The position numbers and the translations under genes are program-made. A DNA stretch of 64,000 nucleotides from Pseudomonas phage PhiPA3. Positions 1-64,000 of the stretch are shown here, piece after piece; the stretch's first letter is position 1, and each line of letters opens with the position of its first letter. The DNA lies in sequence record HQ630627.1; one strand, 5' to 3'. The notes under the pieces were generated by a model. The model was not told where the DNA came from. It saw only the letters and a list, made by a program, of their open reading frames with translations, and ran no database searches.

Positions 1-20
1 GGATGTAAGCGGTATAAAGC

Positions 21-58
21 GGGAGCCTTCGGGCTCCCTGCTTTTCCTTTTCTTTTTT
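21..58 (+). terminator. rho-independent terminator (GGGAGCC-UUCG-GGCUCCC plus T-run)
   Basis: perfect 7-bp GC stem with UUCG tetraloop followed by tgcttttccttttcttttttg. Confidence 0.7.
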
Positions 59-80
59 GCCATTAAATTTTATTTCAAAT

Positions 81-89
81 CTATATTAC
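81..89 (+). promoter_or_regulatory. promoter-like element, core CTATATTAC (class A: AT-rich upstream, ACgtctttgct downstream)
   Basis: one of 8 copies of a conserved 9-mer, located after a terminator and ~40 nt upstream of ATG 128. Confidence 0.5.
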
Positions 90-127
90 GTCTTTGCTGA
101 ACCAACACTCAATCATTAGGGGTAATC

Positions 128-916
128 ATGATCACGCTTAAAAAGTCGCTGACCCAGTGCACGCTGGATAGCTGGTATACCTTCATGGCTGAGAACAGCC
201 TGTCTCGTTTTGATTGTCTGATTGATATTGGCTATCTGGATGAACCACTGCGTAAGATTCTGGAGAAGCACCCGATGTACCGTGGGGATGGTACCATTCT
301 CCTGAACCTGTCTGTGAATGCCTGTAAGCACATTAACTACAGAGGCGATGCATTTACCGGTGAGATCGGTCTTCAGGGTCGTCCGACTTCCCTGTATATC
401 CCGTACCATGCGTTCGTTTCATTGCAGATTCCGCTGTCGGAAACGGCTACAGTAGAAGCCAGTTTCCCGATCTACGACCGACTGGTATTCGATGCTCAGA
501 ACCCCACCTTCGTACACCCGTACGCTGAAGCTGGGCAACAATCGCTCCTCACTATTGCTCCTGAAGCTGTAGTGAAGTGGATGCACAATGAAGGCCACAC
601 TGAGTGTAATGTCCACAACGTCGGTGAGTTCATTAAGTACGTATGGCCTAATGGTGTACCGATGGAAGTCCAAGAATATTTGGTCGAAGAAACCGCCAAT
701 ATGCTCCGCGACCATCAAATGGCTGTACTGCAAAAGCAGTCTGCACAAGCTCCGGTTCCTTCGAATGACGATCGTATCCCGTTTGAAGAAGCTGAAATCA
801 AACCCCTGCTGGAATTCCCTGATCTCTCGGCCAATAAAGTTGTTCTGCAACAGCCGGTGGCGTCGAAGTTCAAAGGCAAGCCAACCCTGACTCTGATTAA
901 AGGAGGTAAGAAGTGA
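128..916 (+). CDS. SspB-like ClpXP adaptor protein (substrate-binding domain, acidic linker, C-terminal ClpX-binding-like tail KPTLTLIKGGKK)
   Basis: 262-aa ORF. N-terminal ~110 aa match SspB hallmark motifs by eye (WYtFmaENsLsRFdcLIDI ; RGDGtIlLNlSvnAckhInY ; FtGeiGLqGRPtSLyIPyhAfvSLqI). The C-terminus resembles the SspB RPALRVVK tail. Confidence 0.55.
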   Translation: MITLKKSLTQCTLDSWYTFMAENSLSRFDCLIDIGYLDEPLRKILEKHPMYRGDGTILLNLSVNACKHINYRGDAFTGEIGLQGRPTSLYIPYHAFVSLQIPLSETATVEASFPIYDRLVFDAQNPTFVHPYAEAGQQSLLTIAPEAVVKWMHNEGHTECNVHNVGEFIKYVWPNGVPMEVQEYLVEETANMLRDHQMAVLQKQSAQAPVPSNDDRIPFEEAEIKPLLEFPDLSANKVVLQQPVASKFKGKPTLTLIKGGKK

Positions 917-1182
917 GTGCTTCTGTCGTTGTAGGTCTTCCGACTGTTCTGCTTAGTACCATTCTCACTGCTGGGGTACAAGGTCCTGCGGGTAATAGTC
1001 AACTGGCCCAGGACTTCGAGTCTAAGGAAGCTTGCTGGCAAGCAATAGGTGCAATTCAACAAGCAACAGGTACCAATGGCGTAAAAGTACACCAGATCGA
1101 ACAAGGTGTTGTCCTTGAATATAGTTTTGAGGGCAAGAACATCCGTCGTGAAATGGTTTGTGTTAGCAAGCACAAACAGTGA
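913..1182 (+). CDS. small protein with N-terminal hydrophobic segment (possible signal peptide)
   Basis: 89-aa ORF; start overlaps previous stop (GTGA context); followed by terminator. Confidence 0.55.
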   Translation: MSASVVVGLPTVLLSTILTAGVQGPAGNSQLAQDFESKEACWQAIGAIQQATGTNGVKVHQIEQGVVLEYSFEGKNIRREMVCVSKHKQ

Positions 1183-1186
1183 ATGA

Positions 1187-1212
1187 GGGGAGTCCTACGG
1201 GACTCCCTTTAT
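1187..1212 (+). terminator. rho-independent terminator (GGGAGUCC-UACG-GGACUCCC plus UUUAUAU)
   Basis: 8-bp stem directly after stop of 913..1182. Confidence 0.7.
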
Positions 1213-1240
1213 ATCCCCTTCTCTTTTAGAGGCTTTAACA

Positions 1241-1993
1241 ATGAACCGACACAATTCCGAGGAAGTTCGCCAACTGATCGCCGATACGGCTGTGCAACTG
1301 GATACGCTGATGGAGAGTAATCACCTCAATGGCATCCGTTTCACTTTCGTGGCACCCAGTGAGGAGACCTTCAACGAACTGTCCAAGATCATTCATGAAG
1401 TTGAAAACCTGGGTCACACCATGCGTGTGCTGCGTGGGTCTCTCCATGACTTCAAAGAAATCATGGACGCTCAAGACTTTATCGTCACCGCTGGTAACAG
1501 TTACGGACACATGACTGGTGGTCTGGATGGTGCTCTGGCTGATATCTATCCTGATCTGATCAAACGCGTTCCATCTACCATTGCTCTTAAGTGTCATGGC
1601 GAGCTCAATGTGGGTGATGGTGTACTGGTGCATCGACATATCCAAGAACCCATCTACGAGAAGATCGTGTACAAGGATCAATACCTGGTTTACGTGCCGA
1701 CCATGCGTACTCCACGTCGGTTGGCAAAAGGTAGTGATGTACCTTATCTGGCTACCCACAAGGCCCTGAGTCTGATTCGCCAAGGCCTGATCCAACATCC
1801 TACCTTCCGTAATGTGTTCATGACCCTCATGGGTACTGGCACTGGTAACATTCCCGTGAAGGTAGCAGTCGAGCAATTCCTGCTGGCTCTTCGGAAAGCT
1901 ACTCGGATTGTCAATGTTAAGAAGCTGTTCGATGATGGTAAAGACGTCGACCATGAACTGGTTAACATTTGGAAAAGGTATGGCAATGAGTAA
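1241..1993 (+). CDS. macro-domain (ADP-ribose binding/hydrolase-like) protein
   Basis: 250-aa ORF containing FIVTAGNSYGHMTGGLDGALA, which matches the macro-domain signature (vNAAN..L.GGGGVDGAIh) by eye. Confidence 0.75.
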   Translation: MNRHNSEEVRQLIADTAVQLDTLMESNHLNGIRFTFVAPSEETFNELSKIIHEVENLGHTMRVLRGSLHDFKEIMDAQDFIVTAGNSYGHMTGGLDGALADIYPDLIKRVPSTIALKCHGELNVGDGVLVHRHIQEPIYEKIVYKDQYLVYVPTMRTPRRLAKGSDVPYLATHKALSLIRQGLIQHPTFRNVFMTLMGTGTGNIPVKVAVEQFLLALRKATRIVNVKKLFDDGKDVDHELVNIWKRYGNE

Positions 1994-2381
1994 GGACAAC
2001 GTGGGGTTAACGGTCGCACAGCGCAAGATTTACTTGGATGCGCTGGATCCAGTTATTCAAAAGATCGCATATGTCATCGATAAGGATCACAAAGGTTACG
2101 AGCCTGAAGTGCAGGTGAACTTAGCTAATCGCAGCTATGACATTATCTGCACGGAGTTCATGAAGTTCAATATGCAGCGTCGAGATGACAGTCCGCAATG
2201 GCAGTCGTTCTTCGACCAGCTCAAAGTGCCTCGTGAACTTCCCCCACGTGAGTCTGAGCAAACTGAGTACGAATGGCTGTCGATGGCTGCCCGTTCTCAG
2301 AAAGCCAAAGAGATGCAAGCAGCAATGAAGTTAGACTCTGTTGACAGAGACTACGTCAATACTTGGACGGGAAAAGTATGA
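1980..2381 (+). CDS. hypothetical protein
   Basis: ORF in track 1908..2381; first ATG downstream of the upstream stop region is at 1980 (MAMSKDNV...), overlapping the macro gene stop. Confidence 0.55.
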   Translation: MAMSKDNVGLTVAQRKIYLDALDPVIQKIAYVIDKDHKGYEPEVQVNLANRSYDIICTEFMKFNMQRRDDSPQWQSFFDQLKVPRELPPRESEQTEYEWLSMAARSQKAKEMQAAMKLDSVDRDYVNTWTGKV

Positions 2382-2629
2382 GCGAAGAAGATTACGTCGC
2401 ATCTCAAATTCAACATGGTATTTGTCAGGAATTCCGTAAGGCTTACAAAGCAAAGATTGCTGTCTACAACTGCGAAGACATGCGAGTCAGCTTGGTCTAC
2501 GAAGATGGCCGTGTTGAACACTACCAACTCCAACACCCGACCGTCGTTTGCGATCCCGATGCTAGTCGTATCGTAGATGTCACCTACGACTTCTCCATGA
2601 TTGTCGGCAACAAACCAACTCTCCACTAA
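2378..2629 (+). CDS. hypothetical protein
   Basis: ORF 2363..2629; ATGA overlap start at 2378 (MSEEDYV...). Confidence 0.55.
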   Translation: MSEEDYVASQIQHGICQEFRKAYKAKIAVYNCEDMRVSLVYEDGRVEHYQLQHPTVVCDPDASRIVDVTYDFSMIVGNKPTLH

Positions 2630-2638
2630 GGAAATACA

Positions 2639-4069
2639 ATGCACGCTTATCTCCAGCTGTTGGAAGACATCAAGAAATACGGTGTCTTCAAAGGAGATCG
2701 AACCGGGACTGGTACTCAGTCCCTTTTCGGTCGTCAGTTCCGTTTTGATCTGAAAGACAACAACCTGCCGGTTGTGACCACCAAGTTCGTTCATACCCCG
2801 TCGGTTGAAGTCGAACACGTCTGGATGAAGAACGGTCTCACTAACCTGAAGTTCCTGCTCGATCACAACGTGCGGATCTGGAACGAATGGTGCAAGCCGG
2901 GTACTGAAGTGCGCGTACCGGTGGACGAAGGTGAGCTGGTTGATCTGGTTCAACGCAAGTTCAAGTACGTTGACTTCGAAATGCACCACAGCAATGAAAT
3001 CGAAGAAGACTACAAGTTCATCCTAGATGGTGCTCGTACCAACGGCGAGAAAGGTGCGGTACTGCTGATGAGTGGTAAAGCCTGGATGGATGTCGAGCGT
3101 TTCGGCCCAGGCCCCACTACTTACGACTTCTATGGTCATGCTCGTCGAGTCTGGCAAATCGTCTGCGGAGAAACTACTACCCTTAAAGTAGGGGAAGACG
3201 GCTTTGTTTACCGTCTCGTAGATGGTGATCTGGGTCCGGTGTATGGTAAGACCTGGCGTAATATCGAGGACACTCGGATCATCAAGAAGGCTGAACTCCA
3301 GAACTTCTTGGATCGTAAGTTCACATTCGTGGTGGATGTACCGGGTACATCTCTGGAAACCGATCGAGCTGTAGTTACCCGTAATATCGATCAACTGGCT
3401 GAACTGCTCCATGACCTGGAACACAATCCGGATTCGCGGCGTCTGATCATCTGTGCCTGGGACCCGGCTCTGGTTGATGAACAGGCATTGCCTCCGTGCC
3501 ACGCATTTATTCAGTTCTGGACTCGTAAGCTGGAACTGTCCGAACGTCTGAGTCTGTGGGTTTCCAATAATGCCAATGAATTCATCAAGCATCTGTTGGA
3601 TTATAAGGGGGATTGGCCGACTCAAAACGTTATTGACATCGTCAACACTGGCGAATACCAACAAGTCATTACTCAGGTAGCCGAAAGTGATTGGCTGAAG
3701 TTTGTAGAAGCATCGGGTATTGATCTGACTGGTATTCCTGAACGAGGCATTAGTTGCCAACTCTACCAGCGATCAGTTGACGCATTCCTTGGTTTGCCCT
3801 TTAACATCACCTTCTACTCGATCATGACTCATGCACTGGCCAACCAGTTCAACATGGTTGCAGAAGAGTTCATCTGGACTGGGGGTGATTGCCACATTTA
3901 TTCCAACCACCAAGAACAGACTGATCTACAACTGACTCGGAATACGTTCCCGACTCCGAAGATTCATTTCCGTGAGAAAGGTAAACCGTATCTGGAACTG
4001 GACGTAGGTGATTTCGTGATCGAAGGTTATGAGTATCACCCACACATTGCTGGCAAGGTAGCCGTCTAA
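2639..4069 (+). CDS. thyA: thymidylate synthase family (ThyA-like, dUMP-specific Asn retained) with three large insertions
   Basis: 476 aa. Contains ThyA motifs YLQLLEDI..G..KGDRTGTGTQSLFG.QFRFDL, VVTTKF, IWNEW, DLGPVYGKTWR, NPDSRRLIICAWDP, PPCHAFIQFW, SCQLYQRSVDAFLGLPFNI, WTGGDCHIYSNH. Inserts of ~110, ~30 and ~60 aa versus E. coli ThyA (264 aa). RBS aaggaaatacaATG. Confidence 0.85.
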   Translation: MHAYLQLLEDIKKYGVFKGDRTGTGTQSLFGRQFRFDLKDNNLPVVTTKFVHTPSVEVEHVWMKNGLTNLKFLLDHNVRIWNEWCKPGTEVRVPVDEGELVDLVQRKFKYVDFEMHHSNEIEEDYKFILDGARTNGEKGAVLLMSGKAWMDVERFGPGPTTYDFYGHARRVWQIVCGETTTLKVGEDGFVYRLVDGDLGPVYGKTWRNIEDTRIIKKAELQNFLDRKFTFVVDVPGTSLETDRAVVTRNIDQLAELLHDLEHNPDSRRLIICAWDPALVDEQALPPCHAFIQFWTRKLELSERLSLWVSNNANEFIKHLLDYKGDWPTQNVIDIVNTGEYQQVITQVAESDWLKFVEASGIDLTGIPERGISCQLYQRSVDAFLGLPFNITFYSIMTHALANQFNMVAEEFIWTGGDCHIYSNHQEQTDLQLTRNTFPTPKIHFREKGKPYLELDVGDFVIEGYEYHPHIAGKVAV

Positions 4070-4329
4070 TGGAAAAGACCACGTTATCGTTGGAAGAACG
4101 TTGTACCTATGGAGCTCGTCAATCGATCCGTAAGGAAAGTGAGGCATCCAATGGGTATTTTGTTTGCAACAGTTTCACAATCGGTAACGTGGCTTCTCTC
4201 AAGATCTGGCAGAAGCCCAATGTCACCGATGAAGAACTACACGTCAAGTTAGATCAGATGGGTTATCCGAAATATCTGGAAGACGTGGATCCTGTTGACC
4301 TTGTTAAACAAGAAGATACCAATGTATAA
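4069..4329 (+). CDS. hypothetical protein
   Basis: 86-aa ORF, ATG overlaps thyA stop (TAATGG). Confidence 0.55.
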   Translation: MEKTTLSLEERCTYGARQSIRKESEASNGYFVCNSFTIGNVASLKIWQKPNVTDEELHVKLDQMGYPKYLEDVDPVDLVKQEDTNV

Positions 4330-4549
4330 ACATGTAGTAGATGGAAATGAATTGAGCAGTGCAGCCATTGATGTATTCCGCAGACTGTTCAAGAAAGGTT
4401 CCCAAGATGATGGTGATCTACCGTCCAAGTCGGGGATGCTGGAACTGATCCGTTGTGGCTTCGCCATGAAGGATTACACTATGGAATTACCTAACCGGCT
4501 GACGGTGGTAGGTCAGGAAGCTGCTGAACGTTTCTTTGGAGTACGTTAA
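4322..4549 (+). CDS. hypothetical protein
   Basis: track ORF 4295..4549; ATG 4322 (MYKHVVDG) is the first start not deeply embedded in the upstream gene; the alternative start at 4295 is possible. Confidence 0.45.
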   Translation: MYKHVVDGNELSSAAIDVFRRLFKKGSQDDGDLPSKSGMLELIRCGFAMKDYTMELPNRLTVVGQEAAERFFGVR

Positions 4550-4854
4550 TGCTTGAACAATCCCAGAACTGCTTCAAAATCAACTACGCTGAAATCATCG
4601 GTAACGAAGGTAAAACCGACGGTAAGCCGCTTACTGCTTTCGGTGATGAAGCCGAAGTTCAACGTCGGCTGCAAGAGCTGGTTGACAAAGACATCCTGCG
4701 TTGTTCGATTCATTGGGGCGCGCATGACTACGCCACCTTCGATATCGATGTTCCGGGTACCGACCAGGTTCAAATCCTGAAGCCCGGTGACCGTGTGAAT
4801 TTCGTTGGTGATTCGTACGAAATCGTTATCGATCCATCTAACAAGGAAGAGTAA
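4549..4854 (+). CDS. hypothetical protein
   Basis: 101-aa ORF, TAATG overlap start. Confidence 0.6.
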   Translation: MLEQSQNCFKINYAEIIGNEGKTDGKPLTAFGDEAEVQRRLQELVDKDILRCSIHWGAHDYATFDIDVPGTDQVQILKPGDRVNFVGDSYEIVIDPSNKEE

Positions 4855-5540
4855 TGTCTACGACTAGACTGGAATACATCCTCGAAAAGATTGCCATCTC
4901 TGGTAATGGTGAACAATTCAAGCACAACTTCTGTACTTACCGAAATGGTCAAGTACTTGGGTTGGGTCGTCCTGGCGTCACCAGTCGGAAACTACGTGAT
5001 TGGTTGTTCACCCAGAATGCTCACCAGTTCCTGAGTGAAGAGGACATTAGTTATCTGATTCACTGCATGGACGCCTACAGCGCAACTGTGCATGATGACC
5101 TCAATGAGTTCCTTTGTGAGCTGGGTCTGTGGTCTCCGGGGAAAGAATCTCCTGTGGATTGTCTGGCTGCGTTCACCTACCGTCTGTTCCATGGAGACTT
5201 CGTTTCGTACGAGCGTTTCCAGCGTAACAGTCGTTTTGCTGAGGCAGCTTATGGCGCTGATATGGCTACTGAGGTATCTTACAGTAAGCCTATACCAGTA
5301 TTCACCAAGACACTGGAAGAGGCTGACCTCTGGTACGAATTTGGACAAGAGATCGCTCCGATCAATGAAGATGGTATTCGCCGTCTACCTGAGGACAAGA
5401 AGATTGTCCGGGACTGGTTGAACCAGCACAATCTCCCGTTGGTGTACACCTGCTTCGACTTCAGTCCGGAGCCTGTACCCGAGGTTGATGCATCCGATGG
5501 TGAAAAGGTTCAGGAACACAAGTGTGCCATCTGTCAATAA
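4854..5540 (+). CDS. hypothetical protein (C-terminal HKCAICQ)
   Basis: 228-aa ORF, TAATG overlap start. Confidence 0.65.
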   Translation: MSTTRLEYILEKIAISGNGEQFKHNFCTYRNGQVLGLGRPGVTSRKLRDWLFTQNAHQFLSEEDISYLIHCMDAYSATVHDDLNEFLCELGLWSPGKESPVDCLAAFTYRLFHGDFVSYERFQRNSRFAEAAYGADMATEVSYSKPIPVFTKTLEEADLWYEFGQEIAPINEDGIRRLPEDKKIVRDWLNQHNLPLVYTCFDFSPEPVPEVDASDGEKVQEHKCAICQ

Positions 5541-5650
5541 CTACTCAAGTAACGACATGAGGCTAAGGAGAACTCCATGGGTACTCTGAAGACGGACTAC
5601 ATACGCTGCCCCACTCCGCAAGGGGGTGGGGGCGAATGTGAGTCAATCAA

Positions 5651-5908
5651 ATGTCAAGCGACAAATCCAAAAAGCAGTATCGTCATCACCATGAGCAACG
5701 CCACGTTAAAGCACAGGTGGCTATCTGGCGGTTCTACAACCAACAGGCAGCCAGTCTCGACGACCGCCGGCTCGGTCGGATGCGTAAAGAACACGCATTA
5801 AACTGTGGTCGCTCTCACTGTATGCTCTGTGTGAATCCTCGTCGGACTTGGGGTCGTAAGACTCTGGCCGAAAAGGTAGCGGATATTCGCTTTAAGGAAC
5901 AACAATAA
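5651..5908 (+). CDS. small basic Cys/His-rich protein (possible Zn-binding nucleic-acid-binding protein)
   Basis: 85-aa ORF rich in K/R/H with CGRSHCMLC; ends right before terminator 5911-5937; weak RBS. Confidence 0.45.
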   Translation: MSSDKSKKQYRHHHEQRHVKAQVAIWRFYNQQAASLDDRRLGRMRKEHALNCGRSHCMLCVNPRRTWGRKTLAEKVADIRFKEQQ

Positions 5909-5910
5909 TA

Positions 5911-5937
5911 GAGGGGGCTTCGGCCCCTTCTTTTATT
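5911..5937 (+). terminator. rho-independent terminator (GGGGGC-UUCG-GCCCC plus UUCUUUUAUU)
   Basis: GC stem, UUCG loop, T-run. Confidence 0.7.
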
Positions 5938-5954
5938 CCCTCAAGGAAAATACA

Positions 5955-6263
5955 ATGCGGATAAATGATGACATGGGTTACGGGAATCTGATTGACTTCC
6001 CCGAAGAGAAATTCATGAAAGCGGGTGAGTTGGTGCTGATCCGCAAAAGAACTGCCTACGCAGGTGAAACCCCCATTGGGCTTTACCAAGTGGCGGAGGA
6101 TTGTTCTTTACCCAGACGCTACGAAGGGGAAGTCCGTGCAGACCTAGTATGGTCTGCCAAGGATAACGAGAACAGAATGCTGATCGAAGACGTTGAGAAC
6201 CTGGTTGAACAGGGTAAGCTCAAGCCAGTCGAACATACATCTATCTACTATCGGGACGAGTAA
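5955..6263 (+). CDS. hypothetical protein; ~100-aa domain paralogous to the C-terminal part of 6265..6975
   Basis: RBS caaggaaaatacaATG; shares KAGElVli..LYqVaEDC.lPrR..G.V and LVeQGKLKPvehTSiyY with the neighbouring gene. Confidence 0.7.
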   Translation: MRINDDMGYGNLIDFPEEKFMKAGELVLIRKRTAYAGETPIGLYQVAEDCSLPRRYEGEVRADLVWSAKDNENRMLIEDVENLVEQGKLKPVEHTSIYYRDE

Positions 6264-6264
6264 C

Positions 6265-6975
6265 ATGTCAATCACAATTATTGTTTTCTCTAAGGAAGAA
6301 CCGAGTGATTCCGACATCATGACGTATGTCGGTGCTATCCCTGGACTCAGTGGAGAAGATTTCCGTTACCGTCTGGCATGGAGACATCGCTGTAATAATG
6401 ACATTCACAGCACCTTGTTTCAGATTTACGATGACGAGCATCATTCCGATAACTGTCATCTGTTGTTCAGGAATGGCCTGGTTACTGTCACAACTATGAC
6501 CGAAATTGCAGAGTTCACTCAGAACCTGCAAGACGAAATTAACTTCTACAGTAGTAACTTTGAGGAAGGGGTTAAAGCCGAAGTTTACTCGATCAGCAAT
6601 GGCGATACCTTGTACATTTTCCCTGATCAGGCCCATCGTGTTCATCATCTTCTTAAAGAAGATCTGAAATTGGTCTCCGACGACGAGAAAGAAGTAGCCG
6701 AATATACGTTGCTGGATAAGGACTATGAACTCAAAGCTGGGGAAATTGTCCAGGTGTACACCCACGTTAAATATGAAGGTGTATACGGCCACGAGTTATA
6801 CGAGGTCATCGAGGACTGCGTTATTCCCAAACGTGCTAGCGGTAGCGTTCTGAATCGCTACTTTGAAAAGGATGGTCGTAGGCAGAGAAACTACGATGAC
6901 GTTCAGACCTTAGTGGACCAAGGCAAACTGAAACCTATTAAATGCACCAGTGTTATCTACAAGGCCGAAATATGA
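6265..6975 (+). CDS. hypothetical protein with C-terminal domain paralogous to 5955..6263
   Basis: track ORF 6193..6975; the ATG at 6265 (MSITIIVFSK) follows the stop of the upstream gene; C-terminus ...LVDQGKLKPIKCTSVIYKAEI. Confidence 0.65.
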   Translation: MSITIIVFSKEEPSDSDIMTYVGAIPGLSGEDFRYRLAWRHRCNNDIHSTLFQIYDDEHHSDNCHLLFRNGLVTVTTMTEIAEFTQNLQDEINFYSSNFEEGVKAEVYSISNGDTLYIFPDQAHRVHHLLKEDLKLVSDDEKEVAEYTLLDKDYELKAGEIVQVYTHVKYEGVYGHELYEVIEDCVIPKRASGSVLNRYFEKDGRRQRNYDDVQTLVDQGKLKPIKCTSVIYKAEI

Positions 6976-7172
6976 GAAATCCATTTAGTGGCAGCAGTCT
7001 GTTCGACCTCCCTGAAGAAACCCCTGAAGAGAAGCTGCGTGCGATGTTCCATCCCTTCGGCGGTGCTTTCCGCGGCGAGATGAAATCGGATCATGGCGAA
7101 CGTACCAACCGAAAGATCAAAGATCAGCCGTTCTATCAACGTGGTCCGAAGAAGCAGATGAGGAAATACTGA
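6972..7172 (+). CDS. hypothetical protein
   Basis: ATGA overlap start; 66 aa. Confidence 0.5.
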   Translation: MRNPFSGSSLFDLPEETPEEKLRAMFHPFGGAFRGEMKSDHGERTNRKIKDQPFYQRGPKKQMRKY

Positions 7173-7438
7173 TGTATCCGTTCGCTATTGCGGTTAGTCA
7201 CGTGATCGCTGTATTCCTCGTCGTCTACGCTGTTGGTGGTATGGTCATTACAGCTCGTCACGTCATTGCCTTCGAGCGAATAAAACGTTTGTTCGCTGAA
7301 GGGAAACTCCAGGAGGTTATCGCCTTTCGAAAGATGACTAAGTACGATACCCAGATGGATGGCCTGACGTATTGGTGTTGTTGGGGGTTGGGTATTACAA
7401 TCGCGATGTTGATCATTGCTGCGGGGTTAGCGCCATGA
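7172..7438 (+). CDS. small membrane protein (2 predicted TM helices)
   Basis: 88-aa ORF; hydrophobic N- and C-terminal segments; TGATG overlap start. Confidence 0.6.
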   Translation: MYPFAIAVSHVIAVFLVVYAVGGMVITARHVIAFERIKRLFAEGKLQEVIAFRKMTKYDTQMDGLTYWCCWGLGITIAMLIIAAGLAP

Positions 7439-7818
7439 GATATGAAACCTGGATTAACGCCTATCTAGCGGCTATTGAAACGTTGCGCAAGCGTCATGGA
7501 TTGCGTGCGTATTACGACAAGCCGCTGGTTGAGCCGTACTACGAGCTGGAATTCAAAATGTTCAGTAAGCCTGATGAACCTCCAGCATACCTGGTCGCTT
7601 TCATGTACGAAGGACAACGGATCCAACTCCTGGTATTTGAGAATGATTCAGGTATTCAAGGACAGTTGTATAGCCTAGCTGCTGAACTTGGCGTTGCGAT
7701 CGATTTTGACCGTGATCCTTTTGGGGCTGACACTGTATTGGTTAATACACTTGGTCCATTCGTTAAGTTGATCCACCATCTGGTATTGGATGGTTACGGG
7801 GGACGGAATGCACTATAA
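7436..7818 (+). CDS. hypothetical protein
   Basis: track 7372..7818; ATGA overlap start at 7436 (MRYETWINAY). Confidence 0.55.
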
Positions 7819-8161
7819 GCTCAAGTTCTATGACATGCTCTTCCAGAACATCGTTCAGTTCCATCTGGAGGAGGGGAGTAGCTTCAAGGACTTCGAGGTT
7901 GAAAGTACCCTTGGACATAAACTCCTCTTCCGCCGTATTCGAAATGATGGCGTGGATAAGATGTCATGGGAAATCAGGATCTCTCATGAAACTGTAGAAA
8001 TTACAGCCGATCTCAACGTCCCTGGTTACGATATCAAGATCAATAAGATCCTTGACTATGAATGGAAAGAGGTTAGTTTGGATGATCCGCGTGCGGTATT
8101 CATCGCCAGTCGGTGTTGTGCGGTTTTCGTTCGATTAATGGAGGACCAGTGGTATGTCTAG
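7806..8161 (+). CDS. hypothetical protein
   Basis: track 7790..8161; ATG 7806 (MHYKLKFYDM) after a gggggacgg RBS-like run. Confidence 0.55.
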
Positions 8162-8621
8162 AAAGGTCAAGTTCTATTCGCGCTTGGCTGCAATGGCTGT
8201 GACACAACCACATTACGTGATCTCCATTGGGGAAGCAAATGACGGCTGTGTATTGGACCCCGAACACAAATCGGTACTGCGTCTGGAGTTCGACGATATC
8301 CCTTATCACGTCGATGGGTATCGTCTGTTCTCGTTGACTGACGCAAGACGAATTTTAAGGTGGCTACGAGACGTTCCTGAGAACGAAACCGTTATAGTCC
8401 ACTGTGAGGCAGGGGTCAGCCGATCGGCTGCTGTAGCGCAATTCATGGTCGATCACCAGGGGTATGAACTGGAGAAAGATCAGTACTGTAATGGGAGCTT
8501 CCTGTGTGCCAATGGCCATGTTTACGGCACACTAAGAATGACTGCGTTGGAAATTACTGACCAGTACCTTCTTATGGAAGCTGAATATGATCGCAAAGTA
8601 AAGGGTATTCCCCAATGGTAG
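8154..8621 (+). CDS. Cys-based protein phosphatase fold (dual-specificity/PTP-like; could act on protein or nucleic-acid substrates)
   Basis: 155 aa; catalytic signature VIVHCEAGVSRSAAV = HCxAGxxR(S/T) P-loop; upstream Asp-containing region. Confidence 0.7.
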   Translation: MSRKVKFYSRLAAMAVTQPHYVISIGEANDGCVLDPEHKSVLRLEFDDIPYHVDGYRLFSLTDARRILRWLRDVPENETVIVHCEAGVSRSAAVAQFMVDHQGYELEKDQYCNGSFLCANGHVYGTLRMTALEITDQYLLMEAEYDRKVKGIPQW

Positions 8622-8827
8622 CATCACGCTTAGCGCCACCTCCTCCACCGGGTTCTATTCTGGTGAAGGATGTACGAGATCACATCCAGGAGATGGTTGC
8701 ATCGGAAATGGGTCCGATCGAGAATGCTTGGAAATTGGAAGACTGTAAGTACATACCCAAGGCTGGGCTGGCTCTACTACAGGAAGACATCCACAAGCTT
8801 CTACGTAAACACTTTCGAGGAGAATAA
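8615..8827 (+). CDS. hypothetical protein
   Basis: 70-aa ORF overlapping the previous stop. Confidence 0.45.
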   Translation: MVASRLAPPPPPGSILVKDVRDHIQEMVASEMGPIENAWKLEDCKYIPKAGLALLQEDIHKLLRKHFRGE

Positions 8828-8829
8828 CC

Positions 8830-9189
8830 ATGAGCATCACTCTGAACCAACCGCTGGTCCCTGCACTCCGGGAATTCATGTGGGACGTAAGTCGCTCCGA
8901 AGGGGGTATGGTGCGAACCCAAGCCGACCAAAGTGCGATCATCGATGTCGGTAGACCTGATGAAGATTTAATTGAGAATCCGACGGTCCGCGAAAACGAA
9001 GCCTACAACTACGGGGTAATTGCGGGTTCCCTGGGGTTGATGGATTACTTGGTTGACAAGGGGTATTCCATTATTGATCCGGCTGGAATCAAGGTGGAGC
9101 GAGCAGAGAACAAAAGCTTCCTGGAAACCTTCTCTGAGAAAAACTGGCTTAATGTAGCTACTGGCGAAACCGACGACGCGCCTTTCTAA
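8830..9189 (+). CDS. hypothetical acidic protein
   Basis: 119-aa ORF; RBS gaggagaataaccATG. Confidence 0.6.
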   Translation: MSITLNQPLVPALREFMWDVSRSEGGMVRTQADQSAIIDVGRPDEDLIENPTVRENEAYNYGVIAGSLGLMDYLVDKGYSIIDPAGIKVERAENKSFLETFSEKNWLNVATGETDDAPF

Positions 9190-9228
9190 GACTAATGGCG
9201 TCGTAACTAATCTAAATAAGGAAAATAC

Positions 9229-10620
9229 ATGGAAAACGTACTGGCCGAACTGAAACCCATTAAGGAAGGTTTCGGTGTCGTTGAAGAGACTCGCAAACTA
9301 GCGCGTATCGTCGAGATCGATGACGTAATCAAACACCCCAATGCCGATGCACTTGAACTGGCCATCGTTGGTGGTTGGCAACTGTGTGTGAAACTCGGTG
9401 AATACAAGAAGGGTGATCGCGCGATTTATTGCGAGATTGATTCTCTCCTGCCCCTGTCCAATATCGAACTCTTCGGTTTCCTCGAAGCGCGTCGTTCGGA
9501 CAACCGTCGTGTTAACGGCGTGAACTACCACCGGCTGAAGACCATCAAACTGCGTAAGGAACTTTCGCAGGGTCTGCTGGTGCCGGTACCGGCTGAATTC
9601 AAAGATGAACCAGTTGATACCAACCTGACCCTGAAGCTGGGTATTCTGAAATATGAATCCGCTCCGCAGATGGAACCCAAGGCTCGTATCGGTCGTGACG
9701 CCCCGTTCTTCGTGAAACTGGGCGCTCGGCTGATCGGTGATCTGGGCGGTGCTCTGCTCCCGTGGCCGAGCATGCTGACTAAGTCGGACCAAGATCGCAT
9801 TCAGAACAAAGGCGTAGCTTTCCATACTGTCAAGGAACAAGGTGACGACATGGAAGTCACCTACAAACTCGACGGTAGCTCGATGACCGTGTTCTGTGTG
9901 AATGACAAGGTTGTCCGCACTGGCGTCTGTTCGCGTAACTACGAACTGGGTACCAGTGAAGCCAACTGGACCTTCACTGAACAAGTACGTTACTGGCTGG
10001 GGAACTTCCTGATCCGTAACCGTAACGTGTTCAAGCTGAGGACCTGGTTCCGTCGTGAAGACGGCGTCCTGGAAGGTCCGCGTAAACCACGTTGGGGTCT
10101 GATCATTCCGGAATGGGTGAAGCGTGTCGATACCTCCGACAACAACTTCATCCGCGTTACTCGTGAACTTAAGATCCGCGAGAAGCTGGTGGACTACCTC
10201 CAGGCTACTGGTCGCTTCATTACTGTTCAAGGTGAACTGATTGGTCCGGATATCCAGGACAACTTTGAAGGTGTGGACAAGCCCGAATACTACGTGTACT
10301 CGGTGTACGAAGATGGTAACATCGTACTGCTCCCGAAAGAAGCACGTAAAATCGTAGCTGAACTCGGTCTGAACTACGTACCGCTGTTTGATCCCGAGTG
10401 GAAACCTACCGCTGAAACCACCGGCAAAGATGTTCTGGCGATGGCTGAAGGTCCGTCTGCGTTCAAGAACAAACGGGGCTACCGGGAAGGTCTGGTGTTC
10501 AAGTCCAATCAACGAGTACTGTCTTGGAAGGCAATCTCGAATCGCTACCTTCTGAAGCAAGAAGAAGAGCTGGAAAAGAAAGCCAAAGCCGAAGAAGCAG
10601 CTGAAGCTGTAGTAGCCTAA
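9229..10620 (+). CDS. ATP-dependent RNA ligase (nucleotidyltransferase KxDG superfamily) with N-terminal tRNA-binding-like OB (Myf/EMAP-type) domain
   Basis: 463 aa. The N-terminal VIKHPNADALELAIVGGWQLCVKLGEYKKGDRAIYCEIDSLLP resembles tRNA-binding OB domains. Motif I TYKLDGSS (KxDG), a YEDGNIVL-like motif III/IIIa region and motif IV REGLVFKS (EGxVxK) are present. RBS aaggaaaatacATG. Confidence 0.75.
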   Translation: MENVLAELKPIKEGFGVVEETRKLARIVEIDDVIKHPNADALELAIVGGWQLCVKLGEYKKGDRAIYCEIDSLLPLSNIELFGFLEARRSDNRRVNGVNYHRLKTIKLRKELSQGLLVPVPAEFKDEPVDTNLTLKLGILKYESAPQMEPKARIGRDAPFFVKLGARLIGDLGGALLPWPSMLTKSDQDRIQNKGVAFHTVKEQGDDMEVTYKLDGSSMTVFCVNDKVVRTGVCSRNYELGTSEANWTFTEQVRYWLGNFLIRNRNVFKLRTWFRREDGVLEGPRKPRWGLIIPEWVKRVDTSDNNFIRVTRELKIREKLVDYLQATGRFITVQGELIGPDIQDNFEGVDKPEYYVYSVYEDGNIVLLPKEARKIVAELGLNYVPLFDPEWKPTAETTGKDVLAMAEGPSAFKNKRGYREGLVFKSNQRVLSWKAISNRYLLKQEEELEKKAKAEEAAEAVVA

Positions 10621-10621
10621 C

Positions 10622-10654
10622 GGCATACGGGGAGGCTTCGGCCTCCCTTTCTAT
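10622..10654 (+). terminator. rho-independent terminator (GGGGAGGC-UUCG-GCCUCCC plus UUUCUAUUU)
   Basis: stem-loop plus T-rich tail after the RNA ligase stop. Confidence 0.7.
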
Positions 10655-10673
10655 TTAACAAGAGGCCATTACA

Positions 10674-10970
10674 ATGCGTTTAGTTTGGAAAGACCAAAGC
10701 GATGTGATGCTCGACTCCATCACGAAATTGGCTACACCGATTCCCATGGATCTAATACCCATGATCCGACGTGCATTGGAGGGGTTTGAAAAGCCCTACC
10801 ATATTTCCATCACGCTGGTTCTGAAAACCGACTGGCTTAATCTGTTCGCAAGAAAGTGGAACAGCATACCAACCCAGCGATACCACCTGCGGATGGAATA
10901 CAATACAGGATACGTCTGGGATACGCTGATTGATGCTAAGGGTACATGCACTAAGAGGGCCATTCAATGA
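10674..10970 (+). CDS. hypothetical protein
   Basis: 98-aa ORF; RBS agaggccattacaATG. Confidence 0.55.
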   Translation: MRLVWKDQSDVMLDSITKLATPIPMDLIPMIRRALEGFEKPYHISITLVLKTDWLNLFARKWNSIPTQRYHLRMEYNTGYVWDTLIDAKGTCTKRAIQ

Positions 10971-11434
10971 GTTGGCAACTACCCTACAACCATCCCAAGC
11001 GTAAGCTGGTTAAAACCAATCCATTGACTTGGATTCCTTATTTCATCCAATGGCTTCGCACCGGTAAGGGTTACCATAACCTGACCCCCATTGGTGAATT
11101 GTGGGCGTTGGGTTTGATCTTGCTGGTATGGCTCTTCTACATCTCCTATGCATGGTTCCTTTACGCGTTTCGTGCAAAGATGTGGATTGGTCGTGCTGAT
11201 CAGCTCGGGGACTGGATGCGGCAGAACTATAATCGTTATCAGTGCGATATGGCGTATTCTGCTGAAACGTTCAATGAACCCGATGCAATCGTAACGATCA
11301 CTATCCGTAAACACCCGATCTTCATAGGTCCAGAATTCATGCGGATTGAATCTCCGGGTTTCCGTGGGAAGATCCTGGAAGATAAAGTCTATTACTGGGA
11401 AAATAGGATTCCTGATGATCTCACGAAAAAGTAA
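10967..11434 (+). CDS. membrane protein (central TM segment)
   Basis: 155 aa; ATGA overlap; hydrophobic LGLILLVWLFYISYAWFLYAF. Confidence 0.6.
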   Translation: MSWQLPYNHPKRKLVKTNPLTWIPYFIQWLRTGKGYHNLTPIGELWALGLILLVWLFYISYAWFLYAFRAKMWIGRADQLGDWMRQNYNRYQCDMAYSAETFNEPDAIVTITIRKHPIFIGPEFMRIESPGFRGKILEDKVYYWENRIPDDLTKK

Positions 11435-11777
11435 TAAGCCTATTACGGGCTGTGAACCAAACTTGGCTACTATCATCATTATTGGTGGGTATTGCCTGGT
11501 GGTCTGTTTGCTCCACGTATTGTTCGTGGGGTGGTGGAAGTTCCTGTTTTGTCGGAAAGAATGGCATGTACTCGACTTGGGTGTGGCTACCGAAGACGAT
11601 ATCAACTGCCATTTTGCGCGTTCCGGTAAACTGGTTGAAAATGAACTGCATTCGATGTTGCATCGGTTCAATCGTCGTAAATGTGTTTACTGGGAAATTC
11701 GCCAACATCCGTTCTTTGTAGGGAACGATATTCTTATTATTCGCCAAGGTAATTTCAGGCGATGGGTCGTTGTTTAA
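11415..11777 (+). CDS. small membrane protein
   Basis: track 11346..11777; in-frame ATG at 11415 near the upstream stop; TM segment ATIIIIGGYCLVVCLLHVLFVGWW; start uncertain. Confidence 0.4.
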   Translation: MISRKSNKPITGCEPNLATIIIIGGYCLVVCLLHVLFVGWWKFLFCRKEWHVLDLGVATEDDINCHFARSGKLVENELHSMLHRFNRRKCVYWEIRQHPFFVGNDILIIRQGNFRRWVVV

Positions 11778-11826
11778 AAGATAACTAGGAACACTAATAC
11801 TCTGCTAATTGCTGTAAGGAGTTGTT

Positions 11827-12036
11827 GTGAACGAGCAAGAAAAGCTCAAGGAACTCAGTATCCGTGTACATCAGACTGGGGACTGGCAGATCTTCTGGAC
11901 GGTCTTGGTAATATTCTGGTGTGCCGGGGTTGCAGCAGGTAAAACAACACCTGAGAAATTCTTTGCCTTGATCCCACCCTATGGTGTCTATAAAGGCGTT
12001 GAACTGTTTTTGACCAAGCTAGGATTTTTGATATGA
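11827..12036 (+). CDS. small membrane protein (GTG start)
   Basis: 69 aa; strong RBS gtaaggagttgttGTG; TM WQIFWTVLVIFWCAGVAAG. Confidence 0.5.
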   Translation: MNEQEKLKELSIRVHQTGDWQIFWTVLVIFWCAGVAAGKTTPEKFFALIPPYGVYKGVELFLTKLGFLI

Positions 12037-12578
12037 CTCACGAAGAAGTAGTAACCGAACGCACTGAAACTCCCCTGAGCCCTGCGCAGGTCTACGACAT
12101 CGCTCGTGCTATCCCTCTAGTGGCACAGCGCATCAAAACTGAATGCATGGATGACGTGACTCCGGAAGAAAAAGACTTCAACGCTGACGTGGAACGTAAG
12201 TATAACCATGACAAAGGTCTGAAGCTGCTGGAGTCTATGGGTATTCCGAGTACTGTAGAAGGTGTTGCTGAGAAGACGGATTGGTACTTCCAAGCCGAAC
12301 TCATCGGTCCGGTACGTTACAAGAAAGGTGAATACATCGTTCTGTACCCGCAGGTGGGTTATTCTCCGCAGGATGTCACTCAGGGTACTCTGATCGCTGA
12401 AGTCCTTACCGATATTGAATTCCCGTCTGACGTTGATCTCAAGTCATCTTTTGGTGAAAATCTGGAATACGCATTGCGTCCCTATGTTGATGCTGGTCAG
12501 CTTCGTCTGATCAAGCCCACTGGCGCACGTATGTATACCAGTTATTCCAAATGGTCCTTCGAGGATAAATTTAAATGA
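12033..12578 (+). CDS. hypothetical protein
   Basis: 181-aa ORF, ATGA overlap. Confidence 0.65.
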   Translation: MTHEEVVTERTETPLSPAQVYDIARAIPLVAQRIKTECMDDVTPEEKDFNADVERKYNHDKGLKLLESMGIPSTVEGVAEKTDWYFQAELIGPVRYKKGEYIVLYPQVGYSPQDVTQGTLIAEVLTDIEFPSDVDLKSSFGENLEYALRPYVDAGQLRLIKPTGARMYTSYSKWSFEDKFK

Positions 12579-13162
12579 CAACCCTGAAAGAACAGCTGGA
12601 ACAACTGGGACTGACGGAGGAATTCAAAAACCTCTTCATGTTCCAACACCATGATGGAGAATTTTATCTTCAAAATGGCGTCAAAGATAAAGCTCGCGAA
12701 TGGCTCATCTCGAAAGGGGTGAGCGCTGCGGAATTTATTCCTAAGTTCCCAAAGCAGCCCACTAAGGTTCTTAAGTACGGAGACTTCTGTGTGAATCAGT
12801 GGGCTGTTGTGGCTCGTGCTAAGGTACAAGCCTACATTGATCTTAAGCTGAAACCGACTTATCAAGCGTTCTGCTATGAGATGGCTGTTCTTAAAGTGGT
12901 TGACCCCGAGCTTCTCCGAGGTTACCCAACAACAGTGGCGTTGCTTGAGCAATTCTTTAAGGAACACAATCTCGTGCTCCGACAGGAATTCCTTAACCCG
13001 TCACTGTTTGAATACGTAAACTCAGTCACTAATTACGAGCATTACGTAGCCTCACGTTACCAGATGCTGAACGGTTATCCGGAGTATTTCCATGACATTG
13101 TATCGGAAAGCAGCCGGGCGCCCGAGTACATCCATGATGGGTGGGCCAGCATCGGCGTATAA
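12575..13162 (+). CDS. hypothetical protein
   Basis: 195-aa ORF, ATGA overlap. Confidence 0.65.
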   Translation: MTTLKEQLEQLGLTEEFKNLFMFQHHDGEFYLQNGVKDKAREWLISKGVSAAEFIPKFPKQPTKVLKYGDFCVNQWAVVARAKVQAYIDLKLKPTYQAFCYEMAVLKVVDPELLRGYPTTVALLEQFFKEHNLVLRQEFLNPSLFEYVNSVTNYEHYVASRYQMLNGYPEYFHDIVSESSRAPEYIHDGWASIGV

Positions 13163-13433
13163 GAAAGTCGAACGTATGGGGAGTCGGGTTCCACCCGATC
13201 CCCTGTTTGACCGTGCGGTATTTGTACCAAAAGACGATCCCATTCCCCACAGTAAGGAAATCCGTGGGGAAGTCGTTCGTGATGAACCAAAGTGCAGCAC
13301 TCCGCTATCCACGGTGAATAATACTGAGGAGTTCCCAACTATAAGAACCTCAGTGATCATTCTACTACTCTTGTCGGGTATTGGAACGATTATTGCTGAT
13401 ACAATTGCTAACGCCTTAAGAGCAACCCACTGA
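13092..13433 (+). CDS. hypothetical protein with C-terminal hydrophobic segment (start uncertain; alternative ATG at 13176)
   Basis: 113-aa ORF overlapping the previous gene by 70 nt; C-terminal IILLLLSGIGTIIADTIANAL. Confidence 0.35.
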   Translation: MTLYRKAAGRPSTSMMGGPASAYKKVERMGSRVPPDPLFDRAVFVPKDDPIPHSKEIRGEVVRDEPKCSTPLSTVNNTEEFPTIRTSVIILLLLSGIGTIIADTIANALRATH

Positions 13434-13450
13434 CCTTAGGAACGATTGTC

Positions 13451-13759
13451 ATGAGTATTAAAGCCATTTGTAGTGAGCTTCTTTCCTGTGTTGATTTCGC
13501 CTTGACTATGGGGTTGGCGAATCGGTTGTTTGGCCAGGAACGCATAGAAGGGACTGGGGTGGAAGTGTCCCAGGTCATGGCTCATTATGAGAAATATGGT
13601 TGGAACGAAGAACGGAGTCTAGAGCTGGATCGGATGATCTATGAACTCGATGCGGACGCTCATTGGGTAGCTAAGATTATCCCATCGATGTTCAAGCCTG
13701 GCAAAGCCCGGTTTGTATTTCAAGGTGGTGGTTTCACCATAGACTACAACTTCGTTTAG
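13451..13759 (+). CDS. hypothetical protein
   Basis: 102-aa ORF. Confidence 0.55.
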   Translation: MSIKAICSELLSCVDFALTMGLANRLFGQERIEGTGVEVSQVMAHYEKYGWNEERSLELDRMIYELDADAHWVAKIIPSMFKPGKARFVFQGGGFTIDYNFV

Positions 13760-13769
13760 GATAATACAA

Positions 13770-14273
13770 ATGGAAAAGGTGTGGACATGCACCGAGGAAT
13801 ACCTCGAAGCATGGATGCGTTGCCTGTGGTTAGAACAGCCCATGCGTCTACCAGAAGCCGATCTGAATTATCTGGTAGGTAAGTTCTATCAAGCCGTGAA
13901 GATCTTCCATCAACGTGGGCCTACCACCAATGCCGCTATGTGGAATGGCTTGACTCGATACTGGTGGGCATGGCGATTTCTAACCGAAGAGCAACAGCGG
14001 GTATGGATGGAACATAATCCCGTGATGTGGGAATACTGGCAAACTGAAACAGCCTGTCATATTCCAGCAATGGAAGAAGCCATTAAGGAAGGCAAGGTTA
14101 CCGCCTCGGAAATATTCAGACCCGAAAGATACGTTATGGATATGTACAAGGTCGCAATGGCGTTCATTGGAATGCCAACTCAAGCTCAACAGGTGGCTTT
14201 GATTGAGAAACTTAAACCTGAGGTGGATAAATGCAAGTTGGAATTGGCGAAGGCTAAGCTGGGGTTAGCTTAA
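13770..14273 (+). CDS. hypothetical Trp-rich protein
   Basis: 167-aa ORF followed by a terminator. Confidence 0.6.
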   Translation: MEKVWTCTEEYLEAWMRCLWLEQPMRLPEADLNYLVGKFYQAVKIFHQRGPTTNAAMWNGLTRYWWAWRFLTEEQQRVWMEHNPVMWEYWQTETACHIPAMEEAIKEGKVTASEIFRPERYVMDMYKVAMAFIGMPTQAQQVALIEKLKPEVDKCKLELAKAKLGLA

Positions 14274-14274
14274 C

Positions 14275-14298
14275 GCTGCCTTCGGGCAGCTTTATGCT
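14275..14298 (+). terminator. rho-independent terminator (GCUGCC-UUCG-GGCAGC plus UUUAUGCUGUU)
   Basis: stem-loop immediately after the stop. Confidence 0.65.
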
Positions 14299-14325
14299 GT
14301 TTAATCAATGTAAAGAATTTCAAGG

Positions 14326-14334
14326 CTATATTAC
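14326..14334 (+). promoter_or_regulatory. promoter-like element, core CTATATTAC (class B: ..aaggCTATATTACaacaaTGAA)
   Basis: conserved 9-mer ~45 nt upstream of ATG 14379, downstream of a terminator. Confidence 0.5.
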
Positions 14335-14378
14335 AACAATGAATTTAACCCATCTAAAATCCAATAGGGAAATCAAAT

Positions 14379-14873
14379 ATGTTCTGCGTACAACAACCGA
14401 ATTCTACACCGCAGGTAATGCTGCAAGGTCCAGGTCCCACAATGAATAAATTAGATGCTCTGTACCTGATCCAGAAGGCCCAACTCGAAGCCATTCTGGG
14501 TGTCTACACAAGTCACTACCGAAAAGATGCCTGTAATGACTTCCAATCCCTCACCTTTGGTATGGATGGCAAAGACGCTACCGTCTATGCCGGTTGGATG
14601 TCTGAAGGTGGTTCTCGGAGTGTGGCTCATTTCAAGGTCGTCAACCTACGGACCAATCAATCATGGCTGTTCTGTCAGAACTACAATTTCAACGTCGCAA
14701 TGAACGTTGAGATCTGGAAAGGTGACGTGGACAATAATGAGAAACTCAAAGATGGTAATGAGGGCTTCACTCTGGACGAAAGCAATGAGTTCGAGTGGGC
14801 ATTGGGTTACTTGACCGAGAGTTTGGCCGAATGGATGGAGTACCATCCAACCAACAAAGATACAATCAACTGA
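14379..14873 (+). CDS. hypothetical protein
   Basis: 164-aa ORF; RBS agggaaatcaaatATG. Confidence 0.65.
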   Translation: MFCVQQPNSTPQVMLQGPGPTMNKLDALYLIQKAQLEAILGVYTSHYRKDACNDFQSLTFGMDGKDATVYAGWMSEGGSRSVAHFKVVNLRTNQSWLFCQNYNFNVAMNVEIWKGDVDNNEKLKDGNEGFTLDESNEFEWALGYLTESLAEWMEYHPTNKDTIN

Positions 14874-14874
14874 C

Positions 14875-14918
14875 GGCATAAGCCCTCTCCTTCGGGAGAG
14901 GGCGCTATGTCTATTTCT
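14875..14918 (+). terminator. rho-independent terminator (GGCAUAAGCCCUCUCC-UUCG-GGAGAGGGC plus U-rich)
   Basis: 9-bp stem, UUCG loop, tctatttcttt. Confidence 0.7.
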
Positions 14919-14980
14919 TTGGACTGGAAAAATATATCTGAGGTATACATTATCTGGGCGATGGCTGTAAGGAGCAGTAG

Positions 14981-15505
14981 ATGTCGACAGAAGAAATCCA
15001 TCCAGTGGTAAAAAACATCATCTACGAGGCTCTACGCAAAGGGCACGACGCCGTGAGCGCGATGGAGATGTACGAAGGGTTCTTATTGGACCTGGTCGAT
15101 AATGGGGTAAAAAGAAAAGGTATGTTGACGGCCTACGCTCAGAGTGGGTTTTTCATCAATATGAAATATCCTAAGACCACGCCACCTATAGCTCGTTACA
15201 TTACTCCCACTGGAGAACATTTAGGATTCATCGAGATCTTTACCCCGTATGACAACGTACGCAATAAAAGGCAAGCGGAGGAATACGATCATGGAACGCG
15301 CTGGTTCACTGTCATGTATGACCGCATCATGTACTTCGGTGCAGATGAGGGTAATTGCCTGACTATTGCTGAAATCAAGAAGACGTATACTGCATTAAAA
15401 GAGGTACCTCCGGATGATTTTATCTGGACGCGTAATGGGTATTTCTTTGATCCAACAGAATCCATTTTCAAACAAGCACTAGGAGAAACTAATGAATCTC
15501 AGTAA
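14981..15505 (+). CDS. hypothetical protein
   Basis: 174-aa ORF; RBS aggagcagtagATG. Confidence 0.65.
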   Translation: MSTEEIHPVVKNIIYEALRKGHDAVSAMEMYEGFLLDLVDNGVKRKGMLTAYAQSGFFINMKYPKTTPPIARYITPTGEHLGFIEIFTPYDNVRNKRQAEEYDHGTRWFTVMYDRIMYFGADEGNCLTIAEIKKTYTALKEVPPDDFIWTRNGYFFDPTESIFKQALGETNESQ

Positions 15506-16406
15506 AGAAGACATGGGCGTTGTGGTCGCGCACCTGTACGATGCCATCATCAATTGGCGTATTCGCGGGATAAAATTCACCACCGAAGACATGGTGCGAC
15601 TCGGTAAACAGTACAATATCACCAAGCGCAGTATTCTAGACATCATTGCCGGGATGATGCGTTGGGATATGATCAATCGACTGACCGCGGTGGCCAGTCT
15701 TGGTGATAGAGCCGATGCTCTTATTGATGGGACTATTCTTGGCTATTATGCCTTCGTGGCCGAAGATAAGACCATCCGTGATATCCCGCAGTTGGGATTG
15801 GTTCTAAAAGAAGCGCGGGTCACTCGCAGTGAAGAGTGGTACCAGAAAGGCCATCTCGTTGTGGCCATGACCCGTGAAAGCTTGATTTCCAACATCGCTG
15901 CAACCGTCCAAGTAAAGCGAGCCGATGGAGATTGGCGTTCTAATGACGAATACAGTTCGGGTTTCGCTGACTACGTCACAGCCATCGCGCGCCGACTCTT
16001 TGTCGAGTTTATTGATCGCGGTATTCAGACTAATTGTCAGGATGTAGACCAGCTCATCAAAAGAATGCAGATCATTGGAGCTGTCGACTATAACGGTTAT
16101 TTCGTTAACTTTGACAACAGGAAGTACTTGATTAGCTTCCGGGATAACATTGATATCGATGAGCTGTGCGATTATCAAACCCGTAAAGCTGAATACGTAC
16201 TGGGTCCACAACATGAAGAATGCATCAGTGAACGCGACTTTAAAGCATTTACTGAAACCATGAGTGATATCGGTTTCGTGGTTGCACAGAACGACATTTC
16301 TTCTTCCCATATGTCGTTCGCGTTGGGCGGTGTATACCCATTGCGTGTTACCGTTCAAGTTATAGGTCTAGAAGAACCTTTTAAGCCTTTCATGATCAAG
16401 GAGTAA
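15492..16406 (+). CDS. hypothetical protein
   Basis: 304-aa ORF overlapping the previous stop. Confidence 0.65.
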   Translation: MNLSKEDMGVVVAHLYDAIINWRIRGIKFTTEDMVRLGKQYNITKRSILDIIAGMMRWDMINRLTAVASLGDRADALIDGTILGYYAFVAEDKTIRDIPQLGLVLKEARVTRSEEWYQKGHLVVAMTRESLISNIAATVQVKRADGDWRSNDEYSSGFADYVTAIARRLFVEFIDRGIQTNCQDVDQLIKRMQIIGAVDYNGYFVNFDNRKYLISFRDNIDIDELCDYQTRKAEYVLGPQHEECISERDFKAFTETMSDIGFVVAQNDISSSHMSFALGGVYPLRVTVQVIGLEEPFKPFMIKE

Positions 16407-16409
16407 GTC

Positions 16410-17042
16410 ATGCACCAGGCTATCAATATTGCAAACATGGCGAATCAGGTAAAAGCGATTGTCCGTCAATATCCCACAACACTACACATCGATACCAACA
16501 ACAGCATCAACAAGGCAGCATATTTCTGCGTCAGTGCCTCCAATGCCTTGGGGTTGACTCGTTCGGATAAAACCACTCCGGCGTGGTATCACCAATACTG
16601 GGCAGTGGAAGTTGGCAAGCTGTTTGGGTTGGCACCGGGGGATCTGACCATTCTGTGGTTGCACGATATCGTGGAAGACACTGGCTGGACTCATGAGCAG
16701 ATCTTCCAGCATTTCAGTGGTTATGTGGCTAAGGGTGTTAAAGCCCTAACCCATGAGAAACCTGAAGGTATGGTTCGTTGTGAGTGGATCGCGCTATATC
16801 ACCAGCAATTGGCCGATTCTATCGACACCTATCAGACTATCAAACTGATCGAGTCGATGACTAATCTCTGCACGATTCTGGATGGATCGAAGAAACAAAA
16901 ATTTGCTAAGGTATGGTTGGCTGAGCAGGTCCAGCTACATACCAAACTCGTTAAGGCCCATCCGGTTGTACGCGACGTTTATCATCACCTGCTATCTGAA
17001 ACCCTGGATCGTTACAACGAACTGGTGAATCAAGCAGCATAA
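16410..17042 (+). CDS. HD-domain (p)ppGpp hydrolase-like protein (small alarmone hydrolase, Mesh1/SpoT-hydrolase type)
   Basis: 210 aa; H..(~25 aa)..LWLHDIVEDTGWTHEQIFQHFSGYVAKGVKALT matches the RelA/SpoT HD hydrolase signature (aLLHDvvEDT..t.eei...FG..Va.lV.gvTK). Confidence 0.65.
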   Translation: MHQAINIANMANQVKAIVRQYPTTLHIDTNNSINKAAYFCVSASNALGLTRSDKTTPAWYHQYWAVEVGKLFGLAPGDLTILWLHDIVEDTGWTHEQIFQHFSGYVAKGVKALTHEKPEGMVRCEWIALYHQQLADSIDTYQTIKLIESMTNLCTILDGSKKQKFAKVWLAEQVQLHTKLVKAHPVVRDVYHHLLSETLDRYNELVNQAA

Positions 17043-17049
17043 TGAATAT

Positions 17050-17088
17050 CCCTCCCTTCGGGGAGGGTTTATTCAATTTTCTTTTTTA
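17050..17088 (+). terminator. rho-independent terminator (CCCUCCC-UUCG-GGGAGGG plus UUUAUUCAAUUUUCUUUUUU)
   Basis: stem-loop plus long T-run. Confidence 0.75.
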
Positions 17089-17108
17089 GATTTAAAGCAA
17101 TTAAAAGG

Positions 17109-17117
17109 CTATATTAC
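17109..17117 (+). promoter_or_regulatory. promoter-like element, core CTATATTAC (class B: tttaaagcaattaaaaggCTATATTACaaactCGAA)
   Basis: conserved 9-mer 35 nt upstream of ATG 17153. Confidence 0.5.
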
Positions 17118-17152
17118 AAACTCGAATATCCATTAGGAAAACGGAGTTTGGT

Positions 17153-17491
17153 ATGGACCGCATTAATCTACTCATTACTAACAACAAAGAACGCTACGGC
17201 GTTCGTTCTCCCTTCACTGACATTGACGTAGTGAAACACCCGGTGGTAAATGTGGCAGTACGCCGTGATAACCGTCTGGTCATTATGGAGCTGGCGCGCG
17301 ATAAAGCAGCCAATCTGGTAATTGTGATGGACTTCAAACGTGCTGGTGTACGCAGCGCACTGGATTCCTTCTTACGTGCAATTAATATTCCTTGCACCTA
17401 CGACTTGGTCGGTACCTACAATTATAACGGGGCTGAACCGATCGAGCGCACGTTTCGAACCAACCAATACTTGATTCAGGGGGCGGCATGA
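17153..17491 (+). CDS. hypothetical protein
   Basis: 112-aa ORF. Confidence 0.6.
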   Translation: MDRINLLITNNKERYGVRSPFTDIDVVKHPVVNVAVRRDNRLVIMELARDKAANLVIVMDFKRAGVRSALDSFLRAINIPCTYDLVGTYNYNGAEPIERTFRTNQYLIQGAA

Positions 17492-17838
17492 AATACCTAG
17501 TGCTGATCTGGTTACTACTGTTTGTCGGATGTCAACCGTCGTTTGCTGAACGTGATATCCAGATCACCGATAAATCCTGCCAAGTGGCTGTAGACATTGC
17601 TAAAGTGGCAATGAGCCATTATCGCAAAGGGGCTAATCAATACGACGTAATGTCGGCAGTAAATGGATTCAAGGTAGAAAATAACGAGGAAGCATACGCT
17701 GGTAAAGTGTATGCTCAACTCGCTGTCTTGGATATACAAAAGAACATTCGTCGAGGTTACACCAACACCGATATCCTGAAAGTCTATGTTGAAAACTGTA
17801 AAGGTATTCGGGGTTCCAAATTCGCAAAAGGAAAATAA
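17488..17838 (+). CDS. putative lipoprotein / secreted protein
   Basis: 116 aa; N-terminus MKYLVLIWLLLFVGCQ contains a lipobox-like FVGC; ATGA overlap. Confidence 0.6.
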   Translation: MKYLVLIWLLLFVGCQPSFAERDIQITDKSCQVAVDIAKVAMSHYRKGANQYDVMSAVNGFKVENNEEAYAGKVYAQLAVLDIQKNIRRGYTNTDILKVYVENCKGIRGSKFAKGK

Positions 17839-17840
17839 CC

Positions 17841-17906
17841 ATGAAGCGCAGCACTGTCATCATTGCTATTGCAGCCGTCATTATTGCATGTTGTATTTTT
17901 GAGTAA
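17841..17906 (+). CDS. tiny hydrophobic peptide (MKRSTVIIAIAAVIIACCIFE)
   Basis: 21-codon ORF with RBS ggaaaataaccATG immediately after the previous stop and before a terminator; not in the track (<60 aa). Confidence 0.3.
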   Translation: MKRSTVIIAIAAVIIACCIFE

Positions 17907-17908
17907 AC

Positions 17909-17958
17909 GGCCATAAGCCCTCCCTTCGGGGAGGGCCGTGCCTACTAAATTTTTTTTC
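17909..17958 (+). terminator. rho-independent terminator (GGCCAUAAGCCCUCCC-UUCG-GGGAGGGCCGUGCC plus U-run)
   Basis: long GC stem, UUCG loop, then aaattttttttc. Confidence 0.7.
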
Positions 17959-17962
17959 ACAT

Positions 17963-17971
17963 CTATATTAC
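17963..17971 (+). promoter_or_regulatory. promoter-like element, core CTATATTAC (class A: ttttttttcacatCTATATTACgctaatggc)
   Basis: conserved 9-mer directly after the terminator, ~27 nt upstream of ATG 17998. Confidence 0.5.
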
Positions 17972-17997
17972 GCTAATGGCAAACAAAGGAAACTGTA

Positions 17998-18162
17998 ATG
18001 ACCCACGAAGAAAAGAAACTAGGTTGGCACGCTGTCCTTGCAGTTGTACTGGTGGGGGCGTTCGTCATCTTTTCAATCTATCATCAGGGTAAACGTAAGC
18101 AAGAACAATGCGAACGTTATCCGCTCATCTGTAAGTCGGAATCAACCAATGAATCAAAGTGA
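17998..18162 (+). CDS. small single-pass membrane protein (54 aa)
   Basis: ATG with aaggaaactgtaATG RBS; TM WHAVLAVVLVGAFVIFSIY; not in the track (<60 aa). Confidence 0.45.
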   Translation: MTHEEKKLGWHAVLAVVLVGAFVIFSIYHQGKRKQEQCERYPLICKSESTNESK

Positions 18163-18376
18163 CTATTTACATACGCTCGACCGCAGCCAGTCTCGTGGTA
18201 CTGACCGTGTTGCGGCTTTGATGCGAACTGCGACTCTGGCACTGGAACGACATCCTGACTTGAAAGATAGGCTGAAGTCAGTTGAAGTAAATTGGGTTGG
18301 CGAGGGGAATGAACGCCAACCCAATATTCGGATTGAATTCACTGATGGTGAGGTGCGTAACCATGTCCCGGATTAA
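18148..18376 (+). CDS. hypothetical protein
   Basis: track 18038..18376; ATG 18148 (MNQSDYLHTL) overlaps the preceding small gene. Confidence 0.45.
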
Positions 18377-18893
18377 GGCTACTATCTATGGTACATGGGT
18401 ACCCAATGGCGATGGTTACGAACTGGCTATTTATCCCATCGTACAGCGCTGGCGTGATGATGGAGATCGTATCATGCCTCAGGGTAGTTTCTCATTGATT
18501 AATCTTCACGACGATAAAACGTTGGAAAAGATCCTAGATGAGGACTACCGGTTCACATCGGAGATGAAAGTCCGTACCGTCTGCAATGAAGACGACGACA
18601 TTCAGAACTTCTTCGCTGCGGTTAAGAACGAGCAGTACACGCCTACTCTGGAACTGCACAACCTTGGCGAGTTCCAAGATAAGGAAGGTTTCGAATACGA
18701 AGTCTACCTCATGATCACCAACTATAACCTGACGGCTACGCCTACCTCCAGTAAGTATGCTTGGGATGGCATGTATTTGCTGGAAGACATCGAACTGGAT
18801 GAAGATGAGGAACTCGAACGCGAGATCCTAGCTACTCTTCGTAAACTCAAAGGCCCGGCTACGTTCAGTGCTGGCCGAGTGGAGAAACCGTAA
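18363..18893 (+). CDS. hypothetical acidic protein
   Basis: track 18297..18893; ATG 18363 (MSRIKATIYG). Confidence 0.6.
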   Translation: MSRIKATIYGTWVPNGDGYELAIYPIVQRWRDDGDRIMPQGSFSLINLHDDKTLEKILDEDYRFTSEMKVRTVCNEDDDIQNFFAAVKNEQYTPTLELHNLGEFQDKEGFEYEVYLMITNYNLTATPTSSKYAWDGMYLLEDIELDEDEELEREILATLRKLKGPATFSAGRVEKP

Positions 18894-19159
18894 TGGATTC
18901 CACAATCCATGTCGCTTATAGTTACAGTATCATACGGCTATGCCAAGACTCGCCCCGCACCAGCCATACGCGACGTCGGTCATGGTCAGTTCAACGCAAT
19001 AGTTACAAAGAAAGTAACGGTGAATACCTACGTTATCCATCTAAAGCCGATGCAATAACCGGCTGGTTTTCTGCTACCAATGCACGGATTGCCAAGAAGC
19101 AGGCAAAGAGATACCTCAAACTCAACATTAACAAGTTCAAAGAACAGGTGCAAGCATGA
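18893..19159 (+). CDS. hypothetical basic protein
   Basis: 88-aa ORF, TAATG overlap. Confidence 0.5.
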   Translation: MDSTIHVAYSYSIIRLCQDSPRTSHTRRRSWSVQRNSYKESNGEYLRYPSKADAITGWFSATNARIAKKQAKRYLKLNINKFKEQVQA

Positions 19160-19509
19160 CTATTTATTTCGAAGGTAATGGTGAATCCAAGCCGGTTACC
19201 CTGAGCCAAACCCGTGACCAGTTCATGCTGGCTATCAAGAACAAGCGCGATGAGGTTCTGTCAAATCCGCTGCTGGAAACTTACGAAGACCCGGCACAGC
19301 GTGACCGCGTAGTGGCAGATGCTACTATTAAAGGTGTTCTACAAGTGCTGGATGGTGAATCCAATGACTTCCCAGCAGTGGAACTCAAGCCGTTCGTTCC
19401 AGAAGAAGACATCACCGAAGCAAAAGAAGCAGGTGCGGATTACTTAGATCCAGAATGTGCTGATTTCGGTCAAGGGTTGGCTGAGTACTGGAACTTGATC
19501 TCTTCCTAA
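19156..19509 (+). CDS. small acidic protein, member of tandem paralog family (C-terminus ...EYWNLISS)
   Basis: 117 aa; central ATIKGVLQVLDGESNDF core motif and conserved C-terminal tail shared with neighbours. Confidence 0.65.
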   Translation: MTIYFEGNGESKPVTLSQTRDQFMLAIKNKRDEVLSNPLLETYEDPAQRDRVVADATIKGVLQVLDGESNDFPAVELKPFVPEEDITEAKEAGADYLDPECADFGQGLAEYWNLISS

Positions 19510-19514
19510 GGAGG

Positions 19515-19769
19515 TTGGTGATGGCAACGTTGAAAGAGGATGTCCTCGGTCAAATATCATTCGAGTTGCTAGAACTGCGCCAGGCTTTGCTTGACGACGT
19601 TCCTAACATGACCCCGAGCAAGCTGATTGATCGAGCTATCACTGGTGCAACTACGGTATTGGAAAAGAATTTTGAATTCAAAGCCAAGGCCGTTCAGGAA
19701 TGCAACGGTGATCCCCACTGGTGTGTTGGTATAACCGAGAAATACTGGGAAGACCTTACAAGCGGTTAG
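19515..19769 (+). CDS. small acidic protein, paralog family member (C-terminus ...KYWEDLTSG)
   Basis: 84 aa; RBS ctaaggaggttggtgATG; core LIDRAITGATTVLEKNFE. Confidence 0.65.
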   Translation: MVMATLKEDVLGQISFELLELRQALLDDVPNMTPSKLIDRAITGATTVLEKNFEFKAKAVQECNGDPHWCVGITEKYWEDLTSG

Positions 19770-19777
19770 GAGGGCAC

Positions 19778-20347
19778 ATGCGGATTAAACCAGAGAGGGT
19801 GTTGATGGTAGTCAACCAAACTATCTATCACCCGGATATGCCGAGTACAGTTGTTTTCCACAAGGGGGATACTCTTGAGGTTAAGGACGATGGAACGTTG
19901 GTCTACCTCAATAATGATCCCTTTACGCGGTTTCCCAAACCGGCAACACCAATGAGTAAGCAGGCTTACGATCAGTTCGTTAAACCTTATCTGGATAAAT
20001 TTCCATCGCCGGCACCTAAACCGGTACGTCCATCTCTTAAAGAACAGTGGGCGGCCGTAGGGATTGATCTGGACAAGTGGGATCCAACCACCAGACCTGA
20101 ATACGATGGACCTTCCCCTCAACTGTCATACACTCGTGAAGCTTTGCGTGCACTAGCAGACAAGAAGGTAATCGACATGTACGGGATCGTTAAGGGGGCG
20201 AAACAACAGGCTCTCATGACGCAGTTGATCCAAAGTACTGTGGTGGACACAGTGAAGGTCATTGACAAACATCTGGTTATTCAGGACGACTACCATGAAG
20301 ATGTTTGGGGGATTACTGAACAACTCTTCAACGACATCAGTAACTAG
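19778..20347 (+). CDS. paralog family member with N-terminal extension (C-terminus ...EQLFNDISN)
   Basis: track 19721..20347; ATG 19778 with RBS ggagggcacATG; C-terminal half carries the core-like LIQSTVVDTVKVIDKHL. Confidence 0.65.
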   Translation: MRIKPERVLMVVNQTIYHPDMPSTVVFHKGDTLEVKDDGTLVYLNNDPFTRFPKPATPMSKQAYDQFVKPYLDKFPSPAPKPVRPSLKEQWAAVGIDLDKWDPTTRPEYDGPSPQLSYTREALRALADKKVIDMYGIVKGAKQQALMTQLIQSTVVDTVKVIDKHLVIQDDYHEDVWGITEQLFNDISN

Positions 20348-20355
20348 GAGGTCAT

Positions 20356-20925
20356 ATGTTCTTCCTCACTGAAGATACAGAATGCAGTATCAATGGGCGC
20401 ACTGTCAAAGTTTCGGAAGGGACAGTGGTTGCACCGGAAGGGCTTATCGACCTGGATATGATCCCGGTACGATTCCCTGGGCATGATGACAGCAGTACGC
20501 ATTTCCTGCCGGTCTCATCGCTACAATGGAAATACGAACCTGACCAACTGCTATTGCGTGAAGCAGTTGAAGAAACCACCGAACAGATTATTGAGGGTGT
20601 TGGGATCTATGATAACGACATCTCGTTCAATAATGCCCTCGAACGGTTGGCGAAAGTACGAAAAGATCTGCACAGGGATGTAAACAACTATCTCCCTGAA
20701 AGCATGCAAACTGTCGTTCACCTGTTGGTAGATGAATCCATCGCAGCTGGGATGAACGTGATCGCCGAGAACTACGAGCTACGTGGCGATATGCGGTATG
20801 GTCCGGATGAAGAAAATGCCATCGAGGTTTCCTACGAAACTACCCAGTCGGTCAATGATTCTCTGTGGAACACTATCTTCGAGCTAGAAGTAGATAAGCT
20901 CCAGGAGATCAGTGATGAGCAGTGA
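20356..20925 (+). CDS. acidic protein, divergent paralog family member (core LVDESIAAGMNVIAENYE)
   Basis: 189 aa; RBS aggaggtcatATG. Confidence 0.65.
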   Translation: MFFLTEDTECSINGRTVKVSEGTVVAPEGLIDLDMIPVRFPGHDDSSTHFLPVSSLQWKYEPDQLLLREAVEETTEQIIEGVGIYDNDISFNNALERLAKVRKDLHRDVNNYLPESMQTVVHLLVDESIAAGMNVIAENYELRGDMRYGPDEENAIEVSYETTQSVNDSLWNTIFELEVDKLQEISDEQ

Positions 20926-21036
20926 AATTAATCACGTCCTTGATCCCAAGAAATAAATACGCTCGTGTGTTAGCTTGTGTGATGATTGTCGTCATCGTTC
21001 AAGCTAGCTCATTTAAATTCATCTAGGAGTAATACA

Positions 21037-21654
21037 ATGGCTGAAGTTAAATTCGAGATCACCTCGGATAAAGCTCATCTGGGTAAGACCCTGCTGGGTG
21101 CTGAACTTGTGCGCCAACTGCGTAAAGCTGGCTTTCCGGTGGTCACCGAATGCATAGACGGTGATCTGGAGTGCCGGGTTGAAGACGACGAGACTGATCA
21201 CAATCATCGCCTGAAAGAGCTGGGGAAGTTCTTCCAGGACAATGGTCATGCGGTTAAAGTGGTCGAGTACTTGACTGTTCCGCTAGCGCGCTATCCACTT
21301 TTTGATCAGCAAACCCGTGTGGTCATGCCTGTTCCGAACGGTGTTGAAAACCCCGCCGCCTTTGCAGAGGAAGTCAATGCCGCAGTGAAGGGTATCTTCG
21401 AACGGTATGGGGTACCACCAGAAGCATATGCCAAGCTTCGACAATCCAGTCTCTATGGTCGGCCGTTATCCCGTGCCGTGCTCGAACTGGATAAAGATAA
21501 CCCGGATCCATCGCATACGGCTCAACTCGTTCAAGATGCGATCAATGAGTCTGCCCATCGTGCGTTCCCACTGGGTGACCCGCGTGATCAACGTCAGGAT
21601 GTCTCTGACGCCATCGCTAATGCCAACAATGTTGTACTGTCCAAGAAACCCTAA
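21037..21654 (+). CDS. hypothetical protein (possibly a distant family member)
   Basis: track 20986..21654; ATG 21037 with RBS taggagtaatacaATG. Confidence 0.6.
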   Translation: MAEVKFEITSDKAHLGKTLLGAELVRQLRKAGFPVVTECIDGDLECRVEDDETDHNHRLKELGKFFQDNGHAVKVVEYLTVPLARYPLFDQQTRVVMPVPNGVENPAAFAEEVNAAVKGIFERYGVPPEAYAKLRQSSLYGRPLSRAVLELDKDNPDPSHTAQLVQDAINESAHRAFPLGDPRDQRQDVSDAIANANNVVLSKKP

Positions 21655-21667
21655 TAGGAGCTTTACC

Positions 21668-21982
21668 GTGGAAGAAATTGAAATGACCCAAGCGCAAGAA
21701 AACAAAGAAATCGTTCGTACCTCCTACGCAGCTACCGTGCTGGCTGGAGTGGTTGAATTCGGTGGTGATCTGCTGCGCGATGTACCGAGTGATAGCGCCG
21801 CACATGCTCTGGTCCCTCAAGCCATTGCGGGTACTCTGGACGCCGTACAGAACGCCTACCACCTCGTACCGAAGATCGAGTATGTGGGTGATGACCTGCG
21901 TGATCGCGAAGCACCGGTAAATACCGAGAGCACCAAGCTTAGCGGTCTGCTGGATGAGCTCTGGGATAAGGTCTCTGGCTAA
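21668..21982 (+). CDS. small acidic protein, paralog family member (GTG start; C-terminus ...DELWDKVSG)
   Basis: RBS taggag, then GTG at 21668 (alternative ATG 21683); core QAIAGTLDAVQNAYHLV nearly identical to the 22632 gene. Confidence 0.55.
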   Translation: MEEIEMTQAQENKEIVRTSYAATVLAGVVEFGGDLLRDVPSDSAAHALVPQAIAGTLDAVQNAYHLVPKIEYVGDDLRDREAPVNTESTKLSGLLDELWDKVSG

Positions 21983-22121
21983 TGCCTACGGTTTTTGATA
22001 TAGCTGAAAACCGAGCCCGTTTCGTTACTTCTGTAATTAAGGAAGATAAGGCAATTCATCTGCGCTTATCTAAATCCACCGATAGTGGCGTGCTTATCGA
22101 TATCTGGAAGGATGTTTGATT

Positions 22122-22412
22122 ATGAGTGAACAACTGAAGATTCGCGGTTGTAGCGAGATCCTAACGGATTTCAACAACCATCTGGTCGAAAAGCTGATTG
22201 CGGTACGTGATAACTGCACTACTGAATTTGACATCGCTCCTGAGGTGGTGAACAAGATCGTTGGTAGTACAGTTGAGGTCATGGAGACCACCTGTCGTAT
22301 TCTACCCGACTACGACAAGATCCTGACCGAGGAAGAGAAGAAAGCCGAACTCACTTTGGTCTGGAGTCCTGTGGGTTACACTGAGGCTTTCTGGAATGCC
22401 GTCAGCAACTGA
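22122..22412 (+). CDS. small acidic protein, paralog family member (C-terminus ...EAFWNAVSN)
   Basis: track 22116..22412 begins at an in-frame TTG; ATG at 22122 (MSEQLKIRG); core VVNKIVGSTVEVMETT. Confidence 0.6.
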   Translation: MSEQLKIRGCSEILTDFNNHLVEKLIAVRDNCTTEFDIAPEVVNKIVGSTVEVMETTCRILPDYDKILTEEEKKAELTLVWSPVGYTEAFWNAVSN

Positions 22413-22590
22413 AATTGATCTGGTAGAGGCAGTCACTCGTACTGCACCTCTACCAGTCGAGAAGAATCTCTCTATTCGAGAGAAGAACGTTATCCGTCGC
22501 GTGAACCGTAAATGTAAAGCTGAACGTAAGCGTATTCATAACGCTACGCTAGGTATGTTACGTCGCATGGTGCTCGAATCGGTTAACTAA
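22396..22590 (+). CDS. small basic protein
   Basis: 64-aa ORF overlapping the previous gene's end; weak RBS. Confidence 0.35.
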   Translation: MPSATEIDLVEAVTRTAPLPVEKNLSIREKNVIRRVNRKCKAERKRIHNATLGMLRRMVLESVN

Positions 22591-22631
22591 CCCAAGGCTT
22601 AGATACCCTTGGTCAATATCTGGAGACGGGA

Positions 22632-22958
22632 ATGACTACCCAATTCTTTGGTGCTGTAAAAGAAGCTCGACAAGCGGCTATCGACCTCTACAAGACTCAG
22701 CTCACTGATGAGCAGGTCCGTGAAGCGGTCAAAGGTATGGGTGCCGACGAAATCATTGCTCACTTCACTGGTATCCGGGAACAGCGTGCAATGGATGCAA
22801 TCGACATGGCCATTGGTGGTACCCTCGATGCAGTGGAAAACCACTACGAGGAAATCATCGAAGCCACGGCCTCTGACTCGGAAGGGACGGAGATCGAAGT
22901 GAGTGTATCGTGTGTCAGCAGTCTGGCTGCTTCGTTCTTTGACGAGATCAGCAATTGA
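22632..22958 (+). CDS. small acidic protein, paralog family member (C-terminus ...ASFFDEISN)
   Basis: 108 aa; RBS ctggagacgggaATG; core MAIGGTLDAVENHYEEI. Confidence 0.65.
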   Translation: MTTQFFGAVKEARQAAIDLYKTQLTDEQVREAVKGMGADEIIAHFTGIREQRAMDAIDMAIGGTLDAVENHYEEIIEATASDSEGTEIEVSVSCVSSLAASFFDEISN

Positions 22959-22969
22959 TGTAACGGCAT

Positions 22970-23010
22970 ATCGGCTCTCCTTCGGGAGAGCCGGTGTGTT
23001 CATTTCTTTT
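22970..23010 (+). terminator. rho-independent terminator (CGGCUCUCC-UUCG-GGAGAGCCG plus U-run)
   Basis: stem-loop then gttcatttcttttttgg. Confidence 0.7.
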
Positions 23011-23023
23011 TTGGAATAAAACA

Positions 23024-23458
23024 ATGACGGTAACCAATTTCTTCATTTGTTTCGCCTGTGCTGGTGTGATAGTATTCATCTGGCGGTTCCTGGGTCATTT
23101 GGCTCTTGCTAAACAACAACTCTTGCAAGGCCCGGTCAACACTGACAGCCTGATGGATCTGATCATCTACCGTATGGAACATTTATACGGGGACGTTATT
23201 GAAACTTCTGCTGTCTTTCAGTTCTTGAGAATTCCATTCCAACCTGGTCGTTCGGTCTATTACCTACTGTGTTACAAGGATCGGGTTCAGGTATTCACCA
23301 CGTCTGATCAAGCAAACAATGCAGCCAATGAAGAAGCTTATTCCATTGTTGAATTGGAGATGATCGGCAAGCCTGATTTTACTGTTAAAATCAGGCAGAT
23401 GACATCGCATCATGCTGGAGTAGAAACCCATCTGCATTGGGGTGTGCAAACCCGGTGA
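23024..23458 (+). CDS. membrane protein (N-terminal TM)
   Basis: track 22994..23458; ATG 23024 (MTVTNFFICFACAGVIVFIW). Confidence 0.55.
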   Translation: MTVTNFFICFACAGVIVFIWRFLGHLALAKQQLLQGPVNTDSLMDLIIYRMEHLYGDVIETSAVFQFLRIPFQPGRSVYYLLCYKDRVQVFTTSDQANNAANEEAYSIVELEMIGKPDFTVKIRQMTSHHAGVETHLHWGVQTR

Positions 23459-23518
23459 TTCTAACAGATGTTATGTATTAGCAATCCCGCTGATACTTTC
23501 ATAGCTGGAGAAACACCA

Positions 23519-23875
23519 ATGGCGATTCTCAGTCTTGTGCAAGCGGGCGAACAGCTGGCTGCCAACGAGATTGCTCCGTTCGAAGCGGACATTAACAACT
23601 ACCTGTCTCAGCCGACAACGGTTGACTTCCTGAACAACCCTGATCAGGAAGTTCACTTTGTGTTCCGTACCTACAAGGGCGTGAAAATCGCTCAGGCTTC
23701 AGTAGATGCTCTGAAAGCAGCTATCGAAGCAGCTGGTTGGAAGTCCGTAGAAGTTACCCTGGTTGGTGACGTTCTGGATGTCAAGTTCTACGTCGAAGAG
23801 CAAACTGCTGAACCCGAACCGCCGGTATCCGGTGGTGACGAAGGCGGTGAACCGGATCCGGCTCCGACTGAGTAA
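23519..23875 (+). CDS. acidic protein with Pro/Glu-rich C-terminal tail
   Basis: track 23468..23875; ATG 23519 after a ctggagaaacacc RBS. Confidence 0.6.
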   Translation: MAILSLVQAGEQLAANEIAPFEADINNYLSQPTTVDFLNNPDQEVHFVFRTYKGVKIAQASVDALKAAIEAAGWKSVEVTLVGDVLDVKFYVEEQTAEPEPPVSGGDEGGEPDPAPTE

Positions 23876-23882
23876 CAACATA

Positions 23883-23912
23883 ATTGCCCTCTCCTTCGGG
23901 AGAGGGCGTTAT
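23883..23912. terminator. bidirectional rho-independent terminator (GCCCUCUCC-UUCG-GGAGAGGGC)
   Basis: palindromic GC stem flanked by A/T on both sides; terminates + transcription and the convergent small - gene. Confidence 0.65.
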
Positions 23913-23916
23913 GCTG

Positions 23917-24087
23917 TCAAACGTCTTTATAGCTTGCACCTATCTGGACGTTCTCAACGGAGGCCTTTTGATCAGCCTTGTTGAATTCTTTGGCTACCTT
24001 TTGTGGGATACCCACTTTCTTAGCAAATTCCTTTGAATGTGCGGCAGCAGCCATAGTACGCTTTTGTTTCTCACTAACTGAAGGCAT
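23917..24087 (-). CDS. small basic/lysine-rich protein (56 aa), lone minus-strand gene inside the + block
   Basis: ATG with strong RBS GAGGAGtatgcccATG on the minus strand; sequence MPSVSEKQKRTMAAAAHSKEFAKKVGIPQKVAKEFNKADQKASVENVQIGASYKDV; ends before the bidirectional terminator; not in the track (<60 aa). Confidence 0.4.
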   Translation of the reverse strand: MPSVSEKQKRTMAAAAHSKEFAKKVGIPQKVAKEFNKADQKASVENVQIGASYKDV

Positions 24088-24131
24088 GGGCATACTCCTC
24101 TGACTTTCATATATTTAAAGCATTTAAAACC

Positions 24132-24140
24132 CTATATTAC
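24132..24140 (+). promoter_or_regulatory. promoter-like element, core CTATATTAC (class B: tttaaagcatttaaaaccCTATATTACaaatgTGAT)
   Basis: conserved 9-mer 44 nt upstream of ATG 24184; divergent from the small minus gene. Confidence 0.5.
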
Positions 24141-24183
24141 AAATGTGATCTAACCCCTTCAAATACCAATAGGAATCTTCAAA

Positions 24184-24561
24184 ATGCAACAGATTAAAAA
24201 CGCTATGGAAGCTGTAGTTGTAGTTGGTGCTGTAGTTATCGCCGCTGCGGCCATGGTCATCATGGCTTCTCAAGCTATGCAGGAAGAAAGTTCTCCACGC
24301 CCGGTAAGACCGCGTCCTCAACCGCGTATCTGGTACACCACTCCAGAGATGCATGCTTTCATTGACGAACGCTTTGAACGCATGTACGAACGCATGGTCT
24401 TCCTGTTCGACCAACGTGAACAGCAGCTGTACTTCCATGAAGAATGCATGCGCATTGCAGTAATCGTGGAAAAGATGAGTCCCACCAGTCATCACGCTCT
24501 GGACTACCTGGATTACCTCGAACGTAAGAAACGTGAATTCCGTATCGAACACAACATCTAA
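24184..24561 (+). CDS. membrane protein (N-terminal TM, Pro/Arg-rich segment)
   Basis: 125-aa ORF; RBS aggaatcttcaaaATG. Confidence 0.6.
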   Translation: MQQIKNAMEAVVVVGAVVIAAAAMVIMASQAMQEESSPRPVRPRPQPRIWYTTPEMHAFIDERFERMYERMVFLFDQREQQLYFHEECMRIAVIVEKMSPTSHHALDYLDYLERKKREFRIEHNI

Positions 24562-24570
24562 GGACTAACC

Positions 24571-25218
24571 ATGCAACTGTTACGCAGCATTGAGATCACT
24601 CGCACTACCCATGGCTACCCAGAAGTGGCCCAACTCGACATCTATCTGGACTGGATGAACACAGTCCCGGTTTATGCCGTCCACACACCGCATGCAATGG
24701 ACTCCGAACGTGAGGTTCGTCTGCATGCTCGTTACTTCGTTTCCCGCCCCCATGTGCGGGAATTCGTGGAGGAGTACAGCAAGTGCTTCGGCCTGGGGGC
24801 TGAGTCGATCGAGATCGATAAGGGGTATTGTTGGGCAGAGCTACATCAATTGATGTTCCTGCAAGATATCGACGCTCCTAATCCATGGCGGGTGCGCATC
24901 ACCAACCATGCCGAGCTGTTCAGTGGCATACACCGTTACGTCGGCATCGACCTCAGTAACCAAGCTCCCACGGTAACGTACGAACAGCATCAAGCAGCAA
25001 AGTTCCACAGTCAGGCTCTGGCGAGCGTCATTGCCATGACCTACACCAGCGCAGCTTGTAAACCAGTATTCAACAGTCTACTGGAAGAGCTGGATAACGA
25101 GCTGATTTTCATCGTGGAACGTTACGACGATGTCGATGGTTCGTGGAAGGAATTCTGTGCACCCGACTTCGTCAGCCGTCAACCAGTCATTCAATACAAC
25201 GACTCGATAGGCCTGTAA
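24571..25218 (+). CDS. hypothetical protein
   Basis: 215-aa ORF; RBS aaggactaaccATG. Confidence 0.65.
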   Translation: MQLLRSIEITRTTHGYPEVAQLDIYLDWMNTVPVYAVHTPHAMDSEREVRLHARYFVSRPHVREFVEEYSKCFGLGAESIEIDKGYCWAELHQLMFLQDIDAPNPWRVRITNHAELFSGIHRYVGIDLSNQAPTVTYEQHQAAKFHSQALASVIAMTYTSAACKPVFNSLLEELDNELIFIVERYDDVDGSWKEFCAPDFVSRQPVIQYNDSIGL

Positions 25219-25257
25219 TACCCCAACCTCAATTCAATACACAAAAGGAATATACCC

Positions 25258-25497
25258 ATGCAACTGCAATCCAAAGCTATTTTCGGTGGTGCTCGTCAGA
25301 TCGACCTGGATCCGGTTCTGATGATGTCCGAACGCAACGTACTGGCAGTACGCTGCCTGGTGGCCTCCAAGCTTGGTCATGAAGCGCGCGCCTTCTACCA
25401 GGTCAACACCAAGGGTTACCCGTTCATCGAGGTCTGGGGCGGCGACAAAGATAAGCGCGACGAGTTCGAAGCCGAACTGCGTAAAGTCTTCCATTAA
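25258..25497 (+). CDS. hypothetical protein
   Basis: 79-aa ORF; RBS aaaggaatatacccATG. Confidence 0.55.
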   Translation: MQLQSKAIFGGARQIDLDPVLMMSERNVLAVRCLVASKLGHEARAFYQVNTKGYPFIEVWGGDKDKRDEFEAELRKVFH

Positions 25498-25510
25498 TAA
25501 GGAGCTATCA

Positions 25511-26017
25511 ATGGAACTGAAGCTGAAAAAGATGCCGGGTCGTGGACCTTGCATTGAAATGTACGGTCACTGGGTAACGGAGCGGGTACATGAAGTTGTG
25601 TCCCGTATGTTGAACAATAACTGGATGGGCTCTCCGGTCTATCAAGCCAAGCAACTGGCAAAGCCTTTCTTCCAAGGCGGCTTCGATAATCCGAAGGGTC
25701 GATGGATCCTCATCGAATTCTGGAATCATGATATCGATGAGTCCTGTGAATTCATTCGCCTGCTGCAAATCGGCGTCAACGACGTCCTGGGGAAATACGA
25801 ACAGAAGATCATGGTTAACCCGTACAAGATGGGTTACGATAATGGTGGTGGCTCTTATGGTGTTATCCACATGATCCAACAAGAGACCGGATGTCCTGCT
25901 GATTGGGGAGATAGCATGTCACCCATCACGTTCCTTCCGGAAAACAACAACCAGTTCTCGCAGGTCATGAGTCTGTGCGAACTGTTTGAACTGCCGGTAA
26001 CCCCGGTAAACATGTAA
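25511..26017 (+). CDS. hypothetical protein
   Basis: track 25373..26017; ATG 25511 with RBS taaggagctatcaATG. Confidence 0.65.
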   Translation: MELKLKKMPGRGPCIEMYGHWVTERVHEVVSRMLNNNWMGSPVYQAKQLAKPFFQGGFDNPKGRWILIEFWNHDIDESCEFIRLLQIGVNDVLGKYEQKIMVNPYKMGYDNGGGSYGVIHMIQQETGCPADWGDSMSPITFLPENNNQFSQVMSLCELFELPVTPVNM

Positions 26018-26083
26018 CAAAGTACGACCTTGCAAGATCGTTTAGTAAGATAATCCAAAGATTAAATATTAGGAGTTACAACA

Positions 26084-26545
26084 ATGCAAGCTACCACCCA
26101 AGTTATTGAATCCCTGCTGCTCGAAACTTTGGCCAGCAATCGTGATCTGGATATTTCTGAGAACGGTTTGGGGTTCCATGGGTTGTACCATATTTCGCAT
26201 CCGGTTAAGGAAGATCTGGAACTGATCCAAGCCAAAGCTGTTGTCAAGGATATCATGCCTGACCTCCTGGTGTGGGAGCAGCTGGATGAGAAAAACATCC
26301 GTGCTGGTTACATGACCCTGGGTGGTTACCTGGATTCCGTCAAGTTGATGCAAGTCAGCTATGCTTACCTGGCTAATATGACTGATGAGGAAATGGTTCT
26401 CGTCCGTCGTCAGCTTGAGCATATCGACCGTCATCACCGCGTGGCCTGTGCTCAGGCTATGAGTGACAAGCTCTGCCTGTACATCGACGTAAAGGGTACT
26501 CACTACGCCCTCACCATCAACGTCATGAACCTGGCAGTGAACTAA
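26084..26545 (+). CDS. hypothetical protein
   Basis: 153-aa ORF; RBS aggagttacaacaATG. Confidence 0.65.
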   Translation: MQATTQVIESLLLETLASNRDLDISENGLGFHGLYHISHPVKEDLELIQAKAVVKDIMPDLLVWEQLDEKNIRAGYMTLGGYLDSVKLMQVSYAYLANMTDEEMVLVRRQLEHIDRHHRVACAQAMSDKLCLYIDVKGTHYALTINVMNLAVN

Positions 26546-26549
26546 TCCA

Positions 26550-26581
26550 TAGGGAGCCTTCGGGCTCCCTTTTATTTTTTG
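26550..26581 (+). terminator. rho-independent terminator (GGGAGCC-UUCG-GGCUCCC plus UUUUAUUUUUU)
   Basis: same stem sequence as the terminator at 21-58. Confidence 0.75.
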
Positions 26582-26601
26582 TCCAATAGGAAGATATCAA
26601 A

Positions 26602-26913
26602 ATGATACCACTTGAAGAAATGCCGACTCCCGTTGATCTGCATGACCTGATGAGTTCCAACGACGAGCTTGTTTACAACAGTCTACAACGGCGACTTGTA
26701 GATGCCATGAACGTACGTGAGAACTGGAGATTCGCCCAACATGCTTTGGGCGCCTATTTCGAAAAGGATTTCTCTGTCGATAAGACCATGGGTGTCTCCC
26801 CTCTGGTAATACAGAGGTTGCGCAACAACCTTCGTGCGTGTGGCTATGTCAGTATTCACGTTGGTATTCAGGTAGGAAACGGTGACTTGCGTGTGGGGTT
26901 CTTCTGTCCATGA
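26602..26913 (+). CDS. hypothetical protein
   Basis: 103-aa ORF. Confidence 0.55.
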   Translation: MIPLEEMPTPVDLHDLMSSNDELVYNSLQRRLVDAMNVRENWRFAQHALGAYFEKDFSVDKTMGVSPLVIQRLRNNLRACGYVSIHVGIQVGNGDLRVGFFCP

Positions 26914-27332
26914 CCACACAAGAGAAACTCAATTACATCCGGGAATTCTGTCCACGCATGTTGGACGTCGAACTGAACTTCCCTGGTAATGCTCAACTAT
27001 GGCAACTGCTCGGCACGTCATCGATCAAGCATGGCAGTTACGTAGCTTTGGGTGGGGGTGACAGCAGTAAGAAGCCCTATGACGAGGAACTGTGGACTCG
27101 TTGTCTGGAGGTCAACACCTGGGTAGCCGTTATTGCTCGCTTGGTTGAACGGCAACAGAGAAAGTACAGTTGGGAAAATCCGATCAATACCAACAAATCA
27201 ATCATTGCCTGGGCACCATCATTTGATGAAGCAGTTGGCATTCTGTACAACTGGATAAAAGAACACGCTACTGACGAACGCGGTGCAGAATACTCGACAT
27301 CGCTGGAGCGTCGCTTTGTAAAATTCGACTGA
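26910..27332 (+). CDS. hypothetical protein
   Basis: 140-aa ORF, ATGA overlap. Confidence 0.6.
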   Translation: MTTQEKLNYIREFCPRMLDVELNFPGNAQLWQLLGTSSIKHGSYVALGGGDSSKKPYDEELWTRCLEVNTWVAVIARLVERQQRKYSWENPINTNKSIIAWAPSFDEAVGILYNWIKEHATDERGAEYSTSLERRFVKFD

Positions 27333-27342
27333 GGGGAACAAT

Positions 27343-27615
27343 ATGTCAAGGGACATCAAGCTGGTTAAACGTGGGGATAAAGGTTGGGTTGCTGAACTAC
27401 TGGGCACTGACCGGCGTTTCAACTTTGATCTCGATGATCAACAAACTTGGGTATCCCTTGGCATTCACCCCGAGGGCGCAGTTCGTTTCGAATGTGATAT
27501 GCGCGGTAATCTGGAACGTGTAACACTCGTGAACGGTGACGTTGAACTGGATAACCTGATCATTCCTGCCGGTAAGGCTCTGTATAACGCGGTGAACATA
27601 ACAACAGCGATCTAG
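27343..27615 (+). CDS. hypothetical protein
   Basis: 90-aa ORF; RBS gaggggaacaatATG. Confidence 0.55.
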   Translation: MSRDIKLVKRGDKGWVAELLGTDRRFNFDLDDQQTWVSLGIHPEGAVRFECDMRGNLERVTLVNGDVELDNLIIPAGKALYNAVNITTAI

Positions 27616-27624
27616 GAGTAGTAC

Positions 27625-28044
27625 ATGGAAGAAGATAAACTGATTCTGCTTTTTAACTTCCTGATTATCGGGGGCGCATACTTCGCATTTTGGCTCGTCA
27701 TGACCTACATCTCTAAACCGGTGTTGGAGTTTCATGTACGCGCTGTGTATTTGCAGCGACTGCGAGTACGTTGCACCGAACTACGTGGTGGATTCAAACT
27801 ACGGCGTGGTAACAATGGTTTCTATGTTATCATTGGCCTAGACAACAACGTTCGGTATCAACTACCAGGCAATAGCTTCAGGATAGCTCAGCAGAATCCC
27901 GACAACATTATCTTCCAGGTTCAGGCATTCGTTAAGAAAGGGCGTGTAATCAAATACGATTACATCCAGATCTCCAAACACAACGCCTCGCTGGATTGGG
28001 AAAGCCTCCCTATTGGCAATCCTATGCAAGCCGTTTCGGCGTAG
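27625..28044 (+). CDS. membrane protein (N-terminal TM)
   Basis: 139 aa; RBS taggagtagtacATG; LILLFNFLIIGGAYFAFWLVMTYI. Confidence 0.6.
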   Translation: MEEDKLILLFNFLIIGGAYFAFWLVMTYISKPVLEFHVRAVYLQRLRVRCTELRGGFKLRRGNNGFYVIIGLDNNVRYQLPGNSFRIAQQNPDNIIFQVQAFVKKGRVIKYDYIQISKHNASLDWESLPIGNPMQAVSA

Positions 28045-28050
28045 TCAATT

Positions 28051-28503
28051 TTGGAGCAAGTAATGACCGCAGCACGTAAACCGGGTAGTGTACCCGTGTA
28101 CCTTGAAGGTGTTAACGACAAGTTCTTCTTTAAAGACCCGACCAAACCCATGGAGTACGTCATGTACACTGACGGTAGTGGTCGCCACGTGGCTACCGGT
28201 GCAATCGTACCAGGTGTTAAGTTTGATATCTGGGCACTGTGTAAACAAGAGCCGGGTCAGGAACTGCGTAACATCGTGATCGATGCCATTGTGTATCGTG
28301 ATGTTGATGGCTCCATTCAGGAATACAGCCGTGAGCATCAAGCGATCGCTGTGGATCGTCGCAACTGGGAATTCGGCTTCGTGTCGAAGTTGGCCGGTTT
28401 GCGCTGGGGCTTTACGCTTTCGATCACGCCGGAAACTGGTGAGAGCTTTATCCATGTTGATCTGAAGTCTCCTATTCTGGGGATCAAGTTCCACTTCGAA
28501 TGA
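28051..28503 (+). CDS. hypothetical protein
   Basis: 150-aa ORF; RBS ttggagcaagtaATG. Confidence 0.65.
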   Translation: MEQVMTAARKPGSVPVYLEGVNDKFFFKDPTKPMEYVMYTDGSGRHVATGAIVPGVKFDIWALCKQEPGQELRNIVIDAIVYRDVDGSIQEYSREHQAIAVDRRNWEFGFVSKLAGLRWGFTLSITPETGESFIHVDLKSPILGIKFHFE

Positions 28504-28504
28504 C

Positions 28505-28538
28505 GACATAATGCCCTCCTACGGGAGGGCTTATGCCG
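28505..28538 (+). terminator. rho-independent terminator (CAUAAUGCCCUCC-UACG-GGAGGGCUUAUG)
   Basis: extended 13-bp palindromic stem including the GGCATAA/TTATGCC-type flanks. Confidence 0.65.
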
Positions 28539-28558
28539 CAATACAATTATTGTTAGAT

Positions 28559-28567
28559 CTACATTAC
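28559..28567 (+). promoter_or_regulatory. promoter-like element, core CTACATTAC (class A: tgttagatCTACATTACgtctttgcta)
   Basis: downstream 11 nt identical to the copy at 81-89 (ACgtctttgct). Confidence 0.5.
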
Positions 28568-28598
28568 GTCTTTGCTATACGTAATCGCTTGAGGTTTT

Positions 28599-28703
28599 GA
28601 TGTCGAACCAACAATTCAAGAACAGTCCCATCAACTCCATCCTAGACCAGTCTTGGAGGAAGCGTAACGAACAGACCCGTCCCAGTAGTAAGGAGCAAAA
28701 ACA
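28599..28703 (+). CDS. short upstream ORF (34 aa) translationally coupled to 28704 (ATGA overlap)
   Basis: RBS gaggttttgATG; MSNQQFKNSPINSILDQSWRKRNEQTRPSSKEQKQ. Confidence 0.35.
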
Positions 28704-29006
28704 ATGAGCAGTCTTGGTTCGGTAGTGAACGTCGGTATTGACCTGTTCAGTGCCCTGGCTAAATCTGACGTAGTGCGCGGCATGGTTCTACAGGCCGCTC
28801 GTGATGTATTCATCACCCGCACTGATCGTGACAAAGGTTTCAATGAGTATAAATATGCACGTGAGGGCGACGACTTGGAAGTCATCGGTGAAGACACCGA
28901 CAATCCAGACGGCGGTTTCCGTGTGATAAACCGCGACAACTACGACCAGATCGAAACCGTACAGATGAGAGATCTGGAAGATACCTTCAACGAGTATGGG
29001 AAGTAA
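28704..29006 (+). CDS. hypothetical acidic protein
   Basis: 100-aa ORF; RBS agtaaggagcaaaaacaATG. Confidence 0.6.
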   Translation: MSSLGSVVNVGIDLFSALAKSDVVRGMVLQAARDVFITRTDRDKGFNEYKYAREGDDLEVIGEDTDNPDGGFRVINRDNYDQIETVQMRDLEDTFNEYGK

Positions 29007-29219
29007 ACAAGCTGATGAACCAGCCGTACTACCAACGCATTCGTTCTGGCAAGATGAAGGGGTATTGAGGCATGTATTGGAAAGTAACCGCTTTCAACGG
29101 TACCGAGTGGACTTCCCCGGTATCTCAAACATTGATCGAAGCAGTGGAGATGTTCTGTGAACGGAACCAACTCCATATGCAAGACATCAAAATCATTGAA
29201 CGCATTGATTGAGGTAATC

Positions 29220-29417
29220 ATGACTGAAGGTGAAGTCGTCTACGCAAATGGTCAGATCACTGCCAACGTGAATGACAATGGTCGACCGTTGGTTCTAGCG
29301 CAAGACGGGGAACGTCTCCGTATCGTTGCTGAATACCCCGACGGTCAGTTTCAAGTGGAGCCGACTAACGATCCGGGTAATACGTTCTACGCCTCTCGTT
29401 ATCAACTTCGCTACTGA
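29220..29417 (+). CDS. hypothetical small protein
   Basis: track 29157..29417; ATG 29220 with RBS ttgaggtaatcATG (MTEGEVVYANG). Confidence 0.5.
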   Translation: MTEGEVVYANGQITANVNDNGRPLVLAQDGERLRIVAEYPDGQFQVEPTNDPGNTFYASRYQLRY

Positions 29418-29472
29418 TCGAGACTTTTAACTAGCCCGTTCAATGTAGTAGTTAATTGGCGGAACTGTTAAT

Positions 29473-29814
29473 ATGTTTTATGGTGAATCGGACTATCGGA
29501 TGTGGTCATCCACTACTCACGGTAGAGGTAAGCGTAAGGAAATCGTAACAACCGGAGCGTACTGTGTCGTACATGTAGGAACTGGTAAGTTCATTGTAGG
29601 TACGTCAAAGAACGTGTCCACTGAAGTAGATCGCCTGATCGTTGAAATTAAAAGCGGTCGTTCCAAATGGCCCAAGTTCAACAAACTAGTCTCTGGTGAA
29701 CCTGAGAACAGCGATCTGGAATTACTCGAATTTCCAGCTAACATGAAAGATGCTAAAGCGATTGAAGCTCGCATTCGAAAAGCAGTAGTTCCGAGTTGGT
29801 TGTTACTCAATTGA
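29473..29814 (+). CDS. free-standing GIY-YIG nuclease-domain protein (113 aa)
   Basis: GAYCVVHVGTGKFIVGTSKNVSTEVDRLIVEIK matches GIY-x10-YIG..S/T.N...R hallmark spacing. Confidence 0.55.
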   Translation: MFYGESDYRMWSSTTHGRGKRKEIVTTGAYCVVHVGTGKFIVGTSKNVSTEVDRLIVEIKSGRSKWPKFNKLVSGEPENSDLELLEFPANMKDAKAIEARIRKAVVPSWLLLN

Positions 29815-29823
29815 GGTAAGGCT

Positions 29824-30450
29824 ATGTCAGAGATCGATGATACAAAAATCTTCGACTACGCCCACAACGTGGCACGTAATCACAAACGTATTGTTGAAGA
29901 ACTTCGTGCCGAGTTGCAGGATAAAGACTACATCATCTACACCCGTGCCGGAAGCCCCATTGAATTCCCTAAGGTACAGTTTACCATTGGGAGTTTGAAA
30001 GATGATCTACCAGATTTCGTCATGACTGGGGAACTGGCACGGGAAGGCGTGGAAGCGTTCATTAAGCTCTGTCGCGATCATCTGATTAGACGAGTGCCTG
30101 AACACGTAACGCGCCTGTTGATGCATGTAGACGAGATGGTCAAGATCATCAACGAAGAGCTTGCGGCCAATGGTAACGAATTTGATGTTCGTGCTATTGC
30201 TATTGATACGTCGCAGTTCATGTGGGGCGTTGGGATGAACGCTCGGCGTTTCTATGGGGATTACGCCGAAGACGTGAAAGTGATTCAGTTGCAAGTTGCG
30301 CGTGGCGGTGTCTTCCCTGAAGATATTCATTATCCACAAGCACTGTATCCTCAGCCGTTACTGCCGACTAGTGGCTTTGGTAACTATCGTACTCCGATCC
30401 CACAGTGGGTGAAGATGCAGCGACAGTACCAAATTCACCGGTTCAACTGA
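29824..30450 (+). CDS. hypothetical protein
   Basis: 208-aa ORF; RBS gaggtaaggctATG. Confidence 0.65.
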   Translation: MSEIDDTKIFDYAHNVARNHKRIVEELRAELQDKDYIIYTRAGSPIEFPKVQFTIGSLKDDLPDFVMTGELAREGVEAFIKLCRDHLIRRVPEHVTRLLMHVDEMVKIINEELAANGNEFDVRAIAIDTSQFMWGVGMNARRFYGDYAEDVKVIQLQVARGGVFPEDIHYPQALYPQPLLPTSGFGNYRTPIPQWVKMQRQYQIHRFN

Positions 30451-30460
30451 GGTACAGGTT

Positions 30461-30811
30461 ATGTCATGGCAATGGGATTCACGTTGGGCTCTCACGGGTC
30501 GTAACACAATCTATCCGAGTGAGAGCCCGTATTACGTGGCAATCTTTGACGAGGCACAGACTGAGGTCATGTGCTTCGTTCGCACTAAGGGCGAGAAACT
30601 GGGTCACTGGGCTACTGAGCCTGCTGACAACATAGAACTCGTCCGCTGGAAAGATTACCTCCAAGGTTGTAGGGCACTTCCAATGATCGCTAACAATGTC
30701 GATACATTGGAACAGCTCCGCCGTGCTGGATTCCCGTCTGGTACGTACAAATGCACACTCGTGAACCAACGCGATAACGAACGGAGTGTGTCTCAACTGA
30801 TCTACATTTAA
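30461..30811 (+). CDS. hypothetical protein
   Basis: 116-aa ORF; RBS gaggtacaggttATG. Confidence 0.6.
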   Translation: MSWQWDSRWALTGRNTIYPSESPYYVAIFDEAQTEVMCFVRTKGEKLGHWATEPADNIELVRWKDYLQGCRALPMIANNVDTLEQLRRAGFPSGTYKCTLVNQRDNERSVSQLIYI

Positions 30812-30822
30812 AGGACATTACA

Positions 30823-31308
30823 ATGAGCAATCTGGGTATGGTTGTACGTGACAATAAAGTTCTCGTGGCAACCGATGATGTGGCAATGGCTCTGTTCCAA
30901 TACTGGGCTCCCAAAGGTACGATGGAAATCGAATACCAGCGGGTTAACCAGCGTGTGAAATACGTGGTAGTCGCGCAAGGCACGGCTGCGGATCGGGAAA
31001 CGATGCGTCAGTCACTGTCCACATCCCAGGCGCTCAGTCCCTGGCATATCGAAACGATTCTGCGTCAATGCGAAACACTGGGCGTGGAAGTTCGTCTGAT
31101 CGTGGAAGGTGGTGCCCATGTGTTTCAATCCATCCGTGGGGAAATGAAACATGGATTCGTTAAGGATCGTACCATGTTCTTCTCGGGAGACAATGATCAG
31201 AAGCGTAAGGCATTGTACAAGTACGGCGACCAATTCGGCCCTGACCTCAAGCGGGCTGTGCAGGATGACATCGTCCTGGGTCACTTCGACTTCGTTACCG
31301 TGCTGTAA
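30823..31308 (+). CDS. hypothetical protein
   Basis: 161-aa ORF; RBS aaggacattacaATG. Confidence 0.65.
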   Translation: MSNLGMVVRDNKVLVATDDVAMALFQYWAPKGTMEIEYQRVNQRVKYVVVAQGTAADRETMRQSLSTSQALSPWHIETILRQCETLGVEVRLIVEGGAHVFQSIRGEMKHGFVKDRTMFFSGDNDQKRKALYKYGDQFGPDLKRAVQDDIVLGHFDFVTVL

Positions 31309-31309
31309 G

Positions 31310-31345
31310 GCATAATGGCCCTCCCCAACAGGGAGGGCTTTCTAT
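31310..31345 (+). terminator. rho-independent terminator (GGCAUAAUGGCCCUCCCC-AACA-GGGAGGGCUUUC)
   Basis: GC stem after the stop. Confidence 0.6.
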
Positions 31346-31365
31346 AACGTCAAGAGGAAATTACA

Positions 31366-31737
31366 ATGGATAAACGCCCCGATGTAAAGAATACGAGTAT
31401 GTGCTTGGTGCAATACTCGGGTAAGTGCATGATGGATTGGTGGATTAATCGCCGTCTTTGTCAGGAACTGTGTGAAGTCCTGCATGTTAGCCTGAAGCGT
31501 CTGGATACGCTATTTCAGATCGTGGAAGACTCTGACGATGCGCTCTACGACAAGCTTCGGGATGAATTGCTGTTCTTCAGTGGTAGTTACAAGGAACTGA
31601 TGGACCTGCTATTCCGTTATCAGGGTTTGTACAAATCCCGTCACATGGATCTGGCCGTACTGGCCATCGATTCAATCATCGGTATTACCGCTGACATTCA
31701 TTACAAAGATGAATGTTACGGCAGTGAATTTCATTAA
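31366..31737 (+). CDS. hypothetical protein
   Basis: 123-aa ORF; RBS agaggaaattacaATG. Confidence 0.6.
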   Translation: MDKRPDVKNTSMCLVQYSGKCMMDWWINRRLCQELCEVLHVSLKRLDTLFQIVEDSDDALYDKLRDELLFFSGSYKELMDLLFRYQGLYKSRHMDLAVLAIDSIIGITADIHYKDECYGSEFH

Positions 31738-31748
31738 GGAGAAACCAC

Positions 31749-32300
31749 ATGTTTCTTGGCACAGTTTACAGTAAGGATGGGATATTCCTGATCAGCGATG
31801 GGAAAGATACCCTCCAACAGAAAGCCGATCAAAACGTCTGGTTTGATTTCGGTACATCGAAATGCAACCAACGGGTCTTGGTGTGGGATGACCACTACAA
31901 GAACAAGATCCACGGTTTCATGCTCACTGTAAAGGATCCCGGTAAACGGGAGATCCTGCGCAACAAGCTGTACGCCATCAAGGCGTTCAACGAAACGCAC
32001 GATGAGAGCATTATCATCGAGGCACTGAGCGAGCTGAAACAAGACGACGAAGCGGCTGTACTGTTGATCACGGACTACGGTCTGCACCTGTACCAACCCG
32101 CTATCCGTCCTCAAGTCCGTAGGGTACATCTCCCGTACGAACGTCGGGATGGTTGCACTGCATTAGGGGAACTCGACAAGCGCCTGAAAGAAGAGTGCCT
32201 GAATCGTCCGTTGAATGAGTGTATCGGGATGATCAACTACAACCCGGATTTCTTCCTGATTGACGGGATGGTGTTTGAAGGAGCGGACCACTATGAGTAA
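31749..32300 (+). CDS. hypothetical protein
   Basis: 183-aa ORF; RBS aaggagaaaccacATG. Confidence 0.65.
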   Translation: MFLGTVYSKDGIFLISDGKDTLQQKADQNVWFDFGTSKCNQRVLVWDDHYKNKIHGFMLTVKDPGKREILRNKLYAIKAFNETHDESIIIEALSELKQDDEAAVLLITDYGLHLYQPAIRPQVRRVHLPYERRDGCTALGELDKRLKEECLNRPLNECIGMINYNPDFFLIDGMVFEGADHYE

Positions 32301-32727
32301 GGTGGTTCCGTTCATCCCACAGTGGAAACGTGATCAGAACAATTACGATCATCGTTACTCATGGGTCGTGACGCAACATCGTGATTACATGTTCATCGAG
32401 CGGCGAGTGTATTACCGCCGTCGTAAACAGGGGGATATCCAGTTCGATACCATTCAGGTAATCCATCTGGGTAAAGATCGTCACTTCACATTTGTTCAAC
32501 GTGGCAACGATCCAATGCCAGAGTTCTCCATGGCATGGTTGATCGGTGAATTCGATAACGTGAACAAAGCACGTTACAGTGCGTTCTACGCTACCGAAAC
32601 CATCGCTGATCTACAGGCCCTGGCAAAACGACAAAACATCGTCATAGCCACTTGGGCTATCGCCTTCAACAAAGAAGTCGTCATTACACCCGAGCGCCTG
32701 CTCTGGTCTGACGTTCGGCATGAATGA
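32293..32727 (+). CDS. hypothetical protein
   Basis: track 32260..32727; ATGA overlap start at 32293 (MSKVVPFIPQW). Confidence 0.6.
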   Translation: MSKVVPFIPQWKRDQNNYDHRYSWVVTQHRDYMFIERRVYYRRRKQGDIQFDTIQVIHLGKDRHFTFVQRGNDPMPEFSMAWLIGEFDNVNKARYSAFYATETIADLQALAKRQNIVIATWAIAFNKEVVITPERLLWSDVRHE

Positions 32728-32739
32728 AAGGAAATTCCA

Positions 32740-33261
32740 ATGAAACTTGTACCGCTCAACAGCGTCGTTGGTAAATGCGATGGCGTTAGCATCATCCCAC
32801 GTGATGTTCCCAAATTCGCTAAGATCTGGGAAGGTCTGAAAGAACGTGACGTGGTAGTTGCTGAAGATAAGGATGCCATCAGCATCCATCTCCCACGGAA
32901 TCCTTCCGAACAAGAACAGGCTCTGTTCAAAGAAGCCCAAGCGTGGGTTGCTGAAGTCATGAAACCTAGCTTCCTTGACTCGTCGGAAGTTGACGAATAT
33001 GCTCGCTTCATTGCCGATGTCCTCAGTAAAAATACGCGGGCCCTTCTCGAATTGCGTAACAACAATTCATTTGGTCATTACGTGATTGCTGAAGATCACT
33101 TGTGGTATGTCCAGTTTAACCCACACGGGGAGACTGGCAAGATGCATTTCCGCCGTTACATTGGAAGACGTACTTCCATTCCTGAGTACGCTCCGATTTG
33201 GAGCGACGTGGATATGGAATTTAAAGTGGATTACAACTTGAAGGGTCGCCTCGATGGCTAA
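32740..33261 (+). CDS. hypothetical protein
   Basis: 173-aa ORF; RBS aaaggaaattccaATG. Confidence 0.65.
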   Translation: MKLVPLNSVVGKCDGVSIIPRDVPKFAKIWEGLKERDVVVAEDKDAISIHLPRNPSEQEQALFKEAQAWVAEVMKPSFLDSSEVDEYARFIADVLSKNTRALLELRNNNSFGHYVIAEDHLWYVQFNPHGETGKMHFRRYIGRRTSIPEYAPIWSDVDMEFKVDYNLKGRLDG

Positions 33262-33691
33262 ATCTAAAGAACAAAAACGTACTGAAGCTAAGGAACGTAA
33301 CGCCCTTAGTTACATGCGCCATCACATGCCTGAACTGAGCCGTCGGTTACCGGGCGGTGAATACTGGCTCCTCTGTGGTGATCACCTGTATTCGTCTAAG
33401 GATGCTGTTAAAGCCTTAGCACACATGACGCGTATCTGCAACGAGATGGGTATCACTCTGACCGGTTCCAAATCGTACGATACCTTCATGAGTTGGGCTC
33501 CGGAACAGCAGTTTGATTTCCTGTTGCATGGTAATAACCTGAATGACCTACGTGAAGGAATGGCACGTACTTACAACATGCGTTTTGGTACGATGGATGA
33601 CGCCTTCATGGTTGATGAAAGTAAGACTCGCGCCGCTATCCGAGATCTGAAACAACATATCACCGCAACGGTAGGTAAAATCAAAGCATAA
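33254..33691 (+). CDS. hypothetical protein, paralog of 35037..35447 (shared N-terminus M[AP]KSKE.KR.EA.ER...LPGGE.[YW])
   Basis: 145-aa ORF, ATGG overlap. Confidence 0.65.
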   Translation: MAKSKEQKRTEAKERNALSYMRHHMPELSRRLPGGEYWLLCGDHLYSSKDAVKALAHMTRICNEMGITLTGSKSYDTFMSWAPEQQFDFLLHGNNLNDLREGMARTYNMRFGTMDDAFMVDESKTRAAIRDLKQHITATVGKIKA

Positions 33692-33701
33692 GGAATTTGC
33701 A

Positions 33702-34049
33702 ATGACCATTGGGGTAGTGAAGATTCAAACAAAAGAACAAAGACTGAATCAACTGCGTCGGGACTACATGCTCAAGCATTTCCCGAAGTGGGCGATGAAA
33801 GCACCTAAGATGCCTGGCTTCACCAACTGGGATGATTTCATCAAAGCAACGATTGAACTCAATGCTCGCTCGATAGAAGCTCAGGTCAGTCTGTCTGGTC
33901 GTCATTGGCCGGACGATGATTTGGAAACCCTACGTAACCGTCCCATCGGTCGTTTGATCAAACGTGTGCGTGAACGTGGGTATCCGGCTCACTTGATCGC
34001 ATCTTTCGAAAACGAAGCCCTGAAACAGGGTATTCTTCAGGCAGCATAA
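33702..34049 (+). CDS. hypothetical protein
   Basis: 115-aa ORF; RBS aaggaatttgcaATG. Confidence 0.6.
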   Translation: MTIGVVKIQTKEQRLNQLRRDYMLKHFPKWAMKAPKMPGFTNWDDFIKATIELNARSIEAQVSLSGRHWPDDDLETLRNRPIGRLIKRVRERGYPAHLIASFENEALKQGILQAA

Positions 34050-34061
34050 AAGGAAAATATA

Positions 34062-34532
34062 ATGCAACAGAACCATGCCGACGCCATCCGCAGGCTGGCC
34101 GACGAAAAACCCGAACTGTACCAACACTATCTGCGGATTAAGTTCCCCCTCTGGATGTCGTATACCCCTGGTGGGCATAACTACAGTAAGGGTTATACCA
34201 ACATCGATCGTCAGTTGCATCTGATGGCCTGGGCTGCTGAAACTCGTGAACTATGTAAGCTCGCTGAAGAACTCGGCATCCGCATCGACGGAATGCCTTT
34301 CCATCACCAGTACGACAAGTCCGTTGAGCTGCTGATGATCCGCTATTCCCAAGCGGCCAATCTGCGCAAACTCCGTAACTCCTGGAAACAGGTTCTGGAG
34401 GAACTGGGTCTCAACGTCCCTGATTCGGATTGGCGGCGCGCTCGTCAACATCACGATGAATGGGCTGAGGAATGGAAACATTTCCGTAAGACCATCAACC
34501 TCGCCTACGGTCATCTGGTTATCAACAAATAA
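34062..34532 (+). CDS. hypothetical protein, tandem paralog of 34547..35044
   Basis: 156 aa; shares FP.[WY]MSYTPGG..Y, RI DG.P and WRR...[HK]EHD[EW].[ED]EW..FR.T[IV] with the next gene. Confidence 0.65.
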   Translation: MQQNHADAIRRLADEKPELYQHYLRIKFPLWMSYTPGGHNYSKGYTNIDRQLHLMAWAAETRELCKLAEELGIRIDGMPFHHQYDKSVELLMIRYSQAANLRKLRNSWKQVLEELGLNVPDSDWRRARQHHDEWAEEWKHFRKTINLAYGHLVINK

Positions 34533-34546
34533 CAGGAACATACAAA

Positions 34547-35044
34547 ATGAACGAAACCAAATCGCAGAAAATCATGGTCCTCATCCAGAACCCGATGTAC
34601 CGTGTTCTGGTGAAAGAACTCTTCCCGAAATACATGTCCTATACTCCAGGAGGGGATCGCTACGTACGTGGTATGTCCGATGAATATATGTACATCCATG
34701 TGATCTCCTGGGGACAAGTAGCGCAAGAAATTGCTCTGGTTGCCAACCAACTCAACGTTACCGTCGACGGCTTCCCTCGCAGCATCACCAGCGAGGACGA
34801 ACACATGACCAAGTTGATGCAGCGCCACTCCCATGCCGCGTCCCTGCGTGACAGCCGTAACCGTTGGAAGAAGGTCATGAAAGTACCGGCCTTCGACAGT
34901 GATGACTCCCTGTGGCGTCGTTCCGATCAAAAGGAACATGACTGGACGGATGAATGGACTCGCTTCCGCGATACCGTTCATCGCTACCTGAACCAAGATA
35001 CCTATCTGAATACCGAAGGTGTGTTGGAGGAACATCATGCCTAA
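34547..35044 (+). CDS. hypothetical protein, tandem paralog of 34062..34532
   Basis: 165-aa ORF; RBS aacaggaacatacaaaATG. Confidence 0.65.
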   Translation: MNETKSQKIMVLIQNPMYRVLVKELFPKYMSYTPGGDRYVRGMSDEYMYIHVISWGQVAQEIALVANQLNVTVDGFPRSITSEDEHMTKLMQRHSHAASLRDSRNRWKKVMKVPAFDSDDSLWRRSDQKEHDWTDEWTRFRDTVHRYLNQDTYLNTEGVLEEHHA

Positions 35045-35447
35045 AAGTAAGGAACTCAAACGGCTGGAGGCGCAGGAGCGTAAACGGGAAATGTTGCTTA
35101 CCCATCATCTCCCTGCTTTGTTTGAAGTGCTACCGGGTGGGGAGCGGTATGACCCCACTCACGAATACTACTACCGCATGGTAAATGACCGAGCCAGAAA
35201 CGTACTGAAAATAGCTCGTGAATCCAAAACGGATATCGACTTTGCGCACTACTGGAACGGTAAGATCGATCAGATGGGTACTCGTTCTTACATTCGTATC
35301 GCTTTCCAAGGTACGAGCGGTGAGTACTATATTCGGTCGTTCAACAAGTATATGTCGATTCATTACCCCAGCTTCAAACCTGTAGCCGTACCGCATTACA
35401 TGGCCCCTCGGGTAGACGAAGCATTCCTCGCGAACATCGAGGATTAA
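35037..35447 (+). CDS. hypothetical protein, paralog of 33254..33691
   Basis: track 35019..35447; ATG 35037 with RBS ggaggaacatcATG; N-terminus MPKSKELKRLEAQERKREMLLTHHLPALFEVLPGGERY. Confidence 0.65.
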   Translation: MPKSKELKRLEAQERKREMLLTHHLPALFEVLPGGERYDPTHEYYYRMVNDRARNVLKIARESKTDIDFAHYWNGKIDQMGTRSYIRIAFQGTSGEYYIRSFNKYMSIHYPSFKPVAVPHYMAPRVDEAFLANIED

Positions 35448-35454
35448 GTGAGAT

Positions 35455-35498
35455 CCTACTTACCTTCCTAATGGTGGGAGGTAAGTAGGTTTTATGCC
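35455..35498 (+). terminator. rho-independent terminator (11-bp stem CCUACUUACCU...AGGUAAGUAGG plus UUUUAUGCC)
   Basis: long perfect stem with 13-nt loop, T-run. Confidence 0.6.
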
Positions 35499-35520
35499 AA
35501 TTTGCAATAAGGAATCTGTA

Positions 35521-36054
35521 ATGAATCAATGGGATCTCGTTCGTAGTATCACTGGCATGCGCGCAACCCCGACTGGCACATGCGCTATGCGTAAAGACAT
35601 GATGGTCATGCGGGAACAGCCGATGTACTACCATTGGAACCTGGTTGAGCTACGGTCATTCAATGAAATGCCTTCCGTCCATTGCTGCACCAGTGGTGCT
35701 ATGAACGGCGCCTACACCATCACGGGTGAAGCGGCTGAGCCGGTCCAGTATTCCACTATCATGGTCTATGCAGAGGCAAAGGAAACCGCTGAAGAAGTAG
35801 CTCGCTTGCTCCAAGGAGCTAAATCGCACAAAGGTGATGACCTGTTCGAGCTGGCGAAAGTCAAACGTGCAATCATCTACCCGGTGACTCAAAATGGGTG
35901 GTTGTTCTATGATGGCCTGGTTGCGGCTCGGCATGAACGCAAGCAGATTACCGATATTTATCCGCCCCATGTGGTAGATCAAATCATCAGCCATGGTTTG
36001 GAGCTGCAATCAATGCCCAAAACTAAGCTTGATGATATATTCACAGCAGCCTGA
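35521..36054 (+). CDS. hypothetical protein
   Basis: track 35494..36054; second ATG 35521 has RBS aaggaatctgtaATG. Confidence 0.6.
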   Translation: MNQWDLVRSITGMRATPTGTCAMRKDMMVMREQPMYYHWNLVELRSFNEMPSVHCCTSGAMNGAYTITGEAAEPVQYSTIMVYAEAKETAEEVARLLQGAKSHKGDDLFELAKVKRAIIYPVTQNGWLFYDGLVAARHERKQITDIYPPHVVDQIISHGLELQSMPKTKLDDIFTAA

Positions 36055-36063
36055 TTAATTGCC

Positions 36064-36579
36064 ATGGAAAATCCAGAATTTCTTTATCATGGTTCCCTGT
36101 ACAAACAGAAGGAACTTATGCCAGGGTTTAAACGCTCTGGTCAACTATCGGTGTGGGATGGTGTTGAGTCTAACCTTAATCTCTACGCAACCACCAGTAA
36201 GGAGGAAGCGTACGACCTAGGGATCGGTTCAGCTACTGAGAAGAACTATGACTCGGATCGTTTCACCACGATCGATGGGAATATCTGGGTTTTCTGCCAG
36301 AAGCCGATTGATATCACGCAATGGTTACAGATGGAGCTTTACTGCTACACTATTCCATTTCGTGAAACGGATGGTTGGGTTAAGAACAAGAACCCGTACA
36401 ACAACATTGATACTGAGTGGACTACTCGTAAGACTGTTCACAATGTCAGTGTTGAGCAAGTAGACATGCGTACCGTGCTCAAAGGTCGTTGCGTAACGAT
36501 CACACAAGCGCCTATGGACGTCGATCTGTCTCAACTACTCCGTAAGTACCGGGACGTTACGAAAGTTTACCATATCTAA
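36064..36579 (+). CDS. hypothetical protein
   Basis: 171-aa ORF. Confidence 0.65.
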   Translation: MENPEFLYHGSLYKQKELMPGFKRSGQLSVWDGVESNLNLYATTSKEEAYDLGIGSATEKNYDSDRFTTIDGNIWVFCQKPIDITQWLQMELYCYTIPFRETDGWVKNKNPYNNIDTEWTTRKTVHNVSVEQVDMRTVLKGRCVTITQAPMDVDLSQLLRKYRDVTKVYHI

Positions 36580-36582
36580 GCG

Positions 36583-36610
36583 TAGAGCCCCCTACGGGGG
36601 CTTTATGCCA
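36583..36610 (+). terminator. rho-independent terminator (AGCCCCC-UACG-GGGGCU plus UUAUGCC)
   Basis: stem-loop after the stop. Confidence 0.65.
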
Positions 36611-36626
36611 TCACTAGGAGAATACA

Positions 36627-37034
36627 ATGTGTAAGCGTTACGAGTTCGATGATTTGGTCGTTCATCAGGCTTCTCGTTTTGGGACTGGTTCGCCATTCGC
36701 TTTGTCGGACTTGGGCTTTGATACACCCACGGATGCACGACTGTATATCGAAGACGTAATCAAATACATGGCCAATGAAACAGCCATCGATGAAGAATAT
36801 GTCGATCGTTGTCTGAGCAATGGGTGGGTAATGACCATCCGCTTTACTCCACAGAAGAAGACCGCATTCATTGAGCTGTTCATCTGTTCAGCTTCACATC
36901 AAGTAACTTTCAATCTTCGGTTGAAGTTGAAACGTCAGCCAGGTTGTCGTTACGACAAGATGATTGACATCCGGGAGCGGTTCGTTAATTGGATCCATGC
37001 TCGTCTGGATGATGAATTCAACGAAATTTTCTAA
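36627..37034 (+). CDS. hypothetical protein
   Basis: 135-aa ORF; RBS ctaggagaatacaATG. Confidence 0.6.
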   Translation: MCKRYEFDDLVVHQASRFGTGSPFALSDLGFDTPTDARLYIEDVIKYMANETAIDEEYVDRCLSNGWVMTIRFTPQKKTAFIELFICSASHQVTFNLRLKLKRQPGCRYDKMIDIRERFVNWIHARLDDEFNEIF

Positions 37035-37080
37035 AAGGAAATTCCAACGTTAGCATTTATCTCAAACGGTAGAGGTTGAT

Positions 37081-37446
37081 ATGAATACGTTGATTGTGCG
37101 GGTGAATACTAGTCGTCGTTTCGATAGCCTGATGGAGTCCGTTTTGCGCATGGGTCTTGTGGTAAAGGAACCTGTACATCACGATGGGATCAAGGACGAA
37201 TACATTCTGGTATTCGCTGAAGATCCTACTACCTGTCAGATTATCCGTGATGAGAAGCTTATTGGCTACTACTCGGCTAGTAAGTCTATGCGTGTATTGC
37301 ATAGCCTCATTCGTATGGAGGAGTTCTTTGCTCCTGGTGGTTATGAGACGATCTACATTGATCGTCATCAGTTAGATAATCGAGGTCGTATCCATCTCTC
37401 TTTCCTTGAGAAAGGTAAAGAAGAGGATGTAGAATTTTACCCATAA
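37081..37446 (+). CDS. hypothetical protein
   Basis: 121-aa ORF; RBS gtagaggttgatATG. Confidence 0.6.
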   Translation: MNTLIVRVNTSRRFDSLMESVLRMGLVVKEPVHHDGIKDEYILVFAEDPTTCQIIRDEKLIGYYSASKSMRVLHSLIRMEEFFAPGGYETIYIDRHQLDNRGRIHLSFLEKGKEEDVEFYP

Positions 37447-37458
37447 GCAGAATAAGGT

Positions 37459-37490
37459 GAGGGGCTGAGTGCCCCTCTTTATTCTTCTCT
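37459..37490 (+). terminator. rho-independent terminator (GAGGGGC-UGAGU-GCCCCUC plus UUUAUUCUUCUC)
   Basis: stem-loop plus T-rich tail. Confidence 0.65.
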
Positions 37491-37527
37491 TATATAAACA
37501 TCTACAGCTATACCGAAGGTATACCCG

Positions 37528-37746
37528 ATGTCTAAATGTAAACCGGAATACACCTGGGATCGACTTCAAGAGGAGATCCTTAATAATGGAATCAAACATG
37601 TAACCCTACTAGCAACAATGCCAGATCGTGATCCTCCAAGGATCATTCATGGTGGTACATGTGAGTGCATTCACCCAATAAGAGAATTCAAAAATGCAAA
37701 ACGAGATCACCGACCCCTCTGTTATAATCTTCACTGGTTGGGATGA
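37528..37746 (+). CDS. small Cys/His-containing protein
   Basis: 72-aa ORF; RBS ccgaaggtatacccgATG; overlaps the next ORF by ~50 nt in another frame. Confidence 0.4.
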   Translation: MSKCKPEYTWDRLQEEILNNGIKHVTLLATMPDRDPPRIIHGGTCECIHPIREFKNAKRDHRPLCYNLHWLG

Positions 37747-38521
37747 GCAACAAGTCGCATTGGAGTATATCCATGCTCAACGGTTGCAAGATCTGCTGGA
37801 AATCATCCTGATGGGTAAAGATGACAACGATAATACCTATTTCGTTATCCGTCCCACGAAGGTTGCTCTGCGTGAACCAGCTGGTAGTTGGGTTAAGCAT
37901 CTGACTGCCCTCGTGTACCGCATTCGCAGTAGACAACAAAATCATTCTTCTGTACGCGTATACGCGTACAAAGTACCGCTTGACACCATCTATTCGTTCG
38001 TGACGGTTGGGGGTAGCCTCTACACGTTTACTGACGCTGAACGTGCTGAGTGTCGTTCTCTGGAACCCAAGAGCTGGTATCTCCCGATTGACGGTTACCC
38101 CAAGATCTTGAAACTTCAGATCTGTGGTAATCCTATTGCTGTGCGTAGCGCTTACAAATACCTGCGTAACGAAATGCGCACGCGTACCTACATTGGTGTA
38201 CGGGACATTAAGAAAGCCATGGCATTGATGATGGCAAGTGGTGGGGATAAGGCCTACTTGCTAGCTATCACTGAAAATGGGGTGGTCGTTAAGATCGATC
38301 AAACCAAAATGTCCATCATGGAAAGCAAGAACGAATCCAACTGGCTCATGATGGATCTCATTGCCAACCACTTCACTCAACGAGACTGTACCAAGGTCGC
38401 TGAGAACCCTGAGCGACTGTGGGATGAATGGGACCAACTCCGGAAAGACTATATTCGTGCGATGCGCAACATTGCCGAACACAAAGTCCCCAATCTCAAC
38501 GTTTCTGTAAATAACTACTAA
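37694..38521 (+). CDS. hypothetical protein, tandem paralog of 38531..39313
   Basis: 275 aa; shares Y[FL][VL]IRP motif and a ~70-aa C-terminal block (LK..[IL]..G......RS.[YR].[LW].......[IR].....[IV]..AM..M.S.......[IL]TE[ND]G.V..[IL]) with the next gene. Confidence 0.6.
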   Translation: MQNEITDPSVIIFTGWDEQQVALEYIHAQRLQDLLEIILMGKDDNDNTYFVIRPTKVALREPAGSWVKHLTALVYRIRSRQQNHSSVRVYAYKVPLDTIYSFVTVGGSLYTFTDAERAECRSLEPKSWYLPIDGYPKILKLQICGNPIAVRSAYKYLRNEMRTRTYIGVRDIKKAMALMMASGGDKAYLLAITENGVVVKIDQTKMSIMESKNESNWLMMDLIANHFTQRDCTKVAENPERLWDEWDQLRKDYIRAMRNIAEHKVPNLNVSVNNY

Positions 38522-38530
38522 GGCATTCCA

Positions 38531-39313
38531 ATGACTGACAAAGTAGCAGTAATCGCTATCCCGCGCCCACTTAGCCCCGAACACATGATCTACCTGTACA
38601 ACATGGTCGATCGACATAATGAGTCGCTCCCTGATCCTTTCTTCAACCTGGAAATGGTTGAAGATGAGGAAGGTGGTGATGGTCTCTACCTCATTCGCCC
38701 CAATGCTGGATATTACTGGGCTAGACATCGTTATACTGAAAACCTGGAAGTAATGAAATCGGAACTGATAGCACAAGATATTGGCTATCACGACTTCACG
38801 TTCGTCCGTGTTATTTTCAAAGCGATGGATACACTGAGCTATAACGGTAACCTACGCATCTTTAAGAGTCCGGAATGTGACTCTTACGAACTGGACATTC
38901 GCAAGGTAGATGTACACCTGCCGATTCCTGGAATCAGACCCAAGCTCAAGCGTATCCTGCTCACAGGCGAACATAATAGCCTTCGTAGTGTGCGTCGTTG
39001 GTTGAAATGGAACATCATCCACAACCGCGGTCGTCTGTGCCAAAACGTTATCCATGAGGCCATGAAACGCATGGGGTCTAGTAGTGTTCACTTCATCACT
39101 GAAGATGGCTTCGTGGCACGCTTGACCAAGCAAGGCATCAACATGGTGTTCGCTAATCCTCAAGCTACTGCGGTGCGAATGACTGCTTTGGCTAATGGGT
39201 TGGAGGAAGACATTTTGGTCAAAGGGCTGCGCCGTACGGAATCCCCGCCGCATGCCCCGATGTGGACCGTAATGCATGACGTCTACAGCTACAACCAAGC
39301 ATTTGCTATGTAA
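38531..39313 (+). CDS. hypothetical protein, tandem paralog of 37694..38521
   Basis: 260-aa ORF; RBS aaggcattccaATG. Confidence 0.65.
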   Translation: MTDKVAVIAIPRPLSPEHMIYLYNMVDRHNESLPDPFFNLEMVEDEEGGDGLYLIRPNAGYYWARHRYTENLEVMKSELIAQDIGYHDFTFVRVIFKAMDTLSYNGNLRIFKSPECDSYELDIRKVDVHLPIPGIRPKLKRILLTGEHNSLRSVRRWLKWNIIHNRGRLCQNVIHEAMKRMGSSSVHFITEDGFVARLTKQGINMVFANPQATAVRMTALANGLEEDILVKGLRRTESPPHAPMWTVMHDVYSYNQAFAM

Positions 39314-39379
39314 TGGAATTGGACCCTTGTCAGAAATGACCGGGGTCCATCCATTTATAATCGATAACAGGAGACTCCA

Positions 39380-40165
39380 ATGAATCGTCGTACCGAATAC
39401 CGTTTCTCTCTGTCATACGACCGTGAGCTGGTCGCTGCTAATCCACTGGGTTTCGTGGTTGAAGAATTCCTTGGAGGCTGGTTCAAAGAACTCGAAGAAA
39501 AGATCAATCGAGATTATGTAGCTAGCTATAATGTGCCTTTCCATGGTAGCTGGAACTACTTTGAGTTGGAGCAATTCCAAAACAATGCTTTCTTCAACCA
39601 GTACCACGAAGTAATGCAGTCCCTCGAAGCATTGGAAAAACAACTGGGCGAACGCGCCGGATTGCGCATCCAGATCACAAAACCTGAGTGTGCTCTTACC
39701 CATGTACTGATTGGTCAGGATAAGATTTTGTTGTCTCCTGATTGTGGTCACGTGGGTATCCGTGTTCCAGAAGGGACAGTGGTGGCTAGCGAAAGATGGG
39801 GTGACCATAGAGATCGTAACGTAGATTCCATTGCTGTGTTTGGTGAGCATTCCAAGATGCGCTACGTTGCCAAGCAGGTGCGCTACGCATTGAAGCAAAA
39901 AGGTGTAACCACGATCGCTAACAGTTCGATGGCGCGATTCCTACATGACCTCTTCCACCCCACCTACGAAAACAACCAAAAGTACAAGTTCAACATGATC
40001 ATGTCTGACGTGTATGTATTGGTGTTATTCAAGGATGGTGGTGCTGAGATCTATGGCAAGGATCTGGGAGAGATCTTCGAAAACCATAACCTGATATTCC
40101 TAGAACGGGAATACACCATTTGTGGACAACATTTCCCGATGTTGACTGGAGACCGTTTGGTATAA
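39380..40165 (+). CDS. hypothetical protein
   Basis: 261-aa ORF; RBS aggagactccaATG. Confidence 0.65.
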   Translation: MNRRTEYRFSLSYDRELVAANPLGFVVEEFLGGWFKELEEKINRDYVASYNVPFHGSWNYFELEQFQNNAFFNQYHEVMQSLEALEKQLGERAGLRIQITKPECALTHVLIGQDKILLSPDCGHVGIRVPEGTVVASERWGDHRDRNVDSIAVFGEHSKMRYVAKQVRYALKQKGVTTIANSSMARFLHDLFHPTYENNQKYKFNMIMSDVYVLVLFKDGGAEIYGKDLGEIFENHNLIFLEREYTICGQHFPMLTGDRLV

Positions 40166-40167
40166 TC

Positions 40168-41694
40168 ATGGAAACATTGATACATTACTACGACCTGTTC
40201 ATGACAATCAGTCAGAAGAACATGGTCATGGGGGGTGTAATTGGAGCGGGGATTGGTGCTTTCTTCTGGAGTGTCCTTCGGGGCATTCCGAGGAAGACCA
40301 TCAACGCGATTAAGTCGCAGTTGATATCCACGCTCCATATCACCAACGTGGGGAATCAGTTTAACGAGAAAAACTTCGATGCTTTCATGGAGTGGTATCA
40401 GAAGCAACCGTTGGCTGGGTATAACCGAAGACTCAGTGCGAACACAGTTGACGACTGGGTATCGTCCGATGAGAGAAAACCAACGATTGGGGTTGGCTTC
40501 GGTTTACACTTCTTCATGTACCGTGGGCGACTGTTTTGGTTTAATAAAGTTCGGATCGACGGTAACCAATCTGCCGTAGATAAGCAGGAGATTCTGATCC
40601 ATGGGTTGACACGTGATAAACAGCTCCTGGTAGACATGGTGGAAGAGTACCGTGTTAAGCGAAAGAAGAATGGCCTGACGATCTGTCATTGGGACGGCAA
40701 TCGCTGGGGCAACGAGATTGAAGTCACCAAACGTGATCTATCAACCGTTGTTCTGAACAATGAGATCAAAGCTGGACTGATGCGTCGAATGGAGGAATTC
40801 TATTCTGGACGCGCGTGGTATGATGAACGTGGGCTACCCTACAAGTTCACGGTAGTTTTCCACGGGCCACCGGGTACAGGTAAATCGTCTTTGGCTAAAG
40901 CATTCGCTTCTCACTACAATAAAAATGTCAGCACGATGTCTTTGGCAGCCATGTCGAACGATACCCTGCGGCGAGCTTTCCTGACGCTGCCTAAAGGGAA
41001 CATCCTACTCATCGAGGACTTTGACGATACACCTGCTGTCAAAGATCGCTTGTCTTCTGATCCCGTTAAATTGGAAAACGAGATTAAGCGAATGGAACGT
41101 GAATATAAGCTGGAGTATATCGGCCATCTGTTTCCGGACATGCAGGAGTATGAGAACAGTGTCCAGCGCTACGTAGCTATCGATAAAGTTGCCATTATGG
41201 CAGACCTTAGCCACGAGCCTGCCGGTCTCAGTGTCAGCATGGGTGGTGTTCGTGATGAGATTGAAAGCCAGGGCTACCAGATGGGCCCCGTCAGTATTGA
41301 TGACTACGCAATTTGTCAACGGTACGCTGAGCTTTTGGTTAAGCGCGATCAGGGTGTACAGTTTGATACGAGTTCAGGCTTGACTTTATCGGCGCTGCTC
41401 AATGCGCTCGATGGGATCGTTCCTTTGGATGAAACGATGGTTATCATGACTACTAACCATCCAGAAAACCTGGACGCTGCATTGACTCGTAAGGGTCGTG
41501 TGGATTACATGGTCGAGATCCCGTTGTTCCAAGATGCGGAGGTACGTGAGTACATCAATCTCATGTTCCCGGATTACGAGGTCCCTACGGATATTCGTTT
41601 CCGGCCCATTGCAGGTTGCGATGTCATGGCGGCCTTCAGTGAAAACCGGACCTGTCCAGAATCGATGATTCGCGCCCTACCTAAAGTAGCATAA
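40168..41694 (+). CDS. BCS1-like AAA+ ATPase with N-terminal transmembrane anchor
   Basis: track 40120..41694; ATG 40168 after the upstream stop. N-terminal TM MVMGGVIGAGIGAFFWSVL. Regions HFFMYRGRLFWFNKVR, VVLNNEIKAGLMRRMEEFYSGRAWYDERGLPYKFTVVFHGPPGTGKSSLAKAF, ILLIEDFDD and LLNALDGIV align by eye with mitochondrial BCS1 (HWFRYRGRWIWVERSR, ...YLLYGPPGCGKSSF, LVLLEDVDAAF, LLNALDGV). Confidence 0.85.
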   Translation: METLIHYYDLFMTISQKNMVMGGVIGAGIGAFFWSVLRGIPRKTINAIKSQLISTLHITNVGNQFNEKNFDAFMEWYQKQPLAGYNRRLSANTVDDWVSSDERKPTIGVGFGLHFFMYRGRLFWFNKVRIDGNQSAVDKQEILIHGLTRDKQLLVDMVEEYRVKRKKNGLTICHWDGNRWGNEIEVTKRDLSTVVLNNEIKAGLMRRMEEFYSGRAWYDERGLPYKFTVVFHGPPGTGKSSLAKAFASHYNKNVSTMSLAAMSNDTLRRAFLTLPKGNILLIEDFDDTPAVKDRLSSDPVKLENEIKRMEREYKLEYIGHLFPDMQEYENSVQRYVAIDKVAIMADLSHEPAGLSVSMGGVRDEIESQGYQMGPVSIDDYAICQRYAELLVKRDQGVQFDTSSGLTLSALLNALDGIVPLDETMVIMTTNHPENLDAALTRKGRVDYMVEIPLFQDAEVREYINLMFPDYEVPTDIRFRPIAGCDVMAAFSENRTCPESMIRALPKVA

Positions 41695-41725
41695 ACAGAG
41701 AGGCCTTCGGGCCTCTCTTTATATT
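41695..41725 (+). terminator. rho-independent terminator (AGAGAGGCC-UUCG-GGCCUCUCU plus UUAUAUU)
   Basis: stem-loop after the AAA gene. Confidence 0.7.
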
Positions 41726-41741
41726 CAAATCCATTTAAAGC

Positions 41742-41750
41742 CTACATTAC
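41742..41750 (+). promoter_or_regulatory. promoter-like element, core CTACATTAC (class B: ccatttaaagcCTACATTACaagctTGAT)
   Basis: conserved 9-mer 27 nt upstream of ATG 41778. Confidence 0.5.
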
Positions 41751-41777
41751 AAGCTTGATAACCCAAGGAGTTAAATT

Positions 41778-42128
41778 ATGTCTATCAATCTAATCCGAGA
41801 GGATTGCCGTTATGCCCTGAAGTACGCAGATCTTTTCGTAGCCGCTGCGCTCCAGGGTTCTTCGGACTTTTATATCGACTCGTGCATGGGTATGCTTGCC
41901 GCGCACGGCGATAAGTCCGAGCAGTATCGTGACTACTGGGTCTCCCGTGGTCTCGACTATAAACGGGCTCAGCTGGTTTACCTGCTGACCTTCACCAAAC
42001 TGTTGGGGGCTACTCCGAAGCATCATTCGAAAGAGTGGGTGCTGACGAACTACCACAACTACGTCCCCATCTTTGAGCAACTGGAGCGTGATCATGGAAC
42101 TGAACAAACGCATCAAACTTCTTCATGA
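41778..42128 (+). CDS. hypothetical protein
   Basis: 116-aa ORF; RBS ccaaggagttaaattATG. Confidence 0.6.
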   Translation: MSINLIREDCRYALKYADLFVAAALQGSSDFYIDSCMGMLAAHGDKSEQYRDYWVSRGLDYKRAQLVYLLTFTKLLGATPKHHSKEWVLTNYHNYVPIFEQLERDHGTEQTHQTSS

Positions 42129-42417
42129 AATCCTGGGTCAATTCTCACCACTCGGTTCGATCATGAGTGACTACGAGGATGTGACCTTCGTCAATCTAAC
42201 AGTAACCAAGCGTGAGCCTGGCGTACTGGAATACAAAGTTACTTATAAACCCAAAGGTGATCTGTTCAAGCAGGTCGGTGCTTGGGATGCAGTGGTTGTG
42301 CTGAAAAGCCAATCGCAGGTCATTAACCAAGTTATCCTGAAGTCGATATTCGGTAAGTCCATCGAATGGGTATCGACCATGGACGACGTTGCAGAAGAAC
42401 TCTCGCCTACCACCTGA
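42094..42417 (+). CDS. hypothetical protein (start uncertain)
   Basis: track 42073..42417; in-frame ATG at 42094 (MELNKRIKLL) overlapping the upstream gene. Confidence 0.45.
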   Translation: MELNKRIKLLHEILGQFSPLGSIMSDYEDVTFVNLTVTKREPGVLEYKVTYKPKGDLFKQVGAWDAVVVLKSQSQVINQVILKSIFGKSIEWVSTMDDVAEELSPTT

Positions 42418-42428
42418 GAGTGAAAGGT

Positions 42429-42590
42429 ATGAACAAACTGCTAAAATGGGAATTGGACTGGGTGGCTAGCCACCCAGAACACTATCGCGACGCACGGCAT
42501 CAGTCGTATGTACAGAAACGAATTGCCGCGCGTTATCTCCTCAACTGGTTCACTAAAGCAGCTCGTGTAAAAAATCACCAGAGTTCCTAA
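42429..42590 (+). CDS. small basic protein (53 aa)
   Basis: track 42366..42590; ATG 42429 with RBS gagtgaaaggtATG; followed by a hairpin. Confidence 0.4.
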   Translation: MNKLLKWELDWVASHPEHYRDARHQSYVQKRIAARYLLNWFTKAARVKNHQSS

Positions 42591-42616
42591 TGTTTTAGGA
42601 AGGAACTCTGGCTGTT
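42578..42616 (+). terminator. hairpin (CCAGAGUUCC...GGAACUCUGG) - weak terminator candidate (no clear T-run)
   Basis: 10-bp stem with inner sub-stem; overlaps the stop of the upstream small ORF. Confidence 0.4.
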
Positions 42617-42654
42617 CAATAACAAAAATCTTGGACTCAGGCCGAAAGGCTTTT

Positions 42655-43602
42655 ATGTCCGCAAACTTCAAAGATCAAAAGGGAACGAAAATGAGTGCAT
42701 GGTTGGTTGATAAGGTAATGGCTCGTATTCGTCAGTTCGACATTCAAAGGGAAGTCGAACAGGCTGCTGAACAACCGCAAGCAATCGAAGAAGTCGCACA
42801 GCAGCCAGAAACTAAGGCAGATCCCACCATGTTGGAATTCCTGCGTGGGCTTGATAATGAACTGCCGGTAATGGAAAAAGAAGAGAATCCAAAGAAAGAA
42901 AGGAGCACCACCGATATGTTCTTCGAGGACTTGAAGACCAAAGCTTTCGAAATGACCAGCTACGTTCTGCGTCGCTACATGGCCGACTATACCAATACTC
43001 AAACTGCTCCGAAAGGTAAGTCCATTACCTTTGCAGCAGTAACCAGCATCACTGGTGAAGTATGGCTGGGGGAATCCAAAGATCCGCAAGCGGTCTTTAA
43101 TCGTTTCAAGTCTGGTAAGAATCTACCGAAGAATCTCCAGGACTTGGTTGATGATGGTCAGAAACTGCATATCTATGCAACGGCGCGGGAAATCGATGTT
43201 GACTCGCTCCGCAGGGAATTGGAAGATATGGATGTCCTACTGGCTCGTACCGCACCTAACCGTCGTGGGGACGTCTGTGGGTATGTGTACGTATGCCGTC
43301 ATCGCCGCACCGGCAATTACTTCCTGAAGAAAGCTCGTGGCGCTACCCCTAACCCGGAATTGGTTCTGTCTATGTTCCTTGGTTATCTCAACAATACCAA
43401 ACAAACCTACATGGCCCACAGCAATAAACTGCTTCACAGCTTCGTTACCCAGAATGCTGCTGATTGCCTTAACAAGCAGAACTTCACTGTGGATGTGGTC
43501 GCCAAATTCAACAATGTCGATCATGCAATTGAAATCATGAATGAGTTCATGATCAATTCCATTATGGGTGTTTGCCTGAATCGCGGTTTCACCCGCCACT
43601 AA
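42655..43602 (+). CDS. hypothetical protein (start uncertain: 42655 or 42691)
   Basis: track 42631..43602 begins on TTG; ATG 42655 with RBS ccgaaaggcttttATG. Confidence 0.6.
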   Translation: MSANFKDQKGTKMSAWLVDKVMARIRQFDIQREVEQAAEQPQAIEEVAQQPETKADPTMLEFLRGLDNELPVMEKEENPKKERSTTDMFFEDLKTKAFEMTSYVLRRYMADYTNTQTAPKGKSITFAAVTSITGEVWLGESKDPQAVFNRFKSGKNLPKNLQDLVDDGQKLHIYATAREIDVDSLRRELEDMDVLLARTAPNRRGDVCGYVYVCRHRRTGNYFLKKARGATPNPELVLSMFLGYLNNTKQTYMAHSNKLLHSFVTQNAADCLNKQNFTVDVVAKFNNVDHAIEIMNEFMINSIMGVCLNRGFTRH

Positions 43603-43665
43603 AATATACAGGGGTGGTATTATCTTTGAGGTGATACCACTTCTAATGAATTAAAAGGAAAGCAC

Positions 43666-44328
43666 ATGTCTGCACAAATCGTAAATCTTCCATTTGTTAC
43701 ATTGATCGTACAACGAATCAACGATTACACTGTTAATCACCAATCAGGTACTGACAACATTCCGCATCTGTGCGTGAAGGTAAAACATGCCAACGGTTTT
43801 GCATGGTTTGGTATCAACGTCATGCCTGGTTTTGAACAACGCAACTGGACATCGTCTGAATCCAATCAGGTTCGTGAACGTTTCCTGGACGCGATTCACC
43901 TGCTTACTGACGTAGTCGAGATGGTTAGCAACGTCGACCGTCTGATGGACAGCCTGCAATCGATCGTCTCGGGTCATAAACGTTCGATCCAGATCTGTGC
44001 ACCCCATAACGAGTTCCTCCAGTGCTACCTCAACAACAATATCCAACTGGATGTGTATCGTGAGGAAGTCAATGAGGAAATCATGTCCTATGGTGGCTTC
44101 TTCTTCACGGTGAACATTCGCAATCAAGACTACCCTGGTTTCCTGTACCATCGCGGTATCATCCTTTACAACTATATCGACGAGGATGAAGCCAAGCTCC
44201 TGATCTCGTCCAATTTGGATACCCTGTATCCGGAATTGATCGGTTGTGATCTGGAAGCCGATGATATCATCATCCACAAGGTGGTGGAGCGTACTCGTAA
44301 CCGCGCTAATCGCCGGGAGTATGCGTAA
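43666..44328 (+). CDS. hypothetical protein
   Basis: 220-aa ORF; RBS aaaaggaaagcacATG. Confidence 0.65.
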   Translation: MSAQIVNLPFVTLIVQRINDYTVNHQSGTDNIPHLCVKVKHANGFAWFGINVMPGFEQRNWTSSESNQVRERFLDAIHLLTDVVEMVSNVDRLMDSLQSIVSGHKRSIQICAPHNEFLQCYLNNNIQLDVYREEVNEEIMSYGGFFFTVNIRNQDYPGFLYHRGIILYNYIDEDEAKLLISSNLDTLYPELIGCDLEADDIIIHKVVERTRNRANRREYA

Positions 44329-44745
44329 GTGTCTTCACAGCTTGTTGTCGTTGACCTACTTCGTGGTTGGAGAAAGGTCAACTTCAGCGAGTTGGCAAGG
44401 GAACCACATGAAAGCCTGATGGACTACGTTGGTGAAGAAACCGAGCTGGCGTCGCTCCATCAGTTCTCGTACCATCGTGAGTACAGCGACCGACCATCGT
44501 ATCAAATCGATATCTGGTGGGACGAGGTACCCCAGCAAGCCAGACCGGAGAATTATGAACCCTCAGTTAAAGAGGCATTCGTTCACCGGCTGTGCAAGCT
44601 TTACGCAGCGGCCCTAGGCGGTTTCGTCGAAGGGGTTAAACATATCGGCCAAACCACTCACGTTTATATCAAGGTCAAAGAAGAAAAGGCCTTGCCGGTA
44701 AACTTGGATTGGATCCGGAATGAGCTGCCAGTTACAGAGGACTAA
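44329..44745 (+). CDS. hypothetical protein (GTG start)
   Basis: 138-aa ORF starting at GTG 44329, right after the previous stop. Confidence 0.5.
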   Translation: MSSQLVVVDLLRGWRKVNFSELAREPHESLMDYVGEETELASLHQFSYHREYSDRPSYQIDIWWDEVPQQARPENYEPSVKEAFVHRLCKLYAAALGGFVEGVKHIGQTTHVYIKVKEEKALPVNLDWIRNELPVTED

Positions 44746-44936
44746 TTGCGCAATACTATGCGTGAGTATTTCCTTTACGATGCTCTTTCGACAATACGGT
44801 TAAGAATGTTTAACAACATTCGCTAGAACATGTTGGGTTCGAGTCCCAACAACCCATCAGGGGTTATCAATCGGTCAACCCCCGCTCCACTGAAAAGCCT
44901 TGAGTGAGCTTTGATGTAGAGTAATTGTAATATGTA

Positions 44937-44965
44937 AGCCCCACCTTCGGGTGGGGTTTATTTCC
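44937..44965 (+). terminator. rho-independent terminator (GCCCCACC-UUCG-GGUGGGGUU plus UAUUUCCCCUUU)
   Basis: stem-loop in the 240-nt noncoding gap. Confidence 0.6.
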
Positions 44966-44987
44966 CCTTTAAAATTTGGAGCTTATA

Positions 44988-45476
44988 ATGACACAAGAAT
45001 TGAACCTGACTTTCTATCACTTGAAGTACGATGAATTGATCACCGTTCTACGTTTGATGGCTGGTGAATACAACGGAATGTCCGATCAAGGTTGCCGTGA
45101 TATGGTTCATGGTAATGCGTTCGGTACCGGCGCCAAAGTAATCGCCCAAGATTTTTCTGTCATGAATGGCTACGTGGCCATCACTGGTCCTATCCCTTCT
45201 GTACTCTTTAAAGGGGAAGAACATACCTTGTCCACAGCTGTGCTCGATCTTCCGGAACTGAGTCTACATGACTACACCGAAGAGATGTTGCACGACCTGA
45301 TTCGACGCAAGATGAGTGAGAAACTAGGTTGGTACTATACCGCTCAAGCTAATAAGGCGATCCTGGAACAACGTGAAGCTGCTGGACGTTTGACTTTCGC
45401 CAAAAGCCAACTTCCCAAACGCGCAGGAAATCCCAGCGTGGAATCGGTAAACGTCGAAGTTCAGGTCAAGCTGTAA
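44988..45476 (+). CDS. hypothetical protein
   Basis: track 44976..45476 begins on TTG; ATG 44988 in the context tttggagcttataATG (MTQELNLTFYHL). Confidence 0.6.
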   Translation: MTQELNLTFYHLKYDELITVLRLMAGEYNGMSDQGCRDMVHGNAFGTGAKVIAQDFSVMNGYVAITGPIPSVLFKGEEHTLSTAVLDLPELSLHDYTEEMLHDLIRRKMSEKLGWYYTAQANKAILEQREAAGRLTFAKSQLPKRAGNPSVESVNVEVQVKL

Positions 45477-45485
45477 GGATTCATA

Positions 45486-45890
45486 ATGGCCCGCGATATT
45501 CAAGTTACTTTTACCGTACTTCCTCCACAAGTGTTGACTATTGCACTGCGTCAACATTACGTGAAGAATGCTCGTCCGGAAAAACGACGGGAAGGAGCAT
45601 TCACAGAGACCGTTGGTCAATCACGTGGATTCGGTAAAGCTATTGACTTCATGATCATCAACGGAATCGTCGAAGCAGACGAGCGACCGATGATCAAGTT
45701 CGTGTGCGACAAGACTGGTGCCAACGTTCAGTGGCAGTTCCCCTCTATTGGGAAATCGGTTACCACTGAGCAACAAGTCGTGAATCTGGTACGAGAACGC
45801 GTGTGCAAGATTCTGCTGGAATACAATCTGTTTGATCCTAAGCAGGTTGAGATGGAAAAACGTGGTTGGGAAAAGTTACTCGCAGCGTAA
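45486..45890 (+). CDS. hypothetical protein
   Basis: 134-aa ORF; RBS aaggattcataATG. Confidence 0.6.
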   Translation: MARDIQVTFTVLPPQVLTIALRQHYVKNARPEKRREGAFTETVGQSRGFGKAIDFMIINGIVEADERPMIKFVCDKTGANVQWQFPSIGKSVTTEQQVVNLVRERVCKILLEYNLFDPKQVEMEKRGWEKLLAA

Positions 45891-46306
45891 TGATATACGT
45901 GGAAACATTTCCCAACTAGACCGAGGTTACAGCTGGACCATCTCCCCTAGGGCTTCCCGTCGCCTAAACTAGGGTGCCACCTGTGGCCTCACTTATCAAC
46001 CCTCTGCTTTCGGTGTGAGGGGTGGTCTCTCCGTATAGAGGAGAGACGCTATAGCGCAGCTCGCCAAGCTGCAAGCCGAAGCGTGATGTCTTACCTGGCT
46101 GGTATGACTAGCGAAGTTACGACGTGGTGTACTTTCCGAAGGCCAAAGGCGCCCCGGCCCATCAGAGTAGCGCTTTCGTTTTCCTTAGAGGCTGCCCTAA
46201 GCAGGCTCGCACTGGCCAGTGAGGAAAACGTCTGTATTCGAAACCAGCATAGCCCCGCCCCATCCGGGCGGGGTTTATGCCCTTAAATATACAAGAGGAG
46301 CTTATA
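45891..46306 (+). other. GC-rich, highly self-complementary noncoding region (candidate structured RNA; strand not established)
   Basis: no credible ORF; local GC clearly above surroundings; multiple hairpins (GGAAACAUUUCC, CUCUCC-GUAUAG-GGAGAG, CGCUAUAGCG, CGUUUUCC...GGAAAACG enclosing two sub-hairpins); ends with terminator 46250-46280. Confidence 0.35.
46250..46280 (+). terminator. rho-independent terminator (CCCCGCCCC-AUCC-GGGCGGGG plus UUUAUGCCC)
   Basis: GC stem plus the TTATGCC flank. Confidence 0.6.
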
Positions 46307-47041
46307 ATGTCGATTGTTGTTTATGATGGTGAGAATCTGCTGGTAGATAAGATCACCACTGCTACCCACGACCATTATCGAAAGGTAGATGGTAAGGATG
46401 TCGAGTACTATTCTGAACTCGACTGCAAAATAAATTTCCCCAAAGGGGCGGACACCTTCAACAATAAGCTCTATGGTCGTACCGTCTCTGCTTACACGTT
46501 AGTTGGTGACACCCGAGATCAACATCGGGTAATGTTCCTACTCAACTCTGAAGTCGTGATCGACCTGCGCTGTATTTCCGATACGGCAGTGGCCTGGCCG
46601 GAGATAGGCGTATTGTCCCCTGAGACCACCCACCTTTTCATCAATGAGGATGGCGGCCTAATCGAAATGACCATGGAGATTGATCCGGATAAGGGGACCT
46701 ACAAGGTCATCGATAATATTTATCACCCAGAGAGCTTGGCTAAGGTAGGTCCGGCGGTCTTTGGCCAGCCTTCTGCCTTCCTCAACAGTTACAACCGTCA
46801 CCTGCTCCGTCGTAATTTCACTGCGTTGGAACTGATGGTGTTCGGCATGTCTCGTTATCCAGGCCTGGGACGTCGCTTCGATCATTGGCATCGCCCTACT
46901 GGCAAACTGACCAAGGATATCCTGCTGTCGGATAGGCAGCGTAGACATATTCTAAATAAGATCGCAAAGGATTCGGCACTTGTGGACCTAGCGCCGGTGA
47001 AAACACTACAGGAGTTGTACACCGATGAGAAGCTTACCTGA
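46307..47041 (+). CDS. hypothetical protein
   Basis: track 46277..47041; ATG 46307 in the context acaagaggagcttataATG (same ggagcttataATG context as 44988). Confidence 0.6.
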   Translation: MSIVVYDGENLLVDKITTATHDHYRKVDGKDVEYYSELDCKINFPKGADTFNNKLYGRTVSAYTLVGDTRDQHRVMFLLNSEVVIDLRCISDTAVAWPEIGVLSPETTHLFINEDGGLIEMTMEIDPDKGTYKVIDNIYHPESLAKVGPAVFGQPSAFLNSYNRHLLRRNFTALELMVFGMSRYPGLGRRFDHWHRPTGKLTKDILLSDRQRRHILNKIAKDSALVDLAPVKTLQELYTDEKLT

Positions 47042-47164
47042 GGAGCGTTTAAAGCGCCAACAAAGCGCTATGCGCAAAGATCTCCTTCAGCGCTACCTGT
47101 GCTGGGGTTTCATCGGAGCGTGCGTTATACACGCTCTTTACAACCTTACAAAAGGAATTTTTTA

Positions 47165-47659
47165 ATGATCTTCATCAATAAGCCGTATCTTCCCGAAGAC
47201 CAAACCGCTCTCTGGGAAATGTTCCGTGAATCCGCCGATAATGCCTGTAGTGGGAATTATGCCATTGATCCGGAAATGCTCCCGATTATTCAGGAGTTCA
47301 ACCGTATCGAGGGTGTTACTACTCGTTACTGCTGTGAGGGTCACCCGGATGATCTCGGCGTAGATAACGCCTACGTCATGCTCGTCTGCGATCAATCTGG
47401 TCTCGAAAAGCTGATGCGTTTCAATATGCATCAAGCTTTCCATTGGATCAGTGAGAACGAGGGTGGCCAAGTCTGGCGCCTCGAACATTCCATGGCAGTG
47501 GTAGTAAATAATCGTGGTACTGAGTTTTGGTATCCGTGCGTTGTCTTGCGTAGTAACGATGGAGACAACAAGGCGACCACCACTCGTTACAACGCTTTCC
47601 TGCTCCAACAACTCCAGGGCTTTAACCGTGCCAAAACAACTGAACATCCGGAAGGTTAA
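47165..47659 (+). CDS. hypothetical protein
   Basis: track 47099..47659; ATG 47165 (MIFINKPYLPE) after ggaattttttaATG. Confidence 0.6.
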   Translation: MIFINKPYLPEDQTALWEMFRESADNACSGNYAIDPEMLPIIQEFNRIEGVTTRYCCEGHPDDLGVDNAYVMLVCDQSGLEKLMRFNMHQAFHWISENEGGQVWRLEHSMAVVVNNRGTEFWYPCVVLRSNDGDNKATTTRYNAFLLQQLQGFNRAKTTEHPEG

Positions 47660-48002
47660 ACGTGAGTTCTTCGCCAATGAGCGCAGTTATCAGGCAGCGC
47701 TTTATTGCGTGGAGCGCTGCAACGCGATTATCCGGCTGGTGAACCAAGGTTACATGATCTCCGATGGAGACCAACTCATGAAACCAGAGATCACCATGGC
47801 CTACAACCCGCCTAAGGATATCGAGGATAGCCATGATGTCGATTGGGTGATTGGCATCCGCGAACGACCAAAAGGGGGGCAAACCATCATTGCTGGGTGG
47901 TGCTGGGCAGACAACGGTAAGATCTACCTTACCAAGAAAGAAATCAACGAGTACTTCTCGAAATGGCGAGCAGTACATCCGAAACACCTGATCAAACTTT
48001 AA
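47514..48002 (+). CDS. hypothetical protein (start uncertain; candidate in-frame starts at 47752 and 47776 downstream of the 47659 stop)
   Basis: ORF frame continuous from 47514 but overlaps the upstream gene by 146 nt; RBS ggagaccaactcATG at 47776. Confidence 0.4.
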   Translation: MVLSFGIRALSCVVTMETTRRPPLVTTLSCSNNSRALTVPKQLNIRKVKREFFANERSYQAALYCVERCNAIIRLVNQGYMISDGDQLMKPEITMAYNPPKDIEDSHDVDWVIGIRERPKGGQTIIAGWCWADNGKIYLTKKEINEYFSKWRAVHPKHLIKL

Positions 48003-48024
48003 TCAACCAAAAGGAAACTACAAC

Positions 48025-48843
48025 ATGGGTATTCTTGCCGATTATGTTAACTTCCGCCGTAAGAACGGCAAAAGCGTCGCAGTACTGACCAGCATTGGCT
48101 CCAGCCTGGTAAGCCCGCGTCTGCAATCTTTCGAAGTCATTTCTGCACGGAATGGTTTCCTGCAAATCGATCACCCTCAGCTGGGGATACTCGATATCAA
48201 AGTCGATGTGGAATCCCAACAGGTAACCCACGACGGCTATATCCTCTGCACGGCTGACCGGGAACACTTCGCTAACTATCGTCGTGTTAATGAACACCCT
48301 GAACTACCGATCGCTACCGTACTGGTGGATATCAAATCCATCAGTCATCGTTTCGCTAAGGCCAGTGAACTACTACATATGCCATGGACTGTCCAACGTA
48401 AAACCAAGAACGGTATTGAACGCCGTAAGGTGGTACGTACGGAAACCACCAATGGTTTTGTCCAGGTGGAAGGCGAAACCGATCTCACCTGCATCTACGG
48501 TGAACACATCCTGCGTGATAAGGATGTAATCGCCAAAGGTGAGTCGCCCTGGGTGATCGATCCGAGCTGCCCGCTGTTCAACGAAATGAACCGTCTGTTC
48601 CGTCTCTACATGGAGAAAGTTACGGTCGATCATTTCCAAGCAATGCGTGCAGCACTGCCATGGTCCAAGCTTGCCTACATGCATAACCCGGCTCTCTCCA
48701 CTGCACCTGGTCGTGTAGTGGTACTGTTGGTTGATCCTGTTGGGCGGACCAGTGGTTATCGTGTAACCCACGACGGCAAGTTCGCATGGACCAATATCAA
48801 TGAACGCGCCTGGGCCAATGAAGGTTACGACATCGTCGACTAA
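48025..48843 (+). CDS. hypothetical protein
   Basis: 272-aa ORF; RBS aaaaggaaactacaacATG. Confidence 0.65.
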   Translation: MGILADYVNFRRKNGKSVAVLTSIGSSLVSPRLQSFEVISARNGFLQIDHPQLGILDIKVDVESQQVTHDGYILCTADREHFANYRRVNEHPELPIATVLVDIKSISHRFAKASELLHMPWTVQRKTKNGIERRKVVRTETTNGFVQVEGETDLTCIYGEHILRDKDVIAKGESPWVIDPSCPLFNEMNRLFRLYMEKVTVDHFQAMRAALPWSKLAYMHNPALSTAPGRVVVLLVDPVGRTSGYRVTHDGKFAWTNINERAWANEGYDIVD

Positions 48844-48844
48844 C

Positions 48845-48900
48845 GGCATAAAACCCCTCTCCTTCGGGAGAGGGGTCTATGTCTTTTTTTTCTTTTTGCT
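48845..48900 (+). terminator. strong rho-independent terminator (CCCCUCUCC-UUCG-GGAGAGGGG plus U8CU5) ending the + strand block
   Basis: 9-bp GC stem, UUCG loop, tcttttttttctttttg. Confidence 0.8.
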
Positions 48901-49054
48901 GTTCTTCGAGGCGAGTTCGATAAACATGGTTATACCTCACGCCAACAGGGCATAGGCAAGGTAGTTGGACTGTTCCTCCAACTACCCTACCACCAAGGTA
49001 TCTGATGCAAGCATCAACCTCATATAATTGCATGTCTATGAGGATATGTCTTTA

Positions 49055-49246
49055 TTACCGCGGAGTGATGCGGAACGCTTTAGTCCACAGGTCTATCCGG
49101 AAGAACGGGCGGTATTCATTGCGACCGCCGCCAGCACGAATCATCTCGTTCCCTGGGGTGAGGGTCAGTCGTTCTACCCGATAGTTCGTAGCCTTGTGAA
49201 TAATGCCGTTGAACTTACGAGCGATTTCCAGCTTATTGAATTTCAT
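49055..49246 (-). CDS. small hypothetical protein (63 aa)
   Basis: minus-strand ATG with RBS gggagtaatctATG; competing + ORF 49028..49276 lacks an RBS. Confidence 0.4.
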   Translation of the reverse strand: MKFNKLEIARKFNGIIHKATNYRVERLTLTPGNEMIRAGGGRNEYRPFFRIDLWTKAFRITPR

Positions 49247-49269
49247 AGATTACTCCCGTCCTGTTTGAG

Positions 49270-49296
49270 GGCATAAAGGTAGTCTTGCGACTACCC
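49270..49296 (-). terminator. terminator hairpin downstream of the tRNA-Ser/Thr unit (minus strand reads GGUAGUC-GCAA-GACUACC plus UUUAUGCCC)
   Basis: 7-bp stem with GNRA loop and the TTATGCC flank on the minus strand. Confidence 0.5.
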
Positions 49297-49452
49297 CGTG
49301 CGGCTGTACCTGCGTCCACTCTTTCGACTGGTTTTACCCTACAGCTAGGCTCATCAGTAATGAATTTTGCCAGCGCACATTTAGGAGGCGACAACTGTTA
49401 ATAGGTCGGGGGTGATAGCATTTGGGCCCAGTCTTTAACAGTGTCGCCAATT

Positions 49453-49541
49453 TGGCGGAAGCGCAGAGATTCGAACTCTAGGGGCCCTTTGGACCCGTCT
49501 GATTTCAAGTCAGGTGCCTTAAACCACTCGGCCACGCTTCC
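49453..49541 (-). tRNA. tRNA-Ser (anticodon UGA), type II with long variable arm, CCA encoded
   Basis: minus strand: GGAAGCG acceptor, GCCGAGUGGUUUAAGGC D-arm, anticodon loop CUUGAAA, variable arm CGGGUCCAAAGGGCCCC, T-arm UAGAG-UUCGAAU-CUCUG, acceptor CGCUUCC-G-CCA. Confidence 0.8.
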
Positions 49542-49547
49542 ATTGTA

Positions 49548-49640
49548 CATTAGTCGTAACGATGTTTTAACCAGCGTAAACTACCGGCCCGAAGGTGGGC
49601 CGCCCGAGGGTGTTGAACCCCCGATTCTTCGTTACGACTA
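49548..49640. other. structured spacer between tRNA-Ser and tRNA-Thr with a 12-bp terminal inverted repeat (UAGUCGUAACGA ... UCGUUACGACUA) and internal GC hairpins; possible degenerate tRNA or processing element
   Basis: inverted repeat plus GGCCC-GAAGGU-GGGCC and GGGGG-UUCAACA-CCCUC (T-arm-like on the minus strand) but no canonical cloverleaf. Confidence 0.3.
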
Positions 49641-49652
49641 AATTTCTGAATA

Positions 49653-49729
<77 letters not shown>

Positions 49730-49813
49730 AATATGTGACTAGGTAGAACGAGTGCACTTTTCGCATCCAATCAACCCAAGTTAGGAAGATAGATACCACG
49801 CGCAATACCCTAG

Positions 49814-49838
49814 TCACATATGGTAATACACTGAGTAT
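49814..49838 (-). promoter_or_regulatory. minus-strand bipartite motif ATACTCA-N11-TATGTGAC (~85 nt upstream of tRNA-Thr)
   Basis: member of the WTACTCA...TATGTRR family (7 copies on the minus strand). Confidence 0.4.
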
Positions 49839-49884
49839 AGTTTTACTTACAATGACGCAATGGACCACAGTTCGTTATTCTGGC

Positions 49885-49925
49885 TAGATCCGGCATAAAG
49901 GGAACCCGAAGGCTCCCTTTATTCG
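49885..49925 (-). terminator. terminator after the Kelch gene (minus strand reads AAAGGGAGCC-UUCG-GGUUCCCUUUAUGCC)
   Basis: near-perfect stem, UUCG loop on the minus strand, TTATGCC flank. Confidence 0.6.
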
Positions 49926-49944
49926 CTGCTGGTATCTGACCACA

Positions 49945-51804
49945 TTAACTAGGGTTATACACGTACAGTGTTTTCTGTATAACGTTCCCAGGCTGTACGC
50001 CACCCGACACATATATCATGCCATTGACAGATGCACACGAAATGTCGTTACCAATTACAGGTAGATCAGGTAGTTGTTTCCATGTATTAGCAACCACATC
50101 ATATTCCCAGAAATCACTGAACGTTTGTGAAGCTGAAGCACCACCGACAATGTAAACCTTATTGCCAACTGACGCCATACCAAACGAAACTCTTGCCTGT
50201 ATAGCGGTGGGGACATTGGCTAGCTTTGTCCATACACGGGTATTCAAATCCAGTACATGGACATCCCTCGACATGGTAGTTCCATTCAACCAACCAAATG
50301 CCAAGACTAGTTTACCCGCAGCAATAGCCATCCGACCATTCTTGCGTGGTGGGGGTGTGGAACCAGAAACCGATGGTTTAGTCCATTTATTTCCAGTACC
50401 GTCCAGATTGTACTGATAAAGGGCATTGTCAGTTGGACCACTATCACCGAACATATAAAGACTTCGTCCATAAGAAGCCATGCAGTGACCCATTCTCCAA
50501 CTGGGCATTGCGCCATCAGTAATTGAACTCCAGGTATTTACACTGGGGTCGTATGCAAACATATCCGGTGAAGAATTAGATCCACTGAAAATATAAGTCT
50601 TCCCATCTATTGTTGCACCAGCGGTTTCATGCCTTCCTGGTCCTTGGACAGCATCTTCGCTCCATGTGTTCGTATATGGATCGTAACTGTAATTGGTATT
50701 TGTTACCACCGCGCCAGTAGATCCGTAAAGAACCCTGTATTTACCAGCACTCTCAACCCCAACAGCACTCCGGCGACCCGCAGGCATATCGGCTAGCTGT
50801 GTCCATTGGTTCTTCTCAATTGATGGGGCTAATCGAATGCGATAGACATCTTCTAAGAGGTTTGCTTTCAAGAAATATCCTTGGCTGGACATTGGAACCT
50901 TGGTACCACCACTGACAATCATATCCCCATTACCCATCGGTGCAACGGAAACGATGTTTCTATAAGGGATATTCAACTTCAGTGGTTCAGCAAATCGCTT
51001 AGTTTTAATGTGGAATCGTTGTGCATACATTTCACCATTAACGACGTTAATATAGTTGTAGTAATCGCCAGTAACGTATCCGTTACCCTGCCACACCACT
51101 CCTTTATCTTCCGGTAACGTCATCCATGGCGTTTGTTCCCAGGTACCTGCTGCATTATTGTATCTATAAACGTCGAGATACAATCCACCCTTGTCATTAT
51201 TCCAACCACCAAAATGGTAGAAGTAACCATCGTAGTAAAAAAGCTGCTGCCCTGAGCGTGTATCACCGGCGTAGTTTTGACCAGCTTTCCAATCATTAGT
51301 AGCCGGACGGAGTCTAATAGAGTTATTGGAAGTACCGTTCGCTATCATTACGTCGGTACCACCGTCAGAAGCTGCCGCTGTACCATAGAACGAAAATGGC
51401 CCAGGTACAGTGCTCACTCTGGCGCCAGTTGCCTTAGTAAAGCGCTGCATTCTATTGGTCAGACCAGTACCGCCCATACCCGCAGAGTCATATCCGGTGA
51501 TACCACCGAATGTAAAGAACTCTCCGTTATGCATTACATGGTAGCCGATAGAAAAACCAGGGGAGAACGTTCCAGCTGTGGTTGATCCAATATACGAGAA
51601 AGGTTCCAACGTATACTGCCTGAATACGGTCCCTGCTACTGAACCTTCAGTATGGTGACCAGAACCAACAAACAGTGTGTTACCATCCACGTAAGAAGAT
51701 GAACCTCCTAACGCTACTCCTAAATCACCTAGTTTATCTATCCTCCCAAAACCGGTTAAAGGTAGCTGCTCGCCTTTTCCTGACGAAAGTAATATTTCAA
51801 ACAT
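49945..51804 (-). CDS. Kelch-repeat beta-propeller protein (galactose-oxidase-like fold; candidate tail fibre / host-recognition or carbohydrate-binding protein)
   Basis: 619 aa with repeated Kelch-type units (e.g. VYIVGGASASQTFSDFWEYDVVANTWKQLPDLP, IYVSGG...LYVYNP, FYHFGGWNNDKGGLYLDVYRYNNAAGTWEQ). Confidence 0.7.
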   Translation of the reverse strand: MFEILLSSGKGEQLPLTGFGRIDKLGDLGVALGGSSSYVDGNTLFVGSGHHTEGSVAGTVFRQYTLEPFSYIGSTTAGTFSPGFSIGYHVMHNGEFFTFGGITGYDSAGMGGTGLTNRMQRFTKATGARVSTVPGPFSFYGTAAASDGGTDVMIANGTSNNSIRLRPATNDWKAGQNYAGDTRSGQQLFYYDGYFYHFGGWNNDKGGLYLDVYRYNNAAGTWEQTPWMTLPEDKGVVWQGNGYVTGDYYNYINVVNGEMYAQRFHIKTKRFAEPLKLNIPYRNIVSVAPMGNGDMIVSGGTKVPMSSQGYFLKANLLEDVYRIRLAPSIEKNQWTQLADMPAGRRSAVGVESAGKYRVLYGSTGAVVTNTNYSYDPYTNTWSEDAVQGPGRHETAGATIDGKTYIFSGSNSSPDMFAYDPSVNTWSSITDGAMPSWRMGHCMASYGRSLYMFGDSGPTDNALYQYNLDGTGNKWTKPSVSGSTPPPRKNGRMAIAAGKLVLAFGWLNGTTMSRDVHVLDLNTRVWTKLANVPTAIQARVSFGMASVGNKVYIVGGASASQTFSDFWEYDVVANTWKQLPDLPVIGNDISCASVNGMIYVSGGVQPGNVIQKTLYVYNPS

Positions 51805-51867
51805 GAGTATGATCTCAAGTAATCCATCGTTGCATAGGATTAACCTTTATTATAATTGGGTAGACGA

Positions 51868-51898
51868 TATAAACCCACCCGCAATGGGTGGGTTTATG
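51868..51898. terminator. bidirectional-looking terminator (AAACCCACCC-GCAAU-GGGUGGGUUUAUGCC)
   Basis: 7-bp GC stem flanked by A-run and T-run; downstream of minus gene 51902..52783. Confidence 0.6.
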
Positions 51899-51901
51899 CC
51901 A

Positions 51902-52783
51902 TCAGACTAAAATAACCCTAGCTACCGGATGGAATCTTCCACCAAATTCTGGCTCTACTTCACGGGTTTCCCCTACCAGATTTATTTGGACAAAGTATCC
52001 AGGTCTAGTTGGACTTTCAGTGGAGGTTATATACCAAGCATCAGGAGGATCTTGTATATAGCCATAATCGGTCCTGTACGGTACTTTATCTCCACGCATC
52101 ATGATAGCTGGACCTACGTACTTAATGAACTCATCCACCGTAGGACACCAACAGAACATTCTTACGCCAGCAATACCGTTATAACTGCGCGATTGAATAA
52201 CACTACCACCAAATGCGCTGATAGCTTCGGGACTAAATACCGTGGACATGTCTTTCTGGTCACCGGTTCTATCGCCCAACCAACTCCAGTTATACAAAGC
52301 TGTTACGGACCAACCGTCGGCAGCCGGGTAAATACTGGTGCAGATGTATTCATCGTCGTAGGTATAGATTCTTAACCGAGTGCGAAAAAGATCATCATCC
52401 ATGCCATGACCCCTGTCACCGGTTATATCAGTAAAATCAATCCATCTTGGCGGTCTAATACCAGCCCAAGACACAGCGACCAAAGAATTATGCTCGGACG
52501 TTTCTCTAAAACCATAAGGCGCCAATACTCCAAGTCTTGGATCATTATGCCTGAATGTTTTAACATCCGAATAATAGCTTCCCCAATCCATTACATATTC
52601 AAGTAAGTACCAATACTGGAAACCCAGTAAGGTATTGTACTCGATGATACCTATCGTACCTGGATAACTTACCCAATCAGTCGGTAATGTATCTTTTGTA
52701 AATGGCTCGTTAGCCACGTACAGTCGATATTCCTTAGGCAAGTTTAGAGAAATGGTTGGATCTAAATAAAGATGGATGCGCAT
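51902..52783 (-). CDS. hypothetical protein (Trp/Tyr/Gly-rich; likely structural or carbohydrate-binding, operon with the Kelch gene)
   Basis: 293-aa ORF. Confidence 0.65.
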   Translation of the reverse strand: MRIHLYLDPTISLNLPKEYRLYVANEPFTKDTLPTDWVSYPGTIGIIEYNTLLGFQYWYLLEYVMDWGSYYSDVKTFRHNDPRLGVLAPYGFRETSEHNSLVAVSWAGIRPPRWIDFTDITGDRGHGMDDDLFRTRLRIYTYDDEYICTSIYPAADGWSVTALYNWSWLGDRTGDQKDMSTVFSPEAISAFGGSVIQSRSYNGIAGVRMFCWCPTVDEFIKYVGPAIMMRGDKVPYRTDYGYIQDPPDAWYITSTESPTRPGYFVQINLVGETREVEPEFGGRFHPVARVILV

Positions 52784-52784
52784 G

Positions 52785-53642
52785 TTATCCTCCGTTACCG
52801 ATCAAGCGCAGCGCCACTTTCCAATAAATTTTATACAAACTGGTATTCACATCCGGTGCAGTGATAAAATTGTCAGGATAAAATTTAGTCAGTCCAGCGC
52901 GGGAGTATAGCTTCTGTGTCACGTAGGAGGAAATCCTGTTTGCAACTACGATCGTATCTTCAGCTACATTAAGGAAACCAGCAGCGGCTTCAACGATACT
53001 CTTACCCCGTACTTCATGCTCTATATTCTCCAAGTACTCGGCATCGCTGTCGCAATAACTGTTCATGATGTATTCAGCCGTATTGGACATATCGAAAGCA
53101 TAGGTGAAATCGTTGATGGTGATTAACTTACCACTAGACAGCTCGGTGAGCACGTCATATAAATTCTCTGGCAGTATCTGTAAGTAACCCCCCAATGCAG
53201 TGTAGTAGTAATCACCGTTAAGATCATTGAGCTTAGTCCACTTATTGGTCCAGTTACCAATCACCAGTCCAGGTATATTCAATGCAGTGATCAATTCATC
53301 AGCCGTAGGCAATTGAGGGTCTTGTGTTACCCCAATAACCTTACCGAAGACATGTTGGCTCATTGACGAGCGCAGTTCACTACCAGGACCGTATAGACCA
53401 CTTGCCTTCATGGTAAACTGAGGACTAATGGCCTTGGTATTATTGAACACTGTCTGAATACGGTAGTTATACGTCGACCCACCAACTGCGGTAACGTCCC
53501 TGAAAGAGTTAGCAAATCCATCCAATACTGCAATGGGTGAATCTGTCGGGTCTTCTGGGATTGGGGTATCCACTGGAGTACGGAAAATGTTTATAACTGT
53601 ACGATCGGGTGGATTGGGGTTCTTAAATTCAAACTGAATCAT
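52785..53642 (-). CDS. hypothetical protein
   Basis: 285-aa ORF; start overlaps the upstream stop (ATGA). Confidence 0.65.
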   Translation of the reverse strand: MIQFEFKNPNPPDRTVINIFRTPVDTPIPEDPTDSPIAVLDGFANSFRDVTAVGGSTYNYRIQTVFNNTKAISPQFTMKASGLYGPGSELRSSMSQHVFGKVIGVTQDPQLPTADELITALNIPGLVIGNWTNKWTKLNDLNGDYYYTALGGYLQILPENLYDVLTELSSGKLITINDFTYAFDMSNTAEYIMNSYCDSDAEYLENIEHEVRGKSIVEAAAGFLNVAEDTIVVANRISSYVTQKLYSRAGLTKFYPDNFITAPDVNTSLYKIYWKVALRLIGNGG

Positions 53643-53977
53643 TAATACACCTCAAACGTCGGCATGTACGGAGTAGCGAACTCTACTTTAAGATCAGTTA
53701 CGGGTTCAGCATGGGCGTCCATTGGGTCTTCTAATCTAACCTTAATAAGACGTGCAGGCAAGCTGCCTCCGAGGTAATTAATAACGACGTAAATGATGTT
53801 GTCTTTACCCGCACAGATGGTATCTTGGCCGGACTGGTGAGGGTGGTCTATATTGCGAAGAACGGCACTCCAACGTCTGTTCAACGGCATCCATTGATAT
53901 ACTGGGAATCTAGGATTACTCGATATCGGGAATAAAGTCGACGGAACATAGAACAGTGTATCACGCCAGATATGCAT
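53642..53977 (-). CDS. hypothetical protein
   Basis: 111-aa ORF. Confidence 0.55.
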   Translation of the reverse strand: MHIWRDTLFYVPSTLFPISSNPRFPVYQWMPLNRRWSAVLRNIDHPHQSGQDTICAGKDNIIYVVINYLGGSLPARLIKVRLEDPMDAHAEPVTDLKVEFATPYMPTFEVY

Positions 53978-53984
53978 TCAACCT

Positions 53985-54015
53985 TTTGACGGAATAAAAG
54001 AGTAGCCGAAGCTAC
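53985..54015 (-). terminator. terminator after the tRNA-Asn/Tyr unit (minus strand reads GAGAGUAGC-UUCG-GCUACUCUUUUAUU)
   Basis: 8-bp stem, UUCG loop on the minus strand, T-run. Confidence 0.6.
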
Positions 54016-54026
54016 TCTCGTTATAT

Positions 54027-54112
54027 GGTGGTTGAAGGAAGGAATTGAACCTCTAGCCTAGGCGGGGGTGTTACAGACCCCTGACAGTAGCCATCTGTCT
54101 ATACATCAACCG
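54027..54112 (-). tRNA. tRNA-Tyr-like (anticodon GUA), type II length (86 nt), non-canonical D-arm
   Basis: minus strand: acceptor GGUUGAU/UUCAACC-A-CCA, anticodon arm GGGGU-CUGUAAC-ACCCC, T-arm AGAGG-UUCAAUU-CCUUC closely resembling E. coli tRNA-Tyr; the D-arm region (GACAG...CUGUC) does not fit standard spacing. Confidence 0.5.
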
Positions 54113-54267
54113 AAGGTGTGGAGACTCCATTTGACCGCTCTGGAACCTCTCCGAATTTGGGCGGCATTTTTATTATACTGAGCTCCCCGCAGTCTCTCAG
54201 TCCCAGGCGGCCAGCTTTGGGCTGCTGACCTTACGCTCGGTGTGACTGTTGTTAACAGTCAGTGTTT

Positions 54268-54343
54268 GGCTCCGGAAACATGATTCGAACATGTGACCCA
54301 CAAGTTAACAGCTTGTTGCTCTACCAGCTGAGCTATTCCGGAA
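54268..54343 (-). tRNA. tRNA-Asn (anticodon GUU), CCA encoded
   Basis: minus strand: UCCGGAA-UA-GCUCAGCUGGUAGAGCA-ACAAG-CUGUUAA-CUUGU-GGGUC-ACAUG-UUCGAAU-CAUGU-UUCCGGA-G-CCA. Confidence 0.85.
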
Positions 54344-54475
54344 GGAAATTTGACGGTTTGCTTTTTCAGAGTGGGGGAACACCGACAACCCTCTCACCAA
54401 TGCAAGCGTTTGCTCACCTGGCTTTGCGAGGACAGAATCGTTAGCCCAGTGGGCGATTGCATTTCCTCGTATACT

Positions 54476-54492
54476 ATTACATACTGAGTAAG
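54476..54492 (-). promoter_or_regulatory. minus-strand motif TTACTCAG-TATGTAAT immediately after the stop of 54493..54732 (~133 nt upstream of tRNA-Asn)
   Basis: short-spacer member of the WTACTCA/TATGTRR family. Confidence 0.45.
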
Positions 54493-54732
54493 TTATTTAT
54501 TTTCATCGCAACGCCAACCGTACACTGTGTAGTTCCCATTATCAGAAACTTTCATGGCGGTAGCTGTGCGTTGAATCTCTACGTTCGGTAGATTCTTGAA
54601 CTTACTGTATTGTATTTCTAGGTGGTTGAGGCATTGGGGCATGGAGTCAAACTGAATGTAGGACTTCTCTACATTAGTAATACCAAACAACCCTACCTTA
54701 GCAACCAGTGCTAACATGGCTACCTTGACCAT
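54493..54732 (-). CDS. hypothetical small protein
   Basis: 79-aa ORF. Confidence 0.5.
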   Translation of the reverse strand: MVKVAMLALVAKVGLFGITNVEKSYIQFDSMPQCLNHLEIQYSKFKNLPNVEIQRTATAMKVSDNGNYTVYGWRCDENK

Positions 54733-54739
54733 TGCTATC

Positions 54740-55033
54740 TTATTCCGTGTGCTTCAGATATTTCTCCAAAGCTTCGTGGGCTCGGTTGAAATACACCAGC
54801 GGAACGAACGAAACATTGGTGACTCGATGTTCGTCATGCAGTTCCCACTTGATAGCCTTTACTTGGCCATTGGGGAGAATGATATCAAGACCATTAGGGA
54901 ACAATACAATCCCTTCGTCAATCCTGATATGCTCGGGAGCAGCAGCTCCACCACGAAAAGCCGGGTTGAAAGTCAGGTTGTATAGTTTTTGAATAAGCGG
55001 CGTAATAATCGCCTGTTGCATTTGACTTTCCAT
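54740..55033 (-). CDS. hypothetical protein
   Basis: 97-aa ORF. Confidence 0.5.
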   Translation of the reverse strand: MESQMQQAIITPLIQKLYNLTFNPAFRGGAAAPEHIRIDEGIVLFPNGLDIILPNGQVKAIKWELHDEHRVTNVSFVPLVYFNRAHEALEKYLKHTE

Positions 55034-55380
55034 TATCTTCCCCTATTGTTGTTGTATGGGGTAACGGTTGCAACTATCGACATGCCCTTAAAGAAAGGAT
55101 GATAATCAAACGCAAGAATACCGGTTTCCTGTACCAGCCAGAAGGTAAGCCTGAGTGTATCTCCATTGTCCCCACGAATGGATATCTTACCTTCTGTACG
55201 GCTACGCTTGTCTACGTAACCGACTTGCACTTTGGCAGCGGGATAGATTTGACCGCGACTGTTCATCAACCGAACGTTAGAAATCCCAAACGAGTCGGTG
55301 ATCTCCGGCTGAACATTCAAGTCCTTGTAAATCGGATAATGGTTTTGTGCAATCGGAATCGTTACGTCTTGGTCAATCAT
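55033..55380 (-). CDS. hypothetical protein
   Basis: 115-aa ORF, ATGA overlap with the downstream gene. Confidence 0.55.
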   Translation of the reverse strand: MIDQDVTIPIAQNHYPIYKDLNVQPEITDSFGISNVRLMNSRGQIYPAAKVQVGYVDKRSRTEGKISIRGDNGDTLRLTFWLVQETGILAFDYHPFFKGMSIVATVTPYNNNRGR

Positions 55381-55502
55381 GCCATGCTTCCTTTAATAAT
55401 GGCTACGGTACCGGACCGAAACCGGTGACTGCTCGCAGTACCCCGCAGCGGATACCCAGTGTTGAATCCAAGGAGTATGCAGAGACTGTCGAGATCTCCA
55501 CA

Positions 55503-55528
55503 TACCAATTCCCTTTGAGTAACTTTTA
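55503..55528 (-). promoter_or_regulatory. minus-strand bipartite motif TTACTCA-N11-TATGTGGAG directly after the stop of 55526..56032
   Basis: long-spacer family member, ~120 nt upstream of ATG 55380. Confidence 0.4.
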
Positions 55529-56032
55529 GCTAAAGCGGATTACGAGGATGTCATTTCCAAAGGTGTCTGCTACCCATTGGTTGAATTCCTTATCAGTAAT
55601 CCCTCGAAGATTTAAATTGTAGGAAGCATTGTCTACAAGTAGATACTTTAGCCGTTTGGAGATATCTGAATTGAAGTCTTTTTGGATCGAGTATTGCTCG
55701 GGGTGACGAATGTACTTACGTAGCCTTTCAGTGATTAGATACGGTAATGTCAAGCCTGGACTCTTAGACTGAATACCCCGTTGAATTTTATCGTCCGTGA
55801 ATACAGCCAGGCATTCCCCTTGATGTCGAGTAGCGAATTCAACGAGTGCACTACTGCTACCACATTGACGACCTACAAAGAACCCTACGGTACGACATTC
55901 GCGAATCAACACGTGTGACGAGATATTACCTCGATGGTATTCCCAACCTTCATTGGTTTTTTGGATCAATGCATCCAGGATGTCCTGGTAATTTACAATA
56001 GTTCTTACGAACCGATTATAGCCATTGGCCAT
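55526..56032 (-). CDS. hypothetical protein
   Basis: 168-aa ORF. Confidence 0.6.
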   Translation of the reverse strand: MANGYNRFVRTIVNYQDILDALIQKTNEGWEYHRGNISSHVLIRECRTVGFFVGRQCGSSSALVEFATRHQGECLAVFTDDKIQRGIQSKSPGLTLPYLITERLRKYIRHPEQYSIQKDFNSDISKRLKYLLVDNASYNLNLRGITDKEFNQWVADTFGNDILVIRFS

Positions 56033-56304
56033 GATTATCTCCGGTATTACAATGCAACATAAAGTCCCGCCCTAGGGCAGGACCTGATGCCGACTTTGGA
56101 AAGGTCTCGTCGTCCCTTCCTCATCTACATGCGAACTTTGTTAGTGGATACAAATAACGAGATTCGCGCGTCTTTAGTCGCCCCAACGACTTCCCACAGT
56201 ACCATTAACTTTCCACTAATCGTCTCTGGTTTTCCGGGTGCTATAAGCATATCAAGTCAATGCAGTCTGCGGGGCTCGGGTGAGAGTGGCACCGCCTCGA
56301 TATG

Positions 56305-56347
56305 GTAGCAATTAGCTACATATCATCGCAACGCCAGTATATTTTCA
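56305..56347 (-). promoter_or_regulatory. degenerate minus-strand motif AATATACTGGC-N10-TATGTAGC after the stop of 56348..56704
   Basis: shares the AATATACTGGC 11-mer with the copy at 57545-57575. Confidence 0.3.
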
Positions 56348-56704
56348 CTACCAGCGACTGGCACTGAATGGACGAGGATATTCAAGGCCAGCAATATCTT
56401 TACCGTTAACCACGACTACCCATTGATTCATGGTGGCGGTCTCACGGTAAACGATTGTTGGTTTAATCTCTTCACGAGTATACGTGGTTGCATACCATTC
56501 ACGCCAAACATCAATCAGACGGGCTTCCATGATTTCACGTAGTTGAGCCATGTTCCAGGTGCTATTTCCCGCTAGATCAGCCACTACCTCGCGAAGTCCA
56601 TCTAGGTATTTCTCATTTACATGGGGTTCGCCCCGGTTAGCCAATAGCTTCTCGTTGTTTGCATCCCGATCTGCTTGACTTATGAATATACGATTCGTAG
56701 TCAT
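56348..56704 (-). CDS. hypothetical protein
   Basis: 118-aa ORF; ATGA overlap with the upstream gene. Confidence 0.55.
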   Translation of the reverse strand: MTTNRIFISQADRDANNEKLLANRGEPHVNEKYLDGLREVVADLAGNSTWNMAQLREIMEARLIDVWREWYATTYTREEIKPTIVYRETATMNQWVVVVNGKDIAGLEYPRPFSASRW

Positions 56705-57171
56705 TTTCTCAGTCCCTCAATCTCAGCACGTAAAAATGAACTAATCATACCTGCTGCTTTTCGAGTGGGCGAATCAAACATTTTGTCATTCCCGGCTACT
56801 GAGTCAGTAACTTTCTGAGCTAGTATCAGTCCAGGGATATAAGCACGATTACCATGAGTTGCGATGCGTGGTTGATCACGATAATACTCAACGTGATGAT
56901 AGCCACTAGGATGCACTACGATAACTTTGATGCTATCTCGTTCCCTAGTAATTTCGATCTTGAAATCGGACAATCCATCTTCAATCAAAGCAATCGTCAG
57001 CTTGCATTCCAGGACCTGGAAGAGTAGCTTGTCTGTGAGATGCGGTTGATTCTGAATCGTAATGGGCGCATTGAAATACAGCAAATCCCTGATACGGGCA
57101 CCGAATACTTTCTGTTCAGTGGTATCCAGATCTCTTTGCAGTTGTTCTTCGTTGTTTTGGCTCATTACCAT
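56701..57171 (-). CDS. hypothetical protein
   Basis: 156-aa ORF. Confidence 0.6.
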   Translation of the reverse strand: MVMSQNNEEQLQRDLDTTEQKVFGARIRDLLYFNAPITIQNQPHLTDKLLFQVLECKLTIALIEDGLSDFKIEITRERDSIKVIVVHPSGYHHVEYYRDQPRIATHGNRAYIPGLILAQKVTDSVAGNDKMFDSPTRKAAGMISSFLRAEIEGLRK

Positions 57172-57300
57172 TGTCCTTTGTCTCTATGAATTTTGTCGTA
57201 TTTGATATAATAGTCTCTACCGCAGTGGGCACACCACTTGTAAAGACGGCCGCCTTGACATTGATTTCCAACTAGCTTGTGGCCCAATAGCCAGCACAGT

Positions 57301-57528
57301 TTACACCGTATTGAGTAGAGCTTCGACACGTTGCGTCCCCTGGCAAACCAGAACTGGTACTTCGATACCTTTCTCCTCGCAGTATTTTACGAGATCTTCA
57401 TGTGCCTTTCGCCACTGCTCCAGCAGCTGCCGATTCCGAATGCGATTAGCTTCCTTTTCTTCGGGAGTCAGTTCTGTTATATTACGAACACTGAGCTTGG
57501 GGATGGGATGGTATTCAGCAGATTTCAT
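57301..57528 (-). CDS. hypothetical small protein
   Basis: 75-aa ORF with RBS ggagatccaatATG on the minus strand. Confidence 0.55.
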   Translation of the reverse strand: MKSAEYHPIPKLSVRNITELTPEEKEANRIRNRQLLEQWRKAHEDLVKYCEEKGIEVPVLVCQGTQRVEALLNTV

Positions 57529-57544
57529 ATTGGATCTCCGTTTT

Positions 57545-57575
57545 CTCTATAATGGAAAGGAAGCCAGTATATTCT
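57545..57575 (-). promoter_or_regulatory. minus-strand motif AATATACTGGC-N11-TATAGAG ~20 nt upstream of ATG 57528
   Basis: family member positioned like a promoter for 57301..57528; divergent from + promoter element 57590-57598. Confidence 0.4.
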
Positions 57576-57589
57576 AAATATCTAGAGGC

Positions 57590-57598
57590 CTATATTAC
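57590..57598 (+). promoter_or_regulatory. promoter-like element, core CTATATTAC (class B: tctagaggcCTATATTACaattgTGAT)
   Basis: 52 nt upstream of ATG 57650. Confidence 0.5.
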
Positions 57599-57649
57599 AA
57601 TTGTGATATCCAGAAGAGATATCATTCAATAACCTAAGAGGAAACTACA

Positions 57650-57844
57650 ATGAACGACAACATCATCGATTTCGAAGCTTACCGTAACAAGAACAACGGT
57701 AAGCGCAAGATGAAGAAGATCAAGAACGGCGTGTTCAAAGCCATCGACGAAACGCTGGATGATCGGGTCATAGAAAAAGTCCGTGACGTTACTATCTGCG
57801 CGGCTGTGGTTGGTATCGTCTGGTATTGCCTCACCCGTGATTGA
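57650..57844 (+). CDS. small protein with C-terminal TM segment
   Basis: 64 aa; RBS gaggaaactacaATG; followed by a terminator. Confidence 0.55.
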   Translation: MNDNIIDFEAYRNKNNGKRKMKKIKNGVFKAIDETLDDRVIEKVRDVTICAAVVGIVWYCLTRD

Positions 57845-57847
57845 TTA

Positions 57848-57895
57848 TTAGGGAGCCCTTCGGGGCTCCCTTCTATATCTTTTTTCTTTTTGTCT
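57848..57895 (+). terminator. rho-independent terminator (GGGAGCCC-UUCG-GGGCUCCC plus U-rich)
   Basis: stem-loop then ttctatatcttttttctttttg. Confidence 0.75.
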
Positions 57896-57908
57896 GATAC
57901 GACATAAA

Positions 57909-57932
57909 GGAAGTAGCCACCGCTACTTCCTT
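57909..57932 (-). terminator. terminator after tRNA-Leu (GGAAGUAGC-loop-GCUACUUCC, A/T flanks both sides)
   Basis: 9-bp perfect stem immediately downstream of the tRNA 3' end. Confidence 0.55.
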
Positions 57933-57940
57933 TATTTAAT

Positions 57941-58025
57941 TGGTACCCGAAGTGGGACTCGAACCCACACGTCACAAGGACAACTGATTTTAAGTCAGCA
58001 GCGGCTGCCTTTACGCCATTCGGGC
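57941..58025 (-). tRNA. tRNA-Leu (anticodon UAA), type II, CCA encoded
   Basis: minus strand: GCCCGAAUGGCGUAAAGGCAGCCGCUGCUGACUUAAAAUCAGUUGUCCUUGUGACGUGUGGGUUCGAGUCCCACUUCGGGUACCA, closely resembling E. coli tRNA-Leu(UAA). Confidence 0.85.
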
Positions 58026-58162
58026 ATATAGAGAACAGACGACAAGGCCATGTTGTAGCTTTCGCTAGTTATACGTATCTCATTCCCTAGGGAAGTGCCT
58101 AACGGCTTCTTTCGTACAACATTCATGGCTTTACAGACGTTGCTCAGCCCTCGTGAGCTGTT

Positions 58163-58190
58163 CTCTACATATTAGATAACACTTGAGTAT
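58163..58190 (-). promoter_or_regulatory. minus-strand bipartite motif ATACTCA-N12-TATGTAGAG directly after the stop of 58190..58660, ~138 nt upstream of tRNA-Leu
   Basis: long-spacer family member. Confidence 0.45.
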
Positions 58191-58660
58191 TATCTTGGTC
58201 GCGGTCGATTCCCTGGACTCTGGCGATGAATCACCCGAGCAGGCATGTTAGGTACTTCGACAGCAGGCTTAAATAAGATCTTTGCAATCATGCGATCGAT
58301 TGCATCTTTCTGATCTTGAATAAACTCAAAGTGTTCTTCTGGTGGATCAGAGAACTTAGTGCGTGACTTACTTTGCCACTCTTCGTCTTTGGGATGGATA
58401 TATCCACCAATGACTCCGAATCGCAAGAAGTTGTCTGCTATGCCCAGACCTGGTTGACTTTCAAAACAGACCACTCGATCTGCACCACGTGAATGGCCGA
58501 TATAGAAGTCTGCTTGTGGTGGGCAAGTATCAGGCTTGCCCTTATCCATGATTACTTCTACACCTCGTTGGGTGAGGTAATCAACAATCGCAGCGTAGTA
58601 AGCCCGAGCTACATCGTTATTGATGAACAGGGGATTACCGGTGATTAGAACGGCCTTCAT
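58190..58660 (-). CDS. hypothetical protein (GHSRG nucleophile-elbow-like motif; possible small alpha/beta-hydrolase-like fold)
   Basis: 156-aa ORF; N-terminus MKAVLITGNP and IGHSRGA. Confidence 0.55.
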   Translation of the reverse strand: MKAVLITGNPLFINNDVARAYYAAIVDYLTQRGVEVIMDKGKPDTCPPQADFYIGHSRGADRVVCFESQPGLGIADNFLRFGVIGGYIHPKDEEWQSKSRTKFSDPPEEHFEFIQDQKDAIDRMIAKILFKPAVEVPNMPARVIHRQSPGNRPRPR

Positions 58661-58690
58661 GGCGAAGCCTCCGAGTGAATCTCATAAGAT

Positions 58691-58912
58691 TCAGGCTTCG
58701 ATAGGCTCAACTACACGACGATGTTGTACAGTACCCCTGTCTGTAACTACCGTGATGGTGTTCTGGTTGTCAATAGCTACTACCTTCACCCCTTTAATAG
58801 TGGTGTGAATAGCTGCTGCCATCTCCGCTTTGGAGTAACGCCAATTGGCCATCAGGATTGCCGATACCTGGGTTTGAAGTTGTTTCAGTTCATTGATGTT
58901 TACAGACTGCAT
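58691..58912 (-). CDS. hypothetical small protein
   Basis: 73-aa ORF. Confidence 0.5.
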   Translation of the reverse strand: MQSVNINELKQLQTQVSAILMANWRYSKAEMAAAIHTTIKGVKVVAIDNQNTITVVTDRGTVQHRRVVEPIEA

Positions 58913-58967
58913 GGTTGTTTCCTTTTAGAGGGGATTTCATGAGATTAAACGTATCAGTAAAATACAA

Positions 58968-59000
58968 CATAAAGCCCCTCCCGAAGGAGGGGCTGTTATG
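58968..59000 (-). terminator. hairpin on the minus strand (CAGCCCCUCC-UUCG-GGAGGGGCUUUAUG) between the 59125 motif and gene 58912
   Basis: 9-bp stem, UUCG loop on the minus strand. Confidence 0.5.
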
Positions 59001-59124
59001 CCAACCATCAACACAACAAGGAGAATCCCTCGACAGTGAGTCTTGCTCACTAGAAGCCACTTGGAAGGGTTAGTGGCTCCGGCGCGCCGAGTGTAGGAGA
59101 ACGAGGAGTAGGCATTCTTCTACA

Positions 59125-59148
59125 TAACATTACATATTGAGTAACTTA
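59125..59148 (-). promoter_or_regulatory. minus-strand motif GTTACTCAA-TATGTAATG immediately after the stop of 59146..59847
   Basis: short-spacer family member; plus strand here reads ACATTACATATTGAGTAAC. Confidence 0.45.
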
Positions 59149-59847
59149 ATTATTAATCAGTTTCTCGATACGTTCTGCAATATCGGTCTCTCCAATATTA
59201 CTGGAGAAGTCTTCCAGCCCAACATTCACACCATCGATCATGCGGACTCCAATGCGGAGAGCTTGTTTAGCATCATCCTTAAGTCCATCCTGACCGGCTT
59301 GCTTTAATGATGTCTGATATCGTTTTAGAGTTTGAACGTCTGTACTCTCAAAACTCAGATGTATATAAAGAGTTATGGGTTTATCGACGTATGATTCCAT
59401 TCCTGGACGGACCATGACCTGACCTTTGACCAACTTGGCAGCGTAATCACCTTTAATCGTTTTGTTGATGTAGCTGTTCAACCCACGTCCTATTTGTGCC
59501 AGTTCAATCATGTTGGCCAGGTAGATTGGAGGCAATGATTTGATCGAGTACAGATAAAATGAGTTATCACCAAATGCAACAAGAATCCATTGACCCTGTA
59601 CGAATTTATAACTCTGGACATTGGATTTTCCTGATAGATTCATGTAAGGAATCATTCCACCTAAGCTATTCAGAATCGCTGAGGCATTCTGAATCACAGG
59701 CGTAGGACTGGGTTGCTCATCTGGGTCCACGTCAGCACCAGATCCATCGGCAACCTGATCAAAGAAATCCTCGATGTAATCCATCAAGTTGAATTCTTCT
59801 TCAATAGAGATATTGGTTTTCATGAGCTCTACCAAAATGTTTGACAT
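59146..59847 (-). CDS. hypothetical acidic protein
   Basis: 233-aa ORF. Confidence 0.65.
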   Translation of the reverse strand: MSNILVELMKTNISIEEEFNLMDYIEDFFDQVADGSGADVDPDEQPSPTPVIQNASAILNSLGGMIPYMNLSGKSNVQSYKFVQGQWILVAFGDNSFYLYSIKSLPPIYLANMIELAQIGRGLNSYINKTIKGDYAAKLVKGQVMVRPGMESYVDKPITLYIHLSFESTDVQTLKRYQTSLKQAGQDGLKDDAKQALRIGVRMIDGVNVGLEDFSSNIGETDIAERIEKLINN

Positions 59848-59863
59848 AGAATTAACGGCATAC

Positions 59864-59887
59864 AGCCCTCCCTTCGGGGAGGGCTGT
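59864..59887. terminator. hairpin (CAGCCCUCCC-UUCG-GGGAGGGCUG) between two minus-strand genes
   Basis: 10-bp stem; GGCATA / TATAC flanks. Confidence 0.5.
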
Positions 59888-59894
59888 ATACTTA

Positions 59895-60317
59895 CTACTT
59901 CAGGATCTTGGTCTGACCCGAACTCATCTTAAGGATCGTAACCTCAGCTCCTACACGTGGTTCGCTATTGCTAATGGCTTCTACGAGTTGCTTGGAGCCA
60001 TCAACATCAACAACCATGTTGCAGGTATAGGTCTTCACGGACGAGACATCATTTCCAATGGCGCTTCCGATAGCTGCGCCTGCCAGTCCGCCGATCCATC
60101 CCCCAGATTTGCCGAACAGTGCTTTTTCAACAACTGCACCACCGACACCCCCAGCCGTCCCCCCGACGGCAGTCCCTACTACAGAAGTATCTTTCGCTAC
60201 CAGAGTACAATCACTCCTGCGAACGACACCTGTGGATTCTGATACGATCTCATCTGCATGGACCGTAGTACTGCCCAACATCAGAATCAGGGCAATCGCT
60301 TTAAAGTTCGAATTCAT
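59895..60317 (-). CDS. secreted glycine-zipper protein (signal peptide plus GxxxG-rich segment, SlyB/Rick_17kDa-like)
   Basis: track 59895..60473; likely start MNSNFKAIALILMLGSTTVHA-DE at 60317 (RBS aagggcgaactggATG), which overlaps the last ~17 nt of nrdB; the Gly-zipper GGTAGGVGGAVVEKALFGKSGGWIGGLAGAAIGSAIG. Confidence 0.5.
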   Translation of the reverse strand: MNSNFKAIALILMLGSTTVHADEIVSESTGVVRRSDCTLVAKDTSVVGTAVGGTAGGVGGAVVEKALFGKSGGWIGGLAGAAIGSAIGNDVSSVKTYTCNMVVDVDGSKQLVEAISNSEPRVGAEVTILKMSSGQTKILK

Positions 60318-61446
60318 CCAGTTCGCCCTTATCATCCATGAGGTTGACCATATAATCGCCCTTCTTCTCTTCCTGAGCGCTACCTTGGTTAGCACCCATG
60401 TCCAGCCATTCAGCCATGTAGGGGAGCGGGTTCTTGGATGGCCATGCGAAACCATAACCTGCCAGGTCTTCAAACTCTTTACTGTAACGAACAGCTACGT
60501 CTTCTTGGATATTCAGGAAGGTGGCAGCAGCGTTACCGTTGAACAGAACCCAGTTGATGAGTTTCTGTGCATTCATGCCGGTCAGTTCACGACCTTCAGA
60601 GAACAGGTATTGAACCCAGGTAACTTCCGTACGGATGATTTCCCACAGTAGTTCCACGATCTGGTCATGGCACTGGCTGTAGGCAGTCATGCCACGTTCG
60701 GTTTTCAGCAGAGCCTTGATGACTTCTTGGCCGAACTGTGCATGAATCTCGAATTCGTCTTGAGCAATCTTCTTCACGGCATTCGCAATGGGCTGGAATT
60801 GACCAGTCTTACCAATAGCGAAAGTCACAGCGAACGACGCCAGGAACTGAATACGCTCCAGGAAGTACAGTGCAATGAAGAACATGAAGATCTTGTTGTA
60901 GAGTTCTTGGTTGTTCTCTACTTGACCCAGGGAGTAACGGTGCGACCAGTCGTGGGCTTCACCCATGACCTTAGCAACTGCCACCATGCGCTCTTGTGCT
61001 TCTTCTACGCGAAGGATCTCATCGAGGATCGCTGACGGGTTGCTGAAGCTGTTACGCACGATCTCCGAGTACGTCAGAGCGTGTACGTTTTCATTGTCAT
61101 TGATACGAACGTAACCCGACCAAACACGAGAATCGGACATGACCGGAGCCAAGATGTTCACAATCGAACGGCTGGCCACAGAGTCAGCTTCCCACTGCCA
61201 GGCTAGCGTCTTGATCATCATGTCGTAAGTGGACCGATCACAGGTCTCGAACTCCACCAGGCAGTCGCCATAGGGGAATTCGTTCTCATCCCAGTCCAGC
61301 ATCTTCAGACGCTTGTACAGGCCCCACAGCACCGGGTAATGATTGTGGATAGTATCCAGCAGCCCCGGTTCTTGACCCAGAATGATTTCCGGGACGGCGT
61401 AGTCGTCTTTCTTGGTGTTAAAAATCTTGCGATGAAGCTCGGCCAT
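60301..61446 (-). CDS. nrdB: ribonucleotide reductase class Ia beta subunit
   Basis: 381 aa; di-iron/tyrosyl-radical motifs (e.g. FFIALYFLERIQFLASFAVTFAIGK vs E. coli ALEAIRFYVSFACSFAFAE); C-terminal acidic tail ...DDKGELDEFEL. Confidence 0.9.
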   Translation of the reverse strand: MAELHRKIFNTKKDDYAVPEIILGQEPGLLDTIHNHYPVLWGLYKRLKMLDWDENEFPYGDCLVEFETCDRSTYDMMIKTLAWQWEADSVASRSIVNILAPVMSDSRVWSGYVRINDNENVHALTYSEIVRNSFSNPSAILDEILRVEEAQERMVAVAKVMGEAHDWSHRYSLGQVENNQELYNKIFMFFIALYFLERIQFLASFAVTFAIGKTGQFQPIANAVKKIAQDEFEIHAQFGQEVIKALLKTERGMTAYSQCHDQIVELLWEIIRTEVTWVQYLFSEGRELTGMNAQKLINWVLFNGNAAATFLNIQEDVAVRYSKEFEDLAGYGFAWPSKNPLPYMAEWLDMGANQGSAQEEKKGDYMVNLMDDKGELDEFEL

Positions 61447-61550
61447 TTTGAAACGTCCTAATTGGTCTTAATATTTCTCACACTAGATAACCATCTAGAG
61501 TAATTTATCTTGGGCATAAAGCCCCAGCTTTCAAACTGGGGCAGTATGTC

Positions 61551-63839
61551 TTACAGTGAGCAGGCGCCACCGGCGCAACCGCGAGTACCGTCATTATTCT
61601 CCAGCGCGGTTTCCAGCGCTTCGAGGGACAGGCTTGCAGTGGTTTCGGTGTTAATGTAGTAACGGGTCTTCACGCCCATCTTGACCGAATAGAAATGGTT
61701 AGAAAGCATCTCGTTCGAAGAGATCTTCTCGGCACCTACGATACGGCGCCACCAGTCACCAGAGATGGCCTGGTCAGTGAACTTCTGTGTGATGGCATAC
61801 ATATCGATCTGGTCTTTGATCTTGATATCGTAAGCCAGTTCGTAAACGTAAGCAGGATCGTCGCTATAGGGGGCAGCCCACTTGATCTTGTTATTAAGAT
61901 CGGATTTACCTAGAACCTTACGACGAACCGGGTACATGGAATTCGCACCACCCAGCGCTTTAGAAGACGCCTCGCCTGGCATGTAAGCAACCAGACTGGA
62001 GTGAGCGATACCACCTTGTTCGATGATCTGCTCGCGCAGCTTCTCCCAGTTGAAGTAGCTATCAAAGCCGCCTTCAACAATGGTGTCCACATTACGGTTA
62101 TAGGTATCGATCGGCAGCCAGCCTTCCGGCCACTTGGTCTTGTGAATCCACGGAGCATTACCACGTTCTTTGGCAATACGCAGAGAAGCTTCGATCATGT
62201 GGTACATGTGGCGTTCGGCCACAAAGTGAATCTCTTGCTTACCGTTGGGTTCAGAATACTTCAGACCAGCTCTAGCCAGATGAGTTGCCAGACCCATGAT
62301 ACCAACACCAGCATTCATACGTTGCTTGGCAGTGAACTCCAGGTGCGGGAACGCGTACTCTGCGTTGTTGATGCAGTAGTCGATCATCTTCAGAGCGTAG
62401 TAGCAAGCTTTCTGATACGTTTCCTTGTCCGGGATATTATCGACAGGAATGGCTGCCAGCGAGCAAGTCGAGATCTCACCACGACCATGGTCTTCTGTGG
62501 AATACAGATCGATCATGTTGTAGTAAGGGGCAGTCGGCTGAGTGATCTCCAGGCACAGGTTCGAGCTGTAGATCGGGTCTTTGAACGGAGTATGCCGGTT
62601 GATCTCGGAGATGTTCGCCATGTAGGCGGTACCCGTCTCGAAGCCTTCGTTCAGTACAACCTTCAGCAGATCACGTGCGTTGACGTAAACCTTCTTGAAA
62701 TTCGGGTCAGCTTCGTAGCGTTCGTAGATCTCTTTGAACAGTTCTTGATCCTTACCATAGAAAGCGGCATGCAGATCAGGAGCTGTGTAGACGTTGAACA
62801 GGAAGACTTCACCGCCCTTCTGTGCAGCCTTCTGGTTGAACAAGGTATTGTTGACCAGAGCGTAGTGCAGATCACGGTTCTTCTTGTCTTCAGTCGAACG
62901 CGGGTTACGCAGCTGAGAGATCAGCTCGCCTTCTGGATCGAACGCATTGTAGTAGAAGGTGATAGCACCACCACGACCTGCTTGGATGTTAGCACGAACA
63001 GCTTTACCCAGTGCATCGATGTAGGGTTTCTTACCGTTGTGAATAATGAGACCATTACGAACGGGGTCACCGATCGAACGACACATCATGTTCATGCCGA
63101 TCCCAGCAGATTTCTGGGTCATCATGTTCGCGATAAAGTCTCCAGTAGCCAGCGACTCGCCAGTATCACCAGAAGCAATGAGACAGCAAGAAGCGAAGCC
63201 ACGAAGAACAGTACCAAGGTTAACGTAGTTCGGAGTAGGTGCCGACAGCTGCTTACGAGAGAAGAGCTCGTAAAAATTCTTAACATGTTCCAGTCGCTCC
63301 GCTTTGGGTTCTTTCTCCGACAGAGTCATTGCCATCCGCATGTACACGAACTGAGGAGTTTCGTACTCCTTCTTGGTCAGTCGGTTTTGCAGAGCGTACT
63401 TGCTGCGAATGTGGTGCAGGGCAAAATGAGGAGTTTGCAGATCCAGTTCATGGTTCATGAACTTCTCGATCTGCTCGTATTCTTGGGTACTATAGTTCAG
63501 CTTGACCATAATACCATCTTTGCGCATGCGAGTGTGCAGCGCTTTAACGGTGGGGATACCGTCGTTCCCATAGAACTTCTTACGCAGCCATACGGCGTAC
63601 AGGCGCCCTGCCATCAGGTAGTAGGACCAAGTATCGCGGCTCAAGCATTCTTCAATCAGTTTCATCTGAAGTTCTTGAGAAGTCACGCGCTCGGGCAGGT
63701 GTTGGACAGTGTCCATTACCACAGAGCCCCAATCTACCATGTCGCCCAAAGTTGCAGCAGCCCATTCACCCCAGCGATTCAGTTTACCAGGGTTGAATTC
63801 CTGCTCGGTATTATCCAGCTTAATGATGGTCTTAATCAT
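61551..63839 (-). CDS. nrdA: ribonucleotide reductase class Ia alpha subunit
   Basis: 762 aa; N-terminal ATP-cone; C-terminal redox Cys pair ...CAGGACSL typical of NrdA. Confidence 0.9.
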   Translation of the reverse strand: MIKTIIKLDNTEQEFNPGKLNRWGEWAAATLGDMVDWGSVVMDTVQHLPERVTSQELQMKLIEECLSRDTWSYYLMAGRLYAVWLRKKFYGNDGIPTVKALHTRMRKDGIMVKLNYSTQEYEQIEKFMNHELDLQTPHFALHHIRSKYALQNRLTKKEYETPQFVYMRMAMTLSEKEPKAERLEHVKNFYELFSRKQLSAPTPNYVNLGTVLRGFASCCLIASGDTGESLATGDFIANMMTQKSAGIGMNMMCRSIGDPVRNGLIIHNGKKPYIDALGKAVRANIQAGRGGAITFYYNAFDPEGELISQLRNPRSTEDKKNRDLHYALVNNTLFNQKAAQKGGEVFLFNVYTAPDLHAAFYGKDQELFKEIYERYEADPNFKKVYVNARDLLKVVLNEGFETGTAYMANISEINRHTPFKDPIYSSNLCLEITQPTAPYYNMIDLYSTEDHGRGEISTCSLAAIPVDNIPDKETYQKACYYALKMIDYCINNAEYAFPHLEFTAKQRMNAGVGIMGLATHLARAGLKYSEPNGKQEIHFVAERHMYHMIEASLRIAKERGNAPWIHKTKWPEGWLPIDTYNRNVDTIVEGGFDSYFNWEKLREQIIEQGGIAHSSLVAYMPGEASSKALGGANSMYPVRRKVLGKSDLNNKIKWAAPYSDDPAYVYELAYDIKIKDQIDMYAITQKFTDQAISGDWWRRIVGAEKISSNEMLSNHFYSVKMGVKTRYYINTETTASLSLEALETALENNDGTRGCAGGACSL

Positions 63840-64000
63840 GTTCCGTTGAGTCCAGTGTCACGTAAAAAGTGTGGAACGAATCCGTTAACATAAACTAAAT
63901 TCATCCCAGTAATTTTACTTCCCCCGCGAATTAAAAATCTATTGCATAAGGTTGGAAGAAACTTACCGACCATAAAGAAGATAATGTGCAGATCTCTGCG

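Follow-up and report, generated by a model that had tools for sequence, protein, structure and literature searches.

A Bcs1-family AAA+ ATPase with a predicted membrane anchor and a clade-specific insertion in Pseudomonas phage PhiPA3

Bcs1/BCS1L is the only AAA+ machine known to translocate a folded protein across a membrane and is usually deemed a mitochondrial speciality that replaces Tat. Its cargo is the folded Rieske Fe-S protein in the assembly of complex III. Bcs1 (yeast, 6sh3 and 9gs2; mouse, 6uko and 8tp1) forms a homo-heptameric ring with two chambers and an N-domain seal. Each subunit comprises a transmembrane (TM) helix, a basic segment, a beta-rich N-domain and a single AAA module with two arginine fingers (R343/R346 in mouse; PMC7994207), and the N-terminus is on the trans side and the ATPase on the cis, cytoplasm-equivalent side. 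The substrate-contacting pore loop is absent from Bcs1 (PMC7994207). Further, the order 'ED' instead of 'DE' in Walker B is a signature of Bcs1 and YjoB (PMC9565160).

YjoB of Bacillus subtilis (7w42) has a Bcs1-like N-domain fold and forms a chambered ring; it is a soluble, interlocked cytosolic hexamer without a TM helix, is found only in Bacillales and serves as a holdase for KatA and GapB. Two further bacterial systems are relevant for comparison. Tat is the recognised pathway by which folded proteins cross the inner membrane of bacteria (PMC7994207), but is unrelated in sequence and structure to the phage protein described here and uses the proton-motive force rather than ATP. FtsH resembles the phage protein in combining an N-terminal membrane anchor with a classical-clade AAA domain. 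However, FtsH possesses an M41 zinc metalloprotease domain, two TM helices and an aromatic pore loop, whereas the phage protein possesses none of these and has one TM segment.

BCS1 orthologs have been described in jumbo phages, for which folded-protein translocation was proposed (Iyer et al., 2021, Viruses 13:63; PMC7824862). The resemblance of the phage protein to Bcs1 is therefore already published, and PhiPA3, a nucleus-forming Pseudomonas jumbo phage, provides another member. Here we describe this member, gp345, and its surroundings in a window of 64,000 nucleotides of the PhiPA3 genome (HQ630627.1).

Identity and architecture of gp345

The ORF starts with ATG at 40168 and ends with the stop codon at 41692-41694. 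A TTG at 40120 offers an alternative upstream start and a longer ORF, but the ATG was preferred because homologs start at the MET(L/M)... position. At the nucleotide level, a megablast comparison of 39380-42500 with a phage collection gave no match, and the window was assigned through the protein, which matches gp345 of Pseudomonas phage PhiPA3 with 100% identity. This gp345 is named AVT69_gp345 in RefSeq and 'Uncharacterized protein 347' in UniProt. Its ortholog in phiKZ is gp286 (PHIKZ286; 54% identity over the full length, 100%), which has the same length, insertion and upstream neighbour, gp285, and differs in nothing essential; gp345 matched PHROG 7485, the group of phiKZ gp286, with E=7e-176. 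The protein and its parts are as follows.

40168..41694, + strand: Bcs1-family AAA+ ATPase gp345 (508 aa), with BCS1_N and AAA; Bcs1 tops the PDB sequence and fold searches
40222..40278, + strand: predicted TM helix (aa 19-37)
40279-40323, + strand: basic stretch RGIPRKTINAIKSQL (aa 38-52), directly after the TM helix
40264..40749, + strand: Bcs1-specific N-domain, Pfam BCS1_N (aa 33-194), beta-rich
40864..40887, + strand: Walker A GPPGTGKS (aa 233-240)
40927..41001, + strand: beta2-to-Walker-B segment VSTMSLAAMSNDTLRRAFLTLPKGN (aa 254-278), aligned with its counterpart in yeast Bcs1
41002..41025, + strand: Walker B ILLIEDFD (aa 279-286)
41029..41340, + strand: structured lineage-specific insertion (~104 aa; aa 288-391) at the pore-loop-2 position, separating Walker B from alpha3
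41380..41499, + strand: helix alpha3 (LTLSALLNALDG), sensor-1 Asn430 and arginine fingers R441/R444 (RKGR), with invariant residues

An earlier note made from the letters alone had identified the product as a BCS1-like AAA+ ATPase, and the four peptides that it quoted were all found in gp345, at aa 114, 225, 279 and 410. Profile, sequence and fold searches fully bore out this identification. Pfam BCS1_N (PF08740) matched aa 33-194 with E=1.7e-15 and 57.9 bits (gathering cut-off, 28.1), spanning profile positions 4-182 of 182, and Pfam AAA matched in two separate stretches (E=8.7e-17). When gp345 was compared with the PDB using phmmer, yeast Bcs1 (6sh3) ranked first with E=2.9e-37, aligned to residues 50-287 and 392-461 of the query, as against E=3.9e-15 for YjoB. 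Further, the AF2 monomer model of gp345 (pLDDT 90.8) was compared with the PDB using Foldseek, and the best 17 matches were all Bcs1 of yeast or mouse (E from 1e-25 to 4e-15), with a TM-score of up to 0.73 when normalised to the target. YjoB (E=2e-14) came next as the third-best group, followed by Cdc48 and proteasome ATPases. The N-domain residues G112, F116 and W180 were invariant in 114 homologs, and the model strands at aa 54-187 superposed on the Bcs1 N-domain.

The two results named beforehand as contradicting this identification, a generic AAA assignment lacking the BCS1 N-domain and an unsupported TM anchor, were both looked for, and neither was found. We conclude that gp345 is a member of the Bcs1 family in the structural and evolutionary sense, not in the functional sense. 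The label FtsH, which is carried in GenBank by, for example, the OMKO1 ortholog, is a mis-annotation; Pfam detected no peptidase domain, and the NCBIfam FtsH model TIGR01241 scored 39.4 bits against a cut-off of 600.

The N-terminal TM helix claimed in the earlier note is likewise supported as a prediction. The best 19-residue Kyte-Doolittle window of gp345 is aa 19-37 (MVMGGVIGAGIGAFFWSVL; score 1.83), these columns contain no charged residue in the 114 aligned homologs, and the AF2 model has an unbroken helix at aa 19-52. This is the sole TM-like segment among 14 local gene products. Across the 114 homologs, the N-terminal 18 aa carry a net charge of -0.75 and the 15 aa after the TM segment, where K/R are enriched, carry +2.46. 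This positive-inside bias predicts an N-out/C-in arrangement with a short periplasmic N-terminus and the remainder in the cytoplasm, an orientation equivalent to that of Bcs1.

The AAA module of gp345 is, as judged from its motifs, catalytically complete. G233, G236, G238 and K239 of Walker A and D284 of Walker B were invariant in the 114 homologs, and E283 was conserved in >90% of them. N412, D415, G416, T429, N430, R441 and R444 were also invariant. Because the arginine fingers R441/R444 act in trans, ring assembly is implied. Like Bcs1, gp345 possesses two such fingers and the ED Walker B, and aa 254-278 contain no aromatic-hydrophobic-Gly pore loop 1, as is the case in the homologs. Since this aromatic loop is absent, gp345 would not thread an unfolded chain.

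Thus, gp345 reproduces the order of TM helix, basic segment, beta-rich N-domain and single AAA module of Bcs1, although the two proteins are only ~20% identical. They also differ at the C-terminus, where gp345 has a divergent lid with its own invariant G-C-D motif.

The insertion after Walker B and the upstream gene

The AAA module of gp345 is interrupted by aa 288-391, where the alignment with Bcs1 breaks; Bcs1 has ~3 residues at this place. The earlier note had not noticed the insertion. The linker from Walker B to alpha3 is 22-63 aa in most homologs and reaches 116-121 aa only in the clade of phiKZ, PhiPA3 and PS119XW. In the AF2 model, the insertion consists of helices and strands, with pLDDT mostly 74-94. 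Its identity to phiKZ is only 28%, as compared with 55-72% for the remaining protein, and it diverges 2- to 4-fold faster than the other parts. When the insertion alone (aa 287-395) was compared with 1.84 billion representative proteins, only its own cluster and two weak repeat-like matches were obtained, with no homolog outside the clade, and it was thus left without a domain assignment. The insertion could fill or reshape the central chamber and could alter the geometry of the ring. Because 104 aa per subunit are added at the pore-loop-2 position, the mechanism may differ from that of Bcs1.

The gene upstream of gp345 belongs to a short block with the following features.

37459..37477, + strand: terminator-like hairpin 5' of the four-gene block, with a 7-bp stem containing 6 G-C pairs, then a T-run
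37694..39313, + strand: two upstream genes (275 and 260 aa), weak mutual paralogs (BLASTP E=4e-6)
39380..40165, + strand: gp344 (261 aa), phiKZ gp285 family, candidate partner (adaptor or cargo) by synteny
41697..41718, + strand: terminator-like hairpin 3 nt past the gp345 stop, with a 9-bp stem containing 6 G-C pairs, a TTCG loop, then TTATATTC

The two hairpins bracket gp344, gp345 and the two upstream genes as one four-gene block. The stop codon of gp344 lies 2 nt ahead of the start codon of gp345. gp344 is 60% identical to PHIKZ285; in phiKZ, the genes of PHIKZ285 and PHIKZ286 overlap by 4 nt, and the gp285-gp286 synteny is conserved between phiKZ and PhiPA3. Further, a gene of 250-275 aa that belongs to the gp344/gp285 family by transitive homology abuts the start of the ATPase gene in 5/5 cases with a long insertion and in 0/7 with a shorter one, an association that stems from a single clade, with phylogeny as a confounder. 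Both the insertion and its association with the gp344 family appear to be undescribed.

Neither a Pfam domain nor a TM segment was detected in gp344, and its predicted structure, from an alignment of three sequences, has a pLDDT of 46, too low for use. A Tat signal, as the 'RR' near its N-terminus (MNRRTEYRF) might suggest, was rejected because this pair is not followed by a hydrophobic h-region and is replaced by KR in one homolog. A paralogous relationship of gp344/gp285 to the two upstream 260-275-aa genes was unsupported (hhalign probability 0.3). The motif TATATTAC, which we take to be an early-promoter element of phiKZ, is enriched on the + strand. It did not occur within 16 kb upstream of gp345 and is therefore uninformative for this operon.

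Possible roles at the host inner membrane

The earlier note had suggested two kinds of function for the protein, and of these the handling of folded proteins at the inner membrane fits the architecture, whereas a motor of a defence or anti-defence module found no support (see below). The former is the most economical reading of the domain arrangement. We regard it as an evenly balanced proposition that gp345 is an early, accessory, inner-membrane-anchored Bcs1-family ATPase that employs a Bcs1-like folded-client mechanism together with a clade-specific adaptor or client.

By analogy with Bcs1, the gp345 ring would be seated on the cytoplasmic side of the inner membrane of the host, or of another membrane that originates from it, with a folded client enclosed in its chamber. 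Concerted ATP-driven contraction would then insert the client into the bilayer or push it across, and no unfolded chain would be threaded, in keeping with the missing pore loop 1. In the phiKZ/PhiPA3 clade, this machine would have gained the fast-evolving insertion and the translationally coupled upstream gp344/gp285, which probably cooperate, either as an adaptor for a specific client or in the role of the client. Bacterial Rieske proteins are exported by Tat, and a cargo other than Rieske is therefore expected for gp345. The translocation step is suggested purely by homology to Bcs1. Two observations count against it: YjoB, the closest bacterial relative in structure, is a chaperone rather than a translocase, and a translocase model does not predict that phiKZ gp286 co-fractionates with 70S ribosomes and is cross-linked to the L7/L12 stalk (PMC10449902).

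Expression and knockdown data are available for phiKZ, not PhiPA3. Transcript counts of phiKZ gp286 at 5, 10, 15, 20 and 30 min were 3541, 4784, 1564, 955 and 1011 (PMC12571901 source data), and the transcripts stay high when nucleus formation is blocked (PMC12571901). Because early counts persist under this block, phiKZ gp286 is an early gene. Its protein was detected by mass spectrometry, and antisense knockdown reduced ChmA ('++') and left PFU unaffected. The phiKZ data suggest that the gene may aid early infection, at the level of ChmA accumulation, and would be dispensable for plaques in the laboratory. Enustun et al. (2023) list PhiPA3 gp343, gp344 and gp345 in their table of ChmA-miniTurboID results; we did not count this as association with the nucleus, these proteins being among ~90 of low abundance with -log10P = 0.43.

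An alternative that we consider rather unlikely is a membrane-anchored holdase or remodelling chaperone of the YjoB type, which would not translocate, and which would use its chamber to act on a specific client, soluble or peripheral to the membrane, for example gp344, in order to fold it, assemble it or take it apart. YjoB is the next structural match after Bcs1, likewise has the ED Walker B and a chamber and is a substrate-specific chaperone (PMC9565160); further, the large insertion may occlude passage through the ring. However, gp345 resembles Bcs1 far more closely than it does YjoB in both sequence and fold. YjoB-type proteins lack a TM or amphipathic N-terminal helix, whereas the TM helix of gp345 and the basic segment after it are kept in essentially all 114 phage homologs, which speaks for a function centred on engagement of the membrane.

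Three more specific accounts are each improbable in our estimation. One develops the Bcs1-like mechanism further: the gp345 ring would be an ATP-driven translocase of folded proteins in a bacterial membrane, either the inner membrane or the inner-membrane-derived EPI vesicle around the injected chimallivirus genome, with the insertion and gp344 selecting the cargo. By our own reasoning, if the inner membrane invaginates to form the vesicle, the vesicle lumen would correspond topologically to the periplasm, and freshly synthesised, folded phage proteins would be pushed into it out of the cytoplasm by an N-out/C-in ring. Such import would help the infection to pass from the vesicle to the nucleus stage, and it would agree with the early expression and with the lower ChmA level after knockdown. 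It would also imply that translocation of the Bcs1 type is not purely a mitochondrial invention. The question is timely for nucleus-forming phages, in which the passage of protein and RNA across the lipid vesicle that encloses the genome is unsolved, as gp345 is an early protein with a predicted membrane anchor.

The second account, for which we hold similarly low expectations, takes up the co-fractionation of phiKZ gp286 with ribosomes. A ring with gp344/gp285 would dock at the L7/L12 stalk and the exit-tunnel region of the host ribosome and either tether translation to the membrane or modulate early translation. phiKZ gp286 co-fractionates with 70S ribosomes and was cross-linked to the L7/L12 stalk, the cross-links joining PHIKZ286 to rplL/rplK/rplJ and PHIKZ285 to rpmC (PMC10449902); the two proteins each have two SEC peaks, and localised translation beside the early infection vesicle has been proposed. 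However, co-elution with large particles is also possible for a ring of ~0.4 MDa or for pieces of membrane, and the cross-links to L7/L12 are weak evidence of specificity because this protein is abundant, flexible and lysine-rich. Further, neither phage protein belongs to the gp93/vesicle interactors or to the ribosome binders that have been validated (gp14, gp38 and gp216), and the Bcs1 fold gives no hint of RNA or ribosome binding.

The third, a membrane-proximal chaperone of virion assembly as proposed by Iyer et al. (2021; PMC7824862), is doubtful to the same degree. Chimallivirus capsids do assemble on the host membrane (review PMC13282480), but transcripts of the phiKZ ortholog are early and have decreased 3- to 5-fold by 20-30 min, when those of the major head protein have increased ~6-fold, and knockdown caused no plaque defect. 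The fENko-Kae01 homolog was 'identified with LC-MS/MS' in a phage preparation; we rejected this as evidence of packaging into virions because the sample was only a crude, ultrafiltered lysate that contained 220 phage proteins, including polymerases and ligases.

Distribution of the family and viral relatives

The gp345 family was found in 160 phage records, almost only from jumbo phages; when 60 records were sampled evenly across the ranking, 54 were from genomes of at least 200 kb. Most members are 410-460 aa and have neither the long insertion nor a gp285-like neighbour. The gene lies outside the chimallivirus core. This limits its importance, as do the published homology and the dispensability for laboratory plaques. 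Nevertheless, a large phage clade with the TM helix, N-domain and AAA module indicates that the Bcs1 design extends to viruses that infect bacteria, and certain large phages may bring their own path, powered by ATP, for folded proteins at the inner membrane of the host.

The relationship to defence systems was examined by several searches. Among the matches listed from 185,579 prokaryotic species genomes, which were scanned with an 11-sequence alignment and two peptide patterns, there was no close relative; these matches were AAA only, with at most 34% identity over more than ~70 aligned residues, and came mostly from MAGs. PADLOC returned generic AAA matches only, to IetA/IteA and TRIP13 (aa 184-260; E=4e-11 to 6e-10), and NF042959 (NCBIfam) scored 30.6 bits against a cut-off of 510. 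The flanking genes contain no recognisable defence domain and, specifically, no IetS protease or CBASS/HORMA partner domain. As the match is partial and a partner gene is absent, gp345 was not assigned to the anti-phage ATPases IetA/IteA or TRIP13. The defence or anti-defence motor imagined in the earlier note, with a search of defence islands, was thus not borne out, because no close relative was among the prokaryotic matches listed. A motor serving anti-defence, superinfection exclusion or host takeover, which would for example remove or inactivate a host membrane protein, would suit an early, non-essential, fast-evolving accessory gene amid uncharacterised early genes with weak AAA-core similarity to such ATPases, but is highly improbable given that this similarity covers the P-loop region only (~aa 185-260), that no protease or nuclease partner domain accompanies it and that an extractase would be expected to have a threading pore loop, which is missing from gp345.

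BCS1-like ATPases of the same overall fold occur in other large DNA viruses, the giant eukaryotic viruses (Klosneuvirus, Catovirus, Medusavirus, Pandoravirus and Mimivirus), with E from 1e-27 to 1e-16 in BFVD. They differ from gp345 in that their identity to it is 14-20% and their hosts are eukaryotic, and host Bcs1 may be the source of their genes. Among themselves, the phage proteins are much more similar than they are to those of the giant viruses, the top match in BFVD having E=3.5e-45.

Bcs1 family membership and predicted membrane anchor

The 508-aa protein studied here (hereafter the ATPase) was 100% identical to AVT69_gp345, a hypothetical protein of Pseudomonas phage PhiPA3, a jumbo phage in the Chimalliviridae that forms a nucleus. 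The protein encoded directly upstream was 100% identical to AVT69_gp344 (gp344). Their genes are the last of four on the + strand that are enclosed by two hairpins.

Features of the four-gene block
37459-37477, +, terminator-like hairpin, 5' border of the block
37694-38521, +, 275-aa gene
38531-39313, +, 260-aa gene
from 39380, +, gp344, 261 aa; stop codon 2 nt before the ATPase ATG
40168-41694, +, Bcs1-type AAA ATPase, 508 aa, ATG start at 40168
41697-41718, +, terminator-like hairpin after the ATPase, 3' border of the block

An alternative TTG start at 40120 would add 16 residues; homologs begin at MET(L/M), the position of the ATG at 40168. Note that the numbering of the protein varies by source (gp345 in RefSeq, protein 347 in UniProt), and a published supplementary table carries a Walker A/B ATPase note on the row labelled gp347. 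Ortholog labels in public records are also inconsistent: 'ftsH: ATP-dependent zinc metalloprotease' (OMKO1), 'cell division protein' (Psa21 and CcrPW), 'mitochondrial respiratory chain complex III assembly protein' (RVTF4), 'chaperone protein' and 'major head protein' (Erythrobacter XM05).

When the ATPase was searched against Pfam, BCS1_N was detected at aa 33-194 (E=1.7e-15; 57.9 bits against a cut-off of 28.1), together with an AAA domain split in two pieces (E=8.7e-17). The top phmmer match among all PDB chains was yeast Bcs1 (6sh3, E=2.9e-37), followed by mouse Bcs1 (E=3e-26), and matches to non-Bcs1 AAA proteins were confined to the C-terminal half. An AlphaFold2 model based on 114 homologs (pLDDT 90.8, pTM 0.78) was compared with the PDB using Foldseek. 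The 17 best fold matches were all Bcs1 (E=1e-25 to 4e-15), with target-normalised TM-scores of up to 0.73 against ATP-state protomers; next came Bacillus subtilis YjoB (2e-14), then Cdc48 and proteasome ATPases (~1e-10). We regard it as almost certain that the ATPase belongs to the Bcs1 structural family.

The hydrophobic segment MVMGGVIGAGIGAFFWSVL (aa 19-37) scored 1.83 (Kyte-Doolittle, 19-residue window), and the 14 local gene products contained no other segment of this kind. Across 114 aligned homologs, the transmembrane (TM) columns were free of charged residues, and the net charge was -0.75 over the ~18 residues before the helix and +2.46 over the 15 after it. According to the positive-inside rule, this bias predicts a short periplasmic N-terminus with the remainder of the protein in the cytoplasm, an orientation that matches that of Bcs1 relative to the matrix. 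The Pfam, PDB, fold and TM-helix results thus confirm the earlier note, which had proposed a membrane-anchored BCS1-like ATPase: the protein carries the BCS1-specific N-domain rather than a generic AAA module, and its anchor is supported. All four peptides quoted in that note were found in the sequence.

Walker A (G233, G236, G238, K239), Walker B (E283, D284), sensor 1 (N430) and the arginine fingers (R441, R444) were invariant or nearly so in the 114 homologs. The Walker B order is ED, not DE, as is common to Bcs1 and YjoB (PMC9565160). An aromatic-hydrophobic-Gly pore loop was absent between strand beta2 and Walker B in the ATPase and aligned homologs; in Bcs1, too, the pore loop with which threading AAA+ motors contact their substrate is missing (PMC7994207). 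The ATPase is a catalytically complete AAA+ protein and putative ring former; it has a Bcs1 N-domain and a predicted, conserved N-out/C-in anchor and lacks a threading pore loop.

A G-C-D motif (usually IAGCD; aa 483-485, window 41614-41622) in the C-terminal lid was invariant in 114 of 114 phage homologs; this region lies outside the alignment with yeast Bcs1. Further, the Walker A loop of an 807-aa homolog from outside the window (P0053) is split by an intein of ~346 aa (GPPGTGK / AQPL...VVTHN / TSIIKALAS) that includes a LAGLIDADG endonuclease domain. Inteins usually occupy conserved sites of proteins indispensable to the genome.

The insertion after Walker B and the paired upstream gene

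Homology to Bcs1 was already known from public domain annotations and Iyer et al. (2021). What seems to be undescribed is a clade-specific, fast-evolving structured insertion at pore loop 2 and its strict pairing with the gp344 gene (gp285 in phiKZ).

The AAA domain is interrupted after Walker B by ~104 residues (aa 288-391), in contrast to ~3 in yeast Bcs1. Across 120 homologs, the linker between Walker B and alpha3 ranged from 22 to 121 residues, and lengths of 116-121 were found only in the proteins of PhiPA3, phiKZ and two database homologs (P0002, P0005); the PS119XW protein joined this group on alignment. The insertion was modelled as a folded unit of three helices and three strands (pLDDT mostly 74-94). 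Within it, the PhiPA3 and phiKZ proteins were 28% identical, compared with 55-72% elsewhere in the sequence; for PhiPA3 and PS119XW the figures were 13% and 20-58% (45-58% without the N-terminal 40 residues). Judged from these alignments, the insertion evolves much faster than the remaining protein. No relatives beyond its own cluster were detected among 1.84 billion representative proteins. In AAA+ proteins, the loop following Walker B is pore loop 2, directed towards the axis of the ring. Placed there in seven copies, the 12-kDa insertion domain could form a cap or docking platform.

Each of the five long-insert relatives (PhiPA3, phiKZ, PS119XW with gp361 and two metagenomic loci, L006 and L007) carries a gene of 250-275 aa immediately upstream of the ATPase, and these genes were joined by transitive BLASTP matches (1e-118, 2e-24, 2e-4, 2e-24). 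In the seven shorter-linker relatives examined, the upstream gene was unrelated. Thus, the long insertion and gp344 arose together in one clade, which suggests a functional pair, albeit from a single evolutionary event. Homologs of gp344 occurred only in 41 Pseudomonas phiKZ-like records, adjacent to the ATPase every time. PHIKZ285 is 60% identical to gp344 and overlaps PHIKZ286, the ATPase ortholog, by 4 nt; a hairpin separates this pair from PHIKZ284. Neither a Pfam domain nor a TM segment was detected in gp344. The products of 37694-38521 and 38531-39313 are weak paralogs of each other (BLASTP E=4e-6), with relatives in PS119XW and one metagenomic phage contig. A central region with a 'GEH...R' motif is common to these two and gp344/gp285; homology to the latter was unsupported by profile comparison.

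Distribution and possible roles

The family was detected by tblastn in 160 of 50,697 phage records, and genomes of at least 200 kb accounted for 54 of 60 family records sampled evenly down the ranking. This collection evidently lacks the PhiPA3 record itself, its nearest members being phiKZ-like (~54-60% protein identity); a 3.1-kb megablast query from the window gave zero matches in it, even though identity to PhiPA3 is 100% at the protein level. Among the hosts of the family are Pseudomonas, Klebsiella, Erwinia, Ralstonia, Serratia, Vibrio, Caulobacter, Brevundimonas, Tenacibaculum and Microbacterium. The 120 best database homologs were all on contigs of at most 362 kb, and Bcs1-like folds also occur in giant eukaryotic viruses (BFVD). 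When 185,579 species of bacteria and archaea (one genome each) were scanned with sequence patterns, none of the matches listed that spanned more than ~70 aligned residues exceeded 34% identity; most fell in the AAA core, and most came from MAGs. Together, these results mark the family as characteristic of large viruses, with no restriction to phage nuclei. The earlier note had proposed searching defence islands for homologs; no close relative, in such islands or elsewhere, appeared among the matches listed in that scan. An anti-defence or exclusion motor carries the least weight of the rival explanations and is very improbable.

By analogy with Bcs1, a folded client would be enclosed in a chamber that the ATPase forms at the inner membrane, on its cytoplasmic side; contraction driven by ATP would then move the client into or across the membrane. 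For the phiKZ clade, client specificity would probably come from the insertion together with gp344, or gp344 would be the client. We give this mechanism an even chance. We consider it unlikely that the ATPase uses ATP to translocate folded proteins at the bacterial inner membrane or at the early-infection vesicle that derives from this membrane. The heaviest of the rivals, a membrane-tethered, non-translocating chaperone like YjoB, which ranked behind Bcs1 in the fold search, is rather unlikely.

Jumbo-phage BCS1 orthologs were proposed to bind folded proteins and translocate them in membrane-proximal head assembly (Iyer et al., 2021; PMC7824862). PHIKZ286 transcript counts were 3541/4784/1564/955/1011 at 5/10/15/20/30 min and still 3400-5000 under ChmA knockdown; the PHIKZ284 transcript behaved likewise, and that of the major head protein rose ~6-fold by 30 min (PMC12571901 source data). 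Gene 286 is therefore early. An antisense-oligomer screen lists it as non-core and uncharacterised, and its knockdown left PFU unaffected and lowered ChmA ('++') (PMC12571901). Early expression and the ChmA effect speak for a role while infection is being established, not for one in head assembly, and so weaken the published head-assembly hypothesis; a virion-assembly chaperone is improbable. PHIKZ286 was found in 70S ribosome fractions and was cross-linked to rplL, rplK and rplJ (Fossati et al.; PMC10449902); a ribosome-tethering factor is nevertheless an unlikely reading too. PhiPA3 gp343-gp345 appear in the ChmA proximity-labelling table only as low-abundance, non-significant entries, and phiKZ gp285 and gp286 are both missing from the interactors of gp93, the early-infection-vesicle marker. 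In the literature searched, we found no reported localisation, activity or cargo for the ATPase or its ortholog. The ATPase is a well-founded, testable lead; it will not surprise specialists, and the gene is dispensable in the laboratory.

Other features of the window

The octamer TATATTAC occurs at 82, 14327, 17110, 17964, 24133, 57478 and 57591, on the + strand only (7 observed, 1.4 expected by chance). It is presumably a phiKZ early-promoter element and so may mark early promoters in PhiPA3; no enrichment was found in the AT-rich phiKZ locus. The coding direction of the window switches near 49 kb, at the tRNA region.

Features in and beyond the tRNA region
49453-58025, -, five tRNA genes (Ser-tga, Thr-tgt, Tyr-gta, Asn-gtt, Leu-taa)
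49945-51804, Kelch-repeat protein, 619 aa, near the tRNA genes
60301-61446, ribonucleotide reductase small subunit, beyond the tRNA genes
61551-63839, ribonucleotide reductase large subunit, beyond the tRNA genes

The thymidylate synthase at 2639-4069 (+) is 476 aa long, compared with ~264 aa in E. coli, and, set against solved ThyA structures, contains three insertions (at roughly aa 86-194, 208-247 and 297-369).

Follow-up and report, generated by a model that had tools for sequence, protein, structure and literature searches.

Probable middle promoters of the phiKZ type in the minus-strand tRNA and nrd block of Pseudomonas phage PhiPA3

Gene content and motif copies of the minus-strand block

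The window analysed here is a stretch of 64,000 nucleotides (64 kb) from Pseudomonas phage PhiPA3 (HQ630627.1), a phage classed as phiKZ-like (Monson 2011, as cited in PMC7598289); one of its ORFs, of 233 aa, matches a PhiPA3 protein with 100% identity. Between 49.4 and 63.95 kb it carries a minus-strand block that is syntenic with the right end of the phiKZ genome (nrdA-nrdB-gp304-gp303-tRNAs-gp298) and that includes some virion-protein genes; RNA polymerase genes are absent from the 64-kb window. Most units terminate at a GC hairpin followed by TTTATG. The early-type core TATATTAC occurs 7 times in the window (1.36 expected), always on the plus strand and never on the minus strand, which means that the minus-strand block needs promoters of its own.

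A sequence-only reading of the window had drawn attention to a repeated element at 49814-59148 (WTACTCA, a spacer of N1 or N11-12, then TATGTRR) and had proposed that it was a minus-strand promoter class, or else a processing or antitermination site, for the tRNAs and minus-strand genes. All seven of the sequences quoted were found on the minus strand, although the ranges given for them were a few bases off the strings themselves (the 33-nt string quoted for 55503-55528 truly spans 55528-55496 and the 22-nt string quoted for 54476-54492 truly spans 54495-54474). The copies, as redetermined, are collected in Table 1. Those of the block are indeed on the minus strand, but the class extends past the original range to nrdB and nrdA (copies B and A), and a conserved copy of the same type is present on the plus strand at 45876. 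The two copies that had been regarded as degenerate (E and F) are ATACTGG variants with the same spacing as the others. In the four best copies the W of WTACTCA lies 2, 0, 4 and 2 nt from the stop codon of the preceding gene, close overall to the 0-2 nt previously described though one copy exceeds it. For the three copies described as 85-140 nt upstream of tRNA units, the G of TATG precedes tRNA-Leu, tRNA-Asn and tRNA-Thr by 143, 128 and 88 nt respectively.

Table 1. Motif copies and predicted RNAs in the PhiPA3 window (window positions; the core copies are C to I)
Feature	Coordinates	Strand	Upstream box	Spacer (nt)	Initiator	Predicted start	Context
Copy A	63886..63912	-	TTACTGG 63912-63906	13	TATGTTA 63892-63886		~50 nt upstream of nrdA start
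Copy B	61479..61503	-	TTACTCT 61503-61497	11	TAGTGTG 61485-61479		Between nrdA terminator and nrdB start
Copy C	59120..59144	-	TTACTCA 59144-59138	11, with TATGTAAT	TATGTAG 59126-59120	G 59123	Begins 2 nt past stop of gp303-like gene
Copy D	58165..58190	-	ATACTCA 58190-58184	12	TATGTAG 58171-58165	G 58168	Box overlaps TAA stop of ORF 58190-58660
Copy E (variant)	57545..57570	-	ATACTGG 57570-57564	12	TATAGAG 57551-57545		20 nt upstream of ORF 57301-57528; 3' of tRNA-Leu terminator
Copy F (variant)	56316..56340	-	ATACTGG 56340-56334	11	TATGTAG 56322-56316	G 56319	
Copy G	55498..55522	-	TTACTCA 55522-55516	11	TATGTGG 55504-55498	G 55501	121 nt upstream of ORF 55033-55380
Copy H	54467..54491	-	TTACTCA 54491-54485	11, with TATGTAAT	TATACGA 54473-54467		128 nt upstream of tRNA-Asn (54267-54342), then tRNA-Tyr
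Copy I	49814..49838	-	ATACTCA 49838-49832	11	TATGTGA 49820-49814	G 49817	3' of gp298-like terminator; 88 nt upstream of tRNA-Thr (49653-49729), then tRNA-Ser
Plus-strand copy, same promoter type	45876..45900	+	TTACTCG 45876-45882	11	TATACGT 45894-45900		
Candidate structured sRNA from copy C	58966..59123	-					Ends at hairpin-TTTATG terminator 58994-58966
tRNA-Leu leader, 143 nt	58026..58168	-					tRNA-Leu 57941-58025
Candidate structured leader/ncRNA, ~270 nt	56052..56319	-					Ends at hairpin-TTTATG terminator 56083-56058

Statistics and geometry of the motif

The pattern TACTCA-N{1,13}-TATGT has 7 matches in the window, compared with 0.46 +/- 0.67 expected from shuffles (none of 100 shuffles reached 7), and a relaxed form of the pattern gave 7 observed against 0.56 expected. 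Neither half is enriched in the window when taken singly (WTACTCA, 20 against 16.8 expected; TATGTRR, 20 against 32.5 expected and so, if anything, depleted), indicating that what is non-random is the combination of the halves together with their placement. All seven core sites lie in intergenic DNA, which makes up 15.2% of the 49.4-63.95 kb block (P ~2e-6), and the copies are always oriented toward the downstream unit.

A scan of spacer lengths gave a sharp peak at 11 (6 sites in the window, 23 in phiKZ against a background of ~9, and 8 in PA1C) and no enrichment at a spacer of 1 in phiKZ or PA1C. The 'N1 or N11-12' spacing described earlier is literally true but misleading, since the two N1 copies can equally be read with a spacer of 11 in which TATGTAAT is contained (C reads TTACTCA-ATATGTAATGT-TATGTAG and H reads TTACTCA-GTATGTAATAG-TATACGA), so that the two classes collapse to one consisting of an A-rich tract, WTACTSR, 11 (rarely 12-13) bases and TAT(G/A)(T/C)R. 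The A-rich tract is directly 5' of the TTAC/TACT core in all seven core copies as well as in A, B and the plus-strand copy. TATG is found in five of the seven core copies, TATG proper being absent from E and H and also from B, which counts against the promoter reading; the TATACG initiator of copy H occurs at N11 in PA1C too (L015 8540 and 3772) and at 45894 in the window. The profile of 22 sites from PhiPA3, phiKZ and PA1C is AAAWAWTACTSR-N11-TATGTAG, with T-A-C invariant and A in 16-20 of the 22 sites at four upstream positions. The spacer shows a weak preference for TGTAAT.

Two readings of the boxes as something other than a phage promoter can be weighed on this geometry. The two hexamers are superficially similar to a host sigma-70 promoter, with TTACTC as −35 and TATGTA as −10, but they are separated by 11-12 bp where 16-18 would be expected, scanning 45-64 kb for the sigma-70 consensus gave 24 sites against 28.6 in shuffles (no excess) and infection of the phiKZ type is independent of host RNA polymerase (PMC4666361, PMC7598289); we regard this assignment as extremely improbable. 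The TACT box might otherwise be an operator for a phage DNA-binding regulator (a repressor or timing factor) and not a promoter element. The fixed distance to the initiator would suit such a regulator, as would the fact that the middle element of phiKZ acts negatively on the non-virion RNA polymerase (nvRNAP) in vitro (PMC4666361). However, the box shows no dyad symmetry and it accompanies practically every unit start in the block, where no other conserved upstream element could be the promoter, making a pure operator highly improbable. [quoted passage not shown]

Comparison with phiKZ, PA1C and 201phi2-1

The phiKZ middle promoters are described in Yakunina 2015 (PMC4666361), Wicke 2020 (PMC8244752) and Putzeys 2024 (PMC10914365), and in Ceyssens 2014 as cited. 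The phiKZ middle promoter was given as 5'-AAanTTACc-3' centred at about −24, two examples (P62M and P78M) also having a correctly placed TATG (PMC4666361), and dRNA-seq revealed a TACT motif, centred 22 nt before the TSS and following an A-rich repeat, at 28 primary TSSs (PMC8244752). TSSs with this motif include those of PHIKZ301, 305 and 306 and a secondary TSS of PHIKZ054, and two are tRNA-associated (PMC8244752). The phiKZ DNA upstream of these named genes contains exactly the PhiPA3 composite motif, the match to single TSS coordinates being an indirect one, and PhiPA3 has orthologous copies upstream of genes of this TSS class, namely nrdA (A), nrdB (B), tRNA-Leu (D) and other tRNAs. More generally, phiKZ and PA1C carry the composite motif in the corresponding intergenic regions, before the same tRNAs, nrdA, nrdB and the gp297 homologue; conservation is thus seen at the evolutionary distance of these two relatives, neither of them close to PhiPA3. 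The counterpart of copy A, upstream of PHIKZ306, has the N13 spacing too (with TATGTTG); that of B, upstream of PHIKZ305, reads ATACTAA-N11-TATTGTA; C has orthologues in a phiKZ-like contig (L002 13533) and in PA1C (L015 19745); D corresponds to phiKZ 273476, upstream of tRNA-Leu/Pro/gp301; and F is aligned with phiKZ 270617 in the gp298-gp297 spacer (ATACTGG-N11-TATGTAA).

The likeness is not complete. The PhiPA3 core is TACT(C/G)(A/G) as against TTACC in phiKZ, although in P78M (TTACCAA-N12-TATG) the distance from core to TATG is as in the PhiPA3 copies. A start at the G would put the PhiPA3 TACT at −20 to −17, whereas the published centre of the phiKZ core (−22 to −24) is 2-4 nt farther away, leaving the exact start nucleotide uncertain. 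The conserved positions stand out far more in PhiPA3 than in the 'weakly conserved short motif' of phiKZ, the consensus being much sharper because PhiPA3 is less AT-rich (48% G+C compared with 37%), and a TAT(G/A) initiator at N11 is nearly universal in the PhiPA3 block whereas the literature cites TATG for two phiKZ middle promoters. Both middle motifs are distinct from the AT-rich early motif. The suggestion that the minus-strand element differs from the plus-strand one is likewise upheld, as none of the TATATTAC copies coincides with a TACT-box site as the same element (copy E is divergent from one of them, at 57591-57598). In 201phi2-1 a middle promoter transcribes a tRNA-Leu, and, compared by description, its middle-type motif mirrors that of phiKZ and a 5'UTR-derived sRNA lies directly upstream of a tRNA (PMC11512511).

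From these comparisons of sequence and position the repeated motif very probably represents the middle-class promoters of PhiPA3, of the phiKZ type, in keeping with the promoter class first proposed for the block. As the class is already mapped in phiKZ, the motif most likely improves the annotation and does not represent a novel type of element.

[quoted passage not shown] The copies might thus be ordinary late promoters read through TATG only by nvRNAP alone, with the TACT box as a separate signal or relic; TATG in five of the seven core copies, the binding of the phiKZ late core by the beta-like subunit (PMC12809450) and the virion-protein genes in the block would agree with this. But phiKZ late promoters show no upstream conservation (PMC7598289), whereas in the present set the upstream box is strong, is the best conserved part and keeps its fixed 11-bp spacing in three phages. 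In vitro, phiKZ middle promoters are not used by purified nvRNAP, even when they bear TATG, and late promoters become less active when the middle element is present (PMC4666361), while in phiKZ the tRNAs, nrdA and nrdB have middle-type TSSs (PMC8244752). We judge the late-promoter assignment to be very improbable.

The other possibility is that the motif acts in RNA, a host or phage endoribonuclease cutting read-through RNA at or near TATGTRR to generate the 5' ends of pre-tRNAs and small mRNAs. For phiKZ, too, the literature keeps open, as a formal alternative, that middle transcripts are processed from earlier ones (PMC10612078; PMC4666361), five PhiPA3 copies come directly after a stop codon with no intervening terminator, so that read-through RNA would include the motif, and in several leaders the initiator box supplies the 5' strand of a helix. 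However, the copies differ in the sequence and the distance of the segment that pairs with the initiator, and the A-tract and TACT are upstream of the putative end, at the fixed 11-bp distance and without a conserved pairing partner; since the best-conserved part is both upstream of the end and lacking such a partner, recognition of DNA fits and an RNA fold does not. Copies B, E and I are just 3' of strong terminators, a position that can be understood only if initiation occurs afresh, and the phiKZ motif marks TEX-resistant or TEX-enriched, i.e. primary, 5' ends (PMC8244752). Both processing and the antitermination variant raised in the sequence-only reading are disfavoured by these observations, and we consider cleavage at the motif very unlikely.

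Predicted RNAs and the proposed mode of transcription

Folding is unusually strong in the RNAs that would arise from the predicted starts (z −3.5 to −4.8), and we count this in favour of promoters. The candidate sRNA from copy C (z = −4.8) has compensatory pairs in alignments, nhmmer matches in phiKZ, L002 and PA1C and an invariant CCCUUCCA loop. On sequence grounds it is the homologue of the 141-nt sRNA upstream of PHIKZ302 in phiKZ, which has been validated by northern blotting and starts at the place equivalent to copy C (PMC10914365). In the tRNA-Leu leader (z = −3.5) the first 11 nt pair with 11 nt ending 2 nt before the tRNA, and in the tRNA-Thr leader (copy I; z = −4.8) the 5' end pairs with the bases that immediately precede the tRNA. 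The ~270-nt RNA from copy F precedes the gp297-like gene (55526-56032), has a fold z of −2.0 and contains blocks that are conserved in PA1C (nhmmer E 4e-8); at the matching position in phiKZ there is an ncRNA of ~100 nt that is abundant (PMC8545117). The plus-strand copy is followed by an ORF-free structured region of ~380 nt with a hairpin-TTTATG terminator at its end (to ~46280), and this copy would drive a predicted non-coding RNA. Phages of the PA1C group have unannotated DNA that is 77% identical to it in nucleotides, and they retain the promoter as well. The candidate ncRNAs are therefore the sRNA that follows the gp303-like gene, the RNA of 270 nt that precedes the gp297-like gene and the one of ~380 nt at 45.9 kb, to which the more specific reading given below would add the folded tRNA leaders.

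If the copies are middle promoters, transcription of the block may be pictured as follows. PhiPA3 is a nucleus-forming jumbo phage whose genome would be transcribed by its own multisubunit RNA polymerases. The upstream element would consist of the A-rich tract, often including the TAA stop of the preceding gene, and WTACT(C/G)(A/G) at about −21 to −15, followed after 11 bp (rarely 12-13) by the initiator TAT(G/A)(T/C)R, at whose fourth base (the G of TATG) transcription would probably start, as at P78M and the late promoters of phiKZ. By analogy with phiKZ, nvRNAP may read TATG in the non-template strand while the TACT box may be read by its sigma-like subunit or by a middle-stage factor. The promoters would fire independent short units, namely three long-leader pre-tRNA units, several small-gene operons, nrdA and nrdB, and would also drive at least three non-coding RNAs, all presumably at the middle stage. 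The first nucleotides of the transcripts would typically be part of an opening helix, which may shield the 5' end, and in the tRNA units the leader may form one folded domain adjoining the RNase P site.

Middle promoters of T4 have a MotA box at −30 and a −10 element and are used by the sigma-70 holoenzyme of the host, which AsiA and MotA remodel. Both systems are bipartite, and in both the upstream box probably depends on an additional phage factor for the middle class to be switched on, but unlike T4 the PhiPA3 polymerase is phage-encoded and the start-site element overlaps +1. The near-invariant 11 bp between the TACT box and the TATG-type initiator in three genera also allows a more specific reading, in which the middle promoters are late-type TATG promoters read by the beta-lobe but gated by a factor-dependent upstream element, several of them serving chiefly to make conserved structured ncRNAs. 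We put this forward tentatively, as a possibility that we would not favour at present.

The analysis provides about 10 testable promoter positions, with predicted starts, for the tRNA, nrd and small-RNA units of PhiPA3, a much-used model for the phage nucleus. It reveals no new mechanism; its practical value is for annotating and engineering phages and for designing pull-down baits. That a TATG-type start follows the TACT box at a fixed 11 bp is relevant to the identity of the enzyme or factor by which middle promoters are read (PMC10612078), and if the gated late-type reading is true the crisp PhiPA3 sites would be the best bait for the gating factor.

Geometry and placement of the element

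All copies listed in the sequence-only reading were found on the minus strand with the sequences as quoted, although the coordinate ranges did not match those strings exactly, differing by a few bases. It is the combination of the two halves that is unusual: the 64-kb window has seven occurrences of TACTCA-N1-13-TATGT where 0.46 would be expected (a count of seven was reached in 0 of 100 dinucleotide-preserving shuffles), and neither half is enriched when counted alone (WTACTCA, 20 against 16.8 expected; TATGTRR, 20 against 32.5, if anything a depletion). The seven core copies, named here by box position (59144, 58190, 57570, 56340, 55522, 54491 and 49838), are all intergenic in a block (49.4–63.95 kb) of which intergenic DNA makes up 15.2% (P about 2e-6), and each is oriented toward the next unit. 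The adjacency to stop codons was confirmed (0–4 nt), as were the distances to three tRNA units, which are 88, 128 and 143 nt counted from the G of TATG. A plus-strand match at 29803 (TTACTCA-N13-TATGTCA) was discounted, since ORF 29824-30450 uses its TATG as start codon and has its RBS within the ‘spacer’.

The copies had been divided into two spacing classes, with either one or 11–12 bases between the halves, and this division was rejected. When the pattern was relaxed, every copy could be fitted to a single layout, WTACT(C/G)(A/G) followed by 11 or 12 bases and TAT(G/A); both supposed one-base copies (59144 and 54491) have TATGTAAT within the spacer, and in each a further initiator follows at the usual distance. 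Across spacers of 0–25, a length of 11 stood out sharply in each sequence scanned: the window had 6 such sites, the complete phiKZ genome 23 (background about 9) and 25 kb of PA1C 8. A spacer of 1 was not enriched in the phiKZ genome or the PA1C stretch. The copies described as degenerate (56340 and 57570) do have a variant box (ATACTGG), but their spacing is unchanged from that of the other copies.

Positions of motif copies, terminators and neighbouring features in the window
Feature	Position	Strand	Sequence or remark
Copy read as one-base spaced	59144	-	TTACTCA-ATATGTAATGT-TATGTAG
Copy read as one-base spaced	54491	-	TTACTCA-GTATGTAATAG-TATACGA
Copy upstream of nrdB	61503	-	TTACTCT-N11-TAGTGTG; phiKZ counterpart ATACTAA-N11-TATTGTA
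Copy upstream of nrdA	63912	-	TTACTGG-N13-TATGTTA; phiKZ counterpart ATACTTA-N13-TATGTTG
Further pattern matches	8554, 13321, 38713	+	
Further pattern match	51074	-	inside gp298-like gene
Terminators	61542-61515, 59891-59858, 58994-58966, 57930-57903, 56083-56058, 54018-53993, 51895-51867, 49920-49894, 48873-48848	-	
Early-type promoter core	82, 14327, 17110, 17964, 24133, 57478, 57591	+	TATATTAC
Embedded ORF	57650-57844	+	64 aa
Terminator of embedded ORF	57850-57871		bidirectional in appearance
Predicted RNA headed by copy 59144	58966-59123	-	158 nt
Structured leader/ncRNA headed by copy 56340	56052-56319	-	270 nt
ORF-free region headed by copy 45876	45876-46280	+	about 380 nt
tRNA-Tyr	54030-54109	-	ARAGORN call only
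tRNA-Tyr region	54030-54152	-	
Virion structural protein ORF	51902-52783	-	293 aa, PHROG 22666
Thymidylate synthase ORF	2639-4069	+	476 aa

Phage relationships and conservation in relatives

PHROG and Pfam scans and tblastn group the window with the phiKZ-like jumbo phages, and a 233-aa ORF (59146-59847) has 100% identity to a PhiPA3 protein. The minus-strand block keeps synteny with the phiKZ right end: nrdA, nrdB, gp304 (a glycine-zipper protein) and gp303 are followed by small genes with tRNAs between them, and by gp298. When a 10-kb region was compared with the phage collection at near nucleotide identity, tRNA genes were the only matches and no close relative was found; an IMG/VR scan with the gp303-like protein gave no relative, one with nrdB gave matches limited to phiKZ-like and more distant contigs, and a metagenome scan with the gp298-like protein gave only unrelated Kelch-repeat proteins and no close relative. 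The searched phage collection seems to contain neither PhiPA3 nor any close relative of it. The source genomes of the PHROG 22666 family are probably missing from it as well, the virion structural protein ORF having no tblastn match there despite its strong PHROG match (1e-136). The thymidylate synthase ORF is matched by Pfam in two stretches (profile 2-162, then the remainder), which suggests an insertion of about 150–200 aa; PHIKZ235 of phiKZ is similarly long (1467 nt).

Orthologous intergenic regions were read in phiKZ, PA1C and a phiKZ-like IMG/VR contig (L002). The motif is kept in all three, on the same strand and in the same kinds of place: directly 3′ of the gp303 homologue, upstream of the gp297 homologue, and upstream of tRNA-Leu, -Asn, -Asp/-Met, -Tyr and -Thr. 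Direct alignment of the gp303-downstream and gp297-upstream spacers showed the motif conserved amid diverged sequence. In a profile of 22 sites from PhiPA3, phiKZ and PA1C, T-A-C is invariant in the box and T-A-T in the initiator, the fourth initiator position is G in 19 sites, an A-rich run lies immediately upstream, and there is a weak preference for TGTAAT within the spacer. Copies 61503 and 63912 lie beyond the range originally described and each has a matching phiKZ site, the unusual N13 spacing upstream of nrdA being kept between the two phages.

Relation to phiKZ middle promoters

The motif copies are most likely middle-class promoters of PhiPA3, and the proposal that they act as promoters for the tRNA and minus-strand block is supported by their match to the phiKZ middle-promoter class and their retention in relatives. 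The class itself is already known, having been described in phiKZ and 201phi2-1. The phiKZ middle promoter is 5′-AAanTTACc-3′ centred at about −24, with a TATG in the right position as well in P62M and P78M; in vitro, purified non-virion RNA polymerase (nvRNAP) fails to transcribe from middle promoters (Yakunina et al., PMC4666361). P78M reads AAAATTACCAA-N12-TATG in the phiKZ sequence, the same geometry as in the PhiPA3 copies. Wicke et al. (PMC8244752), who mapped phiKZ primary 5′ ends by dRNA-seq, give a TACT motif with an A-rich repeat before it, centred 22 nt upstream of the start, at 28 transcription start sites (TSSs); the genes they name are PHIKZ301, 305, 306 and 133, together with PHIKZ054 for a secondary TSS, and two TSSs are tRNA-associated. 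In 201phi2-1 a middle promoter transcribes a tRNA-Leu (PMC11512511). There is no transcript map of PhiPA3 (PMC11077065). The phiKZ comparison was made through the genes named in the phiKZ work and the phiKZ sequence; the exact composite motif lies upstream of the tRNA-Leu/Pro/gp301 unit, gp305, gp306 and gp54, the gp54 copy being identical to the tRNA-Asn copy over 29 nt. Sites of this kind in phiKZ include 273476, 271944, 270617, 269777, 266830 and 45469.

Such a promoter would be bipartite: its upstream part, at about −26 to −15, is made up of A-tract and TACT box, and its initiator, of TATG type, overlaps the start. The predicted starts are 63889, about 61482, 59123, 58168, 57548, 56319, 55501, 54470 (or 54480) and 49817 on the minus strand and 45897 on the plus strand. 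They are placed only to within a few bases: the G of TATG agrees with P78M, whereas the published centre of −22/−24 would shift the start 2–4 nt further downstream.

The minus-block terminators consist of a GC-rich hairpin followed by TTTATG(Y), with TTTATT or TTTATAT in two of them, and those of phiKZ and PA1C look alike. The phiKZ late-promoter core, TATG, is thus contained in the TTTATG(Y) tract. At 59858 it lies 10 nt ahead of where a virion-protein gene begins, and a late start may here be fused to the terminator. That the motif copies are themselves plain late promoters is disfavoured, as is their being an operator for a regulator. Host sigma-70 promoters were rejected, the spacing being wrong and a consensus scan giving no enrichment. 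For phiKZ, middle promoters are currently ascribed, tentatively, to nvRNAP with an additional DNA- or polymerase-binding factor, and RNA processing is retained as a formal alternative (PMC10612078). In PhiPA3 a processing site is disfavoured relative to initiation because copies 49838, 57570 and 61503 lie just 3′ of strong hairpin terminators, because the early-type promoter core (seven in the window against 1.36 expected, all on the plus strand) is absent from the minus strand, and because the most strongly conserved part of the motif precedes the putative 5′ end and has no pairing partner. The early-type core at 57591 precedes a small plus-strand ORF lying within the minus block, an arrangement paralleled in phiKZ by the plus-strand gene PHIKZ293.2.

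Predicted leaders and non-coding RNAs

Initiation at these putative middle-class promoters would give tRNA-Leu and tRNA-Thr leaders of 143 and 88 nt (fold z −3.5 and −4.8), in both of which a closing helix pairs the first 9–11 transcribed bases with bases ending 2–5 nt before the tRNA; in the same fold test no significant structure was seen for the leaders of tRNA-Asn and of the 55501 mRNA. The called tRNA-Tyr scores below the gathering threshold of the Rfam tRNA model and has a weak tRNA-Sec-like match (26 bits), and the preceding 40 nt look like a class II tRNA 5′ half (GGAGAGGTTCCAGAGCGGTCAAATGGAG); the region may be a rearranged or atypical tRNA. Rfam searches of the leaders and candidate ncRNAs found tRNAs only, with no family for the RNAs headed by copies 59144 and 45876.

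The predicted RNA headed by copy 59144 (z −4.8) has its 3′ end at a terminator and is, judged from sequence, the homologue of the northern-validated 141-nt phiKZ sRNA upstream of PHIKZ302 (PMC10914365). Two hairpins with compensatory changes are kept in PhiPA3, phiKZ and PA1C, and a loop (A/C)(A/C)CCCUUCCA, of which CCCUUCCA is invariant, is accompanied by compensatory pairs across these phages and L002. Copy 56340 heads a structured leader or ncRNA before the gp297-like gene, with blocks common to PA1C. At this place phiKZ produces an abundant ncRNA of ~100 nt, which was ascribed to processing of the PHIKZ298 3′UTR because a TSS was not mapped there (PMC8545117). A full promoter motif (ATACTGG-N11-TATGTAA, position 270617 of phiKZ record NC_004629) lies at its 5′ side, and the ncRNA may therefore be a primary transcript. 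The plus-strand copy 45876 heads a GC-rich, strongly folded region ending in a hairpin-TTTATG terminator, which has 77% nucleotide identity to unannotated intergenic DNA of PA1C-group phages. The promoter is retained there too, although the flanking genes have no nucleotide match; phiKZ has a weak match at the syntenic spot 263171.

What is added to the known class is a sharper consensus, in a genome less AT-rich than that of phiKZ, a strict 11-bp coupling of the TACT box to a TATG-type start, and a concrete, if predicted, map of promoters and ncRNAs for PhiPA3.
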